From IMG/VR virus record IMGVR_UViG_3300037421_000071: a DNA stretch of 43,846 nt. One strand, 5' to 3'. The position numbers and the translations under genes were made by a program. Below the pieces are notes generated by a model, which ran no database searches, was not told the origin of the DNA, and was given only the letters and a program-made list of their open reading frames with translations. The stretch is from a virus. Shown one piece after another: positions 1 to 43,846 of this stretch. How positions within the stretch are numbered: position 1 is the first letter of the stretch; the number at the start of each line of letters is the position of its first letter.

Positions 1-127
1 TCGAGAGGTTGTCGAGCTTGCCGGAATAGGGAAGCGAGTTCCCGGCTTCGGTGATGGTGAGCGTGCCCTGTACGATGGTGAAGTTCGTCTCGGGCATGGT
101 ATTGGTTTCGGTCAATACCCCGCCCGC
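1..127. repeat. 127-bp exact direct repeat, copy 1 (identical to 43720..43846)
   Basis: Read off both ends: tcgagaggttgtcgagcttgcc...gtcaataccccgcccgc occurs at 1-127 and at 43720-43846 with no mismatch. This is typical of a circular contig opened arbitrarily or of a direct terminal repeat. Confidence 0.95.
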
Positions 128-319
128 CGTCGCGACATCGGAGAACACGTCCCAGGTGAAGGTATCGCCCTTCTTCTTCCCCTGCTGGGAGATGTCGTGG
201 ACGTCCGAGAACTGTCGGAACTTGGTGAGCGGTTGGACCGCCGCTCTCAGGACGTTCGAGAGCTGACGCGAATAGAAGTAGCCGCCGAGAGAGTTAACCG
301 CCCAAACTTGACCTGACAT
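1..319 (-). CDS. major capsid protein, N-terminal segment (gene runs off the window start and continues at 43719 downward on the closed map)
   Basis: Minus-strand ATG at 319-317 gives MSGQVWAVNSLGGYFYSRQLSNVLRAAVQPLTKFRQFSDV...GDTFTWDVFSDVATAGGV with no stop to base 1. The codon the track uses as start at 43834 (= position 115 here, a TTG) is codon 69 of this frame. Total is about 323 aa. Confidence 0.75.
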   Translation of the reverse strand, partial: MSGQVWAVNSLGGYFYSRQLSNVLRAAVQPLTKFRQFSDVHDISQQGKKKGDTFTWDVFSDVATAGGVLTETNTMPETNFTIVQGTLTITEAGNSLPYSGKLDNLS

Positions 320-348
320 GGTGATGACCCCTGCTAAGGGCCATCACC
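320..348 (-). promoter_or_regulatory. RNA hairpin in the scaffold-capsid junction, ending directly at the capsid ATG
   Basis: Minus strand reads GGTGATGGCCC-ttagca-GGGGTCATCACC followed immediately by ATG. The stem is 11 bp with one G-U pair, and the only G-rich RBS candidate (GGGG) lies in the 3' arm. Confidence 0.35.
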
Positions 349-356
349 TATGACCC

Positions 357-1343
357 TTAGGTTTTTCCTCCGAACATCCCCTGCGGAGTCCGGATCGCCT
401 GTTCCTGCCCGCGAGCTTTCGCCATGGCATCGATGACGCTCTCGACGGGTTCCTCGACATCCTCTTCCCGTGGAGGCGATTGCCGACTACCGGCTGCCGG
501 GACCGCGGGAGTGGTTGCCTTGCGGGTTAGCTTCGAGTTGGAATCAGTCACTTTGGAAAAACCTTGTTTCCACGTCCGGATGGTATCGCCGGCCTTCTTG
601 AGGCGTTCACGGTAAGCGAGAGAAGGTTCGCTCTGAGCGATCTTCTTGTCTTCTTCGACCACCAGCCGGTACAGGAACGGGTCTTTCACGACGTCCTGAT
701 ATTCGCCGCGAAACCAGTTCACCGCATCGTGGAAGGTCATACGGTCATCGACGGCGCTGAGGACGTCCGGGCTGAGTGTCTGCCGGGATGGCCCGTTCAG
801 TCGCCGTGCGACCTTGTCGATCGCTTCCCGATCCCCCTGCAAGGCCGCGGTGAGGGTGTCCGCGGTGACGTCTTCCACGTCACTCGCCGATACGTCTTGC
901 GATGGCACCAGCGCTTGGGACCGTTTTACAGCTTCCTGCGCCATTTGCAAATACTCATCCGCGGAGGCCACCTTGGCGGCGCGCGCCATGAGTTCCGTCT
1001 CGGTCATCTCCACATCGCGTCCGTTCACCCGGACGGTGAAGGTACGAGGCTGTGCGCCTTCCTGGAGGGCCTTGGCTTCGGCTTCGTTCGCTTCACGCTC
1101 AAGACGTGCGCGCTGCTCTTCCGCCGCCTGCGCTTCTTGCGCGGCGCGGGCTTCCTCGGGATCCGGAGGGACCGGTTTCTCACCATCAAAGTCCTGGAGT
1201 TCTCGGGCTGCATCCGCGCTGTCGGCTATGGCGTTGCGCTTGTCCACCTGTTCCTGATTGGTATTGCCGACGGCCGCTTCGAGTTTCTTCTCGGCTTCCT
1301 CGGCCTTCTTGTCTTCGGGCGTCGCTTGTTTAGGTCTGGGCAT
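357..1343 (-). CDS. scaffolding protein (putative)
   Basis: 328-aa ORF immediately upstream of the capsid gene. It is highly charged and E/A/K/Q-rich with predicted helices (AEEAEKKLEAA, AAQEAQAAEEQRARLEREANEAEAKALQE). Position and composition are typical of podovirus scaffolds. Confidence 0.6.
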   Translation of the reverse strand: MPRPKQATPEDKKAEEAEKKLEAAVGNTNQEQVDKRNAIADSADAARELQDFDGEKPVPPDPEEARAAQEAQAAEEQRARLEREANEAEAKALQEGAQPRTFTVRVNGRDVEMTETELMARAAKVASADEYLQMAQEAVKRSQALVPSQDVSASDVEDVTADTLTAALQGDREAIDKVARRLNGPSRQTLSPDVLSAVDDRMTFHDAVNWFRGEYQDVVKDPFLYRLVVEEDKKIAQSEPSLAYRERLKKAGDTIRTWKQGFSKVTDSNSKLTRKATTPAVPAAGSRQSPPREEDVEEPVESVIDAMAKARGQEQAIRTPQGMFGGKT

Positions 1344-1608
1344 TCTTCAACTCCTCGATAGCCGAGTGTCCGGCGGCGATCGCCTCACCCAGCCACTCAA
1401 TGATGGATTCCGCCACGACGATCCGGTTCTGGGCTTTCTGTACGGCTTTGTAATCGTACGGGTCCGCGACTTTGAGATCCTTGGCCGCTTCTTCGATCTG
1501 TCGCTCGGCGCGGGCGAGCAGGAAGCTGCCGATATCGCCTTCGAGAAAGAGCTCCACCTGGCGACCAAAAGCCGCCCAGCGCACGGTGGGTTGATCAGGG
1601 TCTAGCAT
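1330..1608 (-). CDS. hypothetical protein (head module)
   Basis: 92-aa ORF on the operon strand that overlaps the scaffold start by 14 nt. No recognisable motif. Confidence 0.5.
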   Translation of the reverse strand: MLDPDQPTVRWAAFGRQVELFLEGDIGSFLLARAERQIEEAAKDLKVADPYDYKAVQKAQNRIVVAESIIEWLGEAIAAGHSAIEELKNAQT

Positions 1609-1885
1609 GTATAATCCGAAGTCTGGGGGAGAGCGCCGCGAAAGAATAACGGTCGAAAGCAGGAGCCGATTCTCGTAGTCGGAAAGGTGATCACCGTGGG
1701 GTGCCCTATCTGCCCAGTTGGATTCTAGAAGCCGACTGGCCGTCTGCGCAAAAACCGTCGGGACGCGCCCCCTCTTCCATCAGCATAGACTCCAGGGAGA
1801 CCTGCCGTCGGGCCTCCTTCGTTTCTATGGGTTACGCGAGCAACCGCACACCGGCAGGTCATAGAGGTTCTTTCGCACTAGGGAA

Positions 1886-2680
1886 CTAGTCATCCCACAT
1901 CAGGAATTCCATGAGATAGGTCGCGGCTTCGAGGTCGATTCGTTCGCGCACTTTGCGCAGACGCTCTTGCGCCACCTGTTCGCGGTAGCGCGCGACCTTG
2001 GCAAGTGACTGCAGACGCTGATGGGCCTCAACGCGGCGCACCCCGGCGGATTTCTGCGGGAGCCTGAAATATACAGGAACTTCGATGGCTTGCTGCTTTT
2101 CGCGCTCCTGGGCGCGTCGGAGCGCCCGCTCGAAGTTCGCGATATAGCGCAGTACTTCCGCCGGGGTCGGGCCGTATTGCGGGGTAGCGGAGAGTTGCTC
2201 CTCGACTTCTATCCGCTGCGCAGTGGCTTCCGCGAGGCTCTCCTCGAGTCTCGCCATCTCCTCTTCGAACACCTCAGCCGCGCGTTTGATCCGGCGGCGC
2301 TTGCCGGACCCGCCGGGCTTCGCGACCACCGGAAGATCCCCGCCGGTCGCACTGATTACGCCCTCGGTGAACGTCGCGGTCTGCCCCGTCGGGACAGAGG
2401 AACCCGTGTCGGTGAGCGTCCCTTCGGTGAAGGTCGCTGTTATAGCGGTTAGAGCGTAATCAGCTTCAGACCCGATAATTCCTTCGGCACCCGAAACAGT
2501 CTGTGCTGTGAGGGAATAAGCCTCCTGATAAGCGATAATCCCCTCGGTACTCGTGATCGTCTGCGTCGCGAGTCCCAAATCCTGATCTGTCGAAAGCGTG
2601 ATCCAGGGGAACGGATCGACTTGATCGTCATTCCTGATCCAGATCGGAGAGTCATAGAACGGTTGATTGATGGTCGCCAA
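1886..2680 (-). CDS. repeat-containing fibre-like protein with charged coiled-coil C-terminus
   Basis: 264 aa. Residues ~35-115 hold four ~20-aa repeats (LATQTITSTEGII.., LTAQTVSGAEGII.., LTAITATFTEGTL.., TGQTATFTEGVI..) of the same type as in ORF 34213..35823. The C-terminal half is E/R/K/Q-rich and helical. Confidence 0.6.
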   Translation of the reverse strand: MATINQPFYDSPIWIRNDDQVDPFPWITLSTDQDLGLATQTITSTEGIIAYQEAYSLTAQTVSGAEGIIGSEADYALTAITATFTEGTLTDTGSSVPTGQTATFTEGVISATGGDLPVVAKPGGSGKRRRIKRAAEVFEEEMARLEESLAEATAQRIEVEEQLSATPQYGPTPAEVLRYIANFERALRRAQEREKQQAIEVPVYFRLPQKSAGVRRVEAHQRLQSLAKVARYREQVAQERLRKVRERIDLEAATYLMEFLMWDD

Positions 2681-2683
2681 GGA

Positions 2684-3868
2684 TCATTCACTGACCGTCG
2701 TGATAATCCCCGAATAAGTTGTCGCAGTGGTGGCGGGTTTTGGCAACTCGATGAAATTCAAACACGCGTTGTCATACACAATCGCGAGATTGAACGCGCT
2801 CGCAACGCCATCGATGTTCTGCGCAACGGCAGCTATCGGACACGGCAATATAGTAATCGGATGCGCAACCACCCAATCGACTGTCCCCGTCGCAACGGTC
2901 GCCGAAGTCTGCACGTTGTCGCCTTGTAAGTTAAATATGCCCGTATCGCCAGCGGCGAGCGGTACGAACCACGACTGCAGCAAAAGATCGATCTGCCACT
3001 TGGCGCACGCTGAAATACCAGCGATATCCGGCATCGTATTGGTCGCGGCGTTCGCCTGATTGCGATATGTACAGAGATGCCAGTTATGCGCGGTAGCGGC
3101 GAGCAACGTGCCGGTAACTGCAGGGTATGCAAAGGTGCCGCCGGCATAACTCGGATCGGTCGCGGTTGTCGATTGATAATGCGTCCAGTTCGCCGCGCTG
3201 CTGTTCAAAACCGTCTGCGCACCACCTGTGGATAATATGTAAGCACCACGGAACAACTGATCGACCATCAGCAATACGTTGATGGCGCTCGCTTCTACCC
3301 AGGCATTTACGAAATGGCTCGTGTTAGCGTTCACAACCGCATTCACGAACGGCAGCGCCCCAGTAGTCGCCGAAGTCGTCACCGTGGGAGCGGATGTCAG
3401 TGCCCCGCCAGCCGCTCCAGCCGCCGGCGCCGGCCCTTCCATCCACGTATCCATAGCGCCATAAATCGCAGTCGGCGCCGCACCGGTTTTGGAAAACGGC
3501 ATACGGCACGTCTTGCCACCCGTTGCCGCCGCGATGAGTGCGGAAAGCGAAGCGAATGAACCGCGTTGGTAACCTAATGCGCGTTGGAACCGTCGCCGTT
3601 CTTCACGGCGGAATATCTCCCCCGCATTCTCAAGAGCAGTGACTACCCGGCTACCGCGATATTCACCGATGAAGTCCCCATCGCCGCAGACGAATACTGC
3701 GCCCGGTACACTCCCGACTGGGACGGGAGGCCCAAACCACCCACGGAAGTTACGCGAGAGCTGTTCGGTGGTCTCAGTCCCTAACCACCGCTCGAGTCGC
3801 GCGGCATGCGTACTCGCTATGGAGGGTTCCTGCCGCCGACGGAGTACCCGTTGCCAGGACTTCAGCAC
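2684..3868 (-). CDS. hypothetical protein (between portal and scaffold; probably virion-associated)
   Basis: 394-aa ORF on the operon strand, 3 nt after the portal stop. The A/T/S/N-rich C-terminal half looks beta-rich. No family recognised. Confidence 0.55.
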   Translation of the reverse strand: MLKSWQRVLRRRQEPSIASTHAARLERWLGTETTEQLSRNFRGWFGPPVPVGSVPGAVFVCGDGDFIGEYRGSRVVTALENAGEIFRREERRRFQRALGYQRGSFASLSALIAAATGGKTCRMPFSKTGAAPTAIYGAMDTWMEGPAPAAGAAGGALTSAPTVTTSATTGALPFVNAVVNANTSHFVNAWVEASAINVLLMVDQLFRGAYILSTGGAQTVLNSSAANWTHYQSTTATDPSYAGGTFAYPAVTGTLLAATAHNWHLCTYRNQANAATNTMPDIAGISACAKWQIDLLLQSWFVPLAAGDTGIFNLQGDNVQTSATVATGTVDWVVAHPITILPCPIAAVAQNIDGVASAFNLAIVYDNACLNFIELPKPATTATTYSGIITTVSE

Positions 3869-3871
3869 GGA

Positions 3872-6235
3872 CTATGACTCTTCCATCTCGAATTCCATCA
3901 TCTGGCCGGACGGTAGCTTCGCCCTGCCCTTCTTTTTCCGGCGCGCCTGGTTCAGTTTCTTGAGTTCGTCCCTAAACTCGCTCTGCGCCTGCGTGCTCTG
4001 CTTGATCGCTTCCATGAGCGGCTTTACGTGGTCCTGTTGGGTCTTCTCTGCCTGCTGCCGCTTCTGCTCCTCTTCCTGCTGTCGCTGGGCCTGAGCGTTC
4101 TGCGCGTTCTCTTCGGCCTTGAACTGCAGCGCCTGCATCTTGTTCGGGTCCATGGGAGGGGCTTGCCCGCCTTTCTCCATCTCGTGCGCGTGGCCCTGCT
4201 CGCCCTGCTCCATCGTCTGAATGTAGCCCGCAAGCTCCATGATCTTCTCGTGCGCGTGTTCCTTGTCCTGCATGAGGAGGTTGGTGAAGTTCGTCTCGCG
4301 TGAAGTCTGCAGTTTCACCTTGTTGGCGTCCGACTTGTCGCCGACCTTCATCTTGAGCATTTCGACGATCTTCATGAGCTGCTGGATCTGCTGGGTGAGA
4401 GCGACCTTCTCGGGATCTCCCTGAATCGCGAACCGCTCACCGTCCTGATAACCCGACAGTGCACACAGCTCTTTCAGAACCTCAGTAAGGTTAAGTCCCG
4501 GCGGGGGCTTCACCGATATCTTCGCGTACATGAGGACCGCCTGGCTGAAGCGCGCGAGCTTCTGCGCGGGATCTGTCGCTCCCATGCCGACGTTCACGTT
4601 GACCGTGAGTTCTTCTTCCAGAATCGTGTCGGTGACCTGGTCGACACCGAACTTCTGCCTTACCTGGGCTTTCTCCCCCGCGATGGTTAGCACGCGTTCA
4701 TCGGTCTCGTAGAACTGCTCGAGCAGCACCAGCTGCCTGAGAACGGGCTCGATGAATGTCGTCGCGTGAGTTTTAAGGAGATATTCAGTAAGGAGGTTCG
4801 ATGGCGACTGCAGCGCCAGCATCGTGCGTTCGCTCTCGCGCGGCGTTCTCTGCTGCTGCACCTGCATCGGGTTGAAGTTACCGACGAGTTCATCAAAGTT
4901 AGCCGAGATGCGGTCCTCTTCCAGATAGGCGCTCTGCGTGACATCCGGCCAGCTCTGTTCCTCGACGTCCGGATTATCCTTGGCGAGCGAGTCGAGCAGC
5001 ACGATACGCCCCGGAGTGTTACGCGTGAGCGCCGCGGTATCGACGTTTTTCCCGCGTCGCACCAGCCAACCCTTGTTGAGGACGAACTTGACGTTATCCG
5101 ATCTCTGGTTGCGGGTTTCGTTCAGGTCATCCTGCAACGACTTGGTGAGGATCGGTATGGGCGTCGGGAGCGGCTTGTGAGTTTCGAGTACGGTCGTCCC
5201 CATCTCGTAGGGCCGGCGACCGTGGAAGACCGTCTTCTTCAGCGGTTCAGGATCGGTGAGAAGTTTTTCGCTCCCCAAGGTGTAGAACTCGAAGTCCTGG
5301 CCGTCAAAACGGTGTATGTGACGGTGTACCCAGACGATGTCATATTCTGAGACTGTACGACGTACCTTAGTGGGATCTTGACCTGCTCCCAGGCGACTCT
5401 GACGGGTCGAGTCGTCGGGGTTATCCATGTACATCCGGAAAGTAGTGTTGGTATATTCTTTCCACACTCGGCCCTTGGGGTCGGGATTCTCCATCCGCTC
5501 TTTCACTTCGCCGACGTACATCGGGATCATGTCGATGATGTAGGGAGAAGTGTGTAACGGGTCGTACCAGCACGCCGCCGGATCGAAGCGGATGTTCTCG
5601 ATCGGGCGCAATTCGATACAGGGCTTGTCCTCGTAGATCTCGAGCTCATCGCCGACCTTCCTCGACCTGAAGCTCCAGTAGATATGCGCAATGCACGCGC
5701 CCTGCGCCTGGGCGTCTTGGACTGAGCCCATGACGAACTGGAACCAGGGGATCGTGTGCGTCAGGCGATACTGGATCAGGTGCTGCATCACCTCGGCCGA
5801 GATGCGCTGGCGCTTATCGCCCTGGTTCTGCGCTTTGATACTCACGGTGTCGAGGTTCGAAAAGTGGGCCGCAGCCGCCGCGGCCTCATTTTTTCGTATG
5901 ATCGACCTTGTTTTTGGGATGAAGCTGTGCGCGCGCTTGGCGAAGAGTTCCGAGTTGTACTTCGAGTCGGACGCGTGCTGGCCGTTGAACATCCGCAGAC
6001 TATCGTCCCAGTTCTTGCGGTAGTTCTGATCGAGATAGGTGGTCGAGTCCCTGAAGGCGTCCTTGGCGAGCTTGAGCCAGTTCGGCTGTTCACGCTCGGC
6101 CGCAGCCGACTCGGACGCTTCCGTCTCCATACCGGAAGATTCTTCCTCGATACCGGCATTCCACTGCGGGGCTTCACCCGCCTCGGGGTCACTGATGGAG
6201 GGCGGTTGCGGGCGCCAGGGAGTGGACTGAGCCAT
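3872..6235 (-). CDS. portal protein
   Basis: Called from the internal ATG at 6235 (MAQSTPWRP...), which forms an ATGA overlap with the upstream stop, giving 787 aa. It is the largest head-module ORF and lies downstream of terL. The long Q/E/K-rich helical C-terminal tail resembles P22-type portal barrels. Confidence 0.8.
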   Translation of the reverse strand: MAQSTPWRPQPPSISDPEAGEAPQWNAGIEEESSGMETEASESAAAEREQPNWLKLAKDAFRDSTTYLDQNYRKNWDDSLRMFNGQHASDSKYNSELFAKRAHSFIPKTRSIIRKNEAAAAAAHFSNLDTVSIKAQNQGDKRQRISAEVMQHLIQYRLTHTIPWFQFVMGSVQDAQAQGACIAHIYWSFRSRKVGDELEIYEDKPCIELRPIENIRFDPAACWYDPLHTSPYIIDMIPMYVGEVKERMENPDPKGRVWKEYTNTTFRMYMDNPDDSTRQSRLGAGQDPTKVRRTVSEYDIVWVHRHIHRFDGQDFEFYTLGSEKLLTDPEPLKKTVFHGRRPYEMGTTVLETHKPLPTPIPILTKSLQDDLNETRNQRSDNVKFVLNKGWLVRRGKNVDTAALTRNTPGRIVLLDSLAKDNPDVEEQSWPDVTQSAYLEEDRISANFDELVGNFNPMQVQQQRTPRESERTMLALQSPSNLLTEYLLKTHATTFIEPVLRQLVLLEQFYETDERVLTIAGEKAQVRQKFGVDQVTDTILEEELTVNVNVGMGATDPAQKLARFSQAVLMYAKISVKPPPGLNLTEVLKELCALSGYQDGERFAIQGDPEKVALTQQIQQLMKIVEMLKMKVGDKSDANKVKLQTSRETNFTNLLMQDKEHAHEKIMELAGYIQTMEQGEQGHAHEMEKGGQAPPMDPNKMQALQFKAEENAQNAQAQRQQEEEQKRQQAEKTQQDHVKPLMEAIKQSTQAQSEFRDELKKLNQARRKKKGRAKLPSGQMMEFEMEES

Positions 6236-6630
6236 CAGTTGAAACTCTTCGGTTCCTTGCGCTTCCAGCCCGCGGGTACTACCGGCTCTCGCCCATCCCA
6301 CGACCCGCGCTTGAGGCCGAACGCTTCTAGCATCTCGCCCCCGGCTAGCATCGCGGCATGCGCAAGTTGAGCGGCGCAATGGCTGTCGAGGTGCTTGAGG
6401 ACGAAGCCGAAGCCGTCCCTACCGAGTTCCGTACGAACGAGGTCCGATATACCAAGGTGGCGGACGACGAGCACCCTGCCCTGAAATGAGACCAGCCAGG
6501 GATGGTTGGGGTAGTGCTGCTCAAGGGTGGAGGCGACTTCATGGGCTTTCTGGAGATCGAGCGATTCATCGGCATCCCCAGGCTCTACGATACGCGCGCT
6601 TTGATCGATCCCGGTATCTTGATACGCCAC
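6235..6630 (-). CDS. hypothetical protein
   Basis: 131-aa ORF with a GTG start preceded by GAGGGAAGT. Its stop overlaps the portal ATG (ATGA). Confidence 0.55.
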   Translation of the reverse strand: MAYQDTGIDQSARIVEPGDADESLDLQKAHEVASTLEQHYPNHPWLVSFQGRVLVVRHLGISDLVRTELGRDGFGFVLKHLDSHCAAQLAHAAMLAGGEMLEAFGLKRGSWDGREPVVPAGWKRKEPKSFN

Positions 6631-6730
6631 ACTTCCCTCGCTTTGATCGAACCGGGCACAGAGATGCGCCGTCTCCGGCGCAGCCAGTTAATGCAACTGA
6701 TGAGCCAGTTCCACACGGACGGCGCCCGGG

Positions 6731-7045
6731 CTAGGGCTGAGTCGCGCTGAGAGTGCCGGGAATTTGAAGAATCACCGTTGTACCGGTCACGACGAGCGTG
6801 GTGGAAACCGCCGTCCCGAAGCCGGGCCCTGAAGCCGGAAACGCCTGCGCCGTGAAGGTATACGTGTCGGGCGTGAGATTGCTGAAGGTCACGGCCGTCG
6901 TCCCAGGAGGCACGCTCTGATTCGGGGGGCTGTTGGCGGGTGTGAGCGCGGTAGCGGTGATCGTGACGTGATCAACGACGCTGCCTGCGGGAGCGGTGAG
7001 TGAGACATAGGCTACGGCGAGAACGGCGTTCTGGGTGGTGGACAT
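6731..7045 (-). CDS. small beta-sandwich (Ig/FN3-like) protein
   Basis: 104 aa, T/V/P/A-rich with an alternating beta pattern (VTITATALTP..TAVTFSNLTPDTYTFTAQAF..TTLVVTGTTVILQ). The fold call is inference from composition. Confidence 0.45.
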   Translation of the reverse strand: MSTTQNAVLAVAYVSLTAPAGSVVDHVTITATALTPANSPPNQSVPPGTTAVTFSNLTPDTYTFTAQAFPASGPGFGTAVSTTLVVTGTTVILQIPGTLSATQP

Positions 7046-7048
7046 GAC

Positions 7049-7327
7049 TCAATCCTTATCGGTGGGAGTAGTTGCTGCGTCTCTCAGGGCTTCGCGGGCA
7101 CGTTTGCCTTTGTCTTCGAGAATTTCTTCTCCGCCCCATACATCAGTGTAACCATCACCGTCGTTGCAGATTCGCTGGTCGTAATCCGCCTTCGCGTACC
7201 ACTCCAGCGCCGCGCGCAGCCGCTCATTTTCAGAGCGCAAGGTATTGGCTTCGTGCTTCCACTGGTCCATGTTCTTTAGCGCGTTATCGCGCGAACGCGT
7301 CAGCTGCTCGATCTCGGTACTGCTCAC
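7049..7327 (-). CDS. hypothetical coiled-coil protein
   Basis: 92-aa ORF whose start overlaps the terL stop (7324-7327). Charged heptad-like sequence (LTRSRDNALKNMDQWKHEANTLRSENERLRAALEWY). Confidence 0.5.
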   Translation of the reverse strand: MSSTEIEQLTRSRDNALKNMDQWKHEANTLRSENERLRAALEWYAKADYDQRICNDGDGYTDVWGGEEILEDKGKRAREALRDAATTPTDKD

Positions 7328-8943
7328 AGGTACTCAGGCTCCAAGGTGCCCGGATCGATATATACCGGAGGACGGACCTCTAAGTCATAGATTCTTGCGA
7401 CGGCGTCAATCAGGTCCTTGCGCTCGCAGAACGGGAAGTACGAGAACTGCATGCGCAGTCGCTCGGTGACATCATAGAGCTTCTTGTCCTGATCGAGGCG
7501 TCGCACCCGCTGCGAGAGACAGTAGCCGTAACCCTCGTTCACCCGGCGCTGCTGACCCGAGGTGAGGTGTTCGGGATCGGTCGGATAGGGCAGATAGAAC
7601 CTGTGGTTCTTGAGGTCCGGCGTCAAGCGCTGTACCCGGTCGTTCTTCGAACCCTCCCCGCTCCGCGGCCACTCGAGCTCTGAGATCTCGAACGAGAGCC
7701 GCTCGCGCTCCATCTGTTCCTTGAAGTACGCAAGGTCTGAGATCGCTCCATAGCGTTCGTAGCCGACGTGACAGCCCTGCACTCCCGTCTCCGCGTGCCA
7801 CTTCTCCCAGAGGTTACGCATGTTTCGCCACTTGTCCACGAGCTCCATGCGGTGATCGACGCCATCGAGAAAGTACTTATTCCCCGCATAGTCCACTCCG
7901 ATCACGGCCATTGCGGTGTGGTCAGATCCCTTTCGCATCGAGTGTGCGGGGTCGACCATGATGTAGACCATGAGAGTCATCGGCCGGTATTCGTATACGC
8001 GGAGGTCGCGGATATCGAACATCCGCTGGTGACCCGCTTGAGGATCTGCAAGCAGTTGACAGGCGACATCGGCTTCGAGCTGATCGATGAGCTTTCGAGC
8101 CCAGACTTCTGCAGTGAACAAAACAGGAGTGCCACTAAGAGTTCCGTCGTGAGTGGCGGGGTGTTTGCGCAGCGTCGCAGAGTGTCGCTCGATGATGAAG
8201 CTGTAGGTGTCGGCGTAGTGATAGCGCGTGCCAATGATCCACTTGCGCCCGCCGACCGTGCCGAGGTTGTCAGACAGCGACCACGCTTCGGTGGTCTTCT
8301 GGATCTGTTCAGGCGTGTTGACCGATTCTCGCGTGACGACATCGTCATAGACCATCAGTTGGAAGTGTTTGGCGGTGGGTTGACCATCGACGAGTCCGTG
8401 AGCTTCGACTGTTGCCTCTTTCGGGTTGCCCTGCCGCTTGACGGTGATACCGGCATCGAGTGACCACGAAGGTGAATCCTTCTCGGGGTTCTCGTAGAAC
8501 ACTTCCGGGAAGCTGTGGATCAGGTTGAGATTGACCGAGAGCTCGCGCTGCAGCTGAGCAAGGAACGACTTCGCGATCGGCTTCGTGTGCGAAAAGATAC
8601 CGACTGTTATCTCAGGATTCCTGATGATCTCCTGAACGATGCCGGCAAAGGTGATGATCGTTGACTTGTAGTGTTCGCGCGCCCAGATGTCGCAGTGACC
8701 ATCGGGTGAGGTTTCCACTTCGCGACAGCGCGCATAGATCCACGGGTGCCAAGCGTCATAGCGCCGCAGCATCTTCACCAACAGGTAATAGCGATCGTAG
8801 AGACAGAGCCAGCGGATGGCGGGGACGTCGGTGCCGTTGAGGTCTAGTGCGTCCCAGGCCGCGAGGATTTTACTGAACGGTGTCTTCGCGAGTCGCTGTT
8901 GTAATATGGCGTCCGAGACGTTCGGCGAGGGTAGCTGTATCAC
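7324..8943 (-). CDS. terL: terminase large subunit
   Basis: 539 aa. Walker-A-like IWAREHYKSTIITFAG, Walker-B-like LMVYDDVV and nuclease-domain start MVYIMVDPAHS. The size and the position upstream of the portal fit. Confidence 0.85.
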   Translation of the reverse strand: MIQLPSPNVSDAILQQRLAKTPFSKILAAWDALDLNGTDVPAIRWLCLYDRYYLLVKMLRRYDAWHPWIYARCREVETSPDGHCDIWAREHYKSTIITFAGIVQEIIRNPEITVGIFSHTKPIAKSFLAQLQRELSVNLNLIHSFPEVFYENPEKDSPSWSLDAGITVKRQGNPKEATVEAHGLVDGQPTAKHFQLMVYDDVVTRESVNTPEQIQKTTEAWSLSDNLGTVGGRKWIIGTRYHYADTYSFIIERHSATLRKHPATHDGTLSGTPVLFTAEVWARKLIDQLEADVACQLLADPQAGHQRMFDIRDLRVYEYRPMTLMVYIMVDPAHSMRKGSDHTAMAVIGVDYAGNKYFLDGVDHRMELVDKWRNMRNLWEKWHAETGVQGCHVGYERYGAISDLAYFKEQMERERLSFEISELEWPRSGEGSKNDRVQRLTPDLKNHRFYLPYPTDPEHLTSGQQRRVNEGYGYCLSQRVRRLDQDKKLYDVTERLRMQFSYFPFCERKDLIDAVARIYDLEVRPPVYIDPGTLEPEYL

Positions 8944-9199
8944 CGGTGGTTACCGTGTGTTCGATGGTACCCGCGACATGCATGACTGCTTTGCCATCGA
9001 AACGCTCTGCGAGATGCTCAATAGCCCACGGCTTTCCTTCCATAGCGGCAGCGACGAGCTTATCTGCGCATCTATCAAGTCCGCGATCGATATCGTTCCC
9101 TGCTCTCGATAAGGCACGCCTAAGAGCTTCCCGCCAGCGACGGCCTTCTCTCGCGTTGTCATTTCCTTCAGGAGCGCCTCTGTCAGCCATTTGATTCAC
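8870..9199 (-). CDS. terS: terminase small subunit (putative)
   Basis: 109 aa immediately upstream of terL and overlapping it. The N-terminal APEGNDNAREG resembles the GNxNA motif of small terminases. The start (GTG 9199 or ATG 9190) is uncertain. Confidence 0.5.
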   Translation of the reverse strand: MNQMADRGAPEGNDNAREGRRWREALRRALSRAGNDIDRGLDRCADKLVAAAMEGKPWAIEHLAERFDGKAVMHVAGTIEHTVTTGDTATLAERLGRHITTATREDTVQ

Positions 9200-9219
9200 G
9201 GGTCAAACAATTGAGCGAG

Positions 9220-9312
9220 TTACGCTTTCTCGTCATCCTCGGGTTCATCGACTGGCGGCGGGTCGTTACCCGGCTCGAGTGGTTCGGGATCGTTGCCGGG
9301 GCGCTCAGGCAT
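9220..9312 (-). CDS. 30-aa acidic proline-rich micro-ORF (tentative)
   Basis: Hand translation gives MPERPGNDPEPLEPGNDPPPVDEPEDDEKA. Its ATG overlaps the upstream stop as TGATG. It is below the ORF-track size cutoff and contains the internal repeat PGNDPxP. Confidence 0.3.
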   Translation of the reverse strand: MPERPGNDPEPLEPGNDPPPVDEPEDDEKA

Positions 9313-9563
9313 CAGTCATCTCCGCTGTATGGCTGGGGTGATCCGACGCTACCCGGCTCTACGGGGTTAACCGCCCCGTGTGCGCTTACACTATCCCCCA
9401 TCATTTCCTCATCAAGCAACGCGCTTTGATAACCGATCCAAGCCCATTTGGTCTCAAGCGACAGATATAAGTCGCCGGTCGTCGCGCCGTTCTGTCGCTT
9501 GAGATCCAGACCTGCCTGTCCTGCCCAGCGCTCGAATCGGATCTGTACCAACTCAGTCATCAT
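9312..9563 (-). CDS. hypothetical protein
   Basis: 83-aa ORF chained to its neighbours by overlapping stop/start codons. It ends ...YSGDD, like the upstream gene. Confidence 0.5.
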   Translation of the reverse strand: MMTELVQIRFERWAGQAGLDLKRQNGATTGDLYLSLETKWAWIGYQSALLDEEMMGDSVSAHGAVNPVEPGSVGSPQPYSGDD

Positions 9564-9796
9564 CAGTCATCCCCGCTGTAGCCGTGGTATCCGCCGTACG
9601 CCGTTTTCGGGCCGTAGGACTCCCTGCTGCGTTTGGTGTAGAGCCCGAGGCGGTGCGGCAGATCCTTGTTGTTGCGGTGAGCGATGGTGGCATCGAGGTC
9701 GTAGTCGCCGGTGAGGTTGGGGAGTCCGCGCCAAGCACGTGGTGCGCACTGGTGGCAGTGATCAGCTCCGAGGGCTTTCATGGTGCTGTATCTCAT
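9563..9796 (-). CDS. hypothetical Cys/His-containing protein
   Basis: 77-aa ORF with an ATGA overlap to the upstream gene. Contains DHCHQC and ends ...YSGDD. Confidence 0.5.
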   Translation of the reverse strand: MRYSTMKALGADHCHQCAPRAWRGLPNLTGDYDLDATIAHRNNKDLPHRLGLYTKRSRESYGPKTAYGGYHGYSGDD

Positions 9797-10029
9797 CGTC
9801 GTAGCCTCGCGTACTTGGAGCTTGGGTGATATCCCCCACCAGTTCTCCGGTGGGCGTTAGCGTCGGCGTATGACAGCATCCTTTTCGCTGCGTCCATTGC
9901 CTGCCACTCACTTTCGCAACACACTGAGAGCCACCGTCCCCCGAGCCAGTGGTGCAGTCCCTCTTGCTGGCACTTCGCGCACGTGAGTGTTACCGGTAGC
10001 GGCACCTTGGACGTACATGAAACACCCAC
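9793..10029 (-). CDS. hypothetical Cys-rich protein
   Basis: 78-aa ORF (GTG start) with CAKC...CC. It overlaps the preceding gene by up to 40 nt, and its stop overlaps the next ATG. Confidence 0.4.
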   Translation of the reverse strand: MGVSCTSKVPLPVTLTCAKCQQEGLHHWLGGRWLSVCCESEWQAMDAAKRMLSYADANAHRRTGGGYHPSSKYARLRR

Positions 10030-10214
10030 GCCACGAGCATTGCAAGCGCGAACAACGCGAAGGTACTGGGTTCGGGGACCGAGGCGTTGGTGTGGAACGT
10101 CGCGGGCTTCGGGTCTTGGGGGTTAGAGATTTGGACCCATGCGACCGAGCCCGGGTAGCAGACGCCGAGGTGCGTGAAGTGGCTCTGTAGGTTCAGGCAT
10201 TCGTCCTGTGTCAT
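9990..10214 (-). CDS. small protein with PEP-CTERM-like C-terminus
   Basis: Called from ATG 10214 (MTQDECLNLQ...), which forms ATGA with the stop of an unlisted upstream 50-aa ORF. The C-terminus VPEPSTFALFALAMLVAWVFHVRPRCRYR has PEP, a hydrophobic helix and a basic tail. Confidence 0.5.
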   Translation of the reverse strand: MTQDECLNLQSHFTHLGVCYPGSVAWVQISNPQDPKPATFHTNASVPEPSTFALFALAMLVAWVFHVRPRCRYR

Positions 10215-10363
10215 CGTCGGTCCCTCCACATGACGTGATAGCGCATGTTCATGTTCTGGCGGTGATAGGTTCTGATTCGTTCGCGCCACAACCACCGTTC
10301 AGCGGGTCGTGCCCACAACTGGCGCGGATCGGGCGGGGTTTTCTGTTCGGTGATGTGCATCAT
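10211..10363 (-). CDS. 50-aa basic Trp/Arg-rich micro-ORF (tentative)
   Basis: Hand translation gives MMHITEQKTPPDPRQLWARPAERWLWRERIRTYHRQNMNMRYHVMWRDRR. Its start overlaps the VRR-NUC stop and its stop overlaps the next ATG (ATGA). It fills an otherwise unexplained 64-nt gap. Confidence 0.4.
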   Translation of the reverse strand: MMHITEQKTPPDPRQLWARPAERWLWRERIRTYHRQNMNMRYHVMWRDRR

Positions 10364-10662
10364 GCGCTCTCCAGGTACGCGAGTCGAATGGACTGGACCC
10401 AGGCGTAGGCTTCATCGCGGTTGTGGAGGACGACTACTGTGGCGCCGCGCCAGCCGCTGTAGTACTCACACTGTTCGGCCGAGAGGGTTTCCTTGCCGGT
10501 CTTGCACTCGACGCTGTAGGTACGCCCGAGGAGGCCGACTTCGAGGTCTGCGCCCTTGTCGCCGACTTGGCTCAAGTCGCGTACGGAGCAGCCGAGGTCC
10601 TCGAGTGCGGTGACGATTTCGCGGTGGGATTCATCGCGGCGGTGGTGGTTGAACCGACTCAA
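10360..10662 (-). CDS. VRR-NUC-type PD-(D/E)XK nuclease
   Basis: 100 aa with GDKGADLEVGLLGRTYSVECKTGKETLSAEQ (D...E-x-K then S..Q), followed by VVVLHNRDEAYAWV. This is the VRR-NUC layout. Confidence 0.65.
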   Translation of the reverse strand: MSRFNHHRRDESHREIVTALEDLGCSVRDLSQVGDKGADLEVGLLGRTYSVECKTGKETLSAEQCEYYSGWRGATVVVLHNRDEAYAWVQSIRLAYLESA

Positions 10663-10973
10663 AACGGCTTCTCCGGCAGCGGGTCATCGAAGGGGAGTTT
10701 CTCGAGCGGTGAGAGCAGATCCTGTGACCCCCCTACTTCCGCTTTTTGCCCAGCCTTTGAGGCGTTCTTCACCTCCTGGCCTCCGCTGATGAAGCCGCAG
10801 AGGCACTTACGCGTGCCGGTGCCATCGCCGGCGTCCTGTTCTTCGATCCACGCCTGGACGTTGTAGGCGGTGGGTGGGACGCCGGGGACTAGGAGTGTGC
10901 CGGTATAGCGCGGGTGCTGCGGGTCGCAGTTCGGCGAGCGGAAGAGGCGCAGGTGAGTGGTGGGGCGTTTCAA
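10659..10973 (-). CDS. hypothetical protein with disordered linker and acidic ...FDDPLPEKPF tail
   Basis: 104-aa ORF chained by 4-nt overlaps. A short N-terminal domain is followed by a G/Q/K/A-rich linker, then LPFDDPLPEKPF at the C-terminus. Confidence 0.5.
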   Translation of the reverse strand: MKRPTTHLRLFRSPNCDPQHPRYTGTLLVPGVPPTAYNVQAWIEEQDAGDGTGTRKCLCGFISGGQEVKNASKAGQKAEVGGSQDLLSPLEKLPFDDPLPEKPF

Positions 10974-11302
10974 AACGGCACCCTGCCTTGTGGGTCAGCG
11001 TTGCCGATCAGGTCGTCCCAGATTTGCTTCTGGATCTCGGTAGGGACTTCGCCGAGGTTGTTGTCAGCGATATCGAGCATTTCGGCGACCCAGGCGTTTT
11101 TAGCGGCGACGATGCGGTACACGTTGGCGATCCACTCTGGCGAGGCATCGGCGTTTGGGGATTCTTCGCGGGTGGTGTTCTTCATCGCCAAGTAGGAAGC
11201 TGGCACGCCGTAGCATCGTGGATCCCGGGCGATTCTTGCTCGGAAATACGCGAGCAGATGGAAGTTCGCCGCGACGGTCCAACGTTCGCGCAGCGTGTTC
11301 AT
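10970..11302 (-). CDS. hypothetical protein
   Basis: 110-aa ORF with 4-nt overlaps on both sides. Confidence 0.5.
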   Translation of the reverse strand: MNTLRERWTVAANFHLLAYFRARIARDPRCYGVPASYLAMKNTTREESPNADASPEWIANVYRIVAAKNAWVAEMLDIADNNLGEVPTEIQKQIWDDLIGNADPQGRVPF

Positions 11303-12060
11303 GCTGCACCCGAAGCGGACTCGTAAGCCTCGCGGAAGCGACTTTCGAGATCGCCCGTAGTGAAGCGATCACGCCCGGCGATCAGGCGGCAGCCGTGATC
11401 GAAATCTCCGTTGCCGAGCTCCGTAATGGCTTGGATCGTGGCGGGGTCAGCGCTGAAGCGTTCGCGCACGTACGCCCAAGTGAGCCGCTGCTCCGCGGGG
11501 AGTGAGGCCGTCTTTGCGACGGTATCTATGGGATGTGGCGCTTCCCTCCAGGCCACCAAGCTCGAGTTCCGAGTCTCTCTCGGTTTTCTCCCCCCATTGG
11601 CCGTTAGGCCAAGTCGGCCCCCTTGAGGGGGTTGGGGGTGTTCTTCTTCTTCTAGAGATGGAGATAGAGATAGAGTGTTAAGCCTGGCTTTAACTCGGCT
11701 TAAGGGTGGCTTCGAGCCAGGAGCAAGCCTGGCTTGCACACCACGACGGCCTGCCTCACTCAGTGCATCTCTTCTTGCTATAGCCGCAAGCCTATGTTGT
11801 TCAAGACGAAAGTTCTGTAGCTTGCCATCGCCAATGTCCGGGAATTTCGTCGAGACTAGCGGCCAAAATTTACGGAAGATGCGCACATCCATTCGAGCGG
11901 CACGTGCGAGCAACTTTTCATTGTTGGGAAGCGTTCCTGCTGACCATTGAGCGTCTAACAGCGACCGGTAAAGCGCCCTCTCCTGCCAGCAGAAGGTCGC
12001 CGTAGACGATCGAAATTGGTCCGGGTACCACGGCATCATCGGCAGCTCACGGTTGCTCAC
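11299..12060 (-). CDS. DUF1376-family protein (replication-associated, putative)
   Basis: The N-terminus LPMMPWYPDQFRSSTATFCWQERALYRSLLDAQWSAGTLPNNEKLLARAA matches the DUF1376 pattern seen in phage replication modules. Confidence 0.6.
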   Translation of the reverse strand: MSNRELPMMPWYPDQFRSSTATFCWQERALYRSLLDAQWSAGTLPNNEKLLARAARMDVRIFRKFWPLVSTKFPDIGDGKLQNFRLEQHRLAAIARRDALSEAGRRGVQARLAPGSKPPLSRVKARLNTLSLSPSLEEEEHPQPPQGGRLGLTANGGRKPRETRNSSLVAWREAPHPIDTVAKTASLPAEQRLTWAYVRERFSADPATIQAITELGNGDFDHGCRLIAGRDRFTTGDLESRFREAYESASGAA

Positions 12061-12075
12061 CCGCCGACGTCCCCA

Positions 12076-12288
12076 TCACTTCGGGGCGCCGTTGCGCTTC
12101 TTAGGCTTAAACTCCGGCGCGTAGATGCCCTCCCAGGTGACCGGGGAGTCGTCCACGATGCGCTGCGCCACCGGTGGACGCGGGCGCCGAGTGCGCTGCC
12201 GGTACGCGAGAGCCGATCGCTCTGTGACGCCGAACTTCCGGGCGAAATCGCGAACTCCGAGCAGTCGGATGTACTCAGGCAGTTCCAT
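12076..12288 (-). CDS. Cro-like helix-turn-helix regulator
   Basis: Called from ATG 12288 (MELPEYIRLLGVRDFARKFGVTERSALAYRQR...), 70 aa. It has an HTH-like segment, is the first gene of the leftward arm, and is divergent from the XRE gene. Confidence 0.55.
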   Translation of the reverse strand: MELPEYIRLLGVRDFARKFGVTERSALAYRQRTRRPRPPVAQRIVDDSPVTWEGIYAPEFKPKKRNGAPK

Positions 12289-12296
12289 TGTGGCCG

Positions 12297-12325
12297 GTTT
12301 TAACACATACTGTGTAGGATGGCAA
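12297..12325 (-). promoter_or_regulatory. sigma70-like leftward promoter (putative)
   Basis: On the minus strand: TTGCCA (12325-12320), a 17-nt spacer, then TAAAAC (12302-12297). The Cro-like ATG at 12288 lies 8 nt after the -10, which would make the mRNA leaderless. Operator O1 fills the spacer. Confidence 0.4.
12303..12315. promoter_or_regulatory. operator-like 13-mer O1 (ACACATACTGTGT)
   Basis: Inverted arms ACAC/GTGT separated by 5 nt. One of four such 13-mers, all confined to the two early regulatory gaps. Confidence 0.5.
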
Positions 12326-12371
12326 TAGAACCGCACACGATTCGTTCGTGGCAGGGTCGCCTACCGTTCCA

Positions 12372-12384
12372 GCACAATTTGTGT
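12372..12384. promoter_or_regulatory. operator-like 13-mer O2 (GCACAATTTGTGT)
   Basis: CACAA-T-TTGTG palindrome abutting the XRE gene ATG at 12385. It overlaps a -10-like CACAAT (12373-12378). Confidence 0.45.
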
Positions 12385-12687
12385 ATGGGGAAGGGGAAAA
12401 AGACGGCCGAGGCGGTGCTTTGCGGCCAGCGCATGCGCGAAGCTCGAGGCGACCGCAGTCAGTCAGAGTTCGCCAAACTCCTGGGGATCCTCCCCTCGAC
12501 GCTCGGAAACTACGAGCAGGGCCTCAGAAAACTCCCTATAAGGCTCGCTGTGCGCGCCCAGCAGGCGACCGGCGTCCCGGCGGCCTATCTCATGGGTCTC
12601 GTCGATGAGGCCGACAGGGACCTCTTAATGGCTCCTAACGGAGCCCGGGCCGCCCTCCTCTCGGCTATACGTCAGCTTCAGCCCTAG
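12385..12687 (+). CDS. XRE-family HTH transcriptional regulator (CI-like)
   Basis: Called from ATG 12385 (MGKGKKTAEAVLCGQRMREARGDRSQSEFAKLLGILPSTLGNYEQGLRKLP). This is the classic XRE HTH (SQ.EfA..lG....tl..yE.G.r.P). Confidence 0.75.
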   Translation: MGKGKKTAEAVLCGQRMREARGDRSQSEFAKLLGILPSTLGNYEQGLRKLPIRLAVRAQQATGVPAAYLMGLVDEADRDLLMAPNGARAALLSAIRQLQP

Positions 12688-12748
12688 CTTAGAAACCCGC
12701 CCTTCTTTCGCCTGATCCTTCTGGATCTCAGACGCTCGACTATTGGAA

Positions 12749-12761
12749 ACACGTTATGTGT
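12749..12761. promoter_or_regulatory. operator-like 13-mer O3 (ACACGTTATGTGT)
   Basis: Same ACAC-N5-GTGT architecture. It abuts the -35 of the rightward early promoter. Confidence 0.5.
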
Positions 12762-12789
12762 TGACAGAGGCACACGCTTTGTGTAGCCT
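12761..12789 (+). promoter_or_regulatory. sigma70-like rightward early promoter (putative)
   Basis: TTGACA (12761-12766), a 17-nt spacer, then TAGCCT (12784-12789). It is flanked and overlapped by O3 and O4, and an ATG follows 6 nt after the -10. Confidence 0.45.
12772..12784. promoter_or_regulatory. operator-like 13-mer O4 (ACACGCTTTGTGT)
   Basis: Same architecture, with its centre 23 bp from O3. It lies in the spacer and touches the -10. Confidence 0.5.
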
Positions 12790-12795
12790 CCCCAC

Positions 12796-12909
12796 ATGAT
12801 CTCCTCCCGCATCCTTCGCTTCCGCCAGTACCGCGCCGTCACGGCGTGGATGTACGGGCGCCCGCGGTTCTGGCGCTCGCTGCGTCACGCGCTACGGAGC
12901 CCGCGATGA
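12796..12909 (+). CDS. 37-aa Arg-rich micro-ORF, possibly leaderless (tentative)
   Basis: Hand translation gives MISSRILRFRQYRAVTAWMYGRPRFWRSLRHALRSPR. The ATG lies 6 nt after the -10, and the stop overlaps the next ATG (ATGA at 12906-12909). Confidence 0.3.
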   Translation: MISSRILRFRQYRAVTAWMYGRPRFWRSLRHALRSPR

Positions 12910-13133
12910 AGACGCTCGAGCTCTTCCCGGAATGCGATGCGCAGCATGACCCGCCCTGTCACGCCGACTCGCGCTGCACCGTCTGCTACACGCCGGAATT
13001 CATCGCAGACACCGAGAGCTTCCATGAAGCGTGCGACGACGACAAACGGGATGAGGACGATACCCACTACTGGTACTGGGACGACAACGACTACGCCGAG
13101 CAGGTCTGTATCAAGCGCAAGGGTGAGTTATGA
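12906..13133 (+). CDS. hypothetical acidic Cys-containing early protein
   Basis: Called from ATG 12906 (MKTLELFPECDAQHDPPCHADSRCTVCY...DDDKRDEDDTHYWYWDDNDY), 75 aa. The stop overlaps the next ATG. Confidence 0.5.
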   Translation: MKTLELFPECDAQHDPPCHADSRCTVCYTPEFIADTESFHEACDDDKRDEDDTHYWYWDDNDYAEQVCIKRKGEL

Positions 13134-13342
13134 GAACCGCTGCCGAACTGTGCCTTGAGGCCTGTGAGCTCGGCGATGAGGCGATCAAGACCGCGGGCCG
13201 AGCTAACACGCTTGCGCTCGATGATCCGCAGCGCTGGCAGCTATCGCATCGCATGTTCGCGATCAACCGGCGCCTGAAAGCGATCGCCGAGGAAATTCAA
13301 CTCAACGACGAGGCTCAACATGAAAGTCGCTCTGTTTCGTGA
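13130..13342 (+). CDS. hypothetical early protein
   Basis: 70-aa ORF with an ATGA overlap to the upstream gene. Confidence 0.5.
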   Translation: MRTAAELCLEACELGDEAIKTAGRANTLALDDPQRWQLSHRMFAINRRLKAIAEEIQLNDEAQHESRSVS

Positions 13343-13571
13343 TCCGTTTGACCACGTACATCCCTGGAAGGACGTCCCTTACAGCGGCGGTTATGTACAG
13401 GTCTCTGGTTGGGTTGATATCGAGTTCCCAGCACTCACTGACGCTGAGAGGAAAGTGGCCGATGATCTGACCGAACTCAACAAGCGTCAGGTAGCCGTCG
13501 ATGCCGACTTCCGCCGCCAGAGGAAGGCGCTTGAGGAAGAGCGCGCGGCACTTCTCAAGACCGGCACATGA
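13320..13571 (+). CDS. hypothetical early protein
   Basis: 83-aa ORF with an ATG start that overlaps the previous gene by 23 nt. Confidence 0.5.
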   Translation: MKVALFRDPFDHVHPWKDVPYSGGYVQVSGWVDIEFPALTDAERKVADDLTELNKRQVAVDADFRRQRKALEEERAALLKTGT

Positions 13572-13705
13572 AACTCTTGCGCGCCTGGCACGCGTGGAAC
13601 TGGAATCGAATGGTGCGGCGGCATCGGCGCTGGTTAAGGAAGAACAAGGTTCTGATGACGCCGCATCACTCGACCCGACGTAACACAACTGAGGCTGTCA
13701 CATGA
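13568..13705 (+). CDS. 45-aa basic Trp-rich micro-ORF (tentative)
   Basis: Hand translation gives MKLLRAWHAWNWNRMVRRHRRWLRKNKVLMTPHHSTRRNTTEAVT. It has ATGA overlaps at both ends (13568-13571 and 13702-13705) and fills a 130-nt gap in the track. Confidence 0.4.
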   Translation: MKLLRAWHAWNWNRMVRRHRRWLRKNKVLMTPHHSTRRNTTEAVT

Positions 13706-13902
13706 GTGTTCCCAAGATCATCACGGACTACTGGCTAAAGCCGATTCCCGACCGACGCTTCGACTGGTCGGCGACGACGGAGAACTACGAAGCCTGGGTT
13801 GAAGACGGGGAATGGACCTCTACGCATCCCATCGGCTACGGCCGCACCGAAGAAGAAGCGATCGCTGACCTCAAAGAGCAGATGGAAGATTTAGCTAGCT
13901 AA
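13702..13902 (+). CDS. hypothetical early protein
   Basis: 66-aa acidic ORF. Confidence 0.5.
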   Translation: MSVPKIITDYWLKPIPDRRFDWSATTENYEAWVEDGEWTSTHPIGYGRTEEEAIADLKEQMEDLAS

Positions 13903-13923
13903 CACCCAAAGGAGGGTAATCGC

Positions 13924-14925
13924 ATGGCTGGTTTCCGCAAAGCAAAGGCCGAACAGGCCGCACTGAAGATGGGCGTCTATGGACCGCCGGGGTCAGGCAA
14001 GACATTCACATCGCTCCTGATCGCTGAGGGCATCGCGAAGCTCACGAAGAAGCGCGTGGCGCTCGTCGATACCGAGCACGGCTCGGACTTCTACTGCCAG
14101 GCGGTGCCGACGCGCTCGATTCATCCCGAAGCATTCGACTTCGATGCGCTCTACACGCGCTCTATCACGGAGACGATGGCCGCGCTACGTAGTCTTTCGA
14201 CTGATGAGTACGGTATGGTCATCATCGATTCGATCACGCACCTGTGGCAGGCGTGCATGGAAGCCTACAGTGGTGGCCGCACGCGCGCCGATACCATACC
14301 AATGCACGCATGGGGCCGCATCAAAAAGCCCTACAAGGAACTGATGACCTTCGCGCTGTCCTCGCCCATGCACGTGATCATCTGCGGGCGTCAGGGCGTG
14401 GAGTACGCGACAAATGAAGAGACCGAGGAGCTGCAGGCGATCGGCGTCAAGATGAAGGCCGAAGGCGAGACGCCCTACGAGCCGCACATTCTGATTCGCA
14501 TGGAAGCGATCAAGCCAAAGAAAACCAACGAGAAGGCGATGATCGTGGCCTATGCGGAGAAGGACCGGACGGGCGTGCTCGCGGGTCGCAGCTTCATTGA
14601 CCCGACCTTCGAGACACTCTGCCGTCCGCTGTTGGGACTCCTCGGCGCGACTCAGGCACAGCTCGAATCGCTCGAGGCGACCGCAGTCAAGGATGCCGAG
14701 CAACTCGCCGCGGAAGAAACGCAGCGCGCGCAGCACTCGAGCGAGCTCGTGAAGGAGTGGACTTCAAAGATCAATCTCGCGAAGTCGTATGAAGCGCTGA
14801 AGTCGGTGGGCAATCTGATCACGCCCGAACTCAAGGCGCAGATGATCCCGGCCGATGTGGCGTCATTGCGCGAAGCCTATCAGGCGCGCGAGAAGGAACT
14901 GCCGAAGGCGGCAAGGGCGGCGTAA
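13924..14925 (+). CDS. Sak4-like RecA-fold ATPase (AAA_24 type; recombination/annealing-associated)
   Basis: AGGAGG lies 8 nt upstream of the ATG. Walker A VYGPPGSGKT and Walker B MVIIDSITHLW are present. The size and layout resemble phage Sak4/AAA_24 proteins. Confidence 0.7.
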   Translation: MAGFRKAKAEQAALKMGVYGPPGSGKTFTSLLIAEGIAKLTKKRVALVDTEHGSDFYCQAVPTRSIHPEAFDFDALYTRSITETMAALRSLSTDEYGMVIIDSITHLWQACMEAYSGGRTRADTIPMHAWGRIKKPYKELMTFALSSPMHVIICGRQGVEYATNEETEELQAIGVKMKAEGETPYEPHILIRMEAIKPKKTNEKAMIVAYAEKDRTGVLAGRSFIDPTFETLCRPLLGLLGATQAQLESLEATAVKDAEQLAAEETQRAQHSSELVKEWTSKINLAKSYEALKSVGNLITPELKAQMIPADVASLREAYQAREKELPKAARAA

Positions 14926-15170
14926 TGCGCGGCCGTCCGACCAGCATCCGCGAGCTCGATAAGTTCGAGATGCGGCTTGCGCGCGAGGCTGGTATCTCGA
15001 TTGATTGCATTGCCGGCATGTGGCACATCGGCAAGCGCCGGGTCCACGAGATCCTGGCCGAGCTACGAGCGAAGTTCGGCGCCGAGAAGCTCCCGCAACA
15101 CAAAAGACACCTTGTCCGTTTGAATTCCCGCAGATCATCGTCAACGTCCAGAACCTCGACTGAGACTTAG
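14925..15170 (+). CDS. small HTH-like DNA-binding protein (putative)
   Basis: 81 aa with a TAATG overlap to the Sak4 gene. SIDCIAGMWHIGKRRVHEILAEL resembles a helix-turn-helix. Confidence 0.4.
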   Translation: MRGRPTSIRELDKFEMRLAREAGISIDCIAGMWHIGKRRVHEILAELRAKFGAEKLPQHKRHLVRLNSRRSSSTSRTSTET

Positions 15171-15254
15171 GAAGTTCGCACATGCGATTAATCTCGCTGA
15201 AAGACTTGTCTTTGTATACATTATGCGAAGTAGCAGGTGCGATATATTCGGCTC

Positions 15255-15623
15255 ATGGGCCAGCCGCACAGCATCCTTTATGGTCTCTCGATCAAGCACA
15301 TAGCGGAGACTTGCGGAGTCAGTCTCAAGACCGCGAGCCGATGGAAAGCCGGGACAATCTGTCCCGGTTATTGCGAACTAGCGGTGCTCACGCGGGACCT
15401 CGGCTGCTTTGCGAAGGAATGGCAAGGCTGGACCGTGAACGGCCCCGATCTCGTCGCGCCTTCCGGCTGGTGCGTGAATCGGAACGACGCCCTCATCGTG
15501 CCGCTGATGCACTCGCAGATCGCCGCGCTGCGGGCGAAAATCGCGAGCCTTGAGGCGAGCCGCGATGACATCGAAGAACAGCCAGGACCCGGGGCAATTC
15601 CCGCCATCAACGCTTCGAGCTGA
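15255..15623 (+). CDS. DUF3653-like phage DNA-binding protein
   Basis: Called from ATG 15255. SIKHIAETCGVSLKTASRWKAG (HTH) followed by LGCFAKEWQGWTVNGPDLVAPSGW matches the DUF3653 pattern. TATATT lies 6 nt upstream of the ATG. Confidence 0.5.
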   Translation: MGQPHSILYGLSIKHIAETCGVSLKTASRWKAGTICPGYCELAVLTRDLGCFAKEWQGWTVNGPDLVAPSGWCVNRNDALIVPLMHSQIAALRAKIASLEASRDDIEEQPGPGAIPAINASS

Positions 15624-16095
15624 CGCTGAAGCCAAATACGAATATGACCCCGCTACCGGGCATTTCTGGTGGCGCCAAATTCCTAGAAGAGGTAAAGCCA
15701 AAGCCGGAATGCCAGCGGGCTGGATCTGCAAGCTGGGTTATCGGCTTTTGAAGGTTAACAGCCGATCTTATTACGCCCATCGGATCGCATGGCTACTAAC
15801 CTACGGATCTTTCCCCGCCATGCTCGACCATAAAAATTGCATCAAAGACGATAATAGAATTTCCAATCTAAGGCTTGCCTCCGCCGCCCAGAATTCAGCG
15901 AATCGGTCCAAACAATCCAACAATACGAGCGGTCTTAGGGGCGTCCTCTTGTACAAGAGGACCGGTAAATGGATGGCATCCATAAAGTACAACCGGAAGC
16001 AATATCACCTCGGATTCTTCACTTCGAGGGAAGAAGCATATGCGGTCTACTGCAAAAGGGCACGAGAAGTCTTCGGGGAGTATTGGCGTGAATAA
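15565..16095 (+). CDS. HNH (HNH_3) + AP2-domain homing endonuclease
   Basis: YAHRIAWLLTYGSFPAMLDHKNCIKDDNRISNLRLASAAQN is an HNH_3 motif, and SGLRGVLLYKRTGKWMASIKYNRKQYHLGFFTSREEAYAVY is an AP2 domain. GC is visibly lower than in the flanks. The start is uncertain, and the ORF overlaps the upstream gene. Confidence 0.75.
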   Translation: MTSKNSQDPGQFPPSTLRADAEAKYEYDPATGHFWWRQIPRRGKAKAGMPAGWICKLGYRLLKVNSRSYYAHRIAWLLTYGSFPAMLDHKNCIKDDNRISNLRLASAAQNSANRSKQSNNTSGLRGVLLYKRTGKWMASIKYNRKQYHLGFFTSREEAYAVYCKRAREVFGEYWRE

Positions 16096-16235
16096 AAAAG
16101 TCAGGTATCGCTGGTCCTGGGCTGAGTCCTGCTGGGTTCTGCACCCTGACGAATCCCCGGCCCTATTTGCGCTGAGGCTACGCTGATGGCCGAGCAGCAG
16201 ACCACTGAACTCCAGCTAATTGCACGGGTGAAACA

Positions 16236-17042
16236 ATGCTAGCTTTCCACAACGATCCGGCCATCAAAGAGAAGTACCTCAACCGCGTGCGTCTGCACGA
16301 AGCTCAGGACGAAATTATTCACGGCAAGTATTGGGAGCGTGGCAAAGGGTGCGCGGTTGGTTGCACTGTCCACAGCTCGTCTCATAAAGCGTTCGAGACC
16401 GAGCTCGGCATCCCAATCATGCTGGCGCGGCTTGAGGATCGATTATTTGAAGGGATGGCGAACGGCAACTCCAAGCAATTCCCGGCTCGCTTCCTGAATG
16501 CCATTACGCCAGGCTCCGACCTATCGCGCGTGGGCTGGCAATTTCTCTATTGGCTCCTCACGGAAGACCTCGCGAGCCGCGACGATCCGCGCGTTTCTAA
16601 GGAGATCAAAGCCTGCGCGGATGTGCTGATCCCACTCACAAAGGGTGAGCCATGTGATCGCAACGCCGCAGATCTGGCGCGGCGAGCCGCTTTAGAGGCT
16701 CGGTCTAAGGCGTGGACCGCCGACGCCGCCGCCTACGCCGCCTACGCCGCCGTCAACGCCGACGCCGCCGCCAACGCCGTCAACGCCGACGCCGCCGCCA
16801 ACGCCGCCAACGCCGCCAACGCCGCCTACGCCGCCGTCAACGCCGCCTACGCCGCTGCCGCCTACGCCGCCGACGCCGCCGACGCCGCCGCCTACGCCGC
16901 CGCCGACGCCGTCAACGCCGCCGACGCCGCCGCCTACGCCGCCGCCGCTCGGCGCAAGTGCTATGAGCGAATGGCGGAGAAGCTTCTGCAGTTCATGGCC
17001 GATGCGCCAGTCGTGCCGTTCTGCGCGGGGATTGCGGCATGA
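16236..17042 (+). CDS. protein with globular N-domain and ~75-residue alanine-rich A-A-(Y/N/D/V) repeat tract
   Basis: 268-aa ORF. The C-terminal third reads ADAAAYAAYAAVNADAAANAVNADAAANAANAANAAYAAVNAAYAAAAYAADAADAAAYAAADAVNAADAAAYAAAA. Confidence 0.6.
   Translation: MLAFHNDPAIKEKYLNRVRLHEAQDEIIHGKYWERGKGCAVGCTVHSSSHKAFETELGIPIMLARLEDRLFEGMANGNSKQFPARFLNAITPGSDLSRVGWQFLYWLLTEDLASRDDPRVSKEIKACADVLIPLTKGEPCDRNAADLARRAALEARSKAWTADAAAYAAYAAVNADAAANAVNADAAANAANAANAAYAAVNAAYAAAAYAADAADAAAYAAADAVNAADAAAYAAAARRKCYERMAEKLLQFMADAPVVPFCAGIAA
16718..16947 (+). repeat. in-frame GC-rich tandem repeat tract (3/9/27-nt periodicities)
   Basis: Built from gcc-gcc-tac / gcc-gac / gcc-aac units. It includes an exact 27-nt tandem duplication gccgtcaacgccgacgccgccgccaac at 16749-16775 and 16776-16802. 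Confidence 0.85.
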
Positions 17043-17350
17043 ATGAGCCGAAGACTGCAGATCAGAAGCTCAAGCGATTTGATCCGCCACCCGGCGACCA
17101 TACCGGCATGGACGAACACCCCGAGGGTGGCTTTGTGCACTTCGAGGATTACGACGAATTGCTGGCTGAGGTCGTGTGGTTACGCGCGGTCGCTGTGGCT
17201 GCGAAGGCGCTGGTGAATGAACCGACTGGCAGATATTACTACGAGGACGACCTTTGCGCGTTTCCTGAGCCGCTAGTGACAGCCCTTGAGACCGCTTTGG
17301 CAGCGGCAGGCTACGACATGACCGACGAAGAATTCGAGGCCGCGTTATGA
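17039..17350 (+). CDS. hypothetical acidic protein
   Basis: 103-aa ORF with 4-nt overlaps at both ends. Confidence 0.5.
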   Translation: MNEPKTADQKLKRFDPPPGDHTGMDEHPEGGFVHFEDYDELLAEVVWLRAVAVAAKALVNEPTGRYYYEDDLCAFPEPLVTALETALAAAGYDMTDEEFEAAL

Positions 17351-17586
17351 GCGACCACAAGACTATCGATCCGAAGCGCGGTACTTACTCGCAAGTACCG
17401 CCGGAATGTAGCACTGGCAAACAACGACTGGCGCGCGCTATGAACGCGATATGGAAGTTGTGGCACGAGGGCGTGCCTGACGGGAAATGTCTGTTTCACC
17501 AAACAGGCCCATGTTTCCACCCTTGCTGTATGCAGGCGGAAGGCAGGAGGCTTGAGTGTTTCGGAATGGGTCTGACGGATGAGTGA
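17347..17586 (+). CDS. hypothetical Cys-rich protein
   Basis: 79-aa ORF with an ATGA overlap upstream. Contains CLFHQTGPCFHPCC. Confidence 0.45.
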   Translation: MSDHKTIDPKRGTYSQVPPECSTGKQRLARAMNAIWKLWHEGVPDGKCLFHQTGPCFHPCCMQAEGRRLECFGMGLTDE

Positions 17587-17610
17587 CCCTCGTTCATCGG
17601 ATGAGCGTGC

Positions 17611-18180
17611 ATGACATGGACCGAGGGCAGAATCGGTCGCATTCTGGCGCGTCACACGTTCAAATCGGATCTGTGCGTGCTGCCCAACTGTACGTGGACA
17701 GGCGACGAGATAGACCTGCTCGTGGTGACGCGCGACCTGCGCATAATCGATGTCGAAATCAAGGTCAGCCGGGCCGATCTCAAACAGGACCGCGACAAGA
17801 GCAAGTGGTGGCACCAGCCTTGGGGCGATTGGGTGGACGGCAAATGGGTGCAGCCGGCGAAGATTGCCAAGCCGTGGCCGCGCAAGGTGTGGAAGCACTA
17901 CTACGCCATGCCGGCGGCTCTATGGACCGATGCCCTGCTCGATTTCATACAGCCGGTGAGTGGTGTTCTACTGGTGGACGAAACGCATCGCGGAACACCG
18001 ACCATCGAGTGCGTGAAGCGCGCCAAGCCGTGCCGCGACGTGTCGATCCTTACCGCAGAGCAAGTCGTGCATATTGCTAGGCTCGCCAGCCTGCGCATGT
18101 GGGACGCCTACCGCGATTTAGAGCGGCGTGAACGTGACGAAGCCAAGACCGCTGCCATTCCGAAGGAGCACGTCGCATGA
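17611..18180 (+). CDS. PD-(D/E)XK nuclease (MmcB-like)
   Basis: GDEIDLLVVTRDLRIIDVEIKVSRADLKQDRDKSKWW carries the D...(D/E)-x-K core followed by a K-W segment, as in MmcB-type proteins. Confidence 0.55.
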   Translation: MTWTEGRIGRILARHTFKSDLCVLPNCTWTGDEIDLLVVTRDLRIIDVEIKVSRADLKQDRDKSKWWHQPWGDWVDGKWVQPAKIAKPWPRKVWKHYYAMPAALWTDALLDFIQPVSGVLLVDETHRGTPTIECVKRAKPCRDVSILTAEQVVHIARLASLRMWDAYRDLERRERDEAKTAAIPKEHVA

Positions 18181-18629
18181 CCGAGCCGCTGTCCTCAAAT
18201 CAGCGCGCCGCTTTTGTGCACAACCTGCGTTCTATCGCTATTGATCTGCGCGCCGAAGGCAGGGAGATAGACGCTGCCTGTGCTGACGGCGGAGCCGACG
18301 AGATCGAGCGGCTGACGTGCGAGCGGGATGAGTATAAAAAGGCGCTTTCGACCGCCCAGTCTGGCGGGCTGAGGCTTTGTGCTGAATACGAGCGGCTGCG
18401 CGCGGCGTTGCGGAAGATCAGGGAGAACTACACCGCTCTAGATGAGTACGACGTGTGCAACATCGTCAATGACGCTATAGCACCGGACGAGACGACGGCG
18501 AGTCCGCTGAGCATTCCGCCGGGGGTCGAGCCTGTAAACATTCAAGCTACCGGCGGTGCATGCCCCTTCTGCGGAGAGAGTTATTTCACCAGCTCTAGGC
18601 CGCACGGTCCGAACGTGTGCAACAAGTGA
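18177..18629 (+). CDS. hypothetical protein with C-terminal CxxC
   Basis: 150-aa ORF with an ATGA overlap upstream. Central coiled coil, and C-terminal GGACPFCGESYF. Confidence 0.5.
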   Translation: MTEPLSSNQRAAFVHNLRSIAIDLRAEGREIDAACADGGADEIERLTCERDEYKKALSTAQSGGLRLCAEYERLRAALRKIRENYTALDEYDVCNIVNDAIAPDETTASPLSIPPGVEPVNIQATGGACPFCGESYFTSSRPHGPNVCNK

Positions 18630-18645
18630 ACGGGGAAGCGCCTCA

Positions 18646-18927
18646 ATGAACGAATCCAAGCGCCTTGTAGCGCACGCGGGCCGCATCCTACGTGAGTACA
18701 GCGCCCACTCCGAAGGCACCGCAGCGCTCGCCGTAGCGGCTTCAGCATTCGTTTCTCTGGCAAGGCGTGAGCCCGCGGACAAGAGCGAGAGCGTTGATGA
18801 TCGGATAGCGCGGATTATGCGAGAGGCTGCGGACTTGATCTGTCCGGTGTGCCCGCACTGCGGACAGGAGTTGATACAACCGGAGAGCGAGAAACCAATC
18901 GCCCGGCCATGGATCAGGAAAGCGTAG
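18646..18927 (+). CDS. hypothetical protein with CPVCPHC zinc-ribbon-like motif
   Basis: Called from ATG 18646 (MNESKRLVAHAG...), 93 aa. Confidence 0.45.
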   Translation: MNESKRLVAHAGRILREYSAHSEGTAALAVAASAFVSLARREPADKSESVDDRIARIMREAADLICPVCPHCGQELIQPESEKPIARPWIRKA

Positions 18928-18978
18928 AGAATACGACCGCCCCACCCGACCCGCTCTAACCGTGGGAGATAGTCGATC

Positions 18979-19350
18979 ATGATGCGTTGTCCGATGGACT
19001 GGGAGATCTATCGTCGTCCCTCGCCTTGGGATAGCAGCGAACTGGGCGACCGGTTCAATGGTCACCTGCGAATCCCCAAGCGCCAGATGGTGATCATCTT
19101 CTCGAATGGCGAAGGCTGGGAGCACGTCTCTGTCAGCGTCAAGGATCGCTGCCCGACGTGGGACGAGATGGAAGAGGTCAAGCGCCGGTTCTGGCAGGAC
19201 ACCGATACTGTGATGCAGTTGCATGTGCCGGTGAGTGATCACCGCAACTGCCATCCCTATTGCCTGCACCTGTGGCGTCCCACTGATTGCGAGATTCCAC
19301 GGCCGCCCGGTATCTTTGTGGCGCCTGATCCACCTCAGTCGCACGTTTAA
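18979..19350 (+). CDS. conserved phage protein (WEHVSVS...LHLW type)
   Basis: 123 aa. GEGWEHVSVSVKDRCPTWDEMEEVKRRFW...VMQLHVP...HPYCLHLW is a motif set I recognise from many phage and prophage hypothetical proteins. Function is unknown. Confidence 0.55.
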   Translation: MMRCPMDWEIYRRPSPWDSSELGDRFNGHLRIPKRQMVIIFSNGEGWEHVSVSVKDRCPTWDEMEEVKRRFWQDTDTVMQLHVPVSDHRNCHPYCLHLWRPTDCEIPRPPGIFVAPDPPQSHV

Positions 19351-19358
19351 CTCATCCT

Positions 19359-19493
19359 ATGGCCAAGTTGATCTGCAAACTATTTGGTCATCGTTTTACG
19401 CTTGATAATAAGCGCGTTGGCGGATACTTGGTCTTCAGGCTACGTTGCGTACGCTGTGGAGAGTGTGATCCCTACCCAGAAACCCCAGGTTAG
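19359..19493 (+). CDS. 44-aa zinc-ribbon micro-ORF (DUF1660-like, tentative)
   Basis: Hand translation gives MAKLICKLFGHRFTLDNKRVGGYLVFRLRCVRCGECDPYPETPG. The N-terminal C..FGH plus CxxC resembles small prophage proteins. Confidence 0.4.
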   Translation: MAKLICKLFGHRFTLDNKRVGGYLVFRLRCVRCGECDPYPETPG

Positions 19494-19662
19494 CCGCCTA
19501 GACTTTTTCAGCGAACTTACAGCGTCCCTTATGCCCTGACTCGAGCAGACACCGAAAGACGCGCGGCTTCTGTGTGCGACCGCGCGTCAGCTTGACGGTC
19601 TTCGGACACTTCACCTGAATTGCATCACATACACCATAATTATCTGGCATAATTCACGGTAA

Positions 19663-20175
19663 ATGCGACCGAAACAATTTGAATTGGGAACTGTCTTCGG
19701 GTCTTTAACGCTCATCAGGCTATTACCATCAGTAAACGGACGAAGGTTCGCTGAATATCAGTGTGTTTGCGGTGTAAAAAAGGCAATAAATTTCCAAAAT
19801 GTCTACCGAGGTTTATCTACCTCATGCGGTTGCCAAAAACCCGTGATCAACGGAGACATCCATAGAACTCATGGGCTCTCCCGCACAACCGAATATCGAA
19901 TCTGGTCTTTAATGATTCAACGCTGCGAAAACCAGAAGAATCCAGCCTATGACAGGTATGGAGGCCGAGGCATTAAAGTCTGCGTTGCGTGGCACAGATT
20001 TGAGACGTTCTTAGCAGACATGGGTGAGCGTCCCAAAGGCAAATCTATAGACCGAATTAACAACGATAGTGATTACGAGCCAACCAACTGTCGTTGGGCT
20101 ACTGCGTTTGAACAAGTCCACAATCGCCGTCAACGGAAATTAAGACGCACCCCGCCGCCAGCTATGAAGTTGTAG
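19663..20175 (+). CDS. HNH-type endonuclease-like protein (free-standing, low GC)
   Basis: 170 aa. CVCG...CGC zinc motif, TEYRIWSLMIQRC, YGGRGIKVC, and IDRINNDSDYEPTNCRWATAFEQVHN (HNH-like tail). It is markedly AT-richer than the rest of the genome and is preceded by a 170-nt gap. Confidence 0.6.
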   Translation: MRPKQFELGTVFGSLTLIRLLPSVNGRRFAEYQCVCGVKKAINFQNVYRGLSTSCGCQKPVINGDIHRTHGLSRTTEYRIWSLMIQRCENQKNPAYDRYGGRGIKVCVAWHRFETFLADMGERPKGKSIDRINNDSDYEPTNCRWATAFEQVHNRRQRKLRRTPPPAMKL

Positions 20176-20315
20176 ATCAACACCAGCGCCACAAGCCCGA
20201 GAATAACCAACACCACGGTCTTGATCGGTTCTGGGATCGCCAGACGCTGTACGCCCCACCACACTAATGCGAAGGCCGCGAGTATGATGAAGATCAGGAC
20301 GACGGTCATTAACAC
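20130..20315 (-). CDS. small two-TM membrane protein
   Basis: 61 aa with two hydrophobic helices (VVLIFIILAAFALVWW and VVLVILGLVALVLIY). It is the last gene of the leftward arm, and its 3' end overlaps the convergent HNH-like gene by 46 nt. Confidence 0.5.
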   Translation of the reverse strand: MLMTVVLIFIILAAFALVWWGVQRLAIPEPIKTVVLVILGLVALVLIYNFIAGGGVRLNFR

Positions 20316-20328
20316 TGGACACCTCCAA

Positions 20329-20802
20329 TCATTGCAAACGTATTGACACTAGCGCTGCGTTGCGACCCTTGTTAATTGGGGTCGTTCCTAAATCCGAGAG
20401 ATGACAGTAATCGAACGATCTCAGCCGCCCCCAGTCAAAGAGGTAAGCGAGGCCCAGGTAGTAATTGGTATGGCTGCCGTTCACTCGGTCGACGTTCTGC
20501 AGGTAACTCGCACCGAGACTCGCACAGACTTCCCAACGGCAGGTACGGATTCCGGCGTGCCAGTCCCACGTCGTAGCGACTATCGAGGTCTTCCCCCAGA
20601 TGTTAGTGCCCGCAAAGACATCCACGCGATTGCCGATGGGCTGGTAGATTTGAAGGCCGAGTACGGGCCCCGTTCTCCCGGGCCCGAATGAAGCGCCGCC
20701 GTCTAGATCGAACTCAGCTCCCTTCGCCACCGAGCAGCGCCACAACAGCGCCACCAGAATCACGATGAAGAGGCCGACCAGCGCGAAGGTCTTGACGTTC
20801 AC
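20329..20802 (-). CDS. PagL-like outer-membrane lipid A deacylase (acyloxyacyl hydrolase family, putative)
   Basis: Called from GTG 20802, which forms GTGA with the i-spanin stop. It has a signal-peptide-like N-terminus (NVKTFALVGLFIVILVALLWRCSVAKG). The body has alternating beta-barrel-like sequence. The C-terminus FDYCHLSDLGTTPINKGRNAALVSIRLQ parallels the PagL active-site block H-x-S-N-x-G-x4-N-x-G. Confidence 0.55.
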   Translation of the reverse strand: MNVKTFALVGLFIVILVALLWRCSVAKGAEFDLDGGASFGPGRTGPVLGLQIYQPIGNRVDVFAGTNIWGKTSIVATTWDWHAGIRTCRWEVCASLGASYLQNVDRVNGSHTNYYLGLAYLFDWGRLRSFDYCHLSDLGTTPINKGRNAALVSIRLQ

Positions 20803-21227
20803 GGCTCCTTGAGTTCCTTGAGACACGCCCTGTAGAGGGCGCTCACGTAGTCGGCAGAGAGGGCAATTCCTTGCAAGCCTGGTCCCAAGTCAGGCCCGCT
20901 TCCAGGCCCGCCAGGCACTTCTCGAACGCTCCCTCCGGGGGTGCTGGGTGCTGTAGGAGCTCCGGGCTTACCTGTCGGGGCTGACACTGGACGGGTGTAG
21001 CACTGCACCCTTGGAGGGTAAGCAGGAGCAATGCCCCGCAGACGGTTGATTTCAGCAGTGAGTGCATCGGTGGTTTCCTGTGCGATCTTCACATCGGCGA
21101 TCGCTTGTTTCTCCGCTGCCGCCTTTTCGCGGGCAAGACAGTTCGCCTCACCCTTGTTGTAGATCCAGATCCCCACCCCGATCACGAGGGCGAGAATGGC
21201 AAGATACATGACATCCTTAAGCGGCAT
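20799..21227 (-). CDS. i-spanin (Rz-like)
   Basis: 142 aa with an N-terminal TM helix (VMYLAILALVIGVGIWIY), a coiled coil, and a Pro/Gly-rich periplasmic part. It contains an embedded lipoprotein ORF in another frame. Confidence 0.7.
   Translation of the reverse strand: MPLKDVMYLAILALVIGVGIWIYNKGEANCLAREKAAAEKQAIADVKIAQETTDALTAEINRLRGIAPAYPPRVQCYTRPVSAPTGKPGAPTAPSTPGGSVREVPGGPGSGPDLGPGLQGIALSADYVSALYRACLKELKEP
20843..21067 (-). CDS. o-spanin (Rz1-like lipoprotein), fully embedded in the i-spanin gene
   Basis: 74 aa with an ATG start. The signal plus lipobox is GALLLLTLQG|C. The mature part is short, Pro-rich and has several Cys, which is the classic embedded Rz/Rz1 architecture. Confidence 0.65.
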   Translation of the reverse strand: MHSLLKSTVCGALLLLTLQGCSATPVQCQPRQVSPELLQHPAPPEGAFEKCLAGLEAGLTWDQACKELPSLPTT

Positions 21228-21534
21228 TGGGCGGCACCGGCTTGGTTCCTGTAACAGTCATGGCAGCATCGGCTTCAACGGACGGGACGCCGGCGGCAGC
21301 GAGTGCATTACTCGCGCCCTGACTGACTATGACATTGGTAGTGCGCGTGGCTTGTACTGCCCGCCAGATGATCCCGAGGGCTCCAGCGAGCCTTACTGCC
21401 GCATATCCTTTCTCACCGACTAACGCCACGACGGAATCACGGTAGCCGGTAAGATCCGCAAGTGCAGCGCTACCGAGCACGGTCGCAATACTCTTCTGAC
21501 CGTGCCGAAGCCACATCATGTGAAGCCAGTTCAT
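21217..21534 (-). CDS. putative holin / lysis-cassette membrane protein
   Basis: 105 aa lying between the small TM protein and the spanins. It has two weakly hydrophobic segments (SIATVLGSAALADL and AAVRLAGALGIIWRAV). The call rests mainly on position. Confidence 0.35.
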   Translation of the reverse strand: MNWLHMMWLRHGQKSIATVLGSAALADLTGYRDSVVALVGEKGYAAVRLAGALGIIWRAVQATRTTNVIVSQGASNALAAAGVPSVEADAAMTVTGTKPVPPNAA

Positions 21535-21650
21535 AACTTGGCTTTGAGTTTCGAGAGATCTGTCGCCAACGTCACACCGAACTTGTAGTAGAGATAGGCT
21601 CCCGCACCCATCCCGACAAGCACGCCTAAAATGAATGACACGATACTCAT
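21531..21650 (-). CDS. 39-aa single-TM protein (holin/antiholin candidate)
   Basis: Called from ATG 21650 (MSIVSFILGVLVGMGAGAYLYYKFGVTLATDLSKLKAKL). It forms ATGA with the endolysin stop. Confidence 0.45.
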   Translation of the reverse strand: MSIVSFILGVLVGMGAGAYLYYKFGVTLATDLSKLKAKL

Positions 21651-22093
21651 ACGTTCTCCTGTGGTAGTTCCCATACCCCAGATTCCATCATGTCCATCTC
21701 CAGCACCGCCCTCTGAGGCGTCTGCTTGGCCCAATCACTATCGAGCCCCGCCTGTGCAGCCCCCGCGAAATCCCGCGCCTGAAGCGCTGTCGTGAAGTTC
21801 GGCCAGTAAAGAGGGCTCTGGCCCATCTGGAAACACATGCTCACGCAAACCGCCTGGCGCACATCATTCATGTCCGGGTAATGCGGAAAGCCCTGCGCGA
21901 GTTGGCGCGCATGATCCATGTCCTGTTCCAAGAGTGAGTCCGCGAGTTCTTGCGTGATCGTGTGTCCAGTCCAGTCGACCGAGTTATTCAAGAGATGCCC
22001 CCAGCCGATAGTCCACAATCCCCGGGAATCTCTATAGGCTGTCAACCGGCAGCCCTCGAAGTGCTCGATCATGGCTTGGGCGAGATCGGTCAC
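21647..22093 (-). CDS. endolysin, GH24 (T4/lambda-type lysozyme)
   Basis: Called from GTG 22093, which forms GTGA with the upstream stop, giving 148 aa. IEHFEGCRLTAYRDSRGLWTIGWGH carries the E-D-T catalytic pattern of GH24 lysozymes. Confidence 0.85.
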   Translation of the reverse strand: MTDLAQAMIEHFEGCRLTAYRDSRGLWTIGWGHLLNNSVDWTGHTITQELADSLLEQDMDHARQLAQGFPHYPDMNDVRQAVCVSMCFQMGQSPLYWPNFTTALQARDFAGAAQAGLDSDWAKQTPQRAVLEMDMMESGVWELPQENV

Positions 22094-22593
22094 TTCCCAC
22101 TCCAATGAGCGATGTAGAAGATCCCCATGATGATCGTCGCTCCGAGTGAGATCACTGCAATGATCGTTGCCCAGCTGTCTCTCGTACCTTCCTTCACGCC
22201 AGCGGTGATATCGCGACGTTGACTCACGCTGCTCTCGAGCTTGTCTACCGCTTCCTTCATCGTCCTGAGTGCCTGTTCGCACTCGGAGCGTGGCATAAGC
22301 AGACGCGACTGATCGTTGAGGCTCTGTCTGAACTCGTTCACCGCATCGAAGCGTTTCTCAGAGGCCGTCTCGGCCTTGATCACGGCGCGGTCTGCAGCTG
22401 TAAGCGCAGCTTCCACCGCACTCTTCTGAGCGAGGAACGCGGCTGTAAGTGCTTCCGACTGTGCGAGAAAGCGCTGTTGGTAGCGCAGATCATTCGCGGC
22501 GATGAGTTCGGTCGTCCGCTTATCATTCGATTCGACGAGCACGCGCAGCGTCCGCAGCGACCACTCATCTCCGTTTGGATCACGGTCGGCCAT
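22090..22593 (-). CDS. coiled-coil protein with C-terminal TM anchor (function unknown; coupled to endolysin)
   Basis: Called from ATG 22593 (TGATG overlap with the tailspike stop), 167 aa. A long helical region is followed by WATIIAVISLGATIIMGIFYIAHW at the C-terminus. Confidence 0.55.
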   Translation of the reverse strand: MADRDPNGDEWSLRTLRVLVESNDKRTTELIAANDLRYQQRFLAQSEALTAAFLAQKSAVEAALTAADRAVIKAETASEKRFDAVNEFRQSLNDQSRLLMPRSECEQALRTMKEAVDKLESSVSQRRDITAGVKEGTRDSWATIIAVISLGATIIMGIFYIAHWSGK

Positions 22594-24368
22594 CAGTTCG
22601 GCACATCCGCCGGAGTCCTCGAGACCTCCCGCCACACGTTATCGGGCGGGTAGTACTCGAAGTCTATCGAGCGGCTATTGGCATTGGCGGGTTGAGTCCA
22701 CGCGGCGAGACGATAAAAGGTGTCGAAGGTCGCCGTGCCCAAAGCCCCACCCGAGACGTTCTTGATCGTGATCTTTATCCTCTGTGCCGAAGTTGGAGTC
22801 GTGCCACTCGGATTACTGATACTAAAGGCAGTGTTGTTGTTAGCGGTGATCGTGAACGAGTCCCCGCCGTTATTGTTGATGGCGATGGTTGCGCCATAGG
22901 TGGGCTGAACAACCGTCTTCTGCGTAGAAATGAACGTCGCCCGCCGTGTCACGGTGTCAAAGGTCGCGGCATCGCCCGCCCCCGCGATGTTGATGCAGGC
23001 CTGACCCGCGCGGTTCACCAGGGCGATATCACTCCCGGACCCTGCGCTGTTGCGCACCAGCAAGGTCGAAGTCGTGGCAAAGGGATTCTCGAAACACCCC
23101 TGCGCGAAGCCTGTCGTCACACTCGTGAAGAGATACGCGACCCCGGGAGTATTCGCCCCCTTGCCCAGACTCCAGTTACCGGTCGCGCGCTCGATGATGA
23201 GCGGAACGTAAGTTGTGATCGCGGAACCCGGCGCGGCATACGCCGTGATGGTGAAGTTACTGAGCTGATCGAGCGAAAAGCCCGCGCCCACGAGCCCGCC
23301 CATGCCGGCGCTCCACATGGCACTGCCATCGGCACCGAAGAGTATGTTAGCGCGGCGGTTGTCGAAGCCGCCGGTGGAAGTCGTTGGTATCCCCGAACTG
23401 TTATCGATCCAGATGTAGGGGTACCAGTTGGCGATGATGCGCAGGCCGTTTCCGTTATGCGCGGGATTGATGTAGGACGCCGTCGCCGCAACGGTATTGG
23501 TCAGTGCCGGAGTCCAGGTGGCTGTGGTTGCGTTGAGGGTGAGTTGAACGGGGCGCACTTCACCGTCCGAAAACGTCACCTGATAGAGACCCGTCGGGGT
23601 GGACCAGGCCAAGGCCAGCGTCGCCGAGGTAGCGCCCGAGACGATCGAAGCCGTGAACGTTATCGTCGCGGAGGTCTGCGGCGTATAGGTGAAGATACGA
23701 ACCTGATCGCCGTCGTATTGTACGGGATAGCCCGAATAGGACTCGCCCTGACTGTAGTCATAGACCGTGATCGGTGTGGTACCCGAGAACTGCGGGTAGC
23801 TCGCGAGATTCGTTACCTGGTAACCGTAGTGACAGGACGCCGGGACGGTGATGACCACCCCACCGAGACTCGCGGCGCCCACATCGAACGTGGCGATACG
23901 GATCGCCGTGTTGAGTGCCGCGAGATTCTGGGCGCTAAGGTTCGACTGCTGCGCACCGTAGCGCCTGACGTCGTACGGCAGATACGACAGGTTGGCGGGT
24001 GTAACGGCCGCCGCGGTCTCGGCGGTCGTGATGGCGTAACTACCGAGTGCGATGCCTGAATTGATCGTGATCGGGAAATAGAGGTTATCGACCGTACGGA
24101 CCGGAGATGTGGGCGGATCGGTGTCACTCGCCGGTGCGAGGACGAATTTGTAGGCGAGCGTTGGATCGCCCCAGATCGTCCAGGCACCGTTCGAATCGAG
24201 AACGACCGGGTTACTGTTCTGTGTAGCCTGTGTGGAGTCGGTCCAGGTGGCCTGCTTGGTCGAACTCCCGGCGAGATACGTGAACAGCTTGAAGCCCGCA
24301 GCCGGAGCCCCCGAATTGTTCGGGTTCTGGAACTGCAGCATCATCGGTGGGGAAAGTGTGACGGTCAT
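22593..24368 (-). CDS. tailspike / tail fibre with pectate-lyase-superfamily beta-helix
   Basis: 591 aa. The N-terminal LQFQNPNNSGAPAAGFKLFTYLAGSSTKQATWTD...NPVVLDSNG is typical of fibre N-domains. It is followed by YLPYDVRRYGAQQSN...NTAIRIA...GGVVITVPAS, a Pectate_lyase_3-like entry motif. Confidence 0.7.
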   Translation of the reverse strand: MTVTLSPPMMLQFQNPNNSGAPAAGFKLFTYLAGSSTKQATWTDSTQATQNSNPVVLDSNGAWTIWGDPTLAYKFVLAPASDTDPPTSPVRTVDNLYFPITINSGIALGSYAITTAETAAAVTPANLSYLPYDVRRYGAQQSNLSAQNLAALNTAIRIATFDVGAASLGGVVITVPASCHYGYQVTNLASYPQFSGTTPITVYDYSQGESYSGYPVQYDGDQVRIFTYTPQTSATITFTASIVSGATSATLALAWSTPTGLYQVTFSDGEVRPVQLTLNATTATWTPALTNTVAATASYINPAHNGNGLRIIANWYPYIWIDNSSGIPTTSTGGFDNRRANILFGADGSAMWSAGMGGLVGAGFSLDQLSNFTITAYAAPGSAITTYVPLIIERATGNWSLGKGANTPGVAYLFTSVTTGFAQGCFENPFATTSTLLVRNSAGSGSDIALVNRAGQACINIAGAGDAATFDTVTRRATFISTQKTVVQPTYGATIAINNNGGDSFTITANNNTAFSISNPSGTTPTSAQRIKITIKNVSGGALGTATFDTFYRLAAWTQPANANSRSIDFEYYPPDNVWREVSRTPADVPN

Positions 24369-25684
24369 CCGTATGTGAACTCCTGCGCAAAGCCGAGCTT
24401 CTGCAACTCGGGGATCTTTTCATCGAGCGCTTCGCCGATGTCATCTCTGTAGATGATGTCCGGGACGTGGATCTCATCCACCGTCTTATACGCGCGGGTA
24501 CAGGCTTCGAGCACCGTCTTGCCCGTACCCGTCACCACAGCGAGGTAATCTCCCGCACTCGTCCAGGTGGGTGACTCCGTCAGGGATTCGCCGTTCATGG
24601 CCGGCACCGTCGTGATCTTCACCGACTGCGGAGATATGTAGCGCTTGTTCTCTTCTGTCACGCCGTAGATCGGGATCCCATCGGTCTCAGCCTTGGTGAG
24701 CTTGGAGTAGGGATAGTCCGGTTGTGCAACGACCACGCCGGCCGCGATCTTAGGCGAGACTTCGAGCGTATCCTCCCCCTCGCAGGCATCGAGCATCCAC
24801 TGCACGGGGTCGCCCTTGTGCAGCGCCATCATGATGTTGAAGGCCGGCCAGCCGAGGCGCGCAGTGAACTCGAGCGGCCACGCCTTGCCCGTGCCATCGA
24901 TGATGCAGTTCACATCGATGTCGCCGAGATGCCCCATGCTCACGAGGGCTTCCTCCAGCGGGGCGAGAACCGCATCAAAGAGCGGGGAGGACGATACGTA
25001 CTTGAGGATGGTGCCCGCCTCCCCGCAGTTCGGGCCCACATCCCCGGCCAGGAACTTCTTGCGCTCCCAGTTCTCGTTCGGCAAGCCGATGAACCCTTCC
25101 GCCCCCATCCACCGCGAGACTCCGAGCTCTATCCCCTCGATGAATTCCTGCAACATACAGGACCCCTTGAGCTTCATCCCGAGCTTCTGCCACCGCTGCA
25201 ACCGCGCGACCATATCGGCCGGTGACTTGCTGCAATAGGAGAGGGATTTATCATCCTCATCGCCTAACGGTTTGAAGACATATCTTTTCTCAGTCTTGCG
25301 AACGTGGCTTTCAGCCTCCTCCAGGGAATCGAATGTCTCAAACGGCGGTACCTCAATATCGTGATCCTCGAAAAACTCCATCCCCAAGGCGCGGTCGATC
25401 TCGAGCTTCGCGGAAGACACCGAGGGTCCGAAAACGGCAGTGCGGTCCCGGGCTCCCTGAAGCCGTGTCATGAACTCATGGTTGCCCGTGGGTATCACGA
25501 GATCCGCCCAGGGGATGGAAGTGAGCCAGTTGGCGATCTTCTCGATGCCCTTGAAGCCCTCTCCGATGGTAGGATTGGCGTTCTTTCCCAGGAAAAAGCG
25601 CACCGCGTGACCGGACTGAACCGCTCTCAGTGCAAGTGCCAATCCTTCCCCGATTGAGTCCATGCTGATGATGAGGACCTTCAC
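24365..25684 (-). CDS. PurD-like ATP-grasp ligase (phosphoribosylamine-glycine ligase family fold)
   Basis: 439 aa with a GTG start. MKVLIIS..., YVFKPLGDEDDKS, LQEFIEGIELGV, NWERKKFLAGDVGPNCGEAGT and IDVNCIIDGTGKAWPLEFTARLGWPAF align by eye with E. coli PurD blocks ([41 protein letters not shown]). Confidence 0.7.
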   Translation of the reverse strand: MKVLIISMDSIGEGLALALRAVQSGHAVRFFLGKNANPTIGEGFKGIEKIANWLTSIPWADLVIPTGNHEFMTRLQGARDRTAVFGPSVSSAKLEIDRALGMEFFEDHDIEVPPFETFDSLEEAESHVRKTEKRYVFKPLGDEDDKSLSYCSKSPADMVARLQRWQKLGMKLKGSCMLQEFIEGIELGVSRWMGAEGFIGLPNENWERKKFLAGDVGPNCGEAGTILKYVSSSPLFDAVLAPLEEALVSMGHLGDIDVNCIIDGTGKAWPLEFTARLGWPAFNIMMALHKGDPVQWMLDACEGEDTLEVSPKIAAGVVVAQPDYPYSKLTKAETDGIPIYGVTEENKRYISPQSVKITTVPAMNGESLTESPTWTSAGDYLAVVTGTGKTVLEACTRAYKTVDEIHVPDIIYRDDIGEALDEKIPELQKLGFAQEFTYG

Positions 25685-25804
25685 TTGAGCTTCGTTTGGG
25701 CACTGTTGCTGCGTTGGGTCTTCGTTCTGGTGCTCTTCATCGGTATCTGTCTGCCTGCTCGAGTTGCCGTGATCCGTTTCGTCCCCGAGGGCAAGATAAA
25801 GCGC

Positions 25805-27421
25805 CTACTGTTGCTGCCTCTGGACGGCCTGAGAGCCGATGAGTTCGCCCGCCCGAGGAAGAGTCTGCTGCTCAAGCGTAGGGGGTATCCCCCGTAGTCC
25901 CTGCTGCGCCATGTCGGAAAGTACGTACTTTCTAGCCATAGGACGCGCCAGCATTGCAGCACCCGCAATCGGGTGATGAACGCCGGCAAGGGTGGCTGCA
26001 GCGTAGTCGAGCGGTGAACGCGAAGGACCCGCCCGACTCCCGCGCTGGCTGATGTCCCGGGCCGCTCCCTCGTAGGACTTAGCGAAGTCAGCGATCGTCT
26101 TCAGGTCCCCGGTCAAGCGTCCGGGCTTCGCGGCGTCGAGTTTGGCGATCTTCGGTGGGCTGATCTGCCGAGTGGACGTGTTGAGCGCTTTCTCCACGTC
26201 GTAGGTCTTCGCCACCCCTACCCGGCCCTTTAGGTATTGCAGGTAGATGTCCTGCTGCCCGGAGCTCGACAAGTGTTCCTCTATCAAGTCATCCACCGCT
26301 TGGGCGGCCCGCTTCTGAGCTCGTGCCAATCCGCGGACGTTGGGATCGAGCGAGCGGGCGTTGAGCGAGGCATCCGCCCGTAGCTTCTTGACCACTTCTA
26401 CCGCTTCGTCTGGGGAGTAGTTGCCGCGCAGATCCTTCACCAGAGCTGACACCTGCTGGTTCTTTAGCACCTGACGGCGGCTCTTCGTGGAACGCTGCTT
26501 TATGGAATCGAGCGCCTTGATGAACTTAGGCGTCTCGGTGAACTGTCCCTTGAACTTCTTTACCGCATCGTAGGATTGCCCATAGGCTTGACGCTGAGAA
26601 ATAACCTCCCCGTGGGAAAGCTCGCCCTGTGGTGGCAGATCAATTGAACGGCGGGCAAGATCGGTCAGTTTAGGAGCGTTCGCAGCAGAAGCCGCCTGCT
26701 CGGTCTTGATCTTCCCGCTGAAACCCTCAAGTTCCTTAGCTACGAATCCGGGTTTCCCCTTGGACATCGAAGGGGGGATTTTCAGTCCCTCATCGAGGAA
26801 CCGAGTCTCGGCGGTAGCCGCACCAGTAGGTGTAGCTCGGCCTACCATGGCCCCTAATCCCTTGGCGGCTACTGACCCGAGAGCCTGACCTGCAGCACCT
26901 CCGGCGGCTCCCATGAGGGCATTTTGTCCCCGGCTCTCTCCTGTTGCTGTGGGCTGCGCGGCACCTAACCCAGCCCCGACCAAGGCACCCCCCACCAAGG
27001 TATTGGCACCAGGAATTGCGGCGGCTGGAGCGCTAGCGGCTACCTGGCCGACGACGTTTCCGACCTTGCCTGCGGTAGTAGCCATGAGGGGGGCGTCGAG
27101 CTTCCTCGCCTCATCCACCTCGCCTTGTACTTGCTGCTGTCTCTGTCGGCCTTCCTCGTTTGTTGGCCCCATAGTGGAGAGCTGCTTGATTCCCCTACCG
27201 ACCTCGGCCATACCCCTGCCGGCACCTTCAAAGAAGCGCTGAACTGCACCAGTGCCAGTGGTGGGGTCGGCCTTATCCTTGAGTCCTATTTTCTGGAAAA
27301 ACTCAGCCCCAGGCATGTCGGAATAGAACTTCTTGTGCAGGGAAATCGCCAAATCCTGGTCCGACAGGTCGGAGTACTGCGGGTACTTCTCCCGCACGTC
27401 CTTCATGGATATATCGGCCAC
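25805..27421 (-). CDS. internal virion / ejection protein (putative)
   Basis: 538 aa, the third of three consecutive large low-complexity (G/A/Q-rich) ORFs. They occupy the position P22 uses for ejection proteins. Contains Gly/Ala-rich hydrophobic stretches. Confidence 0.5.
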   Translation of the reverse strand: MADISMKDVREKYPQYSDLSDQDLAISLHKKFYSDMPGAEFFQKIGLKDKADPTTGTGAVQRFFEGAGRGMAEVGRGIKQLSTMGPTNEEGRQRQQQVQGEVDEARKLDAPLMATTAGKVGNVVGQVAASAPAAAIPGANTLVGGALVGAGLGAAQPTATGESRGQNALMGAAGGAAGQALGSVAAKGLGAMVGRATPTGAATAETRFLDEGLKIPPSMSKGKPGFVAKELEGFSGKIKTEQAASAANAPKLTDLARRSIDLPPQGELSHGEVISQRQAYGQSYDAVKKFKGQFTETPKFIKALDSIKQRSTKSRRQVLKNQQVSALVKDLRGNYSPDEAVEVVKKLRADASLNARSLDPNVRGLARAQKRAAQAVDDLIEEHLSSSGQQDIYLQYLKGRVGVAKTYDVEKALNTSTRQISPPKIAKLDAAKPGRLTGDLKTIADFAKSYEGAARDISQRGSRAGPSRSPLDYAAATLAGVHHPIAGAAMLARPMARKYVLSDMAQQGLRGIPPTLEQQTLPRAGELIGSQAVQRQQQ

Positions 27422-28780
27422 TTAGCGAATTCCTAACGGATCATTTTGCGCACTTCCACCCGTGGCACCGCCGGCCACAGGTCCCGGAGCCGGCGCTTTG
27501 TACTGCCCGGCAACGGATGCTCGGATGTCCTCTCTAACCTGCGGCGGGGAACTCCTCGCCGCTTCGATTTCCCGCTTCATGATATCGACCACCCCCGCAT
27601 ACGACTCCTGAGACTGCGCGATGCTGAGGATGCTCAGGGCGTGATCGCGAGCTGAATCGGTCGGTACGCCCGTAGGATTAACGGCGCGGGCGTAGATGTT
27701 CGCCAAGGTGAGATTCGCCTGAGCAAAGCGGGCCAATTTGGGGTCAGATGTCATGATCTGGCCCTTTTGGATGAGCTGGTTAACCGGCCGGAACTGACCG
27801 CGAGGAACTTCCTCCGAAGCCTTTAGTGCTATCGGGATCATCTTGGAGGCTTCGGTCGCGGCCGTCTCAATAGCTGCCTGGCGAGTTCCGACAGCCCGCT
27901 CTTCAGCCATGAGTCCACCGAATTCGGCTATCTTGGTCGCTACATCCTGTGGCTGCAGTCCCTGAGCCTCCGCCTCTTGCCGGATAGCATGACGCATGGC
28001 GACGATGTTCTTACCGCCCTGAGTTCCACGTCCCATATTTTGAAAGACGGATTTGTCCCCCGCTAAGTACTGCCGCGCCGCGAAGCGCAAGTCTCCTTCA
28101 TCCATCACCCCTGACGCTCTGTCGGCCTGCTGCTTCTCAGCACGAGACTCGCGCGCTTCCGCCAGATCCAGCCGCTTCTCATCCCGAACATCTTTCTTCT
28201 CCGCGCGCCACTCAGAGGCCAACTTTCGTGCTTTCTCCGAAATCATCCAGCCCTGATCGAGTAACTGCCCGGCCTGCTGCGGGTCATTCGGGAGTTGCTG
28301 CGGCCACTTCGCGCTCAGTTCCTTCGGCATCGTCGGCATGAGTTGTGCGTACTGCGCTTGCGCCGCGGCTAATCCGTGCTCATCGAGCGTCTTCTTAACC
28401 TGTAAGGCCGCCGGGCCCACCATGTTCACGTGCATGTCGAGGATCTTGAGTTCCATCTCCTTCTTTTGAAGGTCACGCACCTGCTGCTCACTTCCTAACT
28501 GTAGGGACTCCATCGATTGCTTCGTGAGTCCGGCCTTCTGATATTGACGGGCGAGATCGGCGTTACCCTCCGCGGTTCCGATATCTCCCTTGAAGTTCTG
28601 CAGGATGCTTTTGGCCTTCTGTTGCTCCTGCTGCTGTTCCTGCTGACCGGATAGGAGCAGCTTGTTGCGCTGCTGTTCGGTGATGAGATCCGCGAGCTTA
28701 TAACCCTTGGCGCGAGCTTCGAGTGGATTCCCAGCCATATCGGGGATCTGCGAGATGATTGAAGGATCAAAGGAAGCCAT
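27422..28780 (-). CDS. internal virion / ejection protein (putative)
   Basis: 452 aa, Q/E/K/A-rich and helical. Its stop abuts the next ATG. Confidence 0.5.
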   Translation of the reverse strand: MASFDPSIISQIPDMAGNPLEARAKGYKLADLITEQQRNKLLLSGQQEQQQEQQKAKSILQNFKGDIGTAEGNADLARQYQKAGLTKQSMESLQLGSEQQVRDLQKKEMELKILDMHVNMVGPAALQVKKTLDEHGLAAAQAQYAQLMPTMPKELSAKWPQQLPNDPQQAGQLLDQGWMISEKARKLASEWRAEKKDVRDEKRLDLAEARESRAEKQQADRASGVMDEGDLRFAARQYLAGDKSVFQNMGRGTQGGKNIVAMRHAIRQEAEAQGLQPQDVATKIAEFGGLMAEERAVGTRQAAIETAATEASKMIPIALKASEEVPRGQFRPVNQLIQKGQIMTSDPKLARFAQANLTLANIYARAVNPTGVPTDSARDHALSILSIAQSQESYAGVVDIMKREIEAARSSPPQVREDIRASVAGQYKAPAPGPVAGGATGGSAQNDPLGIR

Positions 28781-28788
28781 CGAGGCAC

Positions 28789-29451
28789 CTATGGGCCAAC
28801 ATTAGGATCTGGCAGACCAGACCCACCCTGGTTCTTTAATCCTGCAAGAGTCCTCTGCAGAACAGCGGTATCGATCCCTCCGCCGATAGCCTTGGTGATA
28901 CCCGCTATCGTGTTGGCATCGATGCCAGCGAGTGTCTGACCCTGACCGACGGTGAGGTTGGAGATATTGTTCGCGGCGTTGCCGATGTTCGCGGCTTGTC
29001 CAGCGGACGCGGCTTGTCCCAGCCCCACGGCGTTGGTGACATTCCCCACTTCCTGCTGATACGTCGTGCCCGCGAGTCCCTGGTTGAACTTGGAAAGGCC
29101 CTGCAACGTATTCCCCGAGAGCCCGAGGCCCATCGCGGACGCCTGATTGACGGTTCCCTCTGTGCCCTGCTGCTGCTCGAACTGATACCCCGGCATATTG
29201 CGTAACGTACTGAGCGCGCCAGCGCTGCCGCCTTTACCCAAGCCGAGAAGGCTTTCGAGTGTGGGGATCGCCGACTGACCAAGCGCTCGATAAGGAGCCG
29301 AGAGTTGCGCTTGTTGCTGAAGGGCCGACTGCTGCTGCTGGATCGCGGCGTTGGTCGCATCCTTCGTCGCGCCCGCCGCCTCGCTTCCAGCGTAGGCCGT
29401 CGCACCTGCCCCGACTACCGCCGCCCCCGCAATCGCCGCCGCTACGCACAT
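28789..29451 (-). CDS. internal virion / ejection protein with N-terminal hydrophobic segment (putative)
   Basis: Called from ATG 29451 (MCVAAAIAGAAVVGAGATAYAG...), 220 aa. G/Q/A/N-rich, with YQFEQQQG and many G-x-G tracts. Confidence 0.5.
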   Translation of the reverse strand: MCVAAAIAGAAVVGAGATAYAGSEAAGATKDATNAAIQQQQSALQQQAQLSAPYRALGQSAIPTLESLLGLGKGGSAGALSTLRNMPGYQFEQQQGTEGTVNQASAMGLGLSGNTLQGLSKFNQGLAGTTYQQEVGNVTNAVGLGQAASAGQAANIGNAANNISNLTVGQGQTLAGIDANTIAGITKAIGGGIDTAVLQRTLAGLKNQGGSGLPDPNVGP

Positions 29452-29945
29452 AGACGCCGCTCCATTACGATGTCGTCTCCGACATAACCCTTGGCTTTGA
29501 GAATCTCGTACACCGGACCGTTGAAGTGCACGGGCCAACCTAGAATTTTAGCGCCGAGCTCCATCATCTCTTTCTCGAATCGCTTCGCGACTGCCCAGGT
29601 GTGAGCCCTGTAGTCAGGCTCGATGTAAATCGAATCGCCGATCGCACAAAGCACCTTCTTGTGATGCAGGGCGTGATAGGTAAACCCTACGACATAGCCT
29701 TTCAATTGCCCCTCATCACGAAGCGTCACAAACACGAACCGTCCCTGATCGTGTAGCGTCTTATAGGTTTCTGCATCAGGCTCAATGTTGAAGTCTCTAT
29801 CCCCGAAATATGCACATGACTCGCCCTTGAATGCAGTGCTCTCATTCCAGCACTTCTGTGCGAGCGGTAGCATTTCGTTAAACAGCTCCATGCTGAACGG
29901 CTCTTTGTCGATGTTCACCGGATCGTCCCCGAACCATCCACCCAC
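29442..29945 (-). CDS. GNAT-fold N-acetyltransferase (putative)
   Basis: 167 aa. FVFVTLRDEGQLKGYVVGF...AIGDSIYIEPDYRAHTWAVAKRFEKEMMELGAK resembles GNAT motifs A/B (beta4-alpha3). The start could be 29945 or the ATG at 29891. Confidence 0.5.
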   Translation of the reverse strand: MGGWFGDDPVNIDKEPFSMELFNEMLPLAQKCWNESTAFKGESCAYFGDRDFNIEPDAETYKTLHDQGRFVFVTLRDEGQLKGYVVGFTYHALHHKKVLCAIGDSIYIEPDYRAHTWAVAKRFEKEMMELGAKILGWPVHFNGPVYEILKAKGYVGDDIVMERRLCA

Positions 29946-30181
29946 ACCGTGGGGTTTCGTGATTTCACATATACAGGAAAACCCAGCGTGGTATCGAAGT
30001 ACGCCTGACCCACATAGAGCGGATGCCGCGAACTGTCGGACGGCCGCTTGGCGGTAGTCCCTGAATCACCCACCGGACCCAACCACAGGTTGATTGATTC
30101 CATGAACGACAGCCAAACAAAGGTGATCACCCCGTTTTTGTCCGCAATCCGGCTATCGGTCGGCATGGTATTGATGCTCAT
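29915..30181 (-). CDS. small tail-associated protein
   Basis: 88 aa. GTTAKRPSDSSRHPLYVGQAYFDTTLGFPVYVKSRNPTVWVDGSG resembles the G-T-T-x-x-R-P...yFDTTLg.P.w...WvDa.G motif seen in phage fibre/spike-associated proteins. Confidence 0.5.
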   Translation of the reverse strand: MSINTMPTDSRIADKNGVITFVWLSFMESINLWLGPVGDSGTTAKRPSDSSRHPLYVGQAYFDTTLGFPVYVKSRNPTVWVDGSGTIR

Positions 30182-31608
30182 GCCGCCCTCTTCCGGCGCA
30201 CCTTCATGGCGCCTTCCGCAATCACGAATTTAACGGGGTCGGTCATGCGTATGCGAAAGGTCGCATCGAAGGTGGAGCCGAACCGTCTCCACCACACGCG
30301 CGTCAGGTACTTGCCCGCAGCACCCATGTCTTTCCAGCGCTCGGCCGACCAAGTGCGCCCGTTGTCCTTGGAGTATTGCAGCATGACCTGAGGCGCCGAG
30401 CCCTGCGCGTTCTGCAAGCCGACTCCAGTCTCCATGTCGAGGTAGAGACTCGAAACTCTGAAGCGGTTGAAGGCTGAAGTAGTGTGGCGCGTCACGATCT
30501 CGCGCACGATGGTTTGCCCGGCATCGGTGTATGTGGTGGGTGAAAACACGTAGATCTGGTTCGATTTGTAATCGGATACGTACGTGTTGCCGGCGAGATA
30601 GGCCGAGAGATTGGCGAGGTGTCGCACCGGACTCACCGAGGGTCCGGTCTGCATCTCGGTCCACAGGTCAGTCGCCATGTCATAGAGGAACGAGCGGTTG
30701 GCCGTCGGAAAGGTCACCTGATAAAAGCGGTGAACGTCGGTTCCGTAGGAACAGGCGACCGCGTCAGACGTCCGCGGGAACTGGTTGATGATGTAGTCGA
30801 GATCGGGATTGCTTATCGGTGCCGCACTGAAGCCCTGCAAGCGTACGAAGGTCACCGGTCCCTGGCGTGTCTGAGCGAGGAAGATCAGGTTATCCTGCAC
30901 GTGGGCGCGGGAGAATACCGCGGCGAGTCCGTATTCACCGGCAGCCGATACGATCGGCGCGAACGGCTGCGGGGCGAGGCCCGCGTTCTGCCAGAACTCG
31001 TAGTGCTGTTCCGAAAACGTGACGAGATTTCCGGACAGGTTATCGACCGCGAGAATCCGATCCGGGTAAGCCGAGGCGGACGCAAACGCGAGCGCATTCC
31101 ATGTCGAGCCGTCGTTGAAATTAGACACCCAGAACTGCTGCGTGCCGGGCGCTTCAGCCACAAAGAACCCCGAGGCATAAGTAACCGTCTTGGCGTTACT
31201 CGGGAAGGACGCCGACTGCACTGAGAACGCCTGCGAGGCGAGCGTATAGAGATATCCCGTGAACCCATCCGCAACCACGACCTGAGTGTTATTGGTCGCC
31301 ATCGAGAGATTGCCGACGCTCGAGCTCAGCGTGCGCGCGACGACCGCACTGCCGTTCGCGGTCAACTGCTGAAACTGGTTCCCCGATACCGAGAAGAGCG
31401 CCGTCTGCGTACCGAGTAATCCACGGACCGGCAGGCCCGCAATTGTGAAGGTCGGCACCATGCCGGGGGTGCCATACACTACGATGCGGCTTTTATCACC
31501 GTCCTGACGCTGTTCCATGTAGACATTGAGCCGCCGCTGACGCGTGATGACGTAGCTCTTGCCGTAGATCCCTGAGCCGAAAAGCGGGACCGGAGTGAGC
31601 GTGATCAT
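30178..31608 (-). CDS. tail hub / DNA-stabilisation protein (P22 gp10-like, beta-propeller-like)
   Basis: 476 aa directly after the adaptor-like gene. The repeated beta-rich blades and the C-terminal LQYSKDNGRTWS...RFGSTFDATFRIR block are as I recall for gp10/stabilisation-type proteins. Confidence 0.5.
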   Translation of the reverse strand: MITLTPVPLFGSGIYGKSYVITRQRRLNVYMEQRQDGDKSRIVVYGTPGMVPTFTIAGLPVRGLLGTQTALFSVSGNQFQQLTANGSAVVARTLSSSVGNLSMATNNTQVVVADGFTGYLYTLASQAFSVQSASFPSNAKTVTYASGFFVAEAPGTQQFWVSNFNDGSTWNALAFASASAYPDRILAVDNLSGNLVTFSEQHYEFWQNAGLAPQPFAPIVSAAGEYGLAAVFSRAHVQDNLIFLAQTRQGPVTFVRLQGFSAAPISNPDLDYIINQFPRTSDAVACSYGTDVHRFYQVTFPTANRSFLYDMATDLWTEMQTGPSVSPVRHLANLSAYLAGNTYVSDYKSNQIYVFSPTTYTDAGQTIVREIVTRHTTSAFNRFRVSSLYLDMETGVGLQNAQGSAPQVMLQYSKDNGRTWSAERWKDMGAAGKYLTRVWWRRFGSTFDATFRIRMTDPVKFVIAEGAMKVRRKRAA

Positions 31609-32648
31609 ATCGACTCATCCCGCCCCGGCTGGAAATAGAGTGCAGAGGTCTCTGAGTCCTGCTCGCGCGCCATACTGAGAGAGACCTGATAGTTCTCCTC
31701 CATGTCGTGCGTCCACTCGGCATCGAACATGGACGCGATTTCCTTCGACAGCCCCCAGCACAGAGCCCGGTACCACTGCTGAGGATATTCGGGATTGTCC
31801 GAGGGACTGTTGAGATCCATCACGGAGCGCAGGTAAACGATATGCAGGTGCTTGGTGACATCCTGCGGGAAGCAGTCGAGGTACAGCACCCCGCCGCCCG
31901 TGATGACGGGCGCATAGAGACCGCTCCCGATCTGACTCTCGTAGTACACGGCAGTGGGGTCTGAGAGAAAGGTCGGCATCGACTTATTAGGAAGTGTCTC
32001 GTACTCCTGCAGCGTCATGAAATTGAGCGGCGTGTCGTTGTTGTTGACATCACGCAGAGAGGCTATGGAAGTACGAAAATCGAGCTGCAGCGGACGCTGC
32101 GCGGTCACGGTGTAGTTCCACACGGTAGTACCGGCCGTGACGTTGGCCGTCGCCGGAACGAGCGCCGCCATGGTGACCGTTGTAGCTGTGACCGGTCCCG
32201 CGAGACAGATGAAGCTATCGCCCGTCGAAAGCGTCATCACCAGAGTGTCATTCACCGTGACCTTGCTCTGGATGTTCTGCGAAGGATCGAACGAGAGGAT
32301 ATTGGTCCCGCCAGCGGTGAGGGCGTTGGTCACACTCGTCTGGTGGGTGCCGGTCGAGGTTGACACCCCGCCGGCCCAGGCATCGCTATTGCTGCCACCG
32401 AGGACGTACTTGTTCTTCTTGATCGAGAGAAAGAGCGCGCCACGCTGACGCGTCCACATCTTAAGTCCCGGAGCAAAATCCTGGGTCCCCTGCCACTGCT
32501 TCACCATCATGTTGAGTTTCAGCCCACAGTCCAACGTCTCCTGGGCGGTCATGATCTCGCCCTCACCGAGCGCGCCGACATTCATCATGGCGATGCGAAT
32601 GACGTCATCTCGCGCGACGGTGAAGCTGAACGTATTACTGAGCGCCAT
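31605..32648 (-). CDS. head-to-tail adaptor (P22 gp4-like) with inserted beta-rich domain (putative)
   Basis: 347 aa. The N-terminus ARDDVIRIAMMNVGALGEGEIMTAQETLDCGLKLNMMVKQWQ matches the pattern common to podovirus adaptor proteins. The middle ~100 aa are T/V/A-rich and Ig-like. Confidence 0.45.
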   Translation of the reverse strand: MALSNTFSFTVARDDVIRIAMMNVGALGEGEIMTAQETLDCGLKLNMMVKQWQGTQDFAPGLKMWTRQRGALFLSIKKNKYVLGGSNSDAWAGGVSTSTGTHQTSVTNALTAGGTNILSFDPSQNIQSKVTVNDTLVMTLSTGDSFICLAGPVTATTVTMAALVPATANVTAGTTVWNYTVTAQRPLQLDFRTSIASLRDVNNNDTPLNFMTLQEYETLPNKSMPTFLSDPTAVYYESQIGSGLYAPVITGGGVLYLDCFPQDVTKHLHIVYLRSVMDLNSPSDNPEYPQQWYRALCWGLSKEIASMFDAEWTHDMEENYQVSLSMAREQDSETSALYFQPGRDESI

Positions 32649-34216
32649 TACGCCGCCTTATCCTGCCGCTTATCGATGTAGGCGCGTATCGCATCCCAGG
32701 TGATGGAGGGATGCAGGTCCTCCTGGCACTGCGCGCACTTGGTTTCGGCTCCCTTCTGACAGTGCTTCCAGCCGTAGTGCATCTGGTGACAGGCCGGGGC
32801 GTAGTTCTTCCCCCGGCCGGGACAGCTCGTGTTCCTGGACCAGAGGGGGGTGGTACTCACCCAGTCGCGCGTGAGGTTTTCGTGACTCGAGTGTGAGAGA
32901 AACACCACTTTCGGCATCGGCTCACACGCCACCGAATTGAGTATCCCCGTCTCTCCACCCACGACGATATCCGCCGCCTGGGTGAAGGCGAGACTCTGAC
33001 GGATGTTCCACACCCCGCAGGTCCGGTGGACGCGAGTCTCGTTCTCCCACCCGGCCTCGAGCAGCTTGCCCTCGGGACCACCAACGAGAAACACGTGCAC
33101 GTCGGGATAGGAAATCATGATCCGCGCAACGATGGGGTCGAGATAGGGATAAGCCTTGTGGACGGACGAGCCCGCCAGTGCCCACACCAGGACATAGTCC
33201 AGGCCGGCGCGTTGATCCAGCGCCCATTTGCGTTCCGCAGGAGTCGGATAAAAACGGACCTGGGGCCGGTGCGGGACACCGGCGAGTTCGTGCTGGAACT
33301 CGAGATAGTTGCGATTCATCATCTTGTGACGCACATCGGGCGGCCACTCGTGCTGTGCATGTCCCGGCATGGCGAGAAAGGTTCCTTCGACCGATTCCGA
33401 GAGGTTCACGAACAGGTTGTATTTCTTGCGCTCGTGATCCCAGAACTCACCGAGACAGTGGTTAGGGACCTGGTCCTTGTCCTGTAGATAGAGATGATCG
33501 ATGTTAGGGTCGTGACGTACCGCGTCTACGCCCGGAGGAGATGAATAGAGCGTGACGTGATAACCCTGTTTCTTAAGTCCCGCAAACACCGATGAGGCTT
33601 GCAGCATATCCCCAAACGCTCCGTATCTCACGACTCCGGCGGTCTTTTTAGGCTTGGGATTACGGTAAGAGACAACCCGCCCTGATTCGGTCTTCTTAAA
33701 GACGTAGAGCCCTGAGTACTCATCGTCCTGATCGCGCAGTTGGTAAAGCACCAGTTCCCATCCACAGGTGACTGCATCCATGTAGTGAAGCAGGGTACAG
33801 TAATCTGGTTCCCATTTGTGGTCAGGATTACAGCCGTCATCTCCAATGTGTGGATAGAGCTTGCTATCAGGCAGGTAGAGCACGAGATGACCGCCGATCT
33901 TAAGGACACGGCACCACTCTTCCAGACACTTAGCTACGTTCTCGGGCTCGATGTGCTCAAGCGTGTGCGATGAGAACACGAAGTCGAGAGACGCCGTCGC
34001 GAAGATACCGAGGTCGAGACAGGTCTCGATCCTGATATCCGGCTTGATGATCTGGCCGAACATCTCGTGATGACAGTTATCCACTCCGATGAAGTGCGGA
34101 AAGCACTTGATCGGCCCGCAACCGATATCGAGGCCCTTCCCTCTCGTATAGGGGACGATCTCCCAGCGGCACTTCTGGGATTCGTTGCCTTTGGAGGTTT
34201 CCAGTGTCCAGGTCAT
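32648..34216 (-). CDS. fusion protein: class I SAM-dependent methyltransferase + glycosyltransferase family 9 (heptosyltransferase-like) + Cys-rich tail
   Basis: 522 aa. MTase motifs are GKGLDIGCGPIK, SLDFVFSSHTLEHI and LKIGGHLVLYLPD. GT9-like blocks are VVRYGAFGDMLQASSVFAGLKKQGYHVTLY, YVLVWALAGSSVHKAYP, VFLVGGPEG and IRQSLAFTQAADIVVGGETGILN. The tail reads C-x11-C-x10-C-x8-C-x2-C. There are 4-nt and 1-nt overlaps with the flanking virion genes. Confidence 0.7.
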   Translation of the reverse strand: MTWTLETSKGNESQKCRWEIVPYTRGKGLDIGCGPIKCFPHFIGVDNCHHEMFGQIIKPDIRIETCLDLGIFATASLDFVFSSHTLEHIEPENVAKCLEEWCRVLKIGGHLVLYLPDSKLYPHIGDDGCNPDHKWEPDYCTLLHYMDAVTCGWELVLYQLRDQDDEYSGLYVFKKTESGRVVSYRNPKPKKTAGVVRYGAFGDMLQASSVFAGLKKQGYHVTLYSSPPGVDAVRHDPNIDHLYLQDKDQVPNHCLGEFWDHERKKYNLFVNLSESVEGTFLAMPGHAQHEWPPDVRHKMMNRNYLEFQHELAGVPHRPQVRFYPTPAERKWALDQRAGLDYVLVWALAGSSVHKAYPYLDPIVARIMISYPDVHVFLVGGPEGKLLEAGWENETRVHRTCGVWNIRQSLAFTQAADIVVGGETGILNSVACEPMPKVVFLSHSSHENLTRDWVSTTPLWSRNTSCPGRGKNYAPACHQMHYGWKHCQKGAETKCAQCQEDLHPSITWDAIRAYIDKRQDKAA

Positions 34217-35823
34217 TGTTGCGGCGGATTGTCAGGAGTTCCGAGATTAGGGCTATATATACCGGTCGTTCCCATATCGGTTGAGTCTTTGTAGTTGCCT
34301 CCCGAGAACTGGTAGATGCGGTGATCGGGTGCCCGAAACTCTGACCCCCACGCGCGCGAGGCCATCTCGCCCCACGAGAAGGTCCGCGTGGTGACGGGTT
34401 TGCCGAGCTGAGGTGGTATGAAAAGCGGGGGCCCCGTACCCGGCGGCGGTGGCGGCGGAACAGTTAGGCCGAAAACGCCTTCAGTGAGAACCACGATCTG
34501 CGAACCGAGCTGCACCGTGAATGCGCCGGTATTCGAGAAGTTGAGCACTCCTTGAACCGAGGTGATCGTTTCGGCCGTCGGAAAATAGTCCGCTTCAAGT
34601 CCCAGCACTCCCATGCCTGCCGCGATGTTCTGAGAAGCTAGGGTGTTGGTAACATTGTTACCGGCCTGAGTGGAGATAGTCCCCTCAACGCTCACGATAT
34701 TCTGCGCCGCTAGAGCGGTCGCAAGACTCTGAGTGAGAGTCCCTTCGGTAGAGGCGAGAGTCTGCGCAGTCAGTGCCGGAGAAACCGACGGTGCAAGCGT
34801 CCCCTGACTCAAGCTGATGTCCTGACCGACCAGGATCACCTGGTTCTGGTCGAGGATGTACGAGATGTTATCGGCGAGGGTTCCCTCTTGGAACTGTGCG
34901 CTTTGCGCGCTCAACGACGTGGTAACGTCGTTATTGATCAATGGAGAAAGCGTGCCTTCCGCAGAAGTGATCGTTTGGCCGACAAGCGGTAACGCGGTGA
35001 ATATCAGCCCTTCGTTGATTGAGACGGTCTGCGCGGTAAGACTCGGGGAAAGCGTAGGGGCAACAGTACCGATCGTGTAAGTTGCGGTCTGCTGAGTCTG
35101 GGGGGCGGCTACATTAGTCCCGATTTGACCGGTACTGGAAGAAACCGTCTGCGCCGTAAGTGGTATTCCACCCAAAAACTGCAACGCAATGTGCGCTATC
35201 GGGACACCGACGCTGCCGCCAGAGCCTGCGCCGTTATCTATGAAAATGAACGGCCCACCGTTACCGTTTGAGGTGTCGGAGGTCGTGAAAGTAACCCCGA
35301 CTCCCGAGGTATCGGTTGTGGTGGCCCAACTAGCTATCGTGGTGAGATTGCCTGCCGCATCGACTACATGCCCGGAGGACCAGCCGTTAGGCAGAGAGAC
35401 CGTGAACAATGTGCCGTTAGAATCGCGTACGGTAAGACTCGCGATGCGTCCCGCCGGCACAGCATTCGTTGCATCACCGATAGCCAACCACAGCTTGTAC
35501 TGTCCAGCCGCGGCCCCCGCCTGAATCTTTATACTGAGTGGGTTAGCACCACCTGGGCTTTGATTACCGGCACAGCGCGCGTCAACGGAAGTGCTACGGT
35601 TACGGGCGCCATCGATATTGCCCGTAGTGACGCCGGTAGAAGTTACCACCCAGCCGCAGCTGAACGTATTACCGTTGATCGTCAACGGCCCGGGGCTAAA
35701 TGAGCCCGAGTATCCGGATATCGATGTCGAGGACGTGCTGACGAGTGCCCCGCAACCGGTGGGGTCGGTTACGTAAGCGAGTGTCTGCCGCAGATCAATA
35801 CCGGTTTTAGTAATCCAAGCCAT
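34213..35823 (-). CDS. tail fibre with ~11 imperfect ~20-aa S/T-rich repeats
   Basis: 536 aa. After an N-terminal globular ~220 aa come repeats of the form L-(T/S/A)-A-Q-x-(I/V)-x-S-x-(E/Q)-G-(T/V)-L, such as LTAQTVSINEGLI, LVGQTITSAEGTL, LSAQSAQFQEGTL, LTAQTLASTEGTL and LAAQNIVSVEGTI. These are followed by a PPPPPPG tract and a C-terminal domain. Confidence 0.65.
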   Translation of the reverse strand: MAWITKTGIDLRQTLAYVTDPTGCGALVSTSSTSISGYSGSFSPGPLTINGNTFSCGWVVTSTGVTTGNIDGARNRSTSVDARCAGNQSPGGANPLSIKIQAGAAAGQYKLWLAIGDATNAVPAGRIASLTVRDSNGTLFTVSLPNGWSSGHVVDAAGNLTTIASWATTTDTSGVGVTFTTSDTSNGNGGPFIFIDNGAGSGGSVGVPIAHIALQFLGGIPLTAQTVSSSTGQIGTNVAAPQTQQTATYTIGTVAPTLSPSLTAQTVSINEGLIFTALPLVGQTITSAEGTLSPLINNDVTTSLSAQSAQFQEGTLADNISYILDQNQVILVGQDISLSQGTLAPSVSPALTAQTLASTEGTLTQSLATALAAQNIVSVEGTISTQAGNNVTNTLASQNIAAGMGVLGLEADYFPTAETITSVQGVLNFSNTGAFTVQLGSQIVVLTEGVFGLTVPPPPPPGTGPPLFIPPQLGKPVTTRTFSWGEMASRAWGSEFRAPDHRIYQFSGGNYKDSTDMGTTGIYSPNLGTPDNPPQQ

Positions 35824-35832
35824 CTACAACTC

Positions 35833-37899
35833 TTACGGCAAAAAGACCGGCGCGGGCGCGCACATGGCGTGCGTACCAAAGCGGGGATTCATGATGACTT
35901 CCATTCCGACGGCGGTGAGTTGGGTCGGCACGGTATAAGTCCAGGAGGGTCCGGTGTTGAGCGTCTGGAAGGCGGGCGATGAACCATCGTCGAATGCCCA
36001 CATTACATCCATCATGCCCGCGGCGTGACACGCCCCGCGGATATCTACCACGCTGCAGAGAGTTGGGGAGGGCCCGCTTCCGAGGCCCGCGCTGTACTCG
36101 GTGATCGCGAAAGCGATGCCCGATTGCGTCAGCGATTGAAATGACGCTACGAGACGATCGATGTGATGCGCGATGGCAGTACCCGATGGAACAGCCACTC
36201 CACCGCCAGAATATGTCCCGGTGGGGGCTGATGACAGCGGGATGGTCCACGCGCCCGATGATCCGGCTTGACCGTTGGAGGTCGTGGCGTGATCGCCGTT
36301 TACTGTAGTAGTTCCAGTCGCTCCGCTCACATACACCGGGTTGACGTTCGCAAATATCCCGGTGGGGCTGAAGGGATGATGCGTAGCGGAATCGAATACT
36401 GAGATCGTAGACCCACTCACATTCGAGATACGCGCGGCGTAGTTGTTCGTGCGTCCATAAGCGTGATAGCTGAAGACGCAGTTCTGCAGCGGATCAGACT
36501 GACCGACAGCGACTGCGAAACTCTGGTATGTAACGTTATCTTGACCGAAGCTCGGGGCATCGATAAAGATCGGCTCCGTGTAACCCGCTGCCCGCAACAT
36601 TCCAATAGCGCCGCCGGAAAGAGTCCCGGCACTCGTGTAGCCCGACACATCCCCGACGTTGGTCGCTGTGACCGTCCACGCACCTTGTGCGCCGCCAGTT
36701 CCTGAAATCTGGATTGCCTTGTTGATATTCCCGCCACCGAGATAGACGTAGCCGATAACGGAAGCATTAGCGAAGGGGTGTGTCGCGGCATTGGAATTGA
36801 GCGTGATCGTAGTCCCTGCCACGCTCGCAATCGGGATCTGATTCACCGCCTGATAGGCGCTCTGCCATGACGCTCCGTTCGGCCCCCACTCGTTCGCGAC
36901 ATTGATGCCGGAACGGTTGTGAAGCGCCGTTCCGTTGAACGTTGCGACGTTATCGCACCACCAGGCTGCGATAGTACCCATGTCCGTAACCGTGGTGCCG
37001 CCTGAAAGGAACGTCGTGGTACCCGGCACGAGGAACATCGTGAAGATCACGAACTGCTTGTTGTTGGTATGGTCATTGACCGCGATGCTGGAATACCCCG
37101 TCATAGTGCTGGAGTTCGCCGGGATCGTCCCGCGGAAGTCGGTGCGATACATCGTATAACGCACGACCGAGCAGCCCGCGGTGACACCGGCAGCCGCCGC
37201 ACCGCTTGAATTGAAAATGTCGCGATTGAGCCCCGAGAATATTTCGCCAACTCTGAACCCACCCGGATCGCAGAACTGGCCCGTGGTATCGACGAAGAAA
37301 CCCGAGGCCGTGTTTGCGGCAGGCCGCGTGCCTGTTGATGCACCTCCGACATTGAGAGCGGCCGTAACAGCCGTCGTATTCGATCCGCTATCGACACACT
37401 GAAGCGTGAAGGACGGATTCCCGGATTGTGTCGGAGTTCCGGTGAATAGTCCTCCAGCGCTCATCGATATCCCCGCAGGAAGTGCGCCGGAGACTACCGA
37501 GAACACTTGACCTGCTCCGGTGCCGCCGTCACAGGGTCGGAGTTGGTGCCAGTACTTGCGTCCGACTCTCGCGTTAGGGAGCTTGATGCCGTTATTGAGA
37601 CGGTCGATCCCGGCAAACTGAATAGCCGCAGTCGTCGTGATGCTGAGCGTTACAGCCGCCGAGGCATTGTTCTCGCAGTCGACACACTGCACCGTAACGG
37701 TATCGGTAGAGAGTGCTGTCGGCACGCCATAGAGCCAGCCGGAAGCCGTCACCGTCCATGTGTTCGAGCCGGTGTTGGCCGTCTTAACCCAATAGATGTA
37801 GGGCGGTGCGCCGCCCTTGGCGGTGAGCTGGTAAGCATAGACGCCATTCTGAGCCGCAGTAGGAAGCGCAGTTGGGGTTTGGACCGTAAGCGTACTCAT
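35833..37899 (-). CDS. tail enzyme: two He_PIG-type Ig domains + GH5-like (beta/alpha)8 glycoside hydrolase
   Basis: 688 aa. The N-terminus has two Ig-like units (GVYAYQLTAKGGAPPY...ASGWLYGVP and GRKYWHQLRP...GGLFTGTP). GH5 hallmarks appear in order: INVANEWG (acid/base N-E), VFSYHAYG (H-x-Y) and AFAITEYS (nucleophile E). Confidence 0.6.
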   Translation of the reverse strand: MSTLTVQTPTALPTAAQNGVYAYQLTAKGGAPPYIYWVKTANTGSNTWTVTASGWLYGVPTALSTDTVTVQCVDCENNASAAVTLSITTTAAIQFAGIDRLNNGIKLPNARVGRKYWHQLRPCDGGTGAGQVFSVVSGALPAGISMSAGGLFTGTPTQSGNPSFTLQCVDSGSNTTAVTAALNVGGASTGTRPAANTASGFFVDTTGQFCDPGGFRVGEIFSGLNRDIFNSSGAAAAGVTAGCSVVRYTMYRTDFRGTIPANSSTMTGYSSIAVNDHTNNKQFVIFTMFLVPGTTTFLSGGTTVTDMGTIAAWWCDNVATFNGTALHNRSGINVANEWGPNGASWQSAYQAVNQIPIASVAGTTITLNSNAATHPFANASVIGYVYLGGGNINKAIQISGTGGAQGAWTVTATNVGDVSGYTSAGTLSGGAIGMLRAAGYTEPIFIDAPSFGQDNVTYQSFAVAVGQSDPLQNCVFSYHAYGRTNNYAARISNVSGSTISVFDSATHHPFSPTGIFANVNPVYVSGATGTTTVNGDHATTSNGQAGSSGAWTIPLSSAPTGTYSGGGVAVPSGTAIAHHIDRLVASFQSLTQSGIAFAITEYSAGLGSGPSPTLCSVVDIRGACHAAGMMDVMWAFDDGSSPAFQTLNTGPSWTYTVPTQLTAVGMEVIMNPRFGTHAMCAPAPVFLP

Positions 37900-40853
37900 G
37901 GATTCACAATGTTGATCGTAAAGGTCGCCGTGACGGATGCGTTCGTCACGGTATCCGTAAGCCGCACCACGACCGTCTCGGGGACATTCCCCTGACTAGC
38001 GTTGTCGTATTGCGGAGTTCCGAAGATATTTCCGCTAGCGCTGATGTAGAGCCACAGGTGTTTGTTGGGTGAGGCGGATTCGATGTTCCACGCATAGCTA
38101 CCCGAACCACCCGAAGCCGAGAGCGGGGCAGAATACGGTACGCCTACGGTCGCATTCGGAAGCGTTGCGCCAGTCGGGAATCCACTCGGATAGGCCGTCT
38201 GAGTGAGCTTATTCGCGGGGTTCTGCAGTACCGGTAGTACAACCGTCGCCCAGTCTCCACCGGCAGCGGTTGAGGACTTCATCCAGAATACGTAGCTATA
38301 TCCCTGCTGAACGCAATAGGTCGCGATCCGCTGAGCGGCGGTCCCAAGCGCTCCGGTCCCTGTGTTGTAATCGGGGTCCTGCACCTGATACATGCCGGGG
38401 AGTTTCCCAACCTGGGAACTGGTTCCGGCTAGTGCTCCGGCGAACGCCGCCTGCCCCATCGTGGTGTAGGGGTATGACGTCCCGCTGATCGTCACCGTGG
38501 GATTGGCGTAGATGTCGGGTCCGCCGAACCCGGTGCCCGCAGACACCATTGCGTTATAGGCTGCCTGAGCGGTGGGTATGTCGTAGGTCGGCAGTTGGTT
38601 GAAGTCGGGCGCGAACGGCGTCTTCACCCACGCCGCGGCGCAGTTTTGAATCAGATTGAGCTGTGCGGATTTCCAAGTCGCGTCGGTATAGGTGTATTTC
38701 CCGGGGAACTGAGTCAGGATCGGCCCAAGTCCTGAGTGGTCGGTTTCCTCACTCATCAAGATCGCAGTGACTGTGGGATTGCCATCCACGAGGGCAGCGA
38801 GCCCCTGGTGAAGTGCAATGATGCGATCGCGTACCGCGGGTACCCACTCAGCCGCACGAGTGACATTGACACTCGTCCCCGTGCCATCGTAATAACCGGG
38901 TCCGCCGTTCACCCCGGTCGCAGAGAAACTATTGGAGTAATTCGGGTCCGCTACGTTGTAGAGATACGACGGAAGAATCTCGGTGTGACCACTCGATGAG
39001 AAGTAGTCTGTGGGACAGATCGCAAGGTATTTACCGATGCTTGCGAGATAAGTGATGTCCTGATCGATCTGGGAATAGCTCAACGTGTACTGACCAAAGG
39101 AAGTACCCGAAGCCGCGTGTTCGAGGAATCCCCACGGCTCGCGCAGCATGACGCCGATGATCTGCGGATTACTGAGTCCGTTCGATCCCCACACCTGCTG
39201 ATAGAGCGATTGCCTGAAGGCCGACGTGGTCGGCGCCCCGCCGCTAGCGACGCCGCCGTTTTCGAGCGTGAAGTAGAGACCAGGTTGCCAGTCCCTCAAA
39301 GCCGTCGAGATGGCAAGTGTCGACGCCGCGAAATTGCAGCCGATCGACTTACCCGAGCCATCGGCCGCTAGTCCGCTCGCGTTCAGGGCTCCGCAGGGCG
39401 TCCCACCTTGCCCCGTAGTGAGCGCAACGCCAGCAGGGGTCCAGCTCGGAATGTCCGGCGCTCCGTTTGCCAATGCATCCGGGCCCACGCCGTTTGCATA
39501 AGGAATCGAGCCGGCACCAGTCGCTGAAAGCAGCACGCCGTTGAGTTCGTACCCGAGCCCCCGCATCTGCGCGAAGGAACTGATCGTGCCCGAGATATTG
39601 AAATGCACGCCGCCGGAGTTGCCGCCATAGACGTTGTTATTAAGGATGCCGATTCCGGGTCTGTGTGGCTGAGCCACGCCATTGATGTCATAGGACACCA
39701 TATAAGTGCCGTAGCCGTTCGGGTTCCAAGTGAGATTGTTATAGAGATTGATAACGCCCGAGGCTGTATCGCAGGTACCGGTAAATTCACCCTCAACATT
39801 CCCGGCACACCACGTGTTGTTGTAAAGATTAACAGTGCCTTGGTTGTTGACATTACTGCTAAAGGGATAAGACGCTACCGCATTAGTGCAGATATTGTGA
39901 TGAATGTTTTGCGTCGCGCCAACGGCGGTAGTCGCCTGCAAAATAGAGTAGGAGAGCGAGGTACGTCCGGAAGGGTTACCAAACACATTAGCCCCAAGAT
40001 AGTTATAACTCACCTCCATCGTTCCGGTCGGGAAGGTATCCTTAAATCCTATCGCGGGCGCACAATTGTAAGTAGTGTTATTTTGGATCGTTGCGCTATC
40101 GATACTGCCAATGGCTAGGAACCCATAGAACCCGTAATAAAAACTCCCGGTACTTGTCAGATCGTGAAGCAGGTTGTTATTGACTATTATTCCGGTAGTG
40201 CCATTGGTGCCGATTGCGCTGGGATTGTTTCCCGAGATTGTCGTGCCAGCGTTGTCGTGCAGATGACAATTGATGACCTTACAGCCGGGGATCCCCATGG
40301 GAACCCCGTTGCGATACAGCGTGATCGCGCCGCTCGTGAAGTGGGTGATCTCGAGCCCATCGAACACCACATAGCCCCAGTTCGGCGGAGCTGTGCTAGA
40401 ACTCGATTGACCGAACAGTGCGCACTCAACCGTCGGTAATGTCCCGGTGCCAGGCTGTGCACAATCGAACTTCGCCGAGCGGGCGAGATAGTTCCCGTTC
40501 GTGTCGCAGCAGCAGATGTAAGTCGGATTGCCTGGCGTTCCGCCGTTCGTCACAAACCTAGCACCACCCCCGCCACTCTGTATCAGGGAATAGATCGAGG
40601 TGATGATCCCGTTTGAAGTCGTACTCTGATAGAGGCCAGGAAGTAGCCCAATGGCCTGACCGGAATAACTCGCGGCCCCATAAATGGGATTATTTGTAGG
40701 TTTACTATTGAACGCCTGCAGCGACCAGGGATTAGCGAGCGTGCCGTTGCCGAGAACATCATCCCCCGTCGCCGAGATAAAGAGCGTGGGAACCGGCGCT
40801 CCGCTGGAGACTGACCCGGAAATGAGGTTGCCGATTACAGTTGAGATGCGCAT
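37896..40853 (-). CDS. large tail spike: right-handed parallel beta-helix + second C-terminal domain + He_PIG Ig domain
   Basis: 985 aa. The entry motif is LFISATGDDVLGNGTLANPW. PbH1-like turns recur (INCHLHDN, IVNNNLLHD, IQNNTTYN, IHHNICTN, NLYNNTW, INLYNNLTW, ILNNNVYGG). The C-terminus ends with GVPYSAPLSASGGSGSYAW...ASGNIFGTP. Its stop overlaps the next ATG. Confidence 0.65.
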   Translation of the reverse strand: MRISTVIGNLISGSVSSGAPVPTLFISATGDDVLGNGTLANPWSLQAFNSKPTNNPIYGAASYSGQAIGLLPGLYQSTTSNGIITSIYSLIQSGGGGARFVTNGGTPGNPTYICCCDTNGNYLARSAKFDCAQPGTGTLPTVECALFGQSSSSTAPPNWGYVVFDGLEITHFTSGAITLYRNGVPMGIPGCKVINCHLHDNAGTTISGNNPSAIGTNGTTGIIVNNNLLHDLTSTGSFYYGFYGFLAIGSIDSATIQNNTTYNCAPAIGFKDTFPTGTMEVSYNYLGANVFGNPSGRTSLSYSILQATTAVGATQNIHHNICTNAVASYPFSSNVNNQGTVNLYNNTWCAGNVEGEFTGTCDTASGVINLYNNLTWNPNGYGTYMVSYDINGVAQPHRPGIGILNNNVYGGNSGGVHFNISGTISSFAQMRGLGYELNGVLLSATGAGSIPYANGVGPDALANGAPDIPSWTPAGVALTTGQGGTPCGALNASGLAADGSGKSIGCNFAASTLAISTALRDWQPGLYFTLENGGVASGGAPTTSAFRQSLYQQVWGSNGLSNPQIIGVMLREPWGFLEHAASGTSFGQYTLSYSQIDQDITYLASIGKYLAICPTDYFSSSGHTEILPSYLYNVADPNYSNSFSATGVNGGPGYYDGTGTSVNVTRAAEWVPAVRDRIIALHQGLAALVDGNPTVTAILMSEETDHSGLGPILTQFPGKYTYTDATWKSAQLNLIQNCAAAWVKTPFAPDFNQLPTYDIPTAQAAYNAMVSAGTGFGGPDIYANPTVTISGTSYPYTTMGQAAFAGALAGTSSQVGKLPGMYQVQDPDYNTGTGALGTAAQRIATYCVQQGYSYVFWMKSSTAAGGDWATVVLPVLQNPANKLTQTAYPSGFPTGATLPNATVGVPYSAPLSASGGSGSYAWNIESASPNKHLWLYISASGNIFGTPQYDNASQGNVPETVVVRLTDTVTNASVTATFTINIVNP

Positions 40854-40873
40854 CGGCTGCGCCCCTCCGCGCC

Positions 40874-41329
40874 TCAGGAGAGGTTAATTAATGCGGTACC
40901 CGCAGCGTTGGTGGGCATGTTGAGTGTCAACGTGCCAGCGGTTACGGTGGTGGAACCGAAGTTGAACGACAGAATCGCGCGGTTGCTCTGCGTCGAGTTG
41001 TAGAGCAGCACCGTATCGAAAGCCGTCGAGAGCGTCACCGACGAATAGACGATGGCGGCGGATGGGGTCCAATAGGCTGTCGTACCCGAGCTCGTCGGAA
41101 CGGTCGCATTCGTGACCGTCACGCCGCCCGCGGCATAGTTGGTGCCCGACACTTCACTGGTCGCGCTATAAGCGGTCGTGGCTGCACCGACGGAACCGGT
41201 CGTGAGATACAGAGCGGCCTTGACCGTATCGGTCGTGGTCGCACCGCGTGTGACGGTCGTACCGAGGGCGTGCAAGGCGAGCATCAGCTCGACCTTGAAA
41301 GAGGTGCAGATCGCAGTGCTGTTCGCCAA
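40874..41329 (-). CDS. beta-rich virion-associated hypothetical protein
   Basis: 151-aa T/A/S/V-rich ORF just upstream of the spike genes (KAALYLTTGS...VSGTNYAAGGVTVTNA...TAYWTPSAA...LLYNSTQSNRAILSFNFG). Confidence 0.5.
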   Translation of the reverse strand: MANSTAICTSFKVELMLALHALGTTVTRGATTTDTVKAALYLTTGSVGAATTAYSATSEVSGTNYAAGGVTVTNATVPTSSGTTAYWTPSAAIVYSSVTLSTAFDTVLLYNSTQSNRAILSFNFGSTTVTAGTLTLNMPTNAAGTALINLS

Positions 41330-41339
41330 GACCGTCTCC

Positions 41340-41546
41340 TCAACTTAACTTGCCAGGGACCGCTCGCGAGACATTCGGGCTCCGGAGCATATCGGCTGTC
41401 ACTGATTGCTTGACCAACTCACCGTTGTGGTAATAGTTGTGATAGACCTTCCGGCAGTTATCAAAGACCTCCACCACATCCTCGACGACCAGATCGTCTA
41501 ACTCGATGAGTCCTTTCACAGTCTCTACTAGATTGGTCATAACCAC
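41340..41546 (-). CDS. hypothetical protein
   Basis: 68-aa ORF on the operon strand. Confidence 0.45.
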   Translation of the reverse strand: MVMTNLVETVKGLIELDDLVVEDVVEVFDNCRKVYHNYYHNGELVKQSVTADMLRSPNVSRAVPGKLS

Positions 41547-41559
41547 TCTTTGCGGAACG

Positions 41560-42024
41560 TTACAAACGGTCCAAGTAGTTGTTACGCTCGACGAACCCCG
41601 TTACGCCATCCACTTCCGGAGCATCGTAGAAGGCATCGTTGTGTTCGCGCGTGTACATGTCATCTGTCGGGCAGCACTCCTTGCGATCGAAGCCCGCCTT
41701 GACGCTCTTTGCCGTCAGGTCCTGCGTGACATCGCCTGCGTTGTGGCCGCGGGCGCGGTTCCCCGCGATCGATTCGTTAAACACGCGCTGATCGGTCTCC
41801 TCCTGATCTTCACCATCCATGCCGGGCGGCAGTGACTGGAAGAAGCGCGCGTTGTTCATGAACTGCGCTTGCGGGTCACCTCCCGCCCTGTCCTCGCGCC
41901 CGGGCGTACCCTTCTTGACTCTCGCCGAGCGACTACTCGCCCACGGGCGGCCCGCGCCCTCAGCACCAGCATCGACTTCCGGGTAGTTAACCTGGAACTT
42001 CTCTTGTATGAACTTAGGCATCAC
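41560..42024 (-). CDS. hypothetical protein, LPPGMDxEDQE-motif paralog B
   Basis: 154 aa. Contains ARFFQSLPPGMDGEDQEETDQR. Its start overlaps the stop of paralog A. Confidence 0.5.
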   Translation of the reverse strand: MMPKFIQEKFQVNYPEVDAGAEGAGRPWASSRSARVKKGTPGREDRAGGDPQAQFMNNARFFQSLPPGMDGEDQEETDQRVFNESIAGNRARGHNAGDVTQDLTAKSVKAGFDRKECCPTDDMYTREHNDAFYDAPEVDGVTGFVERNNYLDRL

Positions 42025-42398
42025 CAGCCATCCTTGGGATAGCTCAAGCCCCCACTGTAGGTGTACGTCTCCATCGTGCGGATGTCGGCGTTCTCTTGGT
42101 CCTCGATATCCATGCCAGGCGGGAGCGTGTTGTAGAACGCGTCGATGCCGTACTCGAGGCCCTTCTTGACGATGTAGCCGTTGTTGTTGATGCCGGCCTT
42201 GTCCAGTACTTTGCCTACTGACTTCGGCACCAGGCTGTCCGCTTCGCTGTCGGACGGCGACTTCACCGCGTGACGCTTCTGCGCGCGGGCGTTCGCCGAC
42301 TTCTTGACGTCCTCGGCATCCGGTGCGTCACCGCCGTAACTCGTGGTCGCAAGTCCATCCTTAGAGGCTTGCGGACTCTCGTACATTTTCTTAGCCAT
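42021..42398 (-). CDS. hypothetical protein, LPPGMDxEDQE-motif paralog A
   Basis: 125 aa. Contains DAFYNTLPPGMDIEDQENADIR. Confidence 0.5.
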   Translation of the reverse strand: MAKKMYESPQASKDGLATTSYGGDAPDAEDVKKSANARAQKRHAVKSPSDSEADSLVPKSVGKVLDKAGINNNGYIVKKGLEYGIDAFYNTLPPGMDIEDQENADIRTMETYTYSGGLSYPKDGW

Positions 42399-42407
42399 GA
42401 AAGCTCC

Positions 42408-42815
42408 TTAAATCGTCACGTTGGCGAGCGGCGAGGTGACGACCTCGACCGATCCCACATAGGTACCGGTCGCATCCGTCCCCTTCTGCACCCACCACGT
42501 ATCGCCCTGGTTGACGGTGACTTGGGACGCTGCGGCCGGCGTGAAGTTGCCGAAGAAGGCCGCCGAGCCCATCGTCCCGTACGCCGTGGTCGTGGTGGTG
42601 GTATTGGTTCCCGCGCCGGTTCGCACCACGAGAACGTTAACGACATCGGCGGAGGTGTTAATGGTGGTGGCAGCAAGTGTCACGGACTTGATGATTTCCG
42701 TGGTGAATGCCGCGTACTTGGTGCTCACTCCTGCGGAACCGTTCAACTGTCCCGTCGGGTAGCCACGTACCGCGGTATAGGCCGGGTGGTCGTACGCCAT
42801 GCTTTTAGTCGCCAT
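42408..42815 (-). CDS. capsid decoration/cement protein (putative)
   Basis: 135-aa beta-rich ORF two genes after the capsid gene, with a T-rich loop (GAGTNTTTTTTAYG). The call is from position only. Confidence 0.35.
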   Translation of the reverse strand: MATKSMAYDHPAYTAVRGYPTGQLNGSAGVSTKYAAFTTEIIKSVTLAATTINTSADVVNVLVVRTGAGTNTTTTTTAYGTMGSAAFFGNFTPAAASQVTVNQGDTWWVQKGTDATGTYVGSVEVVTSPLANVTI

Positions 42816-42875
42816 AAATATCCTTCGTGGTGCCTCTTACCTTGTGTTCACTCGCTACCGGGAAGCAGGCCCCGC

Positions 42876-43070
42876 CTAGCGCTTATCGGGCTTCTTCAAC
42901 TTCATGATGGTCGTGGGAGCGGTTCTGTCGGGAACTACGCTCGGGCTGTTCACCGCGATCGTGAGTCCCGCGCCGTCGTAATACCCGTGGGTGTATACGG
43001 CTTCCAGTCCCTCGAGTTCACCCACATCGAGGTTGGCTTTGTAGATCGCTTCGAGCTGCTGGAGCGTCAT
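42876..43070 (-). CDS. hypothetical protein
   Basis: 64-aa ORF with an ATGA overlap to the capsid gene stop. Confidence 0.45.
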   Translation of the reverse strand: MTLQQLEAIYKANLDVGELEGLEAVYTHGYYDGAGLTIAVNSPSVVPDRTAPTTIMKLKKPDKR

Positions 43071-43846
43071 GCCGCACTATCCCATTTCACGATGCGGACG
43101 TTCGCGGCGAGTGTATGAACGATGCCGAAGCCACCTAAGTAGTACCAGGCGATACCCTTGCTCCGTCCGTAGTCGGTCGGGATCTTGCCGCGCATCTCCT
43201 CGGGTACCGCGATTGCTTCAGCGACCGTGTCGTTACCGAAAAAGAAGATCCAGTCGGACTTCGCCTGACTCCAGGCGGTCGTTGTGATGCCGTCCGTCCC
43301 GGTGCCCTTGGCGATGTTGGTCTGCTCGATGTAGCGCACGTTCTCGTAGCGGCCGATCTCGCCGTTCATGATGAGATTGAAGCCGGTGTCGGAATACTGG
43401 TGGATCGTCTCGAGGTTGTTCTTGAACGTTCGCAGCGTCGTCGGCCAGGCGAGCGCGTAGTAGTCATCCGCGATGTAAGCGGGGATGTTGCGTTCCTTCA
43501 TCGTGTCCACGATGGATTTCGCATGGGAGTTGGAGTAGGCGACCGTGTTGGTACCCGTGACGGTGCCATTGGTGTAGAGCTGAATGGCCGATGTATCCGT
43601 ACCGCTCGATGCGATTACCCGCAGCAGTGTCTGGTTAAACTGTGTCCACGCGAGCCGATCGAAGCTCTTCACCGCATCGTTCTTGAGGACTTTCTTGATG
43701 ACATCCTCGACGGGGAACTTCGAGAGGTTGTCGAGCTTGCCGGAATAGGGAAGCGAGTTCCCGGCTTCGGTGATGGTGAGCGTGCCCTGTACGATGGTGA
43801 AGTTCGTCTCGGGCATGGTATTGGTTTCGGTCAATACCCCGCCCGC
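43067..43846 (-). CDS. major capsid protein (HK97-fold type), C-terminal 259 codons; the 5' end lies beyond the window end and is found at 128..319
   Basis: The ORF reads to the window edge. It lies directly after the scaffold gene on the closed map. Sequence features include DDYYALAWPTTLRTFKNNLE, GEIGRYENVRYIEQTNI and GIAWYYLGGFGIVH. Full length is ~323 aa when joined with 1..319. Confidence 0.75.
   Translation of the reverse strand, partial: AGGVLTETNTMPETNFTIVQGTLTITEAGNSLPYSGKLDNLSKFPVEDVIKKVLKNDAVKSFDRLAWTQFNQTLLRVIASSGTDTSAIQLYTNGTVTGTNTVAYSNSHAKSIVDTMKERNIPAYIADDYYALAWPTTLRTFKNNLETIHQYSDTGFNLIMNGEIGRYENVRYIEQTNIAKGTGTDGITTTAWSQAKSDWIFFFGNDTVAEAIAVPEEMRGKIPTDYGRSKGIAWYYLGGFGIVHTLAANVRIVKWDSAA
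43720..43846. repeat. 127-bp exact direct repeat, copy 2 (identical to 1..127)
   Basis: See copy 1. Confidence 0.95.

Follow-up and report, generated by a model that had tools for sequence, protein, structure and literature searches.

Lysis of Gram-negative bacteria by phages is currently explained by the action of holin, endolysin and spanin, or of disruptin, of which the spanins (Rz/Rz1) act by membrane fusion and not by hydrolysis. Small outer-membrane proteins in or beside the late or lysis operon are known from phage lambda, where Bor adjoins Rz/Rz1; Lom and Bor are non-enzymatic and expressed from the prophage. On the host side OMPLA (PldA), a 12-stranded calcium-dependent dimer with the lipid-facing residues His142, Ser144 and Asn156 on the outside of the barrel, permeabilises the outer membrane via lysolipids in colicin release. 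A lipolytic enzyme encoded in a lysis cassette is LysB of mycobacteriophages, a mycolyl-arabinogalactan esterase which acts on the outer-membrane lipid anchor and completes lysis (PMC5707550). PagL (PF09411; 2erv and Salmonella PagL) combines a signal peptide with a small 8-stranded outer-membrane barrel and uses a Ser-His-Glu triad together with an oxyanion hole that includes a conserved Asn (review PMC4402001), and a His/Ser double mutant of the Salmonella enzyme is inactive (PMC4958258). Literature searches found no characterised phage enzyme attacking the lipid part of LPS, and literature and database searches agree with the sequence-only reading of the locus described here, which knew of no characterised example in a lysis cassette. 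A paper on a "lipid A deacylase" of EHEC was rejected as a phage precedent, because it concerns LpxR and not a phage gene.

The stretch of viral DNA studied here (43,846 nucleotides, IMG/VR record IMGVR_UViG_3300037421_000071, in the following called the window) seems to be a complete genome, as it has a 127-nt terminal repeat; among the ORFs scanned no integrase was found. A gene for a PagL-like protein is the sixth in a chain which runs from ORF181 over the endolysin, a 39-aa transmembrane protein, ORF105 and Rz/Rz1 and is followed by a 61-aa membrane protein (Table 1). In contrast to PagL, which is chromosomal and host-regulated (by PhoPQ in Salmonella), this gene is phage-encoded and joined to spanin genes. 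Most junctions in the chain are 4-nt overlaps: the endolysin gene probably begins with the GTG at 22093, which shares a GTGA with the stop of the ORF before it, the ATG of the 39-aa gene overlaps the endolysin stop (ATGA), and the TGA stop of the i-spanin gene (20799-20801) and the GTG start of the PagL-like gene (20800-20802) are merged in a GTGA on the minus strand (20802-20799), just as the sequence-only reading had described it. AAGGAG lies directly upstream of this GTG. The frame could be extended to a GTG at 20826; the database copy (P0001) and the nearest homologs have the 157-aa form. The TGA stop is located at 20329-20331, and 13 nt past it follows the gene of the 61-aa protein, with GGAGG 6 nt ahead of its GTG. 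Between the spanin and the PagL-like gene a sigma-70-type scan revealed nothing that resembles a promoter or a terminator. Given this chain of tight overlaps the PagL-like gene would therefore be transcribed with the spanins, and judged from the overlap itself it is probably also translationally coupled to them.

The neighbouring spanin pair is genuine, with a lipoprotein ORF (lipobox LQGC) embedded in the i-spanin gene and weak matches to Rz-like PHROGs, and the o-spanin has a homolog in the syntenic locus L006 (E 8e-13). The spanins, here in the embedded Rz1-in-Rz architecture, are direct neighbours and a possible functional partner of the PagL-like protein, which is an extra component and not itself a spanin. 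An argument against an accessory role of the barrel in lysis is that both spanins of a complete pair are already present in this phage. For the 105-aa gene no family match was obtained in Pfam or PHROG. On the other side of the chain lies a convergent HNH gene in a patch with a GC content of 0.44-0.48 against about 0.60. The PagL-like gene has, unlike the HNH gene, the GC content of the surrounding phage genes, and a recent foreign insertion was for this reason rejected.

Table 1. Features of the lysis region in the window, with their coordinates and the evidence used for each.
Feature	Position	Strand	Evidence
HNH homing-type endonuclease, convergent	19663..20175	+	PHROG 374, E 4e-51
Two-transmembrane protein (61 aa), final gene of the operon	20130..20315	-	position; same place in L006
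PagL-like outer-membrane acyl esterase gene (157 aa)	20329..20802	-	ORF, Pfam PagL E 0.0012, family matches, AF2 barrel, Foldseek 2erv
Mature 129-residue domain, predicted 8-stranded beta-barrel	20332..20718	-	AF2 pLDDT 94.1; Foldseek 2erv_A/B
Active-site block H134-L-S136-D-L-G139-T-T-P-I-N144-K-G146-R-N148	20359..20403	-	family alignment, hhalign and HMMER
Cys88...Cys93 pair (CRWxxC), flanking predicted periplasmic turn of strands 4/5	20524..20541	-	homologs and AF2 strands
Signal peptide, residues 1-28, predicted cleavage AKG/AE	20719..20802	-	inspection: hydrophobic core and conserved junction
i-spanin (Rz-like, 142 aa, N-terminal transmembrane segment)	20799..21227	-	PHROG Rz-like E 0.002-0.004; L006 homolog
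o-spanin (Rz1-like lipoprotein, lipobox LTLQG/C), within the i-spanin gene in another frame	20843..21067	-	PHROG Rz-like E 0.006-0.009
105-aa lysis-cassette gene, holin/antiholin candidate	21217..21534	-	position and tight packing only
39-aa single-transmembrane protein, holin-like	21531..21650	-	inspection of start codon and RBS
Endolysin, GH24 phage lysozyme	21647..22093	-	Pfam Phage_lysozyme 3.1e-18; PHROG endolysin 2e-31

The GTG start and the overlap with the neighbouring gene could raise the suspicion that the PagL-like ORF is a chance ORF or a frame mis-called over the spanin region. We consider the probability of this negligible and count it as already refuted, because the protein has 37 close homologs (E 1e-33 to 1e-103), its family, although small, comprises 129 representative clusters in 1.8 billion proteins, and a confident fold and conserved synteny come in addition; the ORF pointed out before is thus a genuine gene. 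Its N-terminus (MNVKTFALVGLFIVILVALLWRCSVAKG, followed by AEFD) has a Lys in the n-region and a hydrophobic core of 16-17 residues, and residues 3-20 form a helix in the AF2 model. The cleavage junction A-x-[AGS] with an almost invariant Ala-Glu behind it is kept in the 37 homologs, so that by inspection a signal peptide, as in the sequence-only reading, is probable. The identity as a lipoprotein was tried and rejected, as the Arg-Cys that follows the core does not constitute a lipobox.

In sequence searches the relationship to PagL becomes apparent with the family rather than with the single protein. The window protein alone scores 19.4 bits (E 0.0012) against Pfam PagL (PF09411), which is below the gathering cut-off of 23, and PagL is the sole Pfam family reported for it. 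The same profile is matched at E<=0.01 by 30 of the 37 close homologs and at E<=0.001 by 95 of 121 wider relatives, the best with 4.1e-14. A comparable picture is seen with the PDB: the profile of the wide family (A2) finds among 177,635 sequences PagL 2erv alone (E 1.1e-8, residues 2-145 of 150), whereas the close-family alignment (A1) alone reaches PagL at E = 1 only, and the wider profile is needed. Neither the PagL-like protein nor its 121 relatives match the Ail/Lom, OmpX or OmpA families of Pfam, Ail/Lom/OmpX-type barrels gave no PHROG match, and OMPLA gave no sequence match to the family in Pfam or PDB. For the window protein PHROGs, NCBIfam and PADLOC were without a match. Like Lom and Bor it would be a small phage outer-membrane protein beside lysis genes, and it shares no family match with these non-enzymatic proteins. 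Taken together, membership of the PagL superfamily, and with it the identity as an enzyme, is well supported. The distance is nevertheless large, with about 16% identity between the phage clade and PagL and a mature domain about 20 residues shorter in the phage protein. The "NF" of PagL is aligned by HMMER to "N[YF]" of the family, so that Tyr114 of the window protein (Y/F in the family) would provide the aromatic residue at the position of Phe104, which we take to be a defining residue of PagL.

The AF2 models of the PagL-like protein (pLDDT 92.4 and 94.1) show eight strands, and the inside/outside alternation of hydrophobicity fits a membrane barrel. In a Foldseek search the top PDB matches are the two chains of PagL, 2erv_A/B (E 5.5e-4 and 7.4e-4, TMq 0.71 and 0.73), the next natural protein being OmpA with E 0.019, while the OMPLA chains appear at ranks 49-50. 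The barrel suspected from the sequence is thereby confirmed at the level of predicted structure. Structural matches in BFVD are to generic phage outer-membrane proteins. Cys88 and Cys93 are invariant across the 37 close homologs, a feature which distinguishes the phage protein from PagL, and from their location by a predicted turn a disulfide between them is probable. Outer-membrane barrels typically end in an aromatic residue; the PagL-like protein ends in Leu-Gln, which we count against the reading preferred below.

In the C-terminal block FDYCHLSDLGTTPINKGRN each residue has its counterpart in VRAIHYSNAGLKQPNDGIE of PagL, so the parallel to the PagL active-site region which had been drawn earlier is a true one. 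Shared with PagL is the motif H-x-S-[ND]-A-G-x4-N-x-G, which occupies the last part of strand 7 and loop 4. With hhalign and HMMER the residues H134, S136, N144, G146 and N148 correspond to H126, S128, N136, G138 and E140 of PagL (the 2erv numbering is taken from the HMMER alignment). The only invariant columns in the alignment of 121 sequences, in which the mean column identity is 17%, are H134, S136, N144 and G146. Of the His-Ser-Glu triad expected by the sequence-only reading, His and Ser are therefore present, aligned and invariant, while the place of Glu140 is taken by Asn148. No residue other than N, Q, D or an E-like one occupies this position in the family. The 37 close homologs without exception and 12/12 viral loci have N or Q, and most of the distant representatives (93) have Asp. 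Asn is also found there in chromosomal PagL-like genes of alphaproteobacterial MAGs (L023 and L025). H134, S136 and N148 are in register with lipid-facing residues, and from this strand register Ser136, His134, Asn148 and the oxyanion residue Asn144 may, like their counterparts in PagL, form a lipid-facing site level with the outer leaflet.

Descent from PagL does not have to mean catalysis, and a barrel without activity, serving as a Lom/Ail-like surface protein or as a receptor mask, would agree with the loss of the acidic triad residue, with the fact that phages do carry small outer-membrane barrels and with the generic nature of the BFVD matches. This we regard as very improbable, as the sole invariants over 121 sequences are just the catalytic His and Ser, the Asn of the oxyanion hole and the Gly that faces the Ser, which is hard to explain without catalysis, and because Pfam matches to Ail/Lom, OmpX and OmpA are missing.

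More weight has to be given to the substrate. Judged by its sequence the triad resembles the Ser-His-Asn of OMPLA, in which likewise His-x-Ser lies on one strand and the Asn follows 14 residues on in the next strand. The protein might accordingly be an outer-membrane lipase with OMPLA-like chemistry, hydrolysing, in a perturbed envelope, phospholipids that have come to the outer leaflet or else acyl esters of another kind, the lysolipids then permeabilising the outer membrane. Every close relative has Asn or Gln 14 residues past the His in the third triad position, specificity may have shifted at 16% identity to PagL, and a lytic lipase would be the better fit to a position in a lysis cassette. 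We nevertheless consider it rather improbable: all detectable homology is to PagL and none to OMPLA, the barrel has 8 strands and not 12, OMPLA stands far down the structural list, and the Asn of the chromosomal L023 and L025 genes shows that this is no phage-specific innovation. The phage protein, 8-stranded and without a sequence match, is not a member of the OMPLA family, and the likeness is one of active-site chemistry only. Going by homology to PagL, it is probably a lipid A 3-O-deacylase, with lipid A rather than another acyl ester as the assumed substrate. With a family-level PF09411 match, a predicted 8-stranded barrel and the aligned His/Ser all present, the PagL reading of the sequence is supported.

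Members of the PagL-like family are seen mostly on uncultured phage contigs. In 50,697 GenBank phage records no match was found by megablast of the locus or by tblastn with the window protein, P0037 and P0071, and tblastn with PagL 2erv gave one chance-level match (E 0.6). The close-family pattern detected no relative in representative bacterial genomes. A hand-made degenerate DNA pattern of the active-site block returned 10 loci, among them one 40-aa fragment (L027) and seven full-length relatives, of which six are distant PagL-like genes from MAGs of Planctomycetota and Alphaproteobacteria and one, L026, is closely related.

In at least 8 contexts the PagL-like gene is located not more than two genes from a lysis cassette, namely in the window and the syntenic L006, on the contig of P0002 and in L005, L028, L029, L030, L031, L001 and L002. 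On the P0002 contig a lysozyme gene is followed by genes for 74, 63 and 150 aa and then, with a 4-nt overlap, by the PagL-like gene. The endolysins of these lysis-adjacent contexts come from different families (GH24, GH108 and DUF5675-type). The link to lysis genes thus recurs in close relatives and is not universal in the family. Among more distant members, the gene comes after that of the prohead protease in a T4-like phage (L004), precedes a portal gene (L007), lies ahead of terminase-like genes (L009-L011 and L014) or stands among metabolic-type genes (L017). In L031 it is found between late genes and an integrase, and this relative is therefore temperate; in L001 and L002 a gene for Acyl_transf_3 and csrA are located a few kb away.

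Late operons classically carry accessory "moron" genes at their end. The same enzyme could be such a moron which remodels LPS for the competitive benefit of the phage, its adjacency to lysis genes reflecting nothing but an operon end tolerant of insertions; it might profit by excluding superinfecting phages, by having vesicles that bear the receptor shed, by losing fewer progeny to debris or, in temperate relatives, by lysogenic conversion. The many genome positions of the family, the temperate L031 relative and the Acyl_transf_3 genes of L001/L002, which are typical of O-antigen acetylation and accompanied by csrA, all agree with this, and HNH genes flanking the gene in several loci suggest a mobile cassette. 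PagL-driven vesiculation without envelope stress (PMC4958258) fits as well. We hold this explanation to be possible, if on the whole not probable. In the window the genome seems complete and no integrase was found among the ORFs scanned, which makes lysogenic conversion unlikely here; besides, the gene overlaps the stop of the spanin and nothing like a promoter of its own was seen. Moreover lipid A is buried, so that the loss of one acyl chain is no obvious block to adsorption, and the adjacency to lysis genes is repeated in phages with unrelated endolysins. If the gene should merely be an accessory one for surface remodelling, it would be a modest addition to the accessory genes of phages.

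The reading we prefer, for which the chances seem to us evenly balanced, is that of a late-made outer-membrane serine esterase of the PagL superfamily which is co-made with the lysis proteins and remodels the outer membrane of the infected cell. Transcribed with the spanins and probably coupled to them in translation, the protein would be exported by Sec with its cleavable signal peptide and is predicted to insert into the outer membrane as an 8-stranded barrel. Ser136 and His134 atop strand 7, Asn148 on strand 8 facing His134 and Asn144 in loop 4 would then make up the active site. Under-acylated LPS packs more loosely and favours curvature and vesiculation, and because of this the enzyme would prepare the outer membrane of the dying cell for the rupture driven by spanins, as an accessory to it; in addition it would alter the LPS of debris and vesicles met by the progeny. 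This last step, from the looser packing onwards, is the least certain one, and a role in lysis or in exclusion is put forward here as a suggestion. Distant family members located away from lysis genes speak against the preferred reading.

Expression of PagL is well tolerated by bacteria. In Salmonella it raises vesiculation and does so without envelope stress (PMC4958258). It is thus unlikely that deacylation by itself lyses a cell.

A phage relative of PagL linked to spanins is a candidate enzyme by which the outer membrane could be chemically weakened or remodelled late in infection, with possible effects on vesicle release, on the loss of progeny on debris and on the endotoxic properties of phage lysates. 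The PagL family is at the same time extended by a natural Ser-His-Asn/Gln variant, which is useful for the understanding of minimal barrel esterases and could serve as a compact tool for LPS engineering. If the barrel is an accessory of lysis, LysB would be its nearest functional analogue, although LysB is soluble, has another fold, acts on the mycomembrane of Actinobacteria and is not homologous. One could go further and see in the outer-membrane esterases of lysis cassettes an unrecognised class of phage genes, a Gram-negative counterpart of LysB which strips acyl chains of lipid A or of the outer leaflet beside the spanins and has spread as a small cassette, possibly together with an HNH homing endonuclease; so broad a generalisation we think unlikely. 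HNH endonuclease genes do flank the PagL-like gene in several loci, and homologs of the HNH protein of the window are encoded directly 3' of it in L029 (43% identical) and L032 (37% identical).

The only Pfam match of the window protein, the 157-aa product of the PagL-like gene, is PagL (PF09411), with an E-value of 0.0012. At 19.4 bits the single protein stays below the family cut-off of 23 bits, whereas its relatives match clearly; the PF09411 search proposed in the sequence-only reading therefore points to the expected family, but not at the threshold for this protein alone. A PagL match at E≤0.01 is present in 30 out of 37 close homologs. When 1.84 billion representatives were searched exhaustively with HMMER, 129 clusters reached E≤0.001; 95 of the 121 full-length wider relatives match PagL at the same threshold (best 4e-14), and no other family is matched by any of them. 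Compared with the PDB, the profile of these 121 sequences retrieves a single structure, PagL of P. aeruginosa (2erv, E 1.1e-8), in an alignment covering residues 2-145 of 150. Both 2erv chains are also the top Foldseek matches (E 5.5e-4 and 7.4e-4, TMq 0.71 and 0.73), and the next natural protein is an OmpA barrel (E 0.019). We conclude that the window protein belongs to a divergent clade of the PagL superfamily and is probably catalytically competent. This assignment is solid, and the protein lends itself to experiments.

According to a review (PMC4402001), the catalytic triad of PagL is Ser-His-Glu and a conserved Asn is part of its oxyanion hole; mutation of the His and Ser in the Salmonella enzyme abolished deacylation (PMC4958258). 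The alignment confirms F104, H126, S128, N136 and E140 in 2erv numbering. Both hhalign and HMMER place H134, S136, N144 and G146 of the window protein on H126, S128, N136 and G138, so that its C-terminal block parallels the PagL active site as first read, and an aromatic residue, Y114 (Y or F across the family), takes the position of F104. H134, S136, N144 and G146 are the only invariant columns of the 121-sequence alignment, which has a mean column identity of 17%; a non-catalytic barrel and, in view of the homologs and the predicted fold, a spurious ORF are essentially excluded. The third residue departs from the His-Ser-Glu triad named earlier: His and Ser align, but N148 stands where PagL has E140. 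Counted from the His, this position comes 14 residues later; every one of the 37 close homologs and all 12 relatives on viral contigs have Asn or Gln there, and 93 more distant representatives have Asp. Alphaproteobacterial MAGs also have Asn here, in PagL-like genes on the chromosome (L023, L025), and it is therefore not unique to phages. Outer-membrane phospholipase A (OMPLA) has a Ser-His-Asn triad (His142, Ser144, Asn156) with the same spacing as the window protein. That the protein serves lysis as an OMPLA-like phospholipase, with a substrate other than lipid A, is our second rival explanation, set against the PagL matches of profile and structure. In the model, strands 127-136 and 146-155 form a hairpin in which 134 pairs with 148 and 136 with 146, and the register of H134, S136 and N148 is that of F130, Y132, A150, V152 and I154, which face the lipid. 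From this pairing and register the three residues should be aligned on the barrel exterior near the extracellular rim, as in PagL.

The N-terminus of the window protein (MNVKTFALVGLFIVILVALLWRCSVAKG/AEFD) combines a basic residue with an extended hydrophobic core and an A-x-G site, and at the equivalent site the 37 homologs show A-x-[AGS] followed by a nearly invariant Ala-Glu. AlphaFold2 with the 37-homolog alignment predicts a helix (3-20) and then eight strands with a mean pLDDT of 92.4, and eight strands also for the mature domain alone (pLDDT 94.1). Hydrophobic and polar strand faces alternate, in line with a membrane barrel. Signal peptide and barrel-like alternation had both been proposed in the sequence-only reading, which agrees with these features. 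A CRWxxC motif is invariant in the close phage clade; its C88 and C93 flank the turn that is predicted on the periplasmic side, between strands 4 and 5, have no counterpart in PagL and probably form a stabilising disulfide.

The GTG start of the PagL-like ORF (20802-20800) has 3 bases in common with the TGA stop (20801-20799) of a 142-aa gene, the i-spanin gene. The minus strand reads GTGA at this junction, as already noticed, with AAGGAG immediately ahead of the GTG. The 142-aa product has an N-terminal transmembrane segment and weak matches to Rz-like PHROGs, and inside its gene, in another frame, lies a 74-aa ORF with a lipoprotein signal (LTLQG/C) and weak Rz1-like matches; together they are a lambda-type embedded spanin pair. 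Upstream are a 105-aa ORF (ORF105), a 39-aa single-transmembrane protein, a GH24 endolysin (Pfam 3e-18, PHROG 2e-31) and ORF181, a 181-aa protein with a C-terminal transmembrane segment and strong conservation in the related locus L006 (E 1e-65). Overlaps of 4 nt occur at the junctions ORF181/endolysin, endolysin/39-aa protein and spanin/PagL-like gene, and by ORF coordinates the 39-aa gene overlaps ORF105 by 4 nt and ORF105 the i-spanin gene by 11 nt. The endolysin probably starts with the GTG at 22093, which the ORF181 stop overlaps, and its own stop overlaps the ATG (21650) of the 39-aa protein; the longest-ORF coordinates of the endolysin (21647-22282) and the 39-aa protein (21531-21734) are therefore too long. 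Neither a sigma-70-like promoter nor an intrinsic-terminator-like site was found between spanin and PagL-like ORF, and the GC content of the latter (0.58-0.61) is like that of its neighbours. A gene for a 61-aa protein begins 13 bases past the PagL-like stop, with a strong GGAGG ribosome-binding site. Its product, which has a counterpart at the same position in L006 (E 1.6e-6) and as sole match a weak PADLOC '2TM effector' (E 0.006), may be a partner of the esterase.

Features of the window and of related loci (L numbers)
Feature	Position	Strand	Remark
PagL-like ORF	20329-20802	-	157 codons
CRWxxC motif	20524-20541	-	C88 and C93
61-aa two-transmembrane protein	20130-20315	-	last operon gene
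Lysis cassette with 4-nt overlap chain	21531-22635	-	start/stop overlaps
HNH endonuclease (phrog_374)	19663-20175	+	convergent with PagL-like gene
HNH endonuclease copies	L029 5520-6170; L032 5540-6187		3' of PagL-like gene
Second homing-type endonuclease	15550-16095	+	HNH_3 and AP2 domains, early region
Long array, 9-nt period	16678-16980, within ORF 16236-17042	+	early region
101-aa ORF, C-terminal PEP-CTERM sorting motif	9990-10295	-	Pfam E 9e-6, above cut-off
PagL-like gene and integrase	L031 2010-3795		divergent integrase
CsrA and Acyl_transf_3 protein	L001 9585-11381; L002 6656-8512		few kb downstream
PagL-like gene with Asp	L026 6697-7188	-	third triad position

Close relatives adjoin lysis genes repeatedly, without this arrangement being obligatory in the family. 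L006 shares its gene order with the window (tail fibre, ORF181, endolysin, Rz/Rz1, PagL-like gene, 61-aa protein), and on the contig of the homolog P0002 (83% identical) genes for a lysozyme and for proteins of 74, 63 and 150 aa are followed in this order by the PagL-like gene, which is joined by the same 4-nt overlap as in the window. The PagL-like gene ends an operon with a lysozyme-like gene in L005, has a DUF5675 protein, small genes and an Rz-like gene immediately upstream in L028, L029 and L030, and precedes a GH108 endolysin and an Rz-like spanin in L001 and L002. The endolysin families differ between these loci, so inherited synteny does not by itself explain the adjacency. Family members that are more distant (41-51% identity) are located away from lysis genes; the PagL-like gene follows a prohead protease in a T4-like phage (L004), precedes a portal gene (L007), lies upstream of terminase-like genes (L009-L011, L014) or sits beside a phosphoesterase in a large phage (L017). 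In L031, with an Rz-like gene upstream, it ends the late genes and is followed by a phage integrase in divergent orientation, and therefore at least some carriers are temperate. The phage of L001 and L002, carrier of the homolog P0035, also encodes CsrA and an Acyl_transf_3 protein downstream; O-antigen acetyltransferases are usually of this type, and it is possibly a second LPS-modifying function in the same genome.

Gene structure, overlap with the spanin gene, PagL superfamily membership and conserved catalytic residues are shown, whereas export, outer-membrane assembly, cleavage of lipid A and the benefit to the phage are inferred. We favour a contribution to lysis. The PagL-like protein would be made late, exported via Sec and assembled in the outer membrane, where it would hydrolyse the 3-O acyl chain of lipid A; this deacylation would loosen the LPS packing of the infected cell, as an accessory to spanin-mediated rupture. 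PagL activity in Salmonella promotes membrane curvature and vesiculation (PMC4958258), and mycobacteriophage LysB would be a functional analogue (PMC5707550). However, PagL expression in Salmonella did not cause envelope stress (PMC4958258), which together with the intact spanins of the phage speaks against a strictly lytic role. In the main rival explanation the enzyme is the same, but its gene would be an accessory one that serves exclusion, vesicle shedding or lysogenic conversion; the recurrent lysis-gene neighbourhood has to be weighed against it.

Metagenome assemblies are the source of all 37 close homologs. With the window protein, two family members and PagL as queries, tblastn against 50,697 GenBank phage records gave no credible match, the sole one being of the PagL query (E 0.6), and PHROGs, NCBIfam and PADLOC contain no model for the PagL-like protein. 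Known cases are phage-encoded LPS modifiers whose target is the O-antigen, outer-membrane barrels of phages (Lom, for example) and mycobacteriophage lipid esterases encoded in lysis cassettes. For a phage-encoded PagL-type enzyme we found no report in the literature and no example among deposited phage genomes, which agrees with the earlier remark that no characterised example in a lysis cassette was known. What is new is a phage-carried clade of the PagL superfamily with an amide as third triad residue, often tied to lysis genes. A close relative with Asp at this position (L026, E 5e-52) has a groES/groEL-like pair at a distance of about 600 bp; its 86-kb contig is binned as uncultured proteobacterium and may represent a large phage, a prophage or a bacterial chromosome.

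Three loci that otherwise differ have an HNH endonuclease of phrog_374 immediately 3' of the PagL-like gene. The copy in the window, 43% identical to that of L029 and 37% to that of L032, lies in a low-GC patch (0.44-0.48 versus about 0.60), and in L001 and L002 the lysis cassette ends with another HNH gene, of the HNH_3 type. Homing endonucleases may move the PagL-like cassette or target a nearby site.

An exact 127-nt direct repeat (bases 1-127 and 43720-43846) suggests that the window is a complete genome of about 43.7 kb, assembled as a circle. The scan of window ORFs showed no integrase among those covered, and no tRNA genes were detected in the window. The phage looks like a P22-like podovirus distant from phages of Proteobacteria, to which its gp10-like protein has at most 33% identity. 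The 9-nt array, in an ORF with a weak tail-fibre PHROG match, is probably a collagen-like Gly-X-Y repeat, and the PEP-CTERM motif hints at a host with an exosortase system.

What the first reader, a model, noticed from the sequence alone, without database searches (positions are those of the whole stretch)
32648..34216. Methyltransferase-GT9 (heptosyltransferase-like) fusion hard-wired behind a repeat fibre: candidate virion glycosylation system
A single 522-aa ORF joins a class I SAM methyltransferase, a GT9-like domain and a Cys-rich tail. Its start overlaps the stop of the repeat-fibre gene (34213-34216), and its end overlaps the start of the adaptor gene (32648). It is therefore part of the structural operon rather than an autonomous moron, although it looks somewhat AT-richer than its neighbours. 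GT9 enzymes are known in two roles. One is LPS core heptosyltransferases (WaaC/WaaF). The other is the AAH/TibC family, which O-heptosylates Ser/Thr in the imperfect ~19-aa repeats of AIDA-I/TibA autotransporters and, as I recall, uses a Cys-bound iron finger. Here the gene immediately upstream encodes ~11 imperfect ~20-aa S/T-rich repeats, and a second protein (1886..2680) carries the same repeat. Hypothesis: the fusion glycosylates, and then methylates the sugar on, the fibre shaft. The alternative is that it remodels host LPS core, for receptor masking.
Basis: partly seen in the sequence, partly recalled or inferred. Interest (0 to 1): 0.8.

Follow-up and report, generated by a model that had tools for sequence, protein, structure and literature searches.

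The report
Phage methyltransferase-glycosyltransferase fusion beside adaptor gene

Summary
The 522-aa ORF (32648..34216, minus) exists, with ATGA and TAATG overlaps to its neighbours. It combines a class I SAM methyltransferase (Pfam E=3.8e-9), a GT9 GT-B glycosyltransferase (Foldseek 3tov 2e-12; profile-profile vs WaaF 96.6%), and a tail with four invariant Cys that align with TibC's four iron ligands. Six other GT9 enzymes checked lack these Cys.

The "hard-wired behind a repeat fibre" reading fails as a general rule. The repeat occurs only in this phage and its closest relatives among about 108 phage loci, and at 73% identity another methyltransferase gene already separates fibre and fusion. 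The conserved linkage is fusion to adaptor gene (66/77 loci; 64/68 when anchored on the adaptor).

The family is large (466 representatives at 50% identity) and absent from GenBank phages, but present as prophages in Paraburkholderia isolates. Relatives fuse the core to TylF, FkbM and a second glycosyltransferase, which points to methylated-glycan synthesis. The acceptor lobe is charge-neutral like TibC's, not basic like LPS enzymes.

Best reading (about 0.5): a late-expressed enzyme that glycosylates and O-methylates a conserved virion protein. The acceptor is unproven, and LPS remodelling remains a live rival.

The parts
32648..34216 (-). Fusion gene, 522 aa: SAM methyltransferase + GT9 glycosyltransferase + Cys4 finger
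   Evidence: ORF. 3048 homologues, the top 120 full-length. AF2 pLDDT 87.1, pTM 0.82.
33665..34216 (-). Class I SAM methyltransferase domain (residues ~1-184). Motif I is LDIGCGP (D30, G32, G34); D46 and the SSHxLEH motif are conserved.
   Evidence: PF08241 E=3.8e-9. PDB profile hits 3dli 4.7e-5 and 1ve3 5e-4. Foldseek methyltransferase hits. Invariant columns.
33197..33649 (-). GT9 N-lobe (acceptor lobe, residues ~190-340). Contains RYGAFGD with invariant D203, equivalent to WaaC D13 / TibC D110, and the invariant QDKDQVPN motif. Net charge is about +1.
   Evidence: Alignments. Charge analysis. DSSP shows four strands.
32837..33196 (-). GT9 C-lobe (donor lobe, residues ~341-460). Contains GSSVHK (K354, equivalent to WaaC K192) and GGETG (E422-T-G, equivalent to WaaC D261-T-G).
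   Evidence: hhalign vs WaaF family: 96.6%, E=6.5e-10. MAFFT with WaaC/F/Q/U and TibC.
32726..32824 (-). Cys4 'finger' (C465-x10-C476-H-x8-C486-x10-C497). The ancestral form is CxxCH...C...C; the window clade has an 8-residue insertion in the first knuckle.
   Evidence: Invariant Cys. They align with TibC C339/C342/C358/C370. Absent from WaaC, WaaF, WaaQ, WaaU and 3tov.
31605..32648 (-). Tail adaptor gene (347 aa), translationally abutted to the fusion. This is the family-wide conserved neighbour.
   Evidence: phrog_12985 2.3e-17. SU10_adaptor E=0.005. Adjacent in 66/77 loci and in 64/68 adaptor-anchored loci.
30178..31608 (-). Nozzle / P22 gp10-like 'head closure Hc3' gene (476 aa)
   Evidence: phrog_578 6.1e-93. 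PF11134 in relatives.
34213..35823 (-).
   Evidence: ORF. Homologues only in L086/L087/L088.
34468..35160 (-). Ten imperfect repeats (residues 222-452) of L-x-[AG]-Q-[TS]-[IV]-x-S-x-E-G-[TV]-[LI], spaced 18-40 residues apart
   Evidence: Repeat HMM. Non-circular test: 4 units vs 0 in 300 shuffles.
34225..34440 (-). Near-invariant C-terminal module of p536 (residues 462-533), probably its attachment domain. Homologous to small stand-alone ORFs upstream of the portal gene in 11 distant loci.
   Evidence: Alignment A5 invariant block. BLAST hits q465-535 in 56-93 aa ORFs.
2348..2569 (-). Four copies of the same repeat in the 264-aa protein (gene 1886..2680), which has a charged helical C-terminal half
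43067..43846 (-). 3' part of the major capsid gene (323 aa). The gene spans the window ends; the rest is at 1..319.
   Evidence: 127-nt terminal overlap shows a circular genome. Reconstructed ORF. phrog_1357 3.6e-19.
1..319 (-). 5' part of the major capsid gene (start codon at about 319)

Best explanation
The gene encodes a cytoplasmic, late-expressed bifunctional enzyme. Its GT9 (GT-B, inverting) domain transfers a sugar from a nucleotide sugar onto a hydroxyl of an acceptor, with D203 as the catalytic base. By family precedent the donor is ADP-heptose made by the Gram-negative host. The fused class I SAM methyltransferase then O-methylates that sugar.

The enzyme is a core gene of the head-tail module of a large, uncultured podophage clade with an SU10-type portal and a P22 gp10-type nozzle. 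It is always placed directly before the adaptor gene. The most likely acceptor is a virion structural protein that all members share: capsid, a small head protein, adaptor or nozzle, possibly also spikes or fibres where present. That would make this a virion protein glycosylation system. The Cys4 finger would act as a metal-stabilised protein-protein (substrate or oligomerisation) module, as in TibC.

Shown here: domain identities, conserved catalytic motifs, conserved gene position, family breadth, and co-fusion with other sugar-modifying domains.

Inferred: the donor sugar, methylation of the sugar, the identity of the acceptor, and metal binding.
For: Enzyme identity:
- Methyltransferase.
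- GT9 by fold, by family-level Pfam/NCBIfam hits, and by hhalign vs WaaF at 96.6%.
- Invariant D203, K354 and E422-T-G, plus SAM motifs, so it is under selection as an active enzyme.

Structural-operon core gene:
- ATGA and TAATG overlaps.
- No promoter or terminator excess, and GC3 equal to the genome.
- Adaptor adjacent in 66/77 loci and 64/68 adaptor-anchored loci.
- The same order holds in Paraburkholderia prophages.

Glycan-building role:
- Relatives fuse the MT11-GT9 core to FkbM (P0392), TylF (P0468), and a GT8-like glycosyltransferase with or without FkbM (P0456, P0481).
- Separate TylF or FkbM genes often lie directly upstream.
- The methyltransferase and GT occur split (L103) or as GT alone (L109-L111).

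Protein acceptor favoured over LPS:
- N-lobe net charge is +1.0 / -0.8, like BAHT (-0.8), against +3 to +9 in WaaC/F/Q/U.
- WaaC's basic R60-K64 patch is replaced by the invariant QDKDQVPN motif.
- The Cys4 module aligns with TibC's iron ligands and is absent from six non-BAHT GT9s. In TibC that finger mediates dimerisation and substrate recognition (PMC4358343).

Precedents: the PBCV-1 A064R GT+GT+MTase enzyme builds and methylates the capsid glycan (PMC9614988). Mycobacteriophage virion glycosylation is reported (Freeman 2023, cited in PMC12582341).
Against: - No acceptor is identified and no virion data exist.
- The catalytic core is closest to LPS heptosyltransferases (WaaF 96.6% against TibC 15.5%), and nearly all characterised GT9 enzymes act on LPS.
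- The TibC match is weak statistically (probability 15.5%, E=1.7e-3). Cys-rich segments can attract each other in alignments.
- TibC's beta-barrel, thumb and dodecamer are absent or untested.
- Some relatives also carry an Asp_Arg_Hydrox-family gene (the family that includes lipid A hydroxylase LpxO, from my own knowledge), and the window has a weak PagL-like hit. These could be read as an LPS theme.
- The charge argument is crude, because lobe boundaries were taken from one model.
- Gene overlap is common in phage operons and does not prove functional coupling with the adaptor.
Confidence: 0.5

Rival explanations
1. Host envelope remodelling. The GT9 domain adds a (methyl-)heptose to the LPS inner core or another lipid-linked glycan of the infected cell. 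This would mask the receptor, so that progeny are not wasted on debris and superinfection is blocked.
For: - The catalytic core is homologous over its full length to WaaF, and members hit the heptosyltransferase I/II/III models.
- JGI annotates the family as ADP-heptose:LPS heptosyltransferase.
- Hosts are Gram-negative.
- Some relatives carry an Asp_Arg_Hydrox (LpxO-family) gene, and the window has a weak PagL-like ORF.
- Terminal O-methylated sugars are known LPS chain caps (own knowledge).
Against: - The gene is embedded by overlaps in the late head-tail operon, not placed as a moron with its own signals.
- It would not be expressed from a prophage, and late expression leaves little time to replace outer-membrane LPS (inference).
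- The acceptor lobe lacks the basic character of LPS heptosyltransferases.
- The Cys4 protein-interaction module is absent from LPS-type GT9s.
- Strict linkage to the adaptor gene across the clade is unexplained by this model.
Confidence: 0.2
2. The enzyme is dedicated to the adjacent repeat protein p536 (and the 1886..2680 protein). It O-heptosylates Ser/Thr in their ~20-aa repeats, as TibC/AAH does on AIDA-I/TibA.
For: - The repeats are real and S/T-rich at fixed positions.
- ATGA coupling to the fusion.
- The same repeat occurs in a second protein.
- A TibC-like Cys4 finger is present.
- The repeat protein co-occurs with the fusion in the three closest relatives.
Against: - The enzyme family (466 representatives at 50% identity) is far broader than the repeat, which is absent from all other phage loci examined on both strands.
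- In L088 an FkbM gene separates the two genes.
- The repeats have no sequence similarity to AIDA/TibA repeats.
- The fold of the repeat region could not be predicted.
- The enzyme therefore predates the fibre, which can at best be an added substrate.
Confidence: 0.1
3. A non-protein, non-LPS acceptor: DNA hypermodification (glycosylation of a hydroxymethylated base) or a small molecule.
For: Phage GT-B enzymes that put heptose and other sugars on 5hmC exist, and some gene clusters lie near structural genes (10.1101/2023.12.21.572611).
Against: - No C5-MTase, 5mYOX/TET or ThyS-like gene was found among the larger ORFs of this 43.7-kb genome.
- Those DNA glycosyltransferases resemble T4 beta-GT, BshA and MshA, not GT9.
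- The methyltransferase here is a Methyltransf_11 small-molecule/sugar type, not a DNA methyltransferase.
Confidence: 0.07
4. A mainly structural or assembly role, for example a ring-forming factor at the portal-adaptor vertex, with catalysis secondary or lost.
For: The gene is invariably next to the dodecameric adaptor gene. TibC itself is a dodecameric ring.
Against: Catalytic and SAM-binding residues are invariant across deep divergence. Fusion to further enzymes argues for chemistry. No evidence for virion incorporation exists.
Confidence: 0.03

Closest known systems
LPS core heptosyltransferases WaaF/WaaC (CAZy GT9, PF01075)
   Same: GT-B fold. Full-length profile homology to WaaF (96.6%, E=6.5e-10). 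Conserved GD catalytic Asp, the K-x-[WY]-P lysine and the [DE]-[TS]-G motif. Foldseek E=5e-11 to 8e-8.
   Different: - N-terminal methyltransferase fusion.
- Cys4 finger inserted before the C-terminal helix.
- Neutral, not basic, acceptor lobe.
- D to E and H to N changes in the donor motif (GETGxxN against DTGxxH).
- Encoded in a phage structural operon.
Bacterial autotransporter heptosyltransferases TibC/AAH (BAHT; PF21129 + PF01075)
   Same: GT9-type catalytic domain (Foldseek 4e-7). Four Cys at the same topological position, aligning one-to-one with the iron ligands C339/C342/C358/C370. Near-neutral acceptor lobe. Cytoplasmic enzyme encoded next to large secreted or assembled proteins.
   Different: - No N-terminal beta-barrel (PF21129); a methyltransferase takes that position.
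- Profile similarity is confined to the last 111 columns (probability 15.5%).
- The knuckle spacing differs, and a conserved His follows Cys2.
- Thumb and dodecamer are untested.
- No autotransporter partner.
Chlorovirus PBCV-1 A064R (two rhamnosyltransferase domains + SAM methyltransferase domain)
   Same: A virus-encoded, soluble, multi-domain enzyme that joins glycosyltransferase and class I SAM methyltransferase activities. It builds and O-methylates the terminal sugar of the capsid-protein glycan (PMC9614988). The phage family likewise occurs fused to extra GT and methyltransferase domains.
   Different: Unrelated GT folds (GT-A against GT9 GT-B). Eukaryotic giant virus with N-glycans, and the gene is expressed early. 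No sequence homology was tested or expected.
Mycobacteriophage virion glycosylation (Che8/Corndog/Myrna type; Freeman et al. 2023, cited in PMC12582341)
   Same: Phage-encoded glycosyltransferases associated with structural genes that modify capsid and tail proteins. This is the only established tailed-phage precedent I know of.
   Different: Different host type (mycobacteria). As far as I recall, different GT families and no GT9 or Cys finger. The paper was not held in the library, so this comparison rests on memory and on the citation.

Membership tests
CAZy GT9 / PF01075 | GT-B fold with two Rossmann-like lobes | tested here: met
   AF2 pLDDT 87.1. The top Foldseek PDB hits are all GT9: 3tov 2.2e-12, 1psw 4.9e-11, WaaC, TibC.
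CAZy GT9 / PF01075 | Significant sequence-profile match to the family | tested here: met
   The window protein alone scores only at noise level (TIGR02201 E=0.099). However, 24/32 family members hit PF01075 with best E=2.5e-10. The GT-only profile hits 3tov at 0.0015. hhalign vs the WaaF family gives 96.6%, E=6.5e-10.
CAZy GT9 / PF01075 | Catalytic Asp in the N-terminal G-D motif (WaaC D13, TibC D110), Lys of K-x-W-P (WaaC K192), and an acidic-T/S-G donor motif (WaaC D261-T-G) | tested here: met
   D203, K354 and E422-T423-G424 are invariant and align to the WaaC/WaaF/TibC motifs. The acidic residue is Glu, not Asp.
CAZy GT9 / PF01075 | ADP-heptose as donor | not testable with these tools
   Inferred from family membership only. 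GT9 also contains non-heptose transferases (own knowledge).
BAHT (TibC/AAH) | N-terminal flattened beta-barrel domain (PF21129) | tested here: not met
   All BAHT hits carry PF21129. The phage protein has a Methyltransf_11 domain there and no PF21129 hit.
BAHT (TibC/AAH) | Cys4 iron finger inserted in the C-lobe before the C-terminal helix | tested here: met
   Four invariant Cys align one-to-one with TibC C339/C342/C358/C370. The statistical support is weak (probability 15.5%, E=1.7e-3). Metal identity cannot be tested here.
BAHT (TibC/AAH) | Homology across the whole catalytic domain, including the atypical N-lobe | tested here: not met
   hhalign aligns only the last 111 columns. The N-lobe aligns to WaaF instead. 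The model's N-lobe shows four strands, which is suggestive but unverified.
BAHT (TibC/AAH) | Beta-hairpin thumb and dodecameric ring | not testable with these tools
   No coordinates or multimer prediction were available. The region equivalent to the thumb is a conserved loop (LEAGWENEPRVHR) and not a hairpin in the DSSP string.
BAHT (TibC/AAH) | Adjacent autotransporter substrate with ~19-aa strand-loop-strand repeats | tested here: not met
   No autotransporter is present. A repeat protein is adjacent only in the window and its closest relatives.
Class I SAM-dependent methyltransferase (PF08241) | Profile match above the curated cutoff, Rossmann-like fold, and motif I plus an acidic residue after beta-2 | tested here: met
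   37.5 bits against a cutoff of 21.2. PDB methyltransferase hits. D30, G32, G34 and D46 are conserved.
Phage virion glycosylation system | Glycan demonstrated on virion proteins | not testable with these tools
   Only genomic context supports it.

The most novel reading that the evidence does not exclude
A widespread clade of podophages infecting Gram-negative bacteria carries, as a core structural-module gene, a TibC-like (Cys4-finger) GT9 enzyme fused to a sugar methyltransferase. This enzyme O-glycosylates virion proteins with methylated heptose drawn from the host's ADP-heptose pool. That would be the first virion glycosylation system in phages of Gram-negatives, and a phage branch of the protein-heptosylating GT9 enzymes. 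A more speculative extension is that it works as a ring on the 12-fold portal-adaptor vertex.
Probability: 0.4. Interest if true: 0.8.

Novelty: new variant of a known kind. Interest (0 to 1): 0.62.

Why it matters
Virion glycosylation is established for giant algal viruses and for a few mycobacteriophages, but not for phages of Gram-negative bacteria. Here a GT9 + methyltransferase enzyme is a conserved, positionally fixed member of the head-tail module in thousands of uncultured phage sequences. It has no counterpart in GenBank phage records.

If it decorates virions with methyl-heptose, that would affect several things: how these particles are recognised (by receptors, antibodies and grazers), how stable they are in soil and water, and how structural genes are annotated in viromes. 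It would also extend protein heptosylation beyond autotransporter virulence factors.

The presence of intact copies in cultured Paraburkholderia strains makes the question directly testable. Even if the target turns out to be LPS, a late-operon core LPS-modifying enzyme would be an unusual phage strategy.

Tried and rejected
1. Direct sequence searches of the window protein. Against PDB and INPHARED phages they gave nothing useful. Family profiles and fold search were needed.
2. A regex for the repeat missed obvious copies in L087. I replaced it with an HMM, then a non-circular HMM plus shuffles.
3. AF2 of the repeat protein. The single-sequence model had pLDDT 32, so the TibA-like beta-helix analogy is untested and no fold search was run on it.
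4. I first took the 328-aa ORF (357..1343) for the capsid gene and found no phage hit. This was corrected: that ORF occupies the scaffold position, and the true capsid gene spans the circular junction.
5. DNA hypermodification was considered and set aside for lack of partner enzymes.
6. Foreign-origin or moron status was rejected on GC3 and the lack of flanking signals.
7. Foldseek ranking alone cannot separate TibC from WaaF. After allowing for domain lengths, the TM-scores are similar. Profile-profile comparison and lobe charge were used instead.
8. The single adaptor-anchored locus without the fusion (L169) is a rearranged genome and only partly in hand, so it is not informative about loss of the gene.
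9. The ~450-aa family members with a different N-terminus gave no Pfam hit there, so there is no evidence for a TibC-like barrel.
10. Literature searches found no description of this fusion. The Freeman 2023 paper is not held in the library.


Full report
**Observation.** The window carries a 522-aa ORF at 32648..34216 on the minus strand. Its ATG overlaps the stop of the upstream gene (ATGA, 34213-34216). Its TAA overlaps the ATG of the downstream gene (TAATG at 32648). The downstream genes are a tail adaptor (phrog_12985 2.3e-17; weak SU10_adaptor) and a P22 gp10-like nozzle (phrog_578 6e-93). The upstream 536-aa protein contains ten imperfect repeats, L-x-[AG]-Q-[TS]-[IV]-x-S-x-E-G-[TV]-[LI], spaced 18-40 residues apart. 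The 264-aa protein at 1886..2680 has four. An HMM trained only on units from other proteins still finds four units in the fibre, against none in 300 shuffles. The factual part of the finding is therefore confirmed. The 'AT-richer' remark is marginal: GC is 0.572 against 0.592 +/- 0.014, but GC3 is 0.709 against 0.700. No promoter or terminator excess flanks the gene.

**Domains.** The N-terminal ~184 residues are a class I SAM methyltransferase. The evidence is PF08241 at E=3.8e-9, above the curated cutoff, PDB methyltransferase hits with the family profile, and Foldseek. A 32-sequence alignment (A1) gave a confident AF2 model (pLDDT 87.1, pTM 0.82). Its best PDB matches are all GT9 enzymes: Veillonella 3tov 2.2e-12, WaaF 4.9e-11, WaaC 8e-8, TibC 4e-7. 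BFVD returns uncultured-phage 'RfaF' proteins. At family level, 24/32 members hit PF01075 (best 2.5e-10) and 19/32 hit the heptosyltransferase I model. The catalytic Asp (D203 in RYGAFGD), the Lys of GSSVHK (K354) and the E422-T-G donor motif are invariant. They align with WaaC D13/K192/D261-T-G and TibC D110/K230.

**TibC-like or WaaF-like?** I retrieved TibC from ETEC H10407 and WaaF, WaaC, WaaQ and WaaU from E. coli K-12. I built family alignments for BAHT (A3) and WaaF (A4) and a broad GT-only alignment of the phage family (A2).
- Against WaaF, profile-profile comparison gives 96.6% probability, E=6.5e-10, over 309 columns. This covers both lobes.
- Against BAHT it gives 15.5%, E=1.7e-3, over only the last 111 columns.
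- Within that stretch, the four Cys that are invariant in the phage family (window C465, C476, C486, C497) align one-to-one with the four iron ligands of TibC: C339, C342, C358, C370 (PMC4358343).
- Distant family members have a true CxxCH...C...C pattern. The window clade has an 8-residue insertion in the first knuckle.
- WaaC, WaaF, WaaQ and WaaU and 3tov have no Cys at these positions.
- TibC's N-terminal beta-barrel (PF21129, present in every BAHT hit) is absent.

The enzyme is therefore a GT9 with a canonical WaaF-like core, a TibC-like metal-finger module, and a methyltransferase where TibC has its barrel. A crude acceptor-lobe test points away from LPS. N-lobe net charge is +6.9 (WaaF family), +8 (WaaC), +9 (WaaU) and +3 (WaaQ). 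It is +1.0 / -0.8 for the phage family and -0.8 for BAHT. WaaC's basic R60-K64 patch corresponds to an invariant QDKDQVPN motif.

**Context, the decisive part.** The family is very large:
- 3048 clusters at 90% identity with E<=1e-3, the top 120 all full-length.
- At least 587 relatives in IMG/VR.
- 466 representatives at 50% identity with E<=1e-30.
- No tblastn match in 50,697 GenBank phage records.

Synteny findings:
- In 85 loci the adaptor homologue is present in 77 and directly follows the fusion in 66, mostly with 0 or -4 nt junctions.
- Anchoring the search on the adaptor instead, 64 of 68 loci have the full fusion immediately upstream. In three the methyltransferase part is missing (the GT match runs to the contig edge in at least two), and one (L169) is rearranged.
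- The usual order is portal, scaffold-position gene, capsid, small ORFs, (TylF or FkbM methyltransferase), fusion, adaptor, nozzle, ejection proteins.
- The repeat protein is found only in the window and its closest relatives: L086/L087 (80% identical fusion) and L088 (73%). In L088 an FkbM gene separates it from the fusion.
- No other phage locus has three or more repeat units in any frame.

The fusion therefore predates the fibre, and the fibre cannot explain why the fusion exists. The nearest cultured phages (Rhodoferax P26218, DSL-LC05; nozzle 30-33% identical) have a shorter adaptor and no glycosyltransferase or methyltransferase between capsid and adaptor. Intact copies lie in prophages of Paraburkholderia rhynchosiae WSM 3937 and Paraburkholderia sp. 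C35, and in MAG contigs of other Gram-negative lineages.

**What the enzyme makes.** Architectural variants act as Rosetta stones:
- FkbM + MT11 + GT9 (P0392).
- TylF + MT11 + GT9 (P0468).
- MT11 + GT9 + GT8-like, with or without FkbM (P0456, P0481).
- Methyltransferase and GT split into two ORFs (L103).
- An extra methyltransferase copy (L102).
- GT alone (L109-L111).

TylF and FkbM families are sugar O-methyltransferases by precedent (own knowledge). The common theme is therefore assembly of an O-methylated mono- or oligosaccharide. This is the logic of PBCV-1 A064R, which carries two glycosyltransferase domains plus a methyltransferase that methylates the terminal rhamnose of the capsid glycan (PMC9614988). 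About half of the long loci also carry TylF, Asp/Asn-hydroxylase-family or GNAT genes in the structural module. The window has none of these.

**Mechanism proposed.** Late in infection, the cytoplasmic enzyme uses a host nucleotide sugar to glycosylate a hydroxyl on an acceptor common to the whole clade, and its methyltransferase domain caps the sugar. By family the donor is ADP-heptose, which is inferred and not shown. I judge a virion structural protein the most likely acceptor (about 0.5). The reasons are the fixed place in the head-tail operon, the lack of independent expression signals, the neutral acceptor lobe, the TibC-like protein-interaction finger, and the viral precedents.

The rivals are:
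- LPS or envelope remodelling, about 0.2. It is supported by the WaaF-like core and by LpxO-family and PagL-like hints.
- DNA or a small molecule as acceptor, about 0.07. No C5-MTase, TET or ThyS was found.
- A mainly structural role, about 0.03.

**Limits.**
- No acceptor is identified.
- The TibC finger match is statistically weak.
- No coordinates were available for superposition or for checking metal geometry.
- The fibre fold could not be predicted.
- Host assignments from MAGs are unreliable, apart from the Paraburkholderia isolates.

**Verdict.** The enzyme call and the TibC parallel hold. The fibre-centred story does not. This is a new variant of known kinds (GT9/BAHT enzymes; virus-encoded GT + methyltransferase glycan builders). 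It is of moderate-to-high interest because it is widespread, positionally fixed, unstudied and experimentally tractable.

Noticed in passing
window 1-127 and 43720-43846: The first and last 127 nt are identical, so the window is a circularly closed, complete genome of 43,719 bp. The major capsid gene (323 aa, phrog_1357 E=3.6e-19) spans the junction and is missed by ORF listing.
   Followed up: yes
window 24365-25684 (-): A PurD-like ATP-grasp protein (GARS_C 2.8e-9, GARS_A 7.8e-6) is encoded among the ejection-protein genes, next to P22 gp7-like 28789..29538. It is conserved in 28 related loci, and in L169 it sits just upstream of a tail-fibre gene. An ATP-grasp ligase in a virion/ejection module is unexplained.
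   Followed up: partly
window 34225-34440 (-); L012:121-291, L021:2146-2334, L079:1170-1379 and 8 other loci: The last ~70 residues of the repeat protein are almost invariant among three relatives whose other parts are 40-52% identical. They are homologous to stand-alone 56-93-aa ORFs just upstream of the portal gene in 11 distant loci. This is probably a virion-attachment module that has been fused to different N-terminal parts.
   Followed up: partly
window 1886-2680 (-) and 2684-3868 (-): Two genes (264 aa and 394 aa) lie between the portal and the scaffold-position gene, where relatives have only a ~96-aa ORF. Neither has homologues in the other loci. The 264-aa protein combines four fibre-type repeats with a highly charged helical C-terminal half.
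   Followed up: partly
window 20329-20826 (-): A 165-aa ORF near the lysozyme gene (21647..22282) has a weak PagL (lipid A 3-O-deacylase) hit (E=0.0013). It may simply be a small outer-membrane beta-barrel protein.
   Followed up: no
L001:12621-13157, L002:12347-13353 and about 14 long loci: Many relatives encode an Asp_Arg_Hydrox-family oxygenase and a GNAT acetyltransferase just after the nozzle gene, and a TylF or FkbM methyltransferase just before the fusion. This is a variable set of modification enzymes inside the structural module. The window lacks them.
   Followed up: partly
L103:4498-6612; L102:3367-5429; L110:3228-5758: Architectural variants of the fusion: methyltransferase and GT as separate ORFs with about 530 nt between them (L103), the fusion followed by a second methyltransferase copy (L102), and two tandem GT-only paralogues (L110/L111).
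   Followed up: partly
L094 (CAVVLX010000006.1, 942,606-bp contig): A full fusion-adaptor-nozzle block (53% identity) lies on a 942-kb contig of a MAG labelled Thermoplasmata archaeon. Its adaptor is enlarged to 519 aa by an insertion. The label looks like misbinning or a chimeric contig, given that all other hosts are bacterial.
   Followed up: no
window 16718-16948 (+), in ORF 16236-17042: A 9-nt (also 21-nt) tandem repeat of about 26 copies encodes an Ala-rich low-complexity stretch (AAYAAVNADAAANA...) in a 268-aa early-region protein with no family hit.
   Followed up: partly
window 35833-37899 (-) and 37896-40853 (-): Two large proteins (688 aa and 985 aa) lie between the small head ORFs and the repeat protein, an unusual place for spike-like genes. 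The first has a weak GH5 cellulase hit (E=0.0011). Neither has homologues in the other loci.
   Followed up: no
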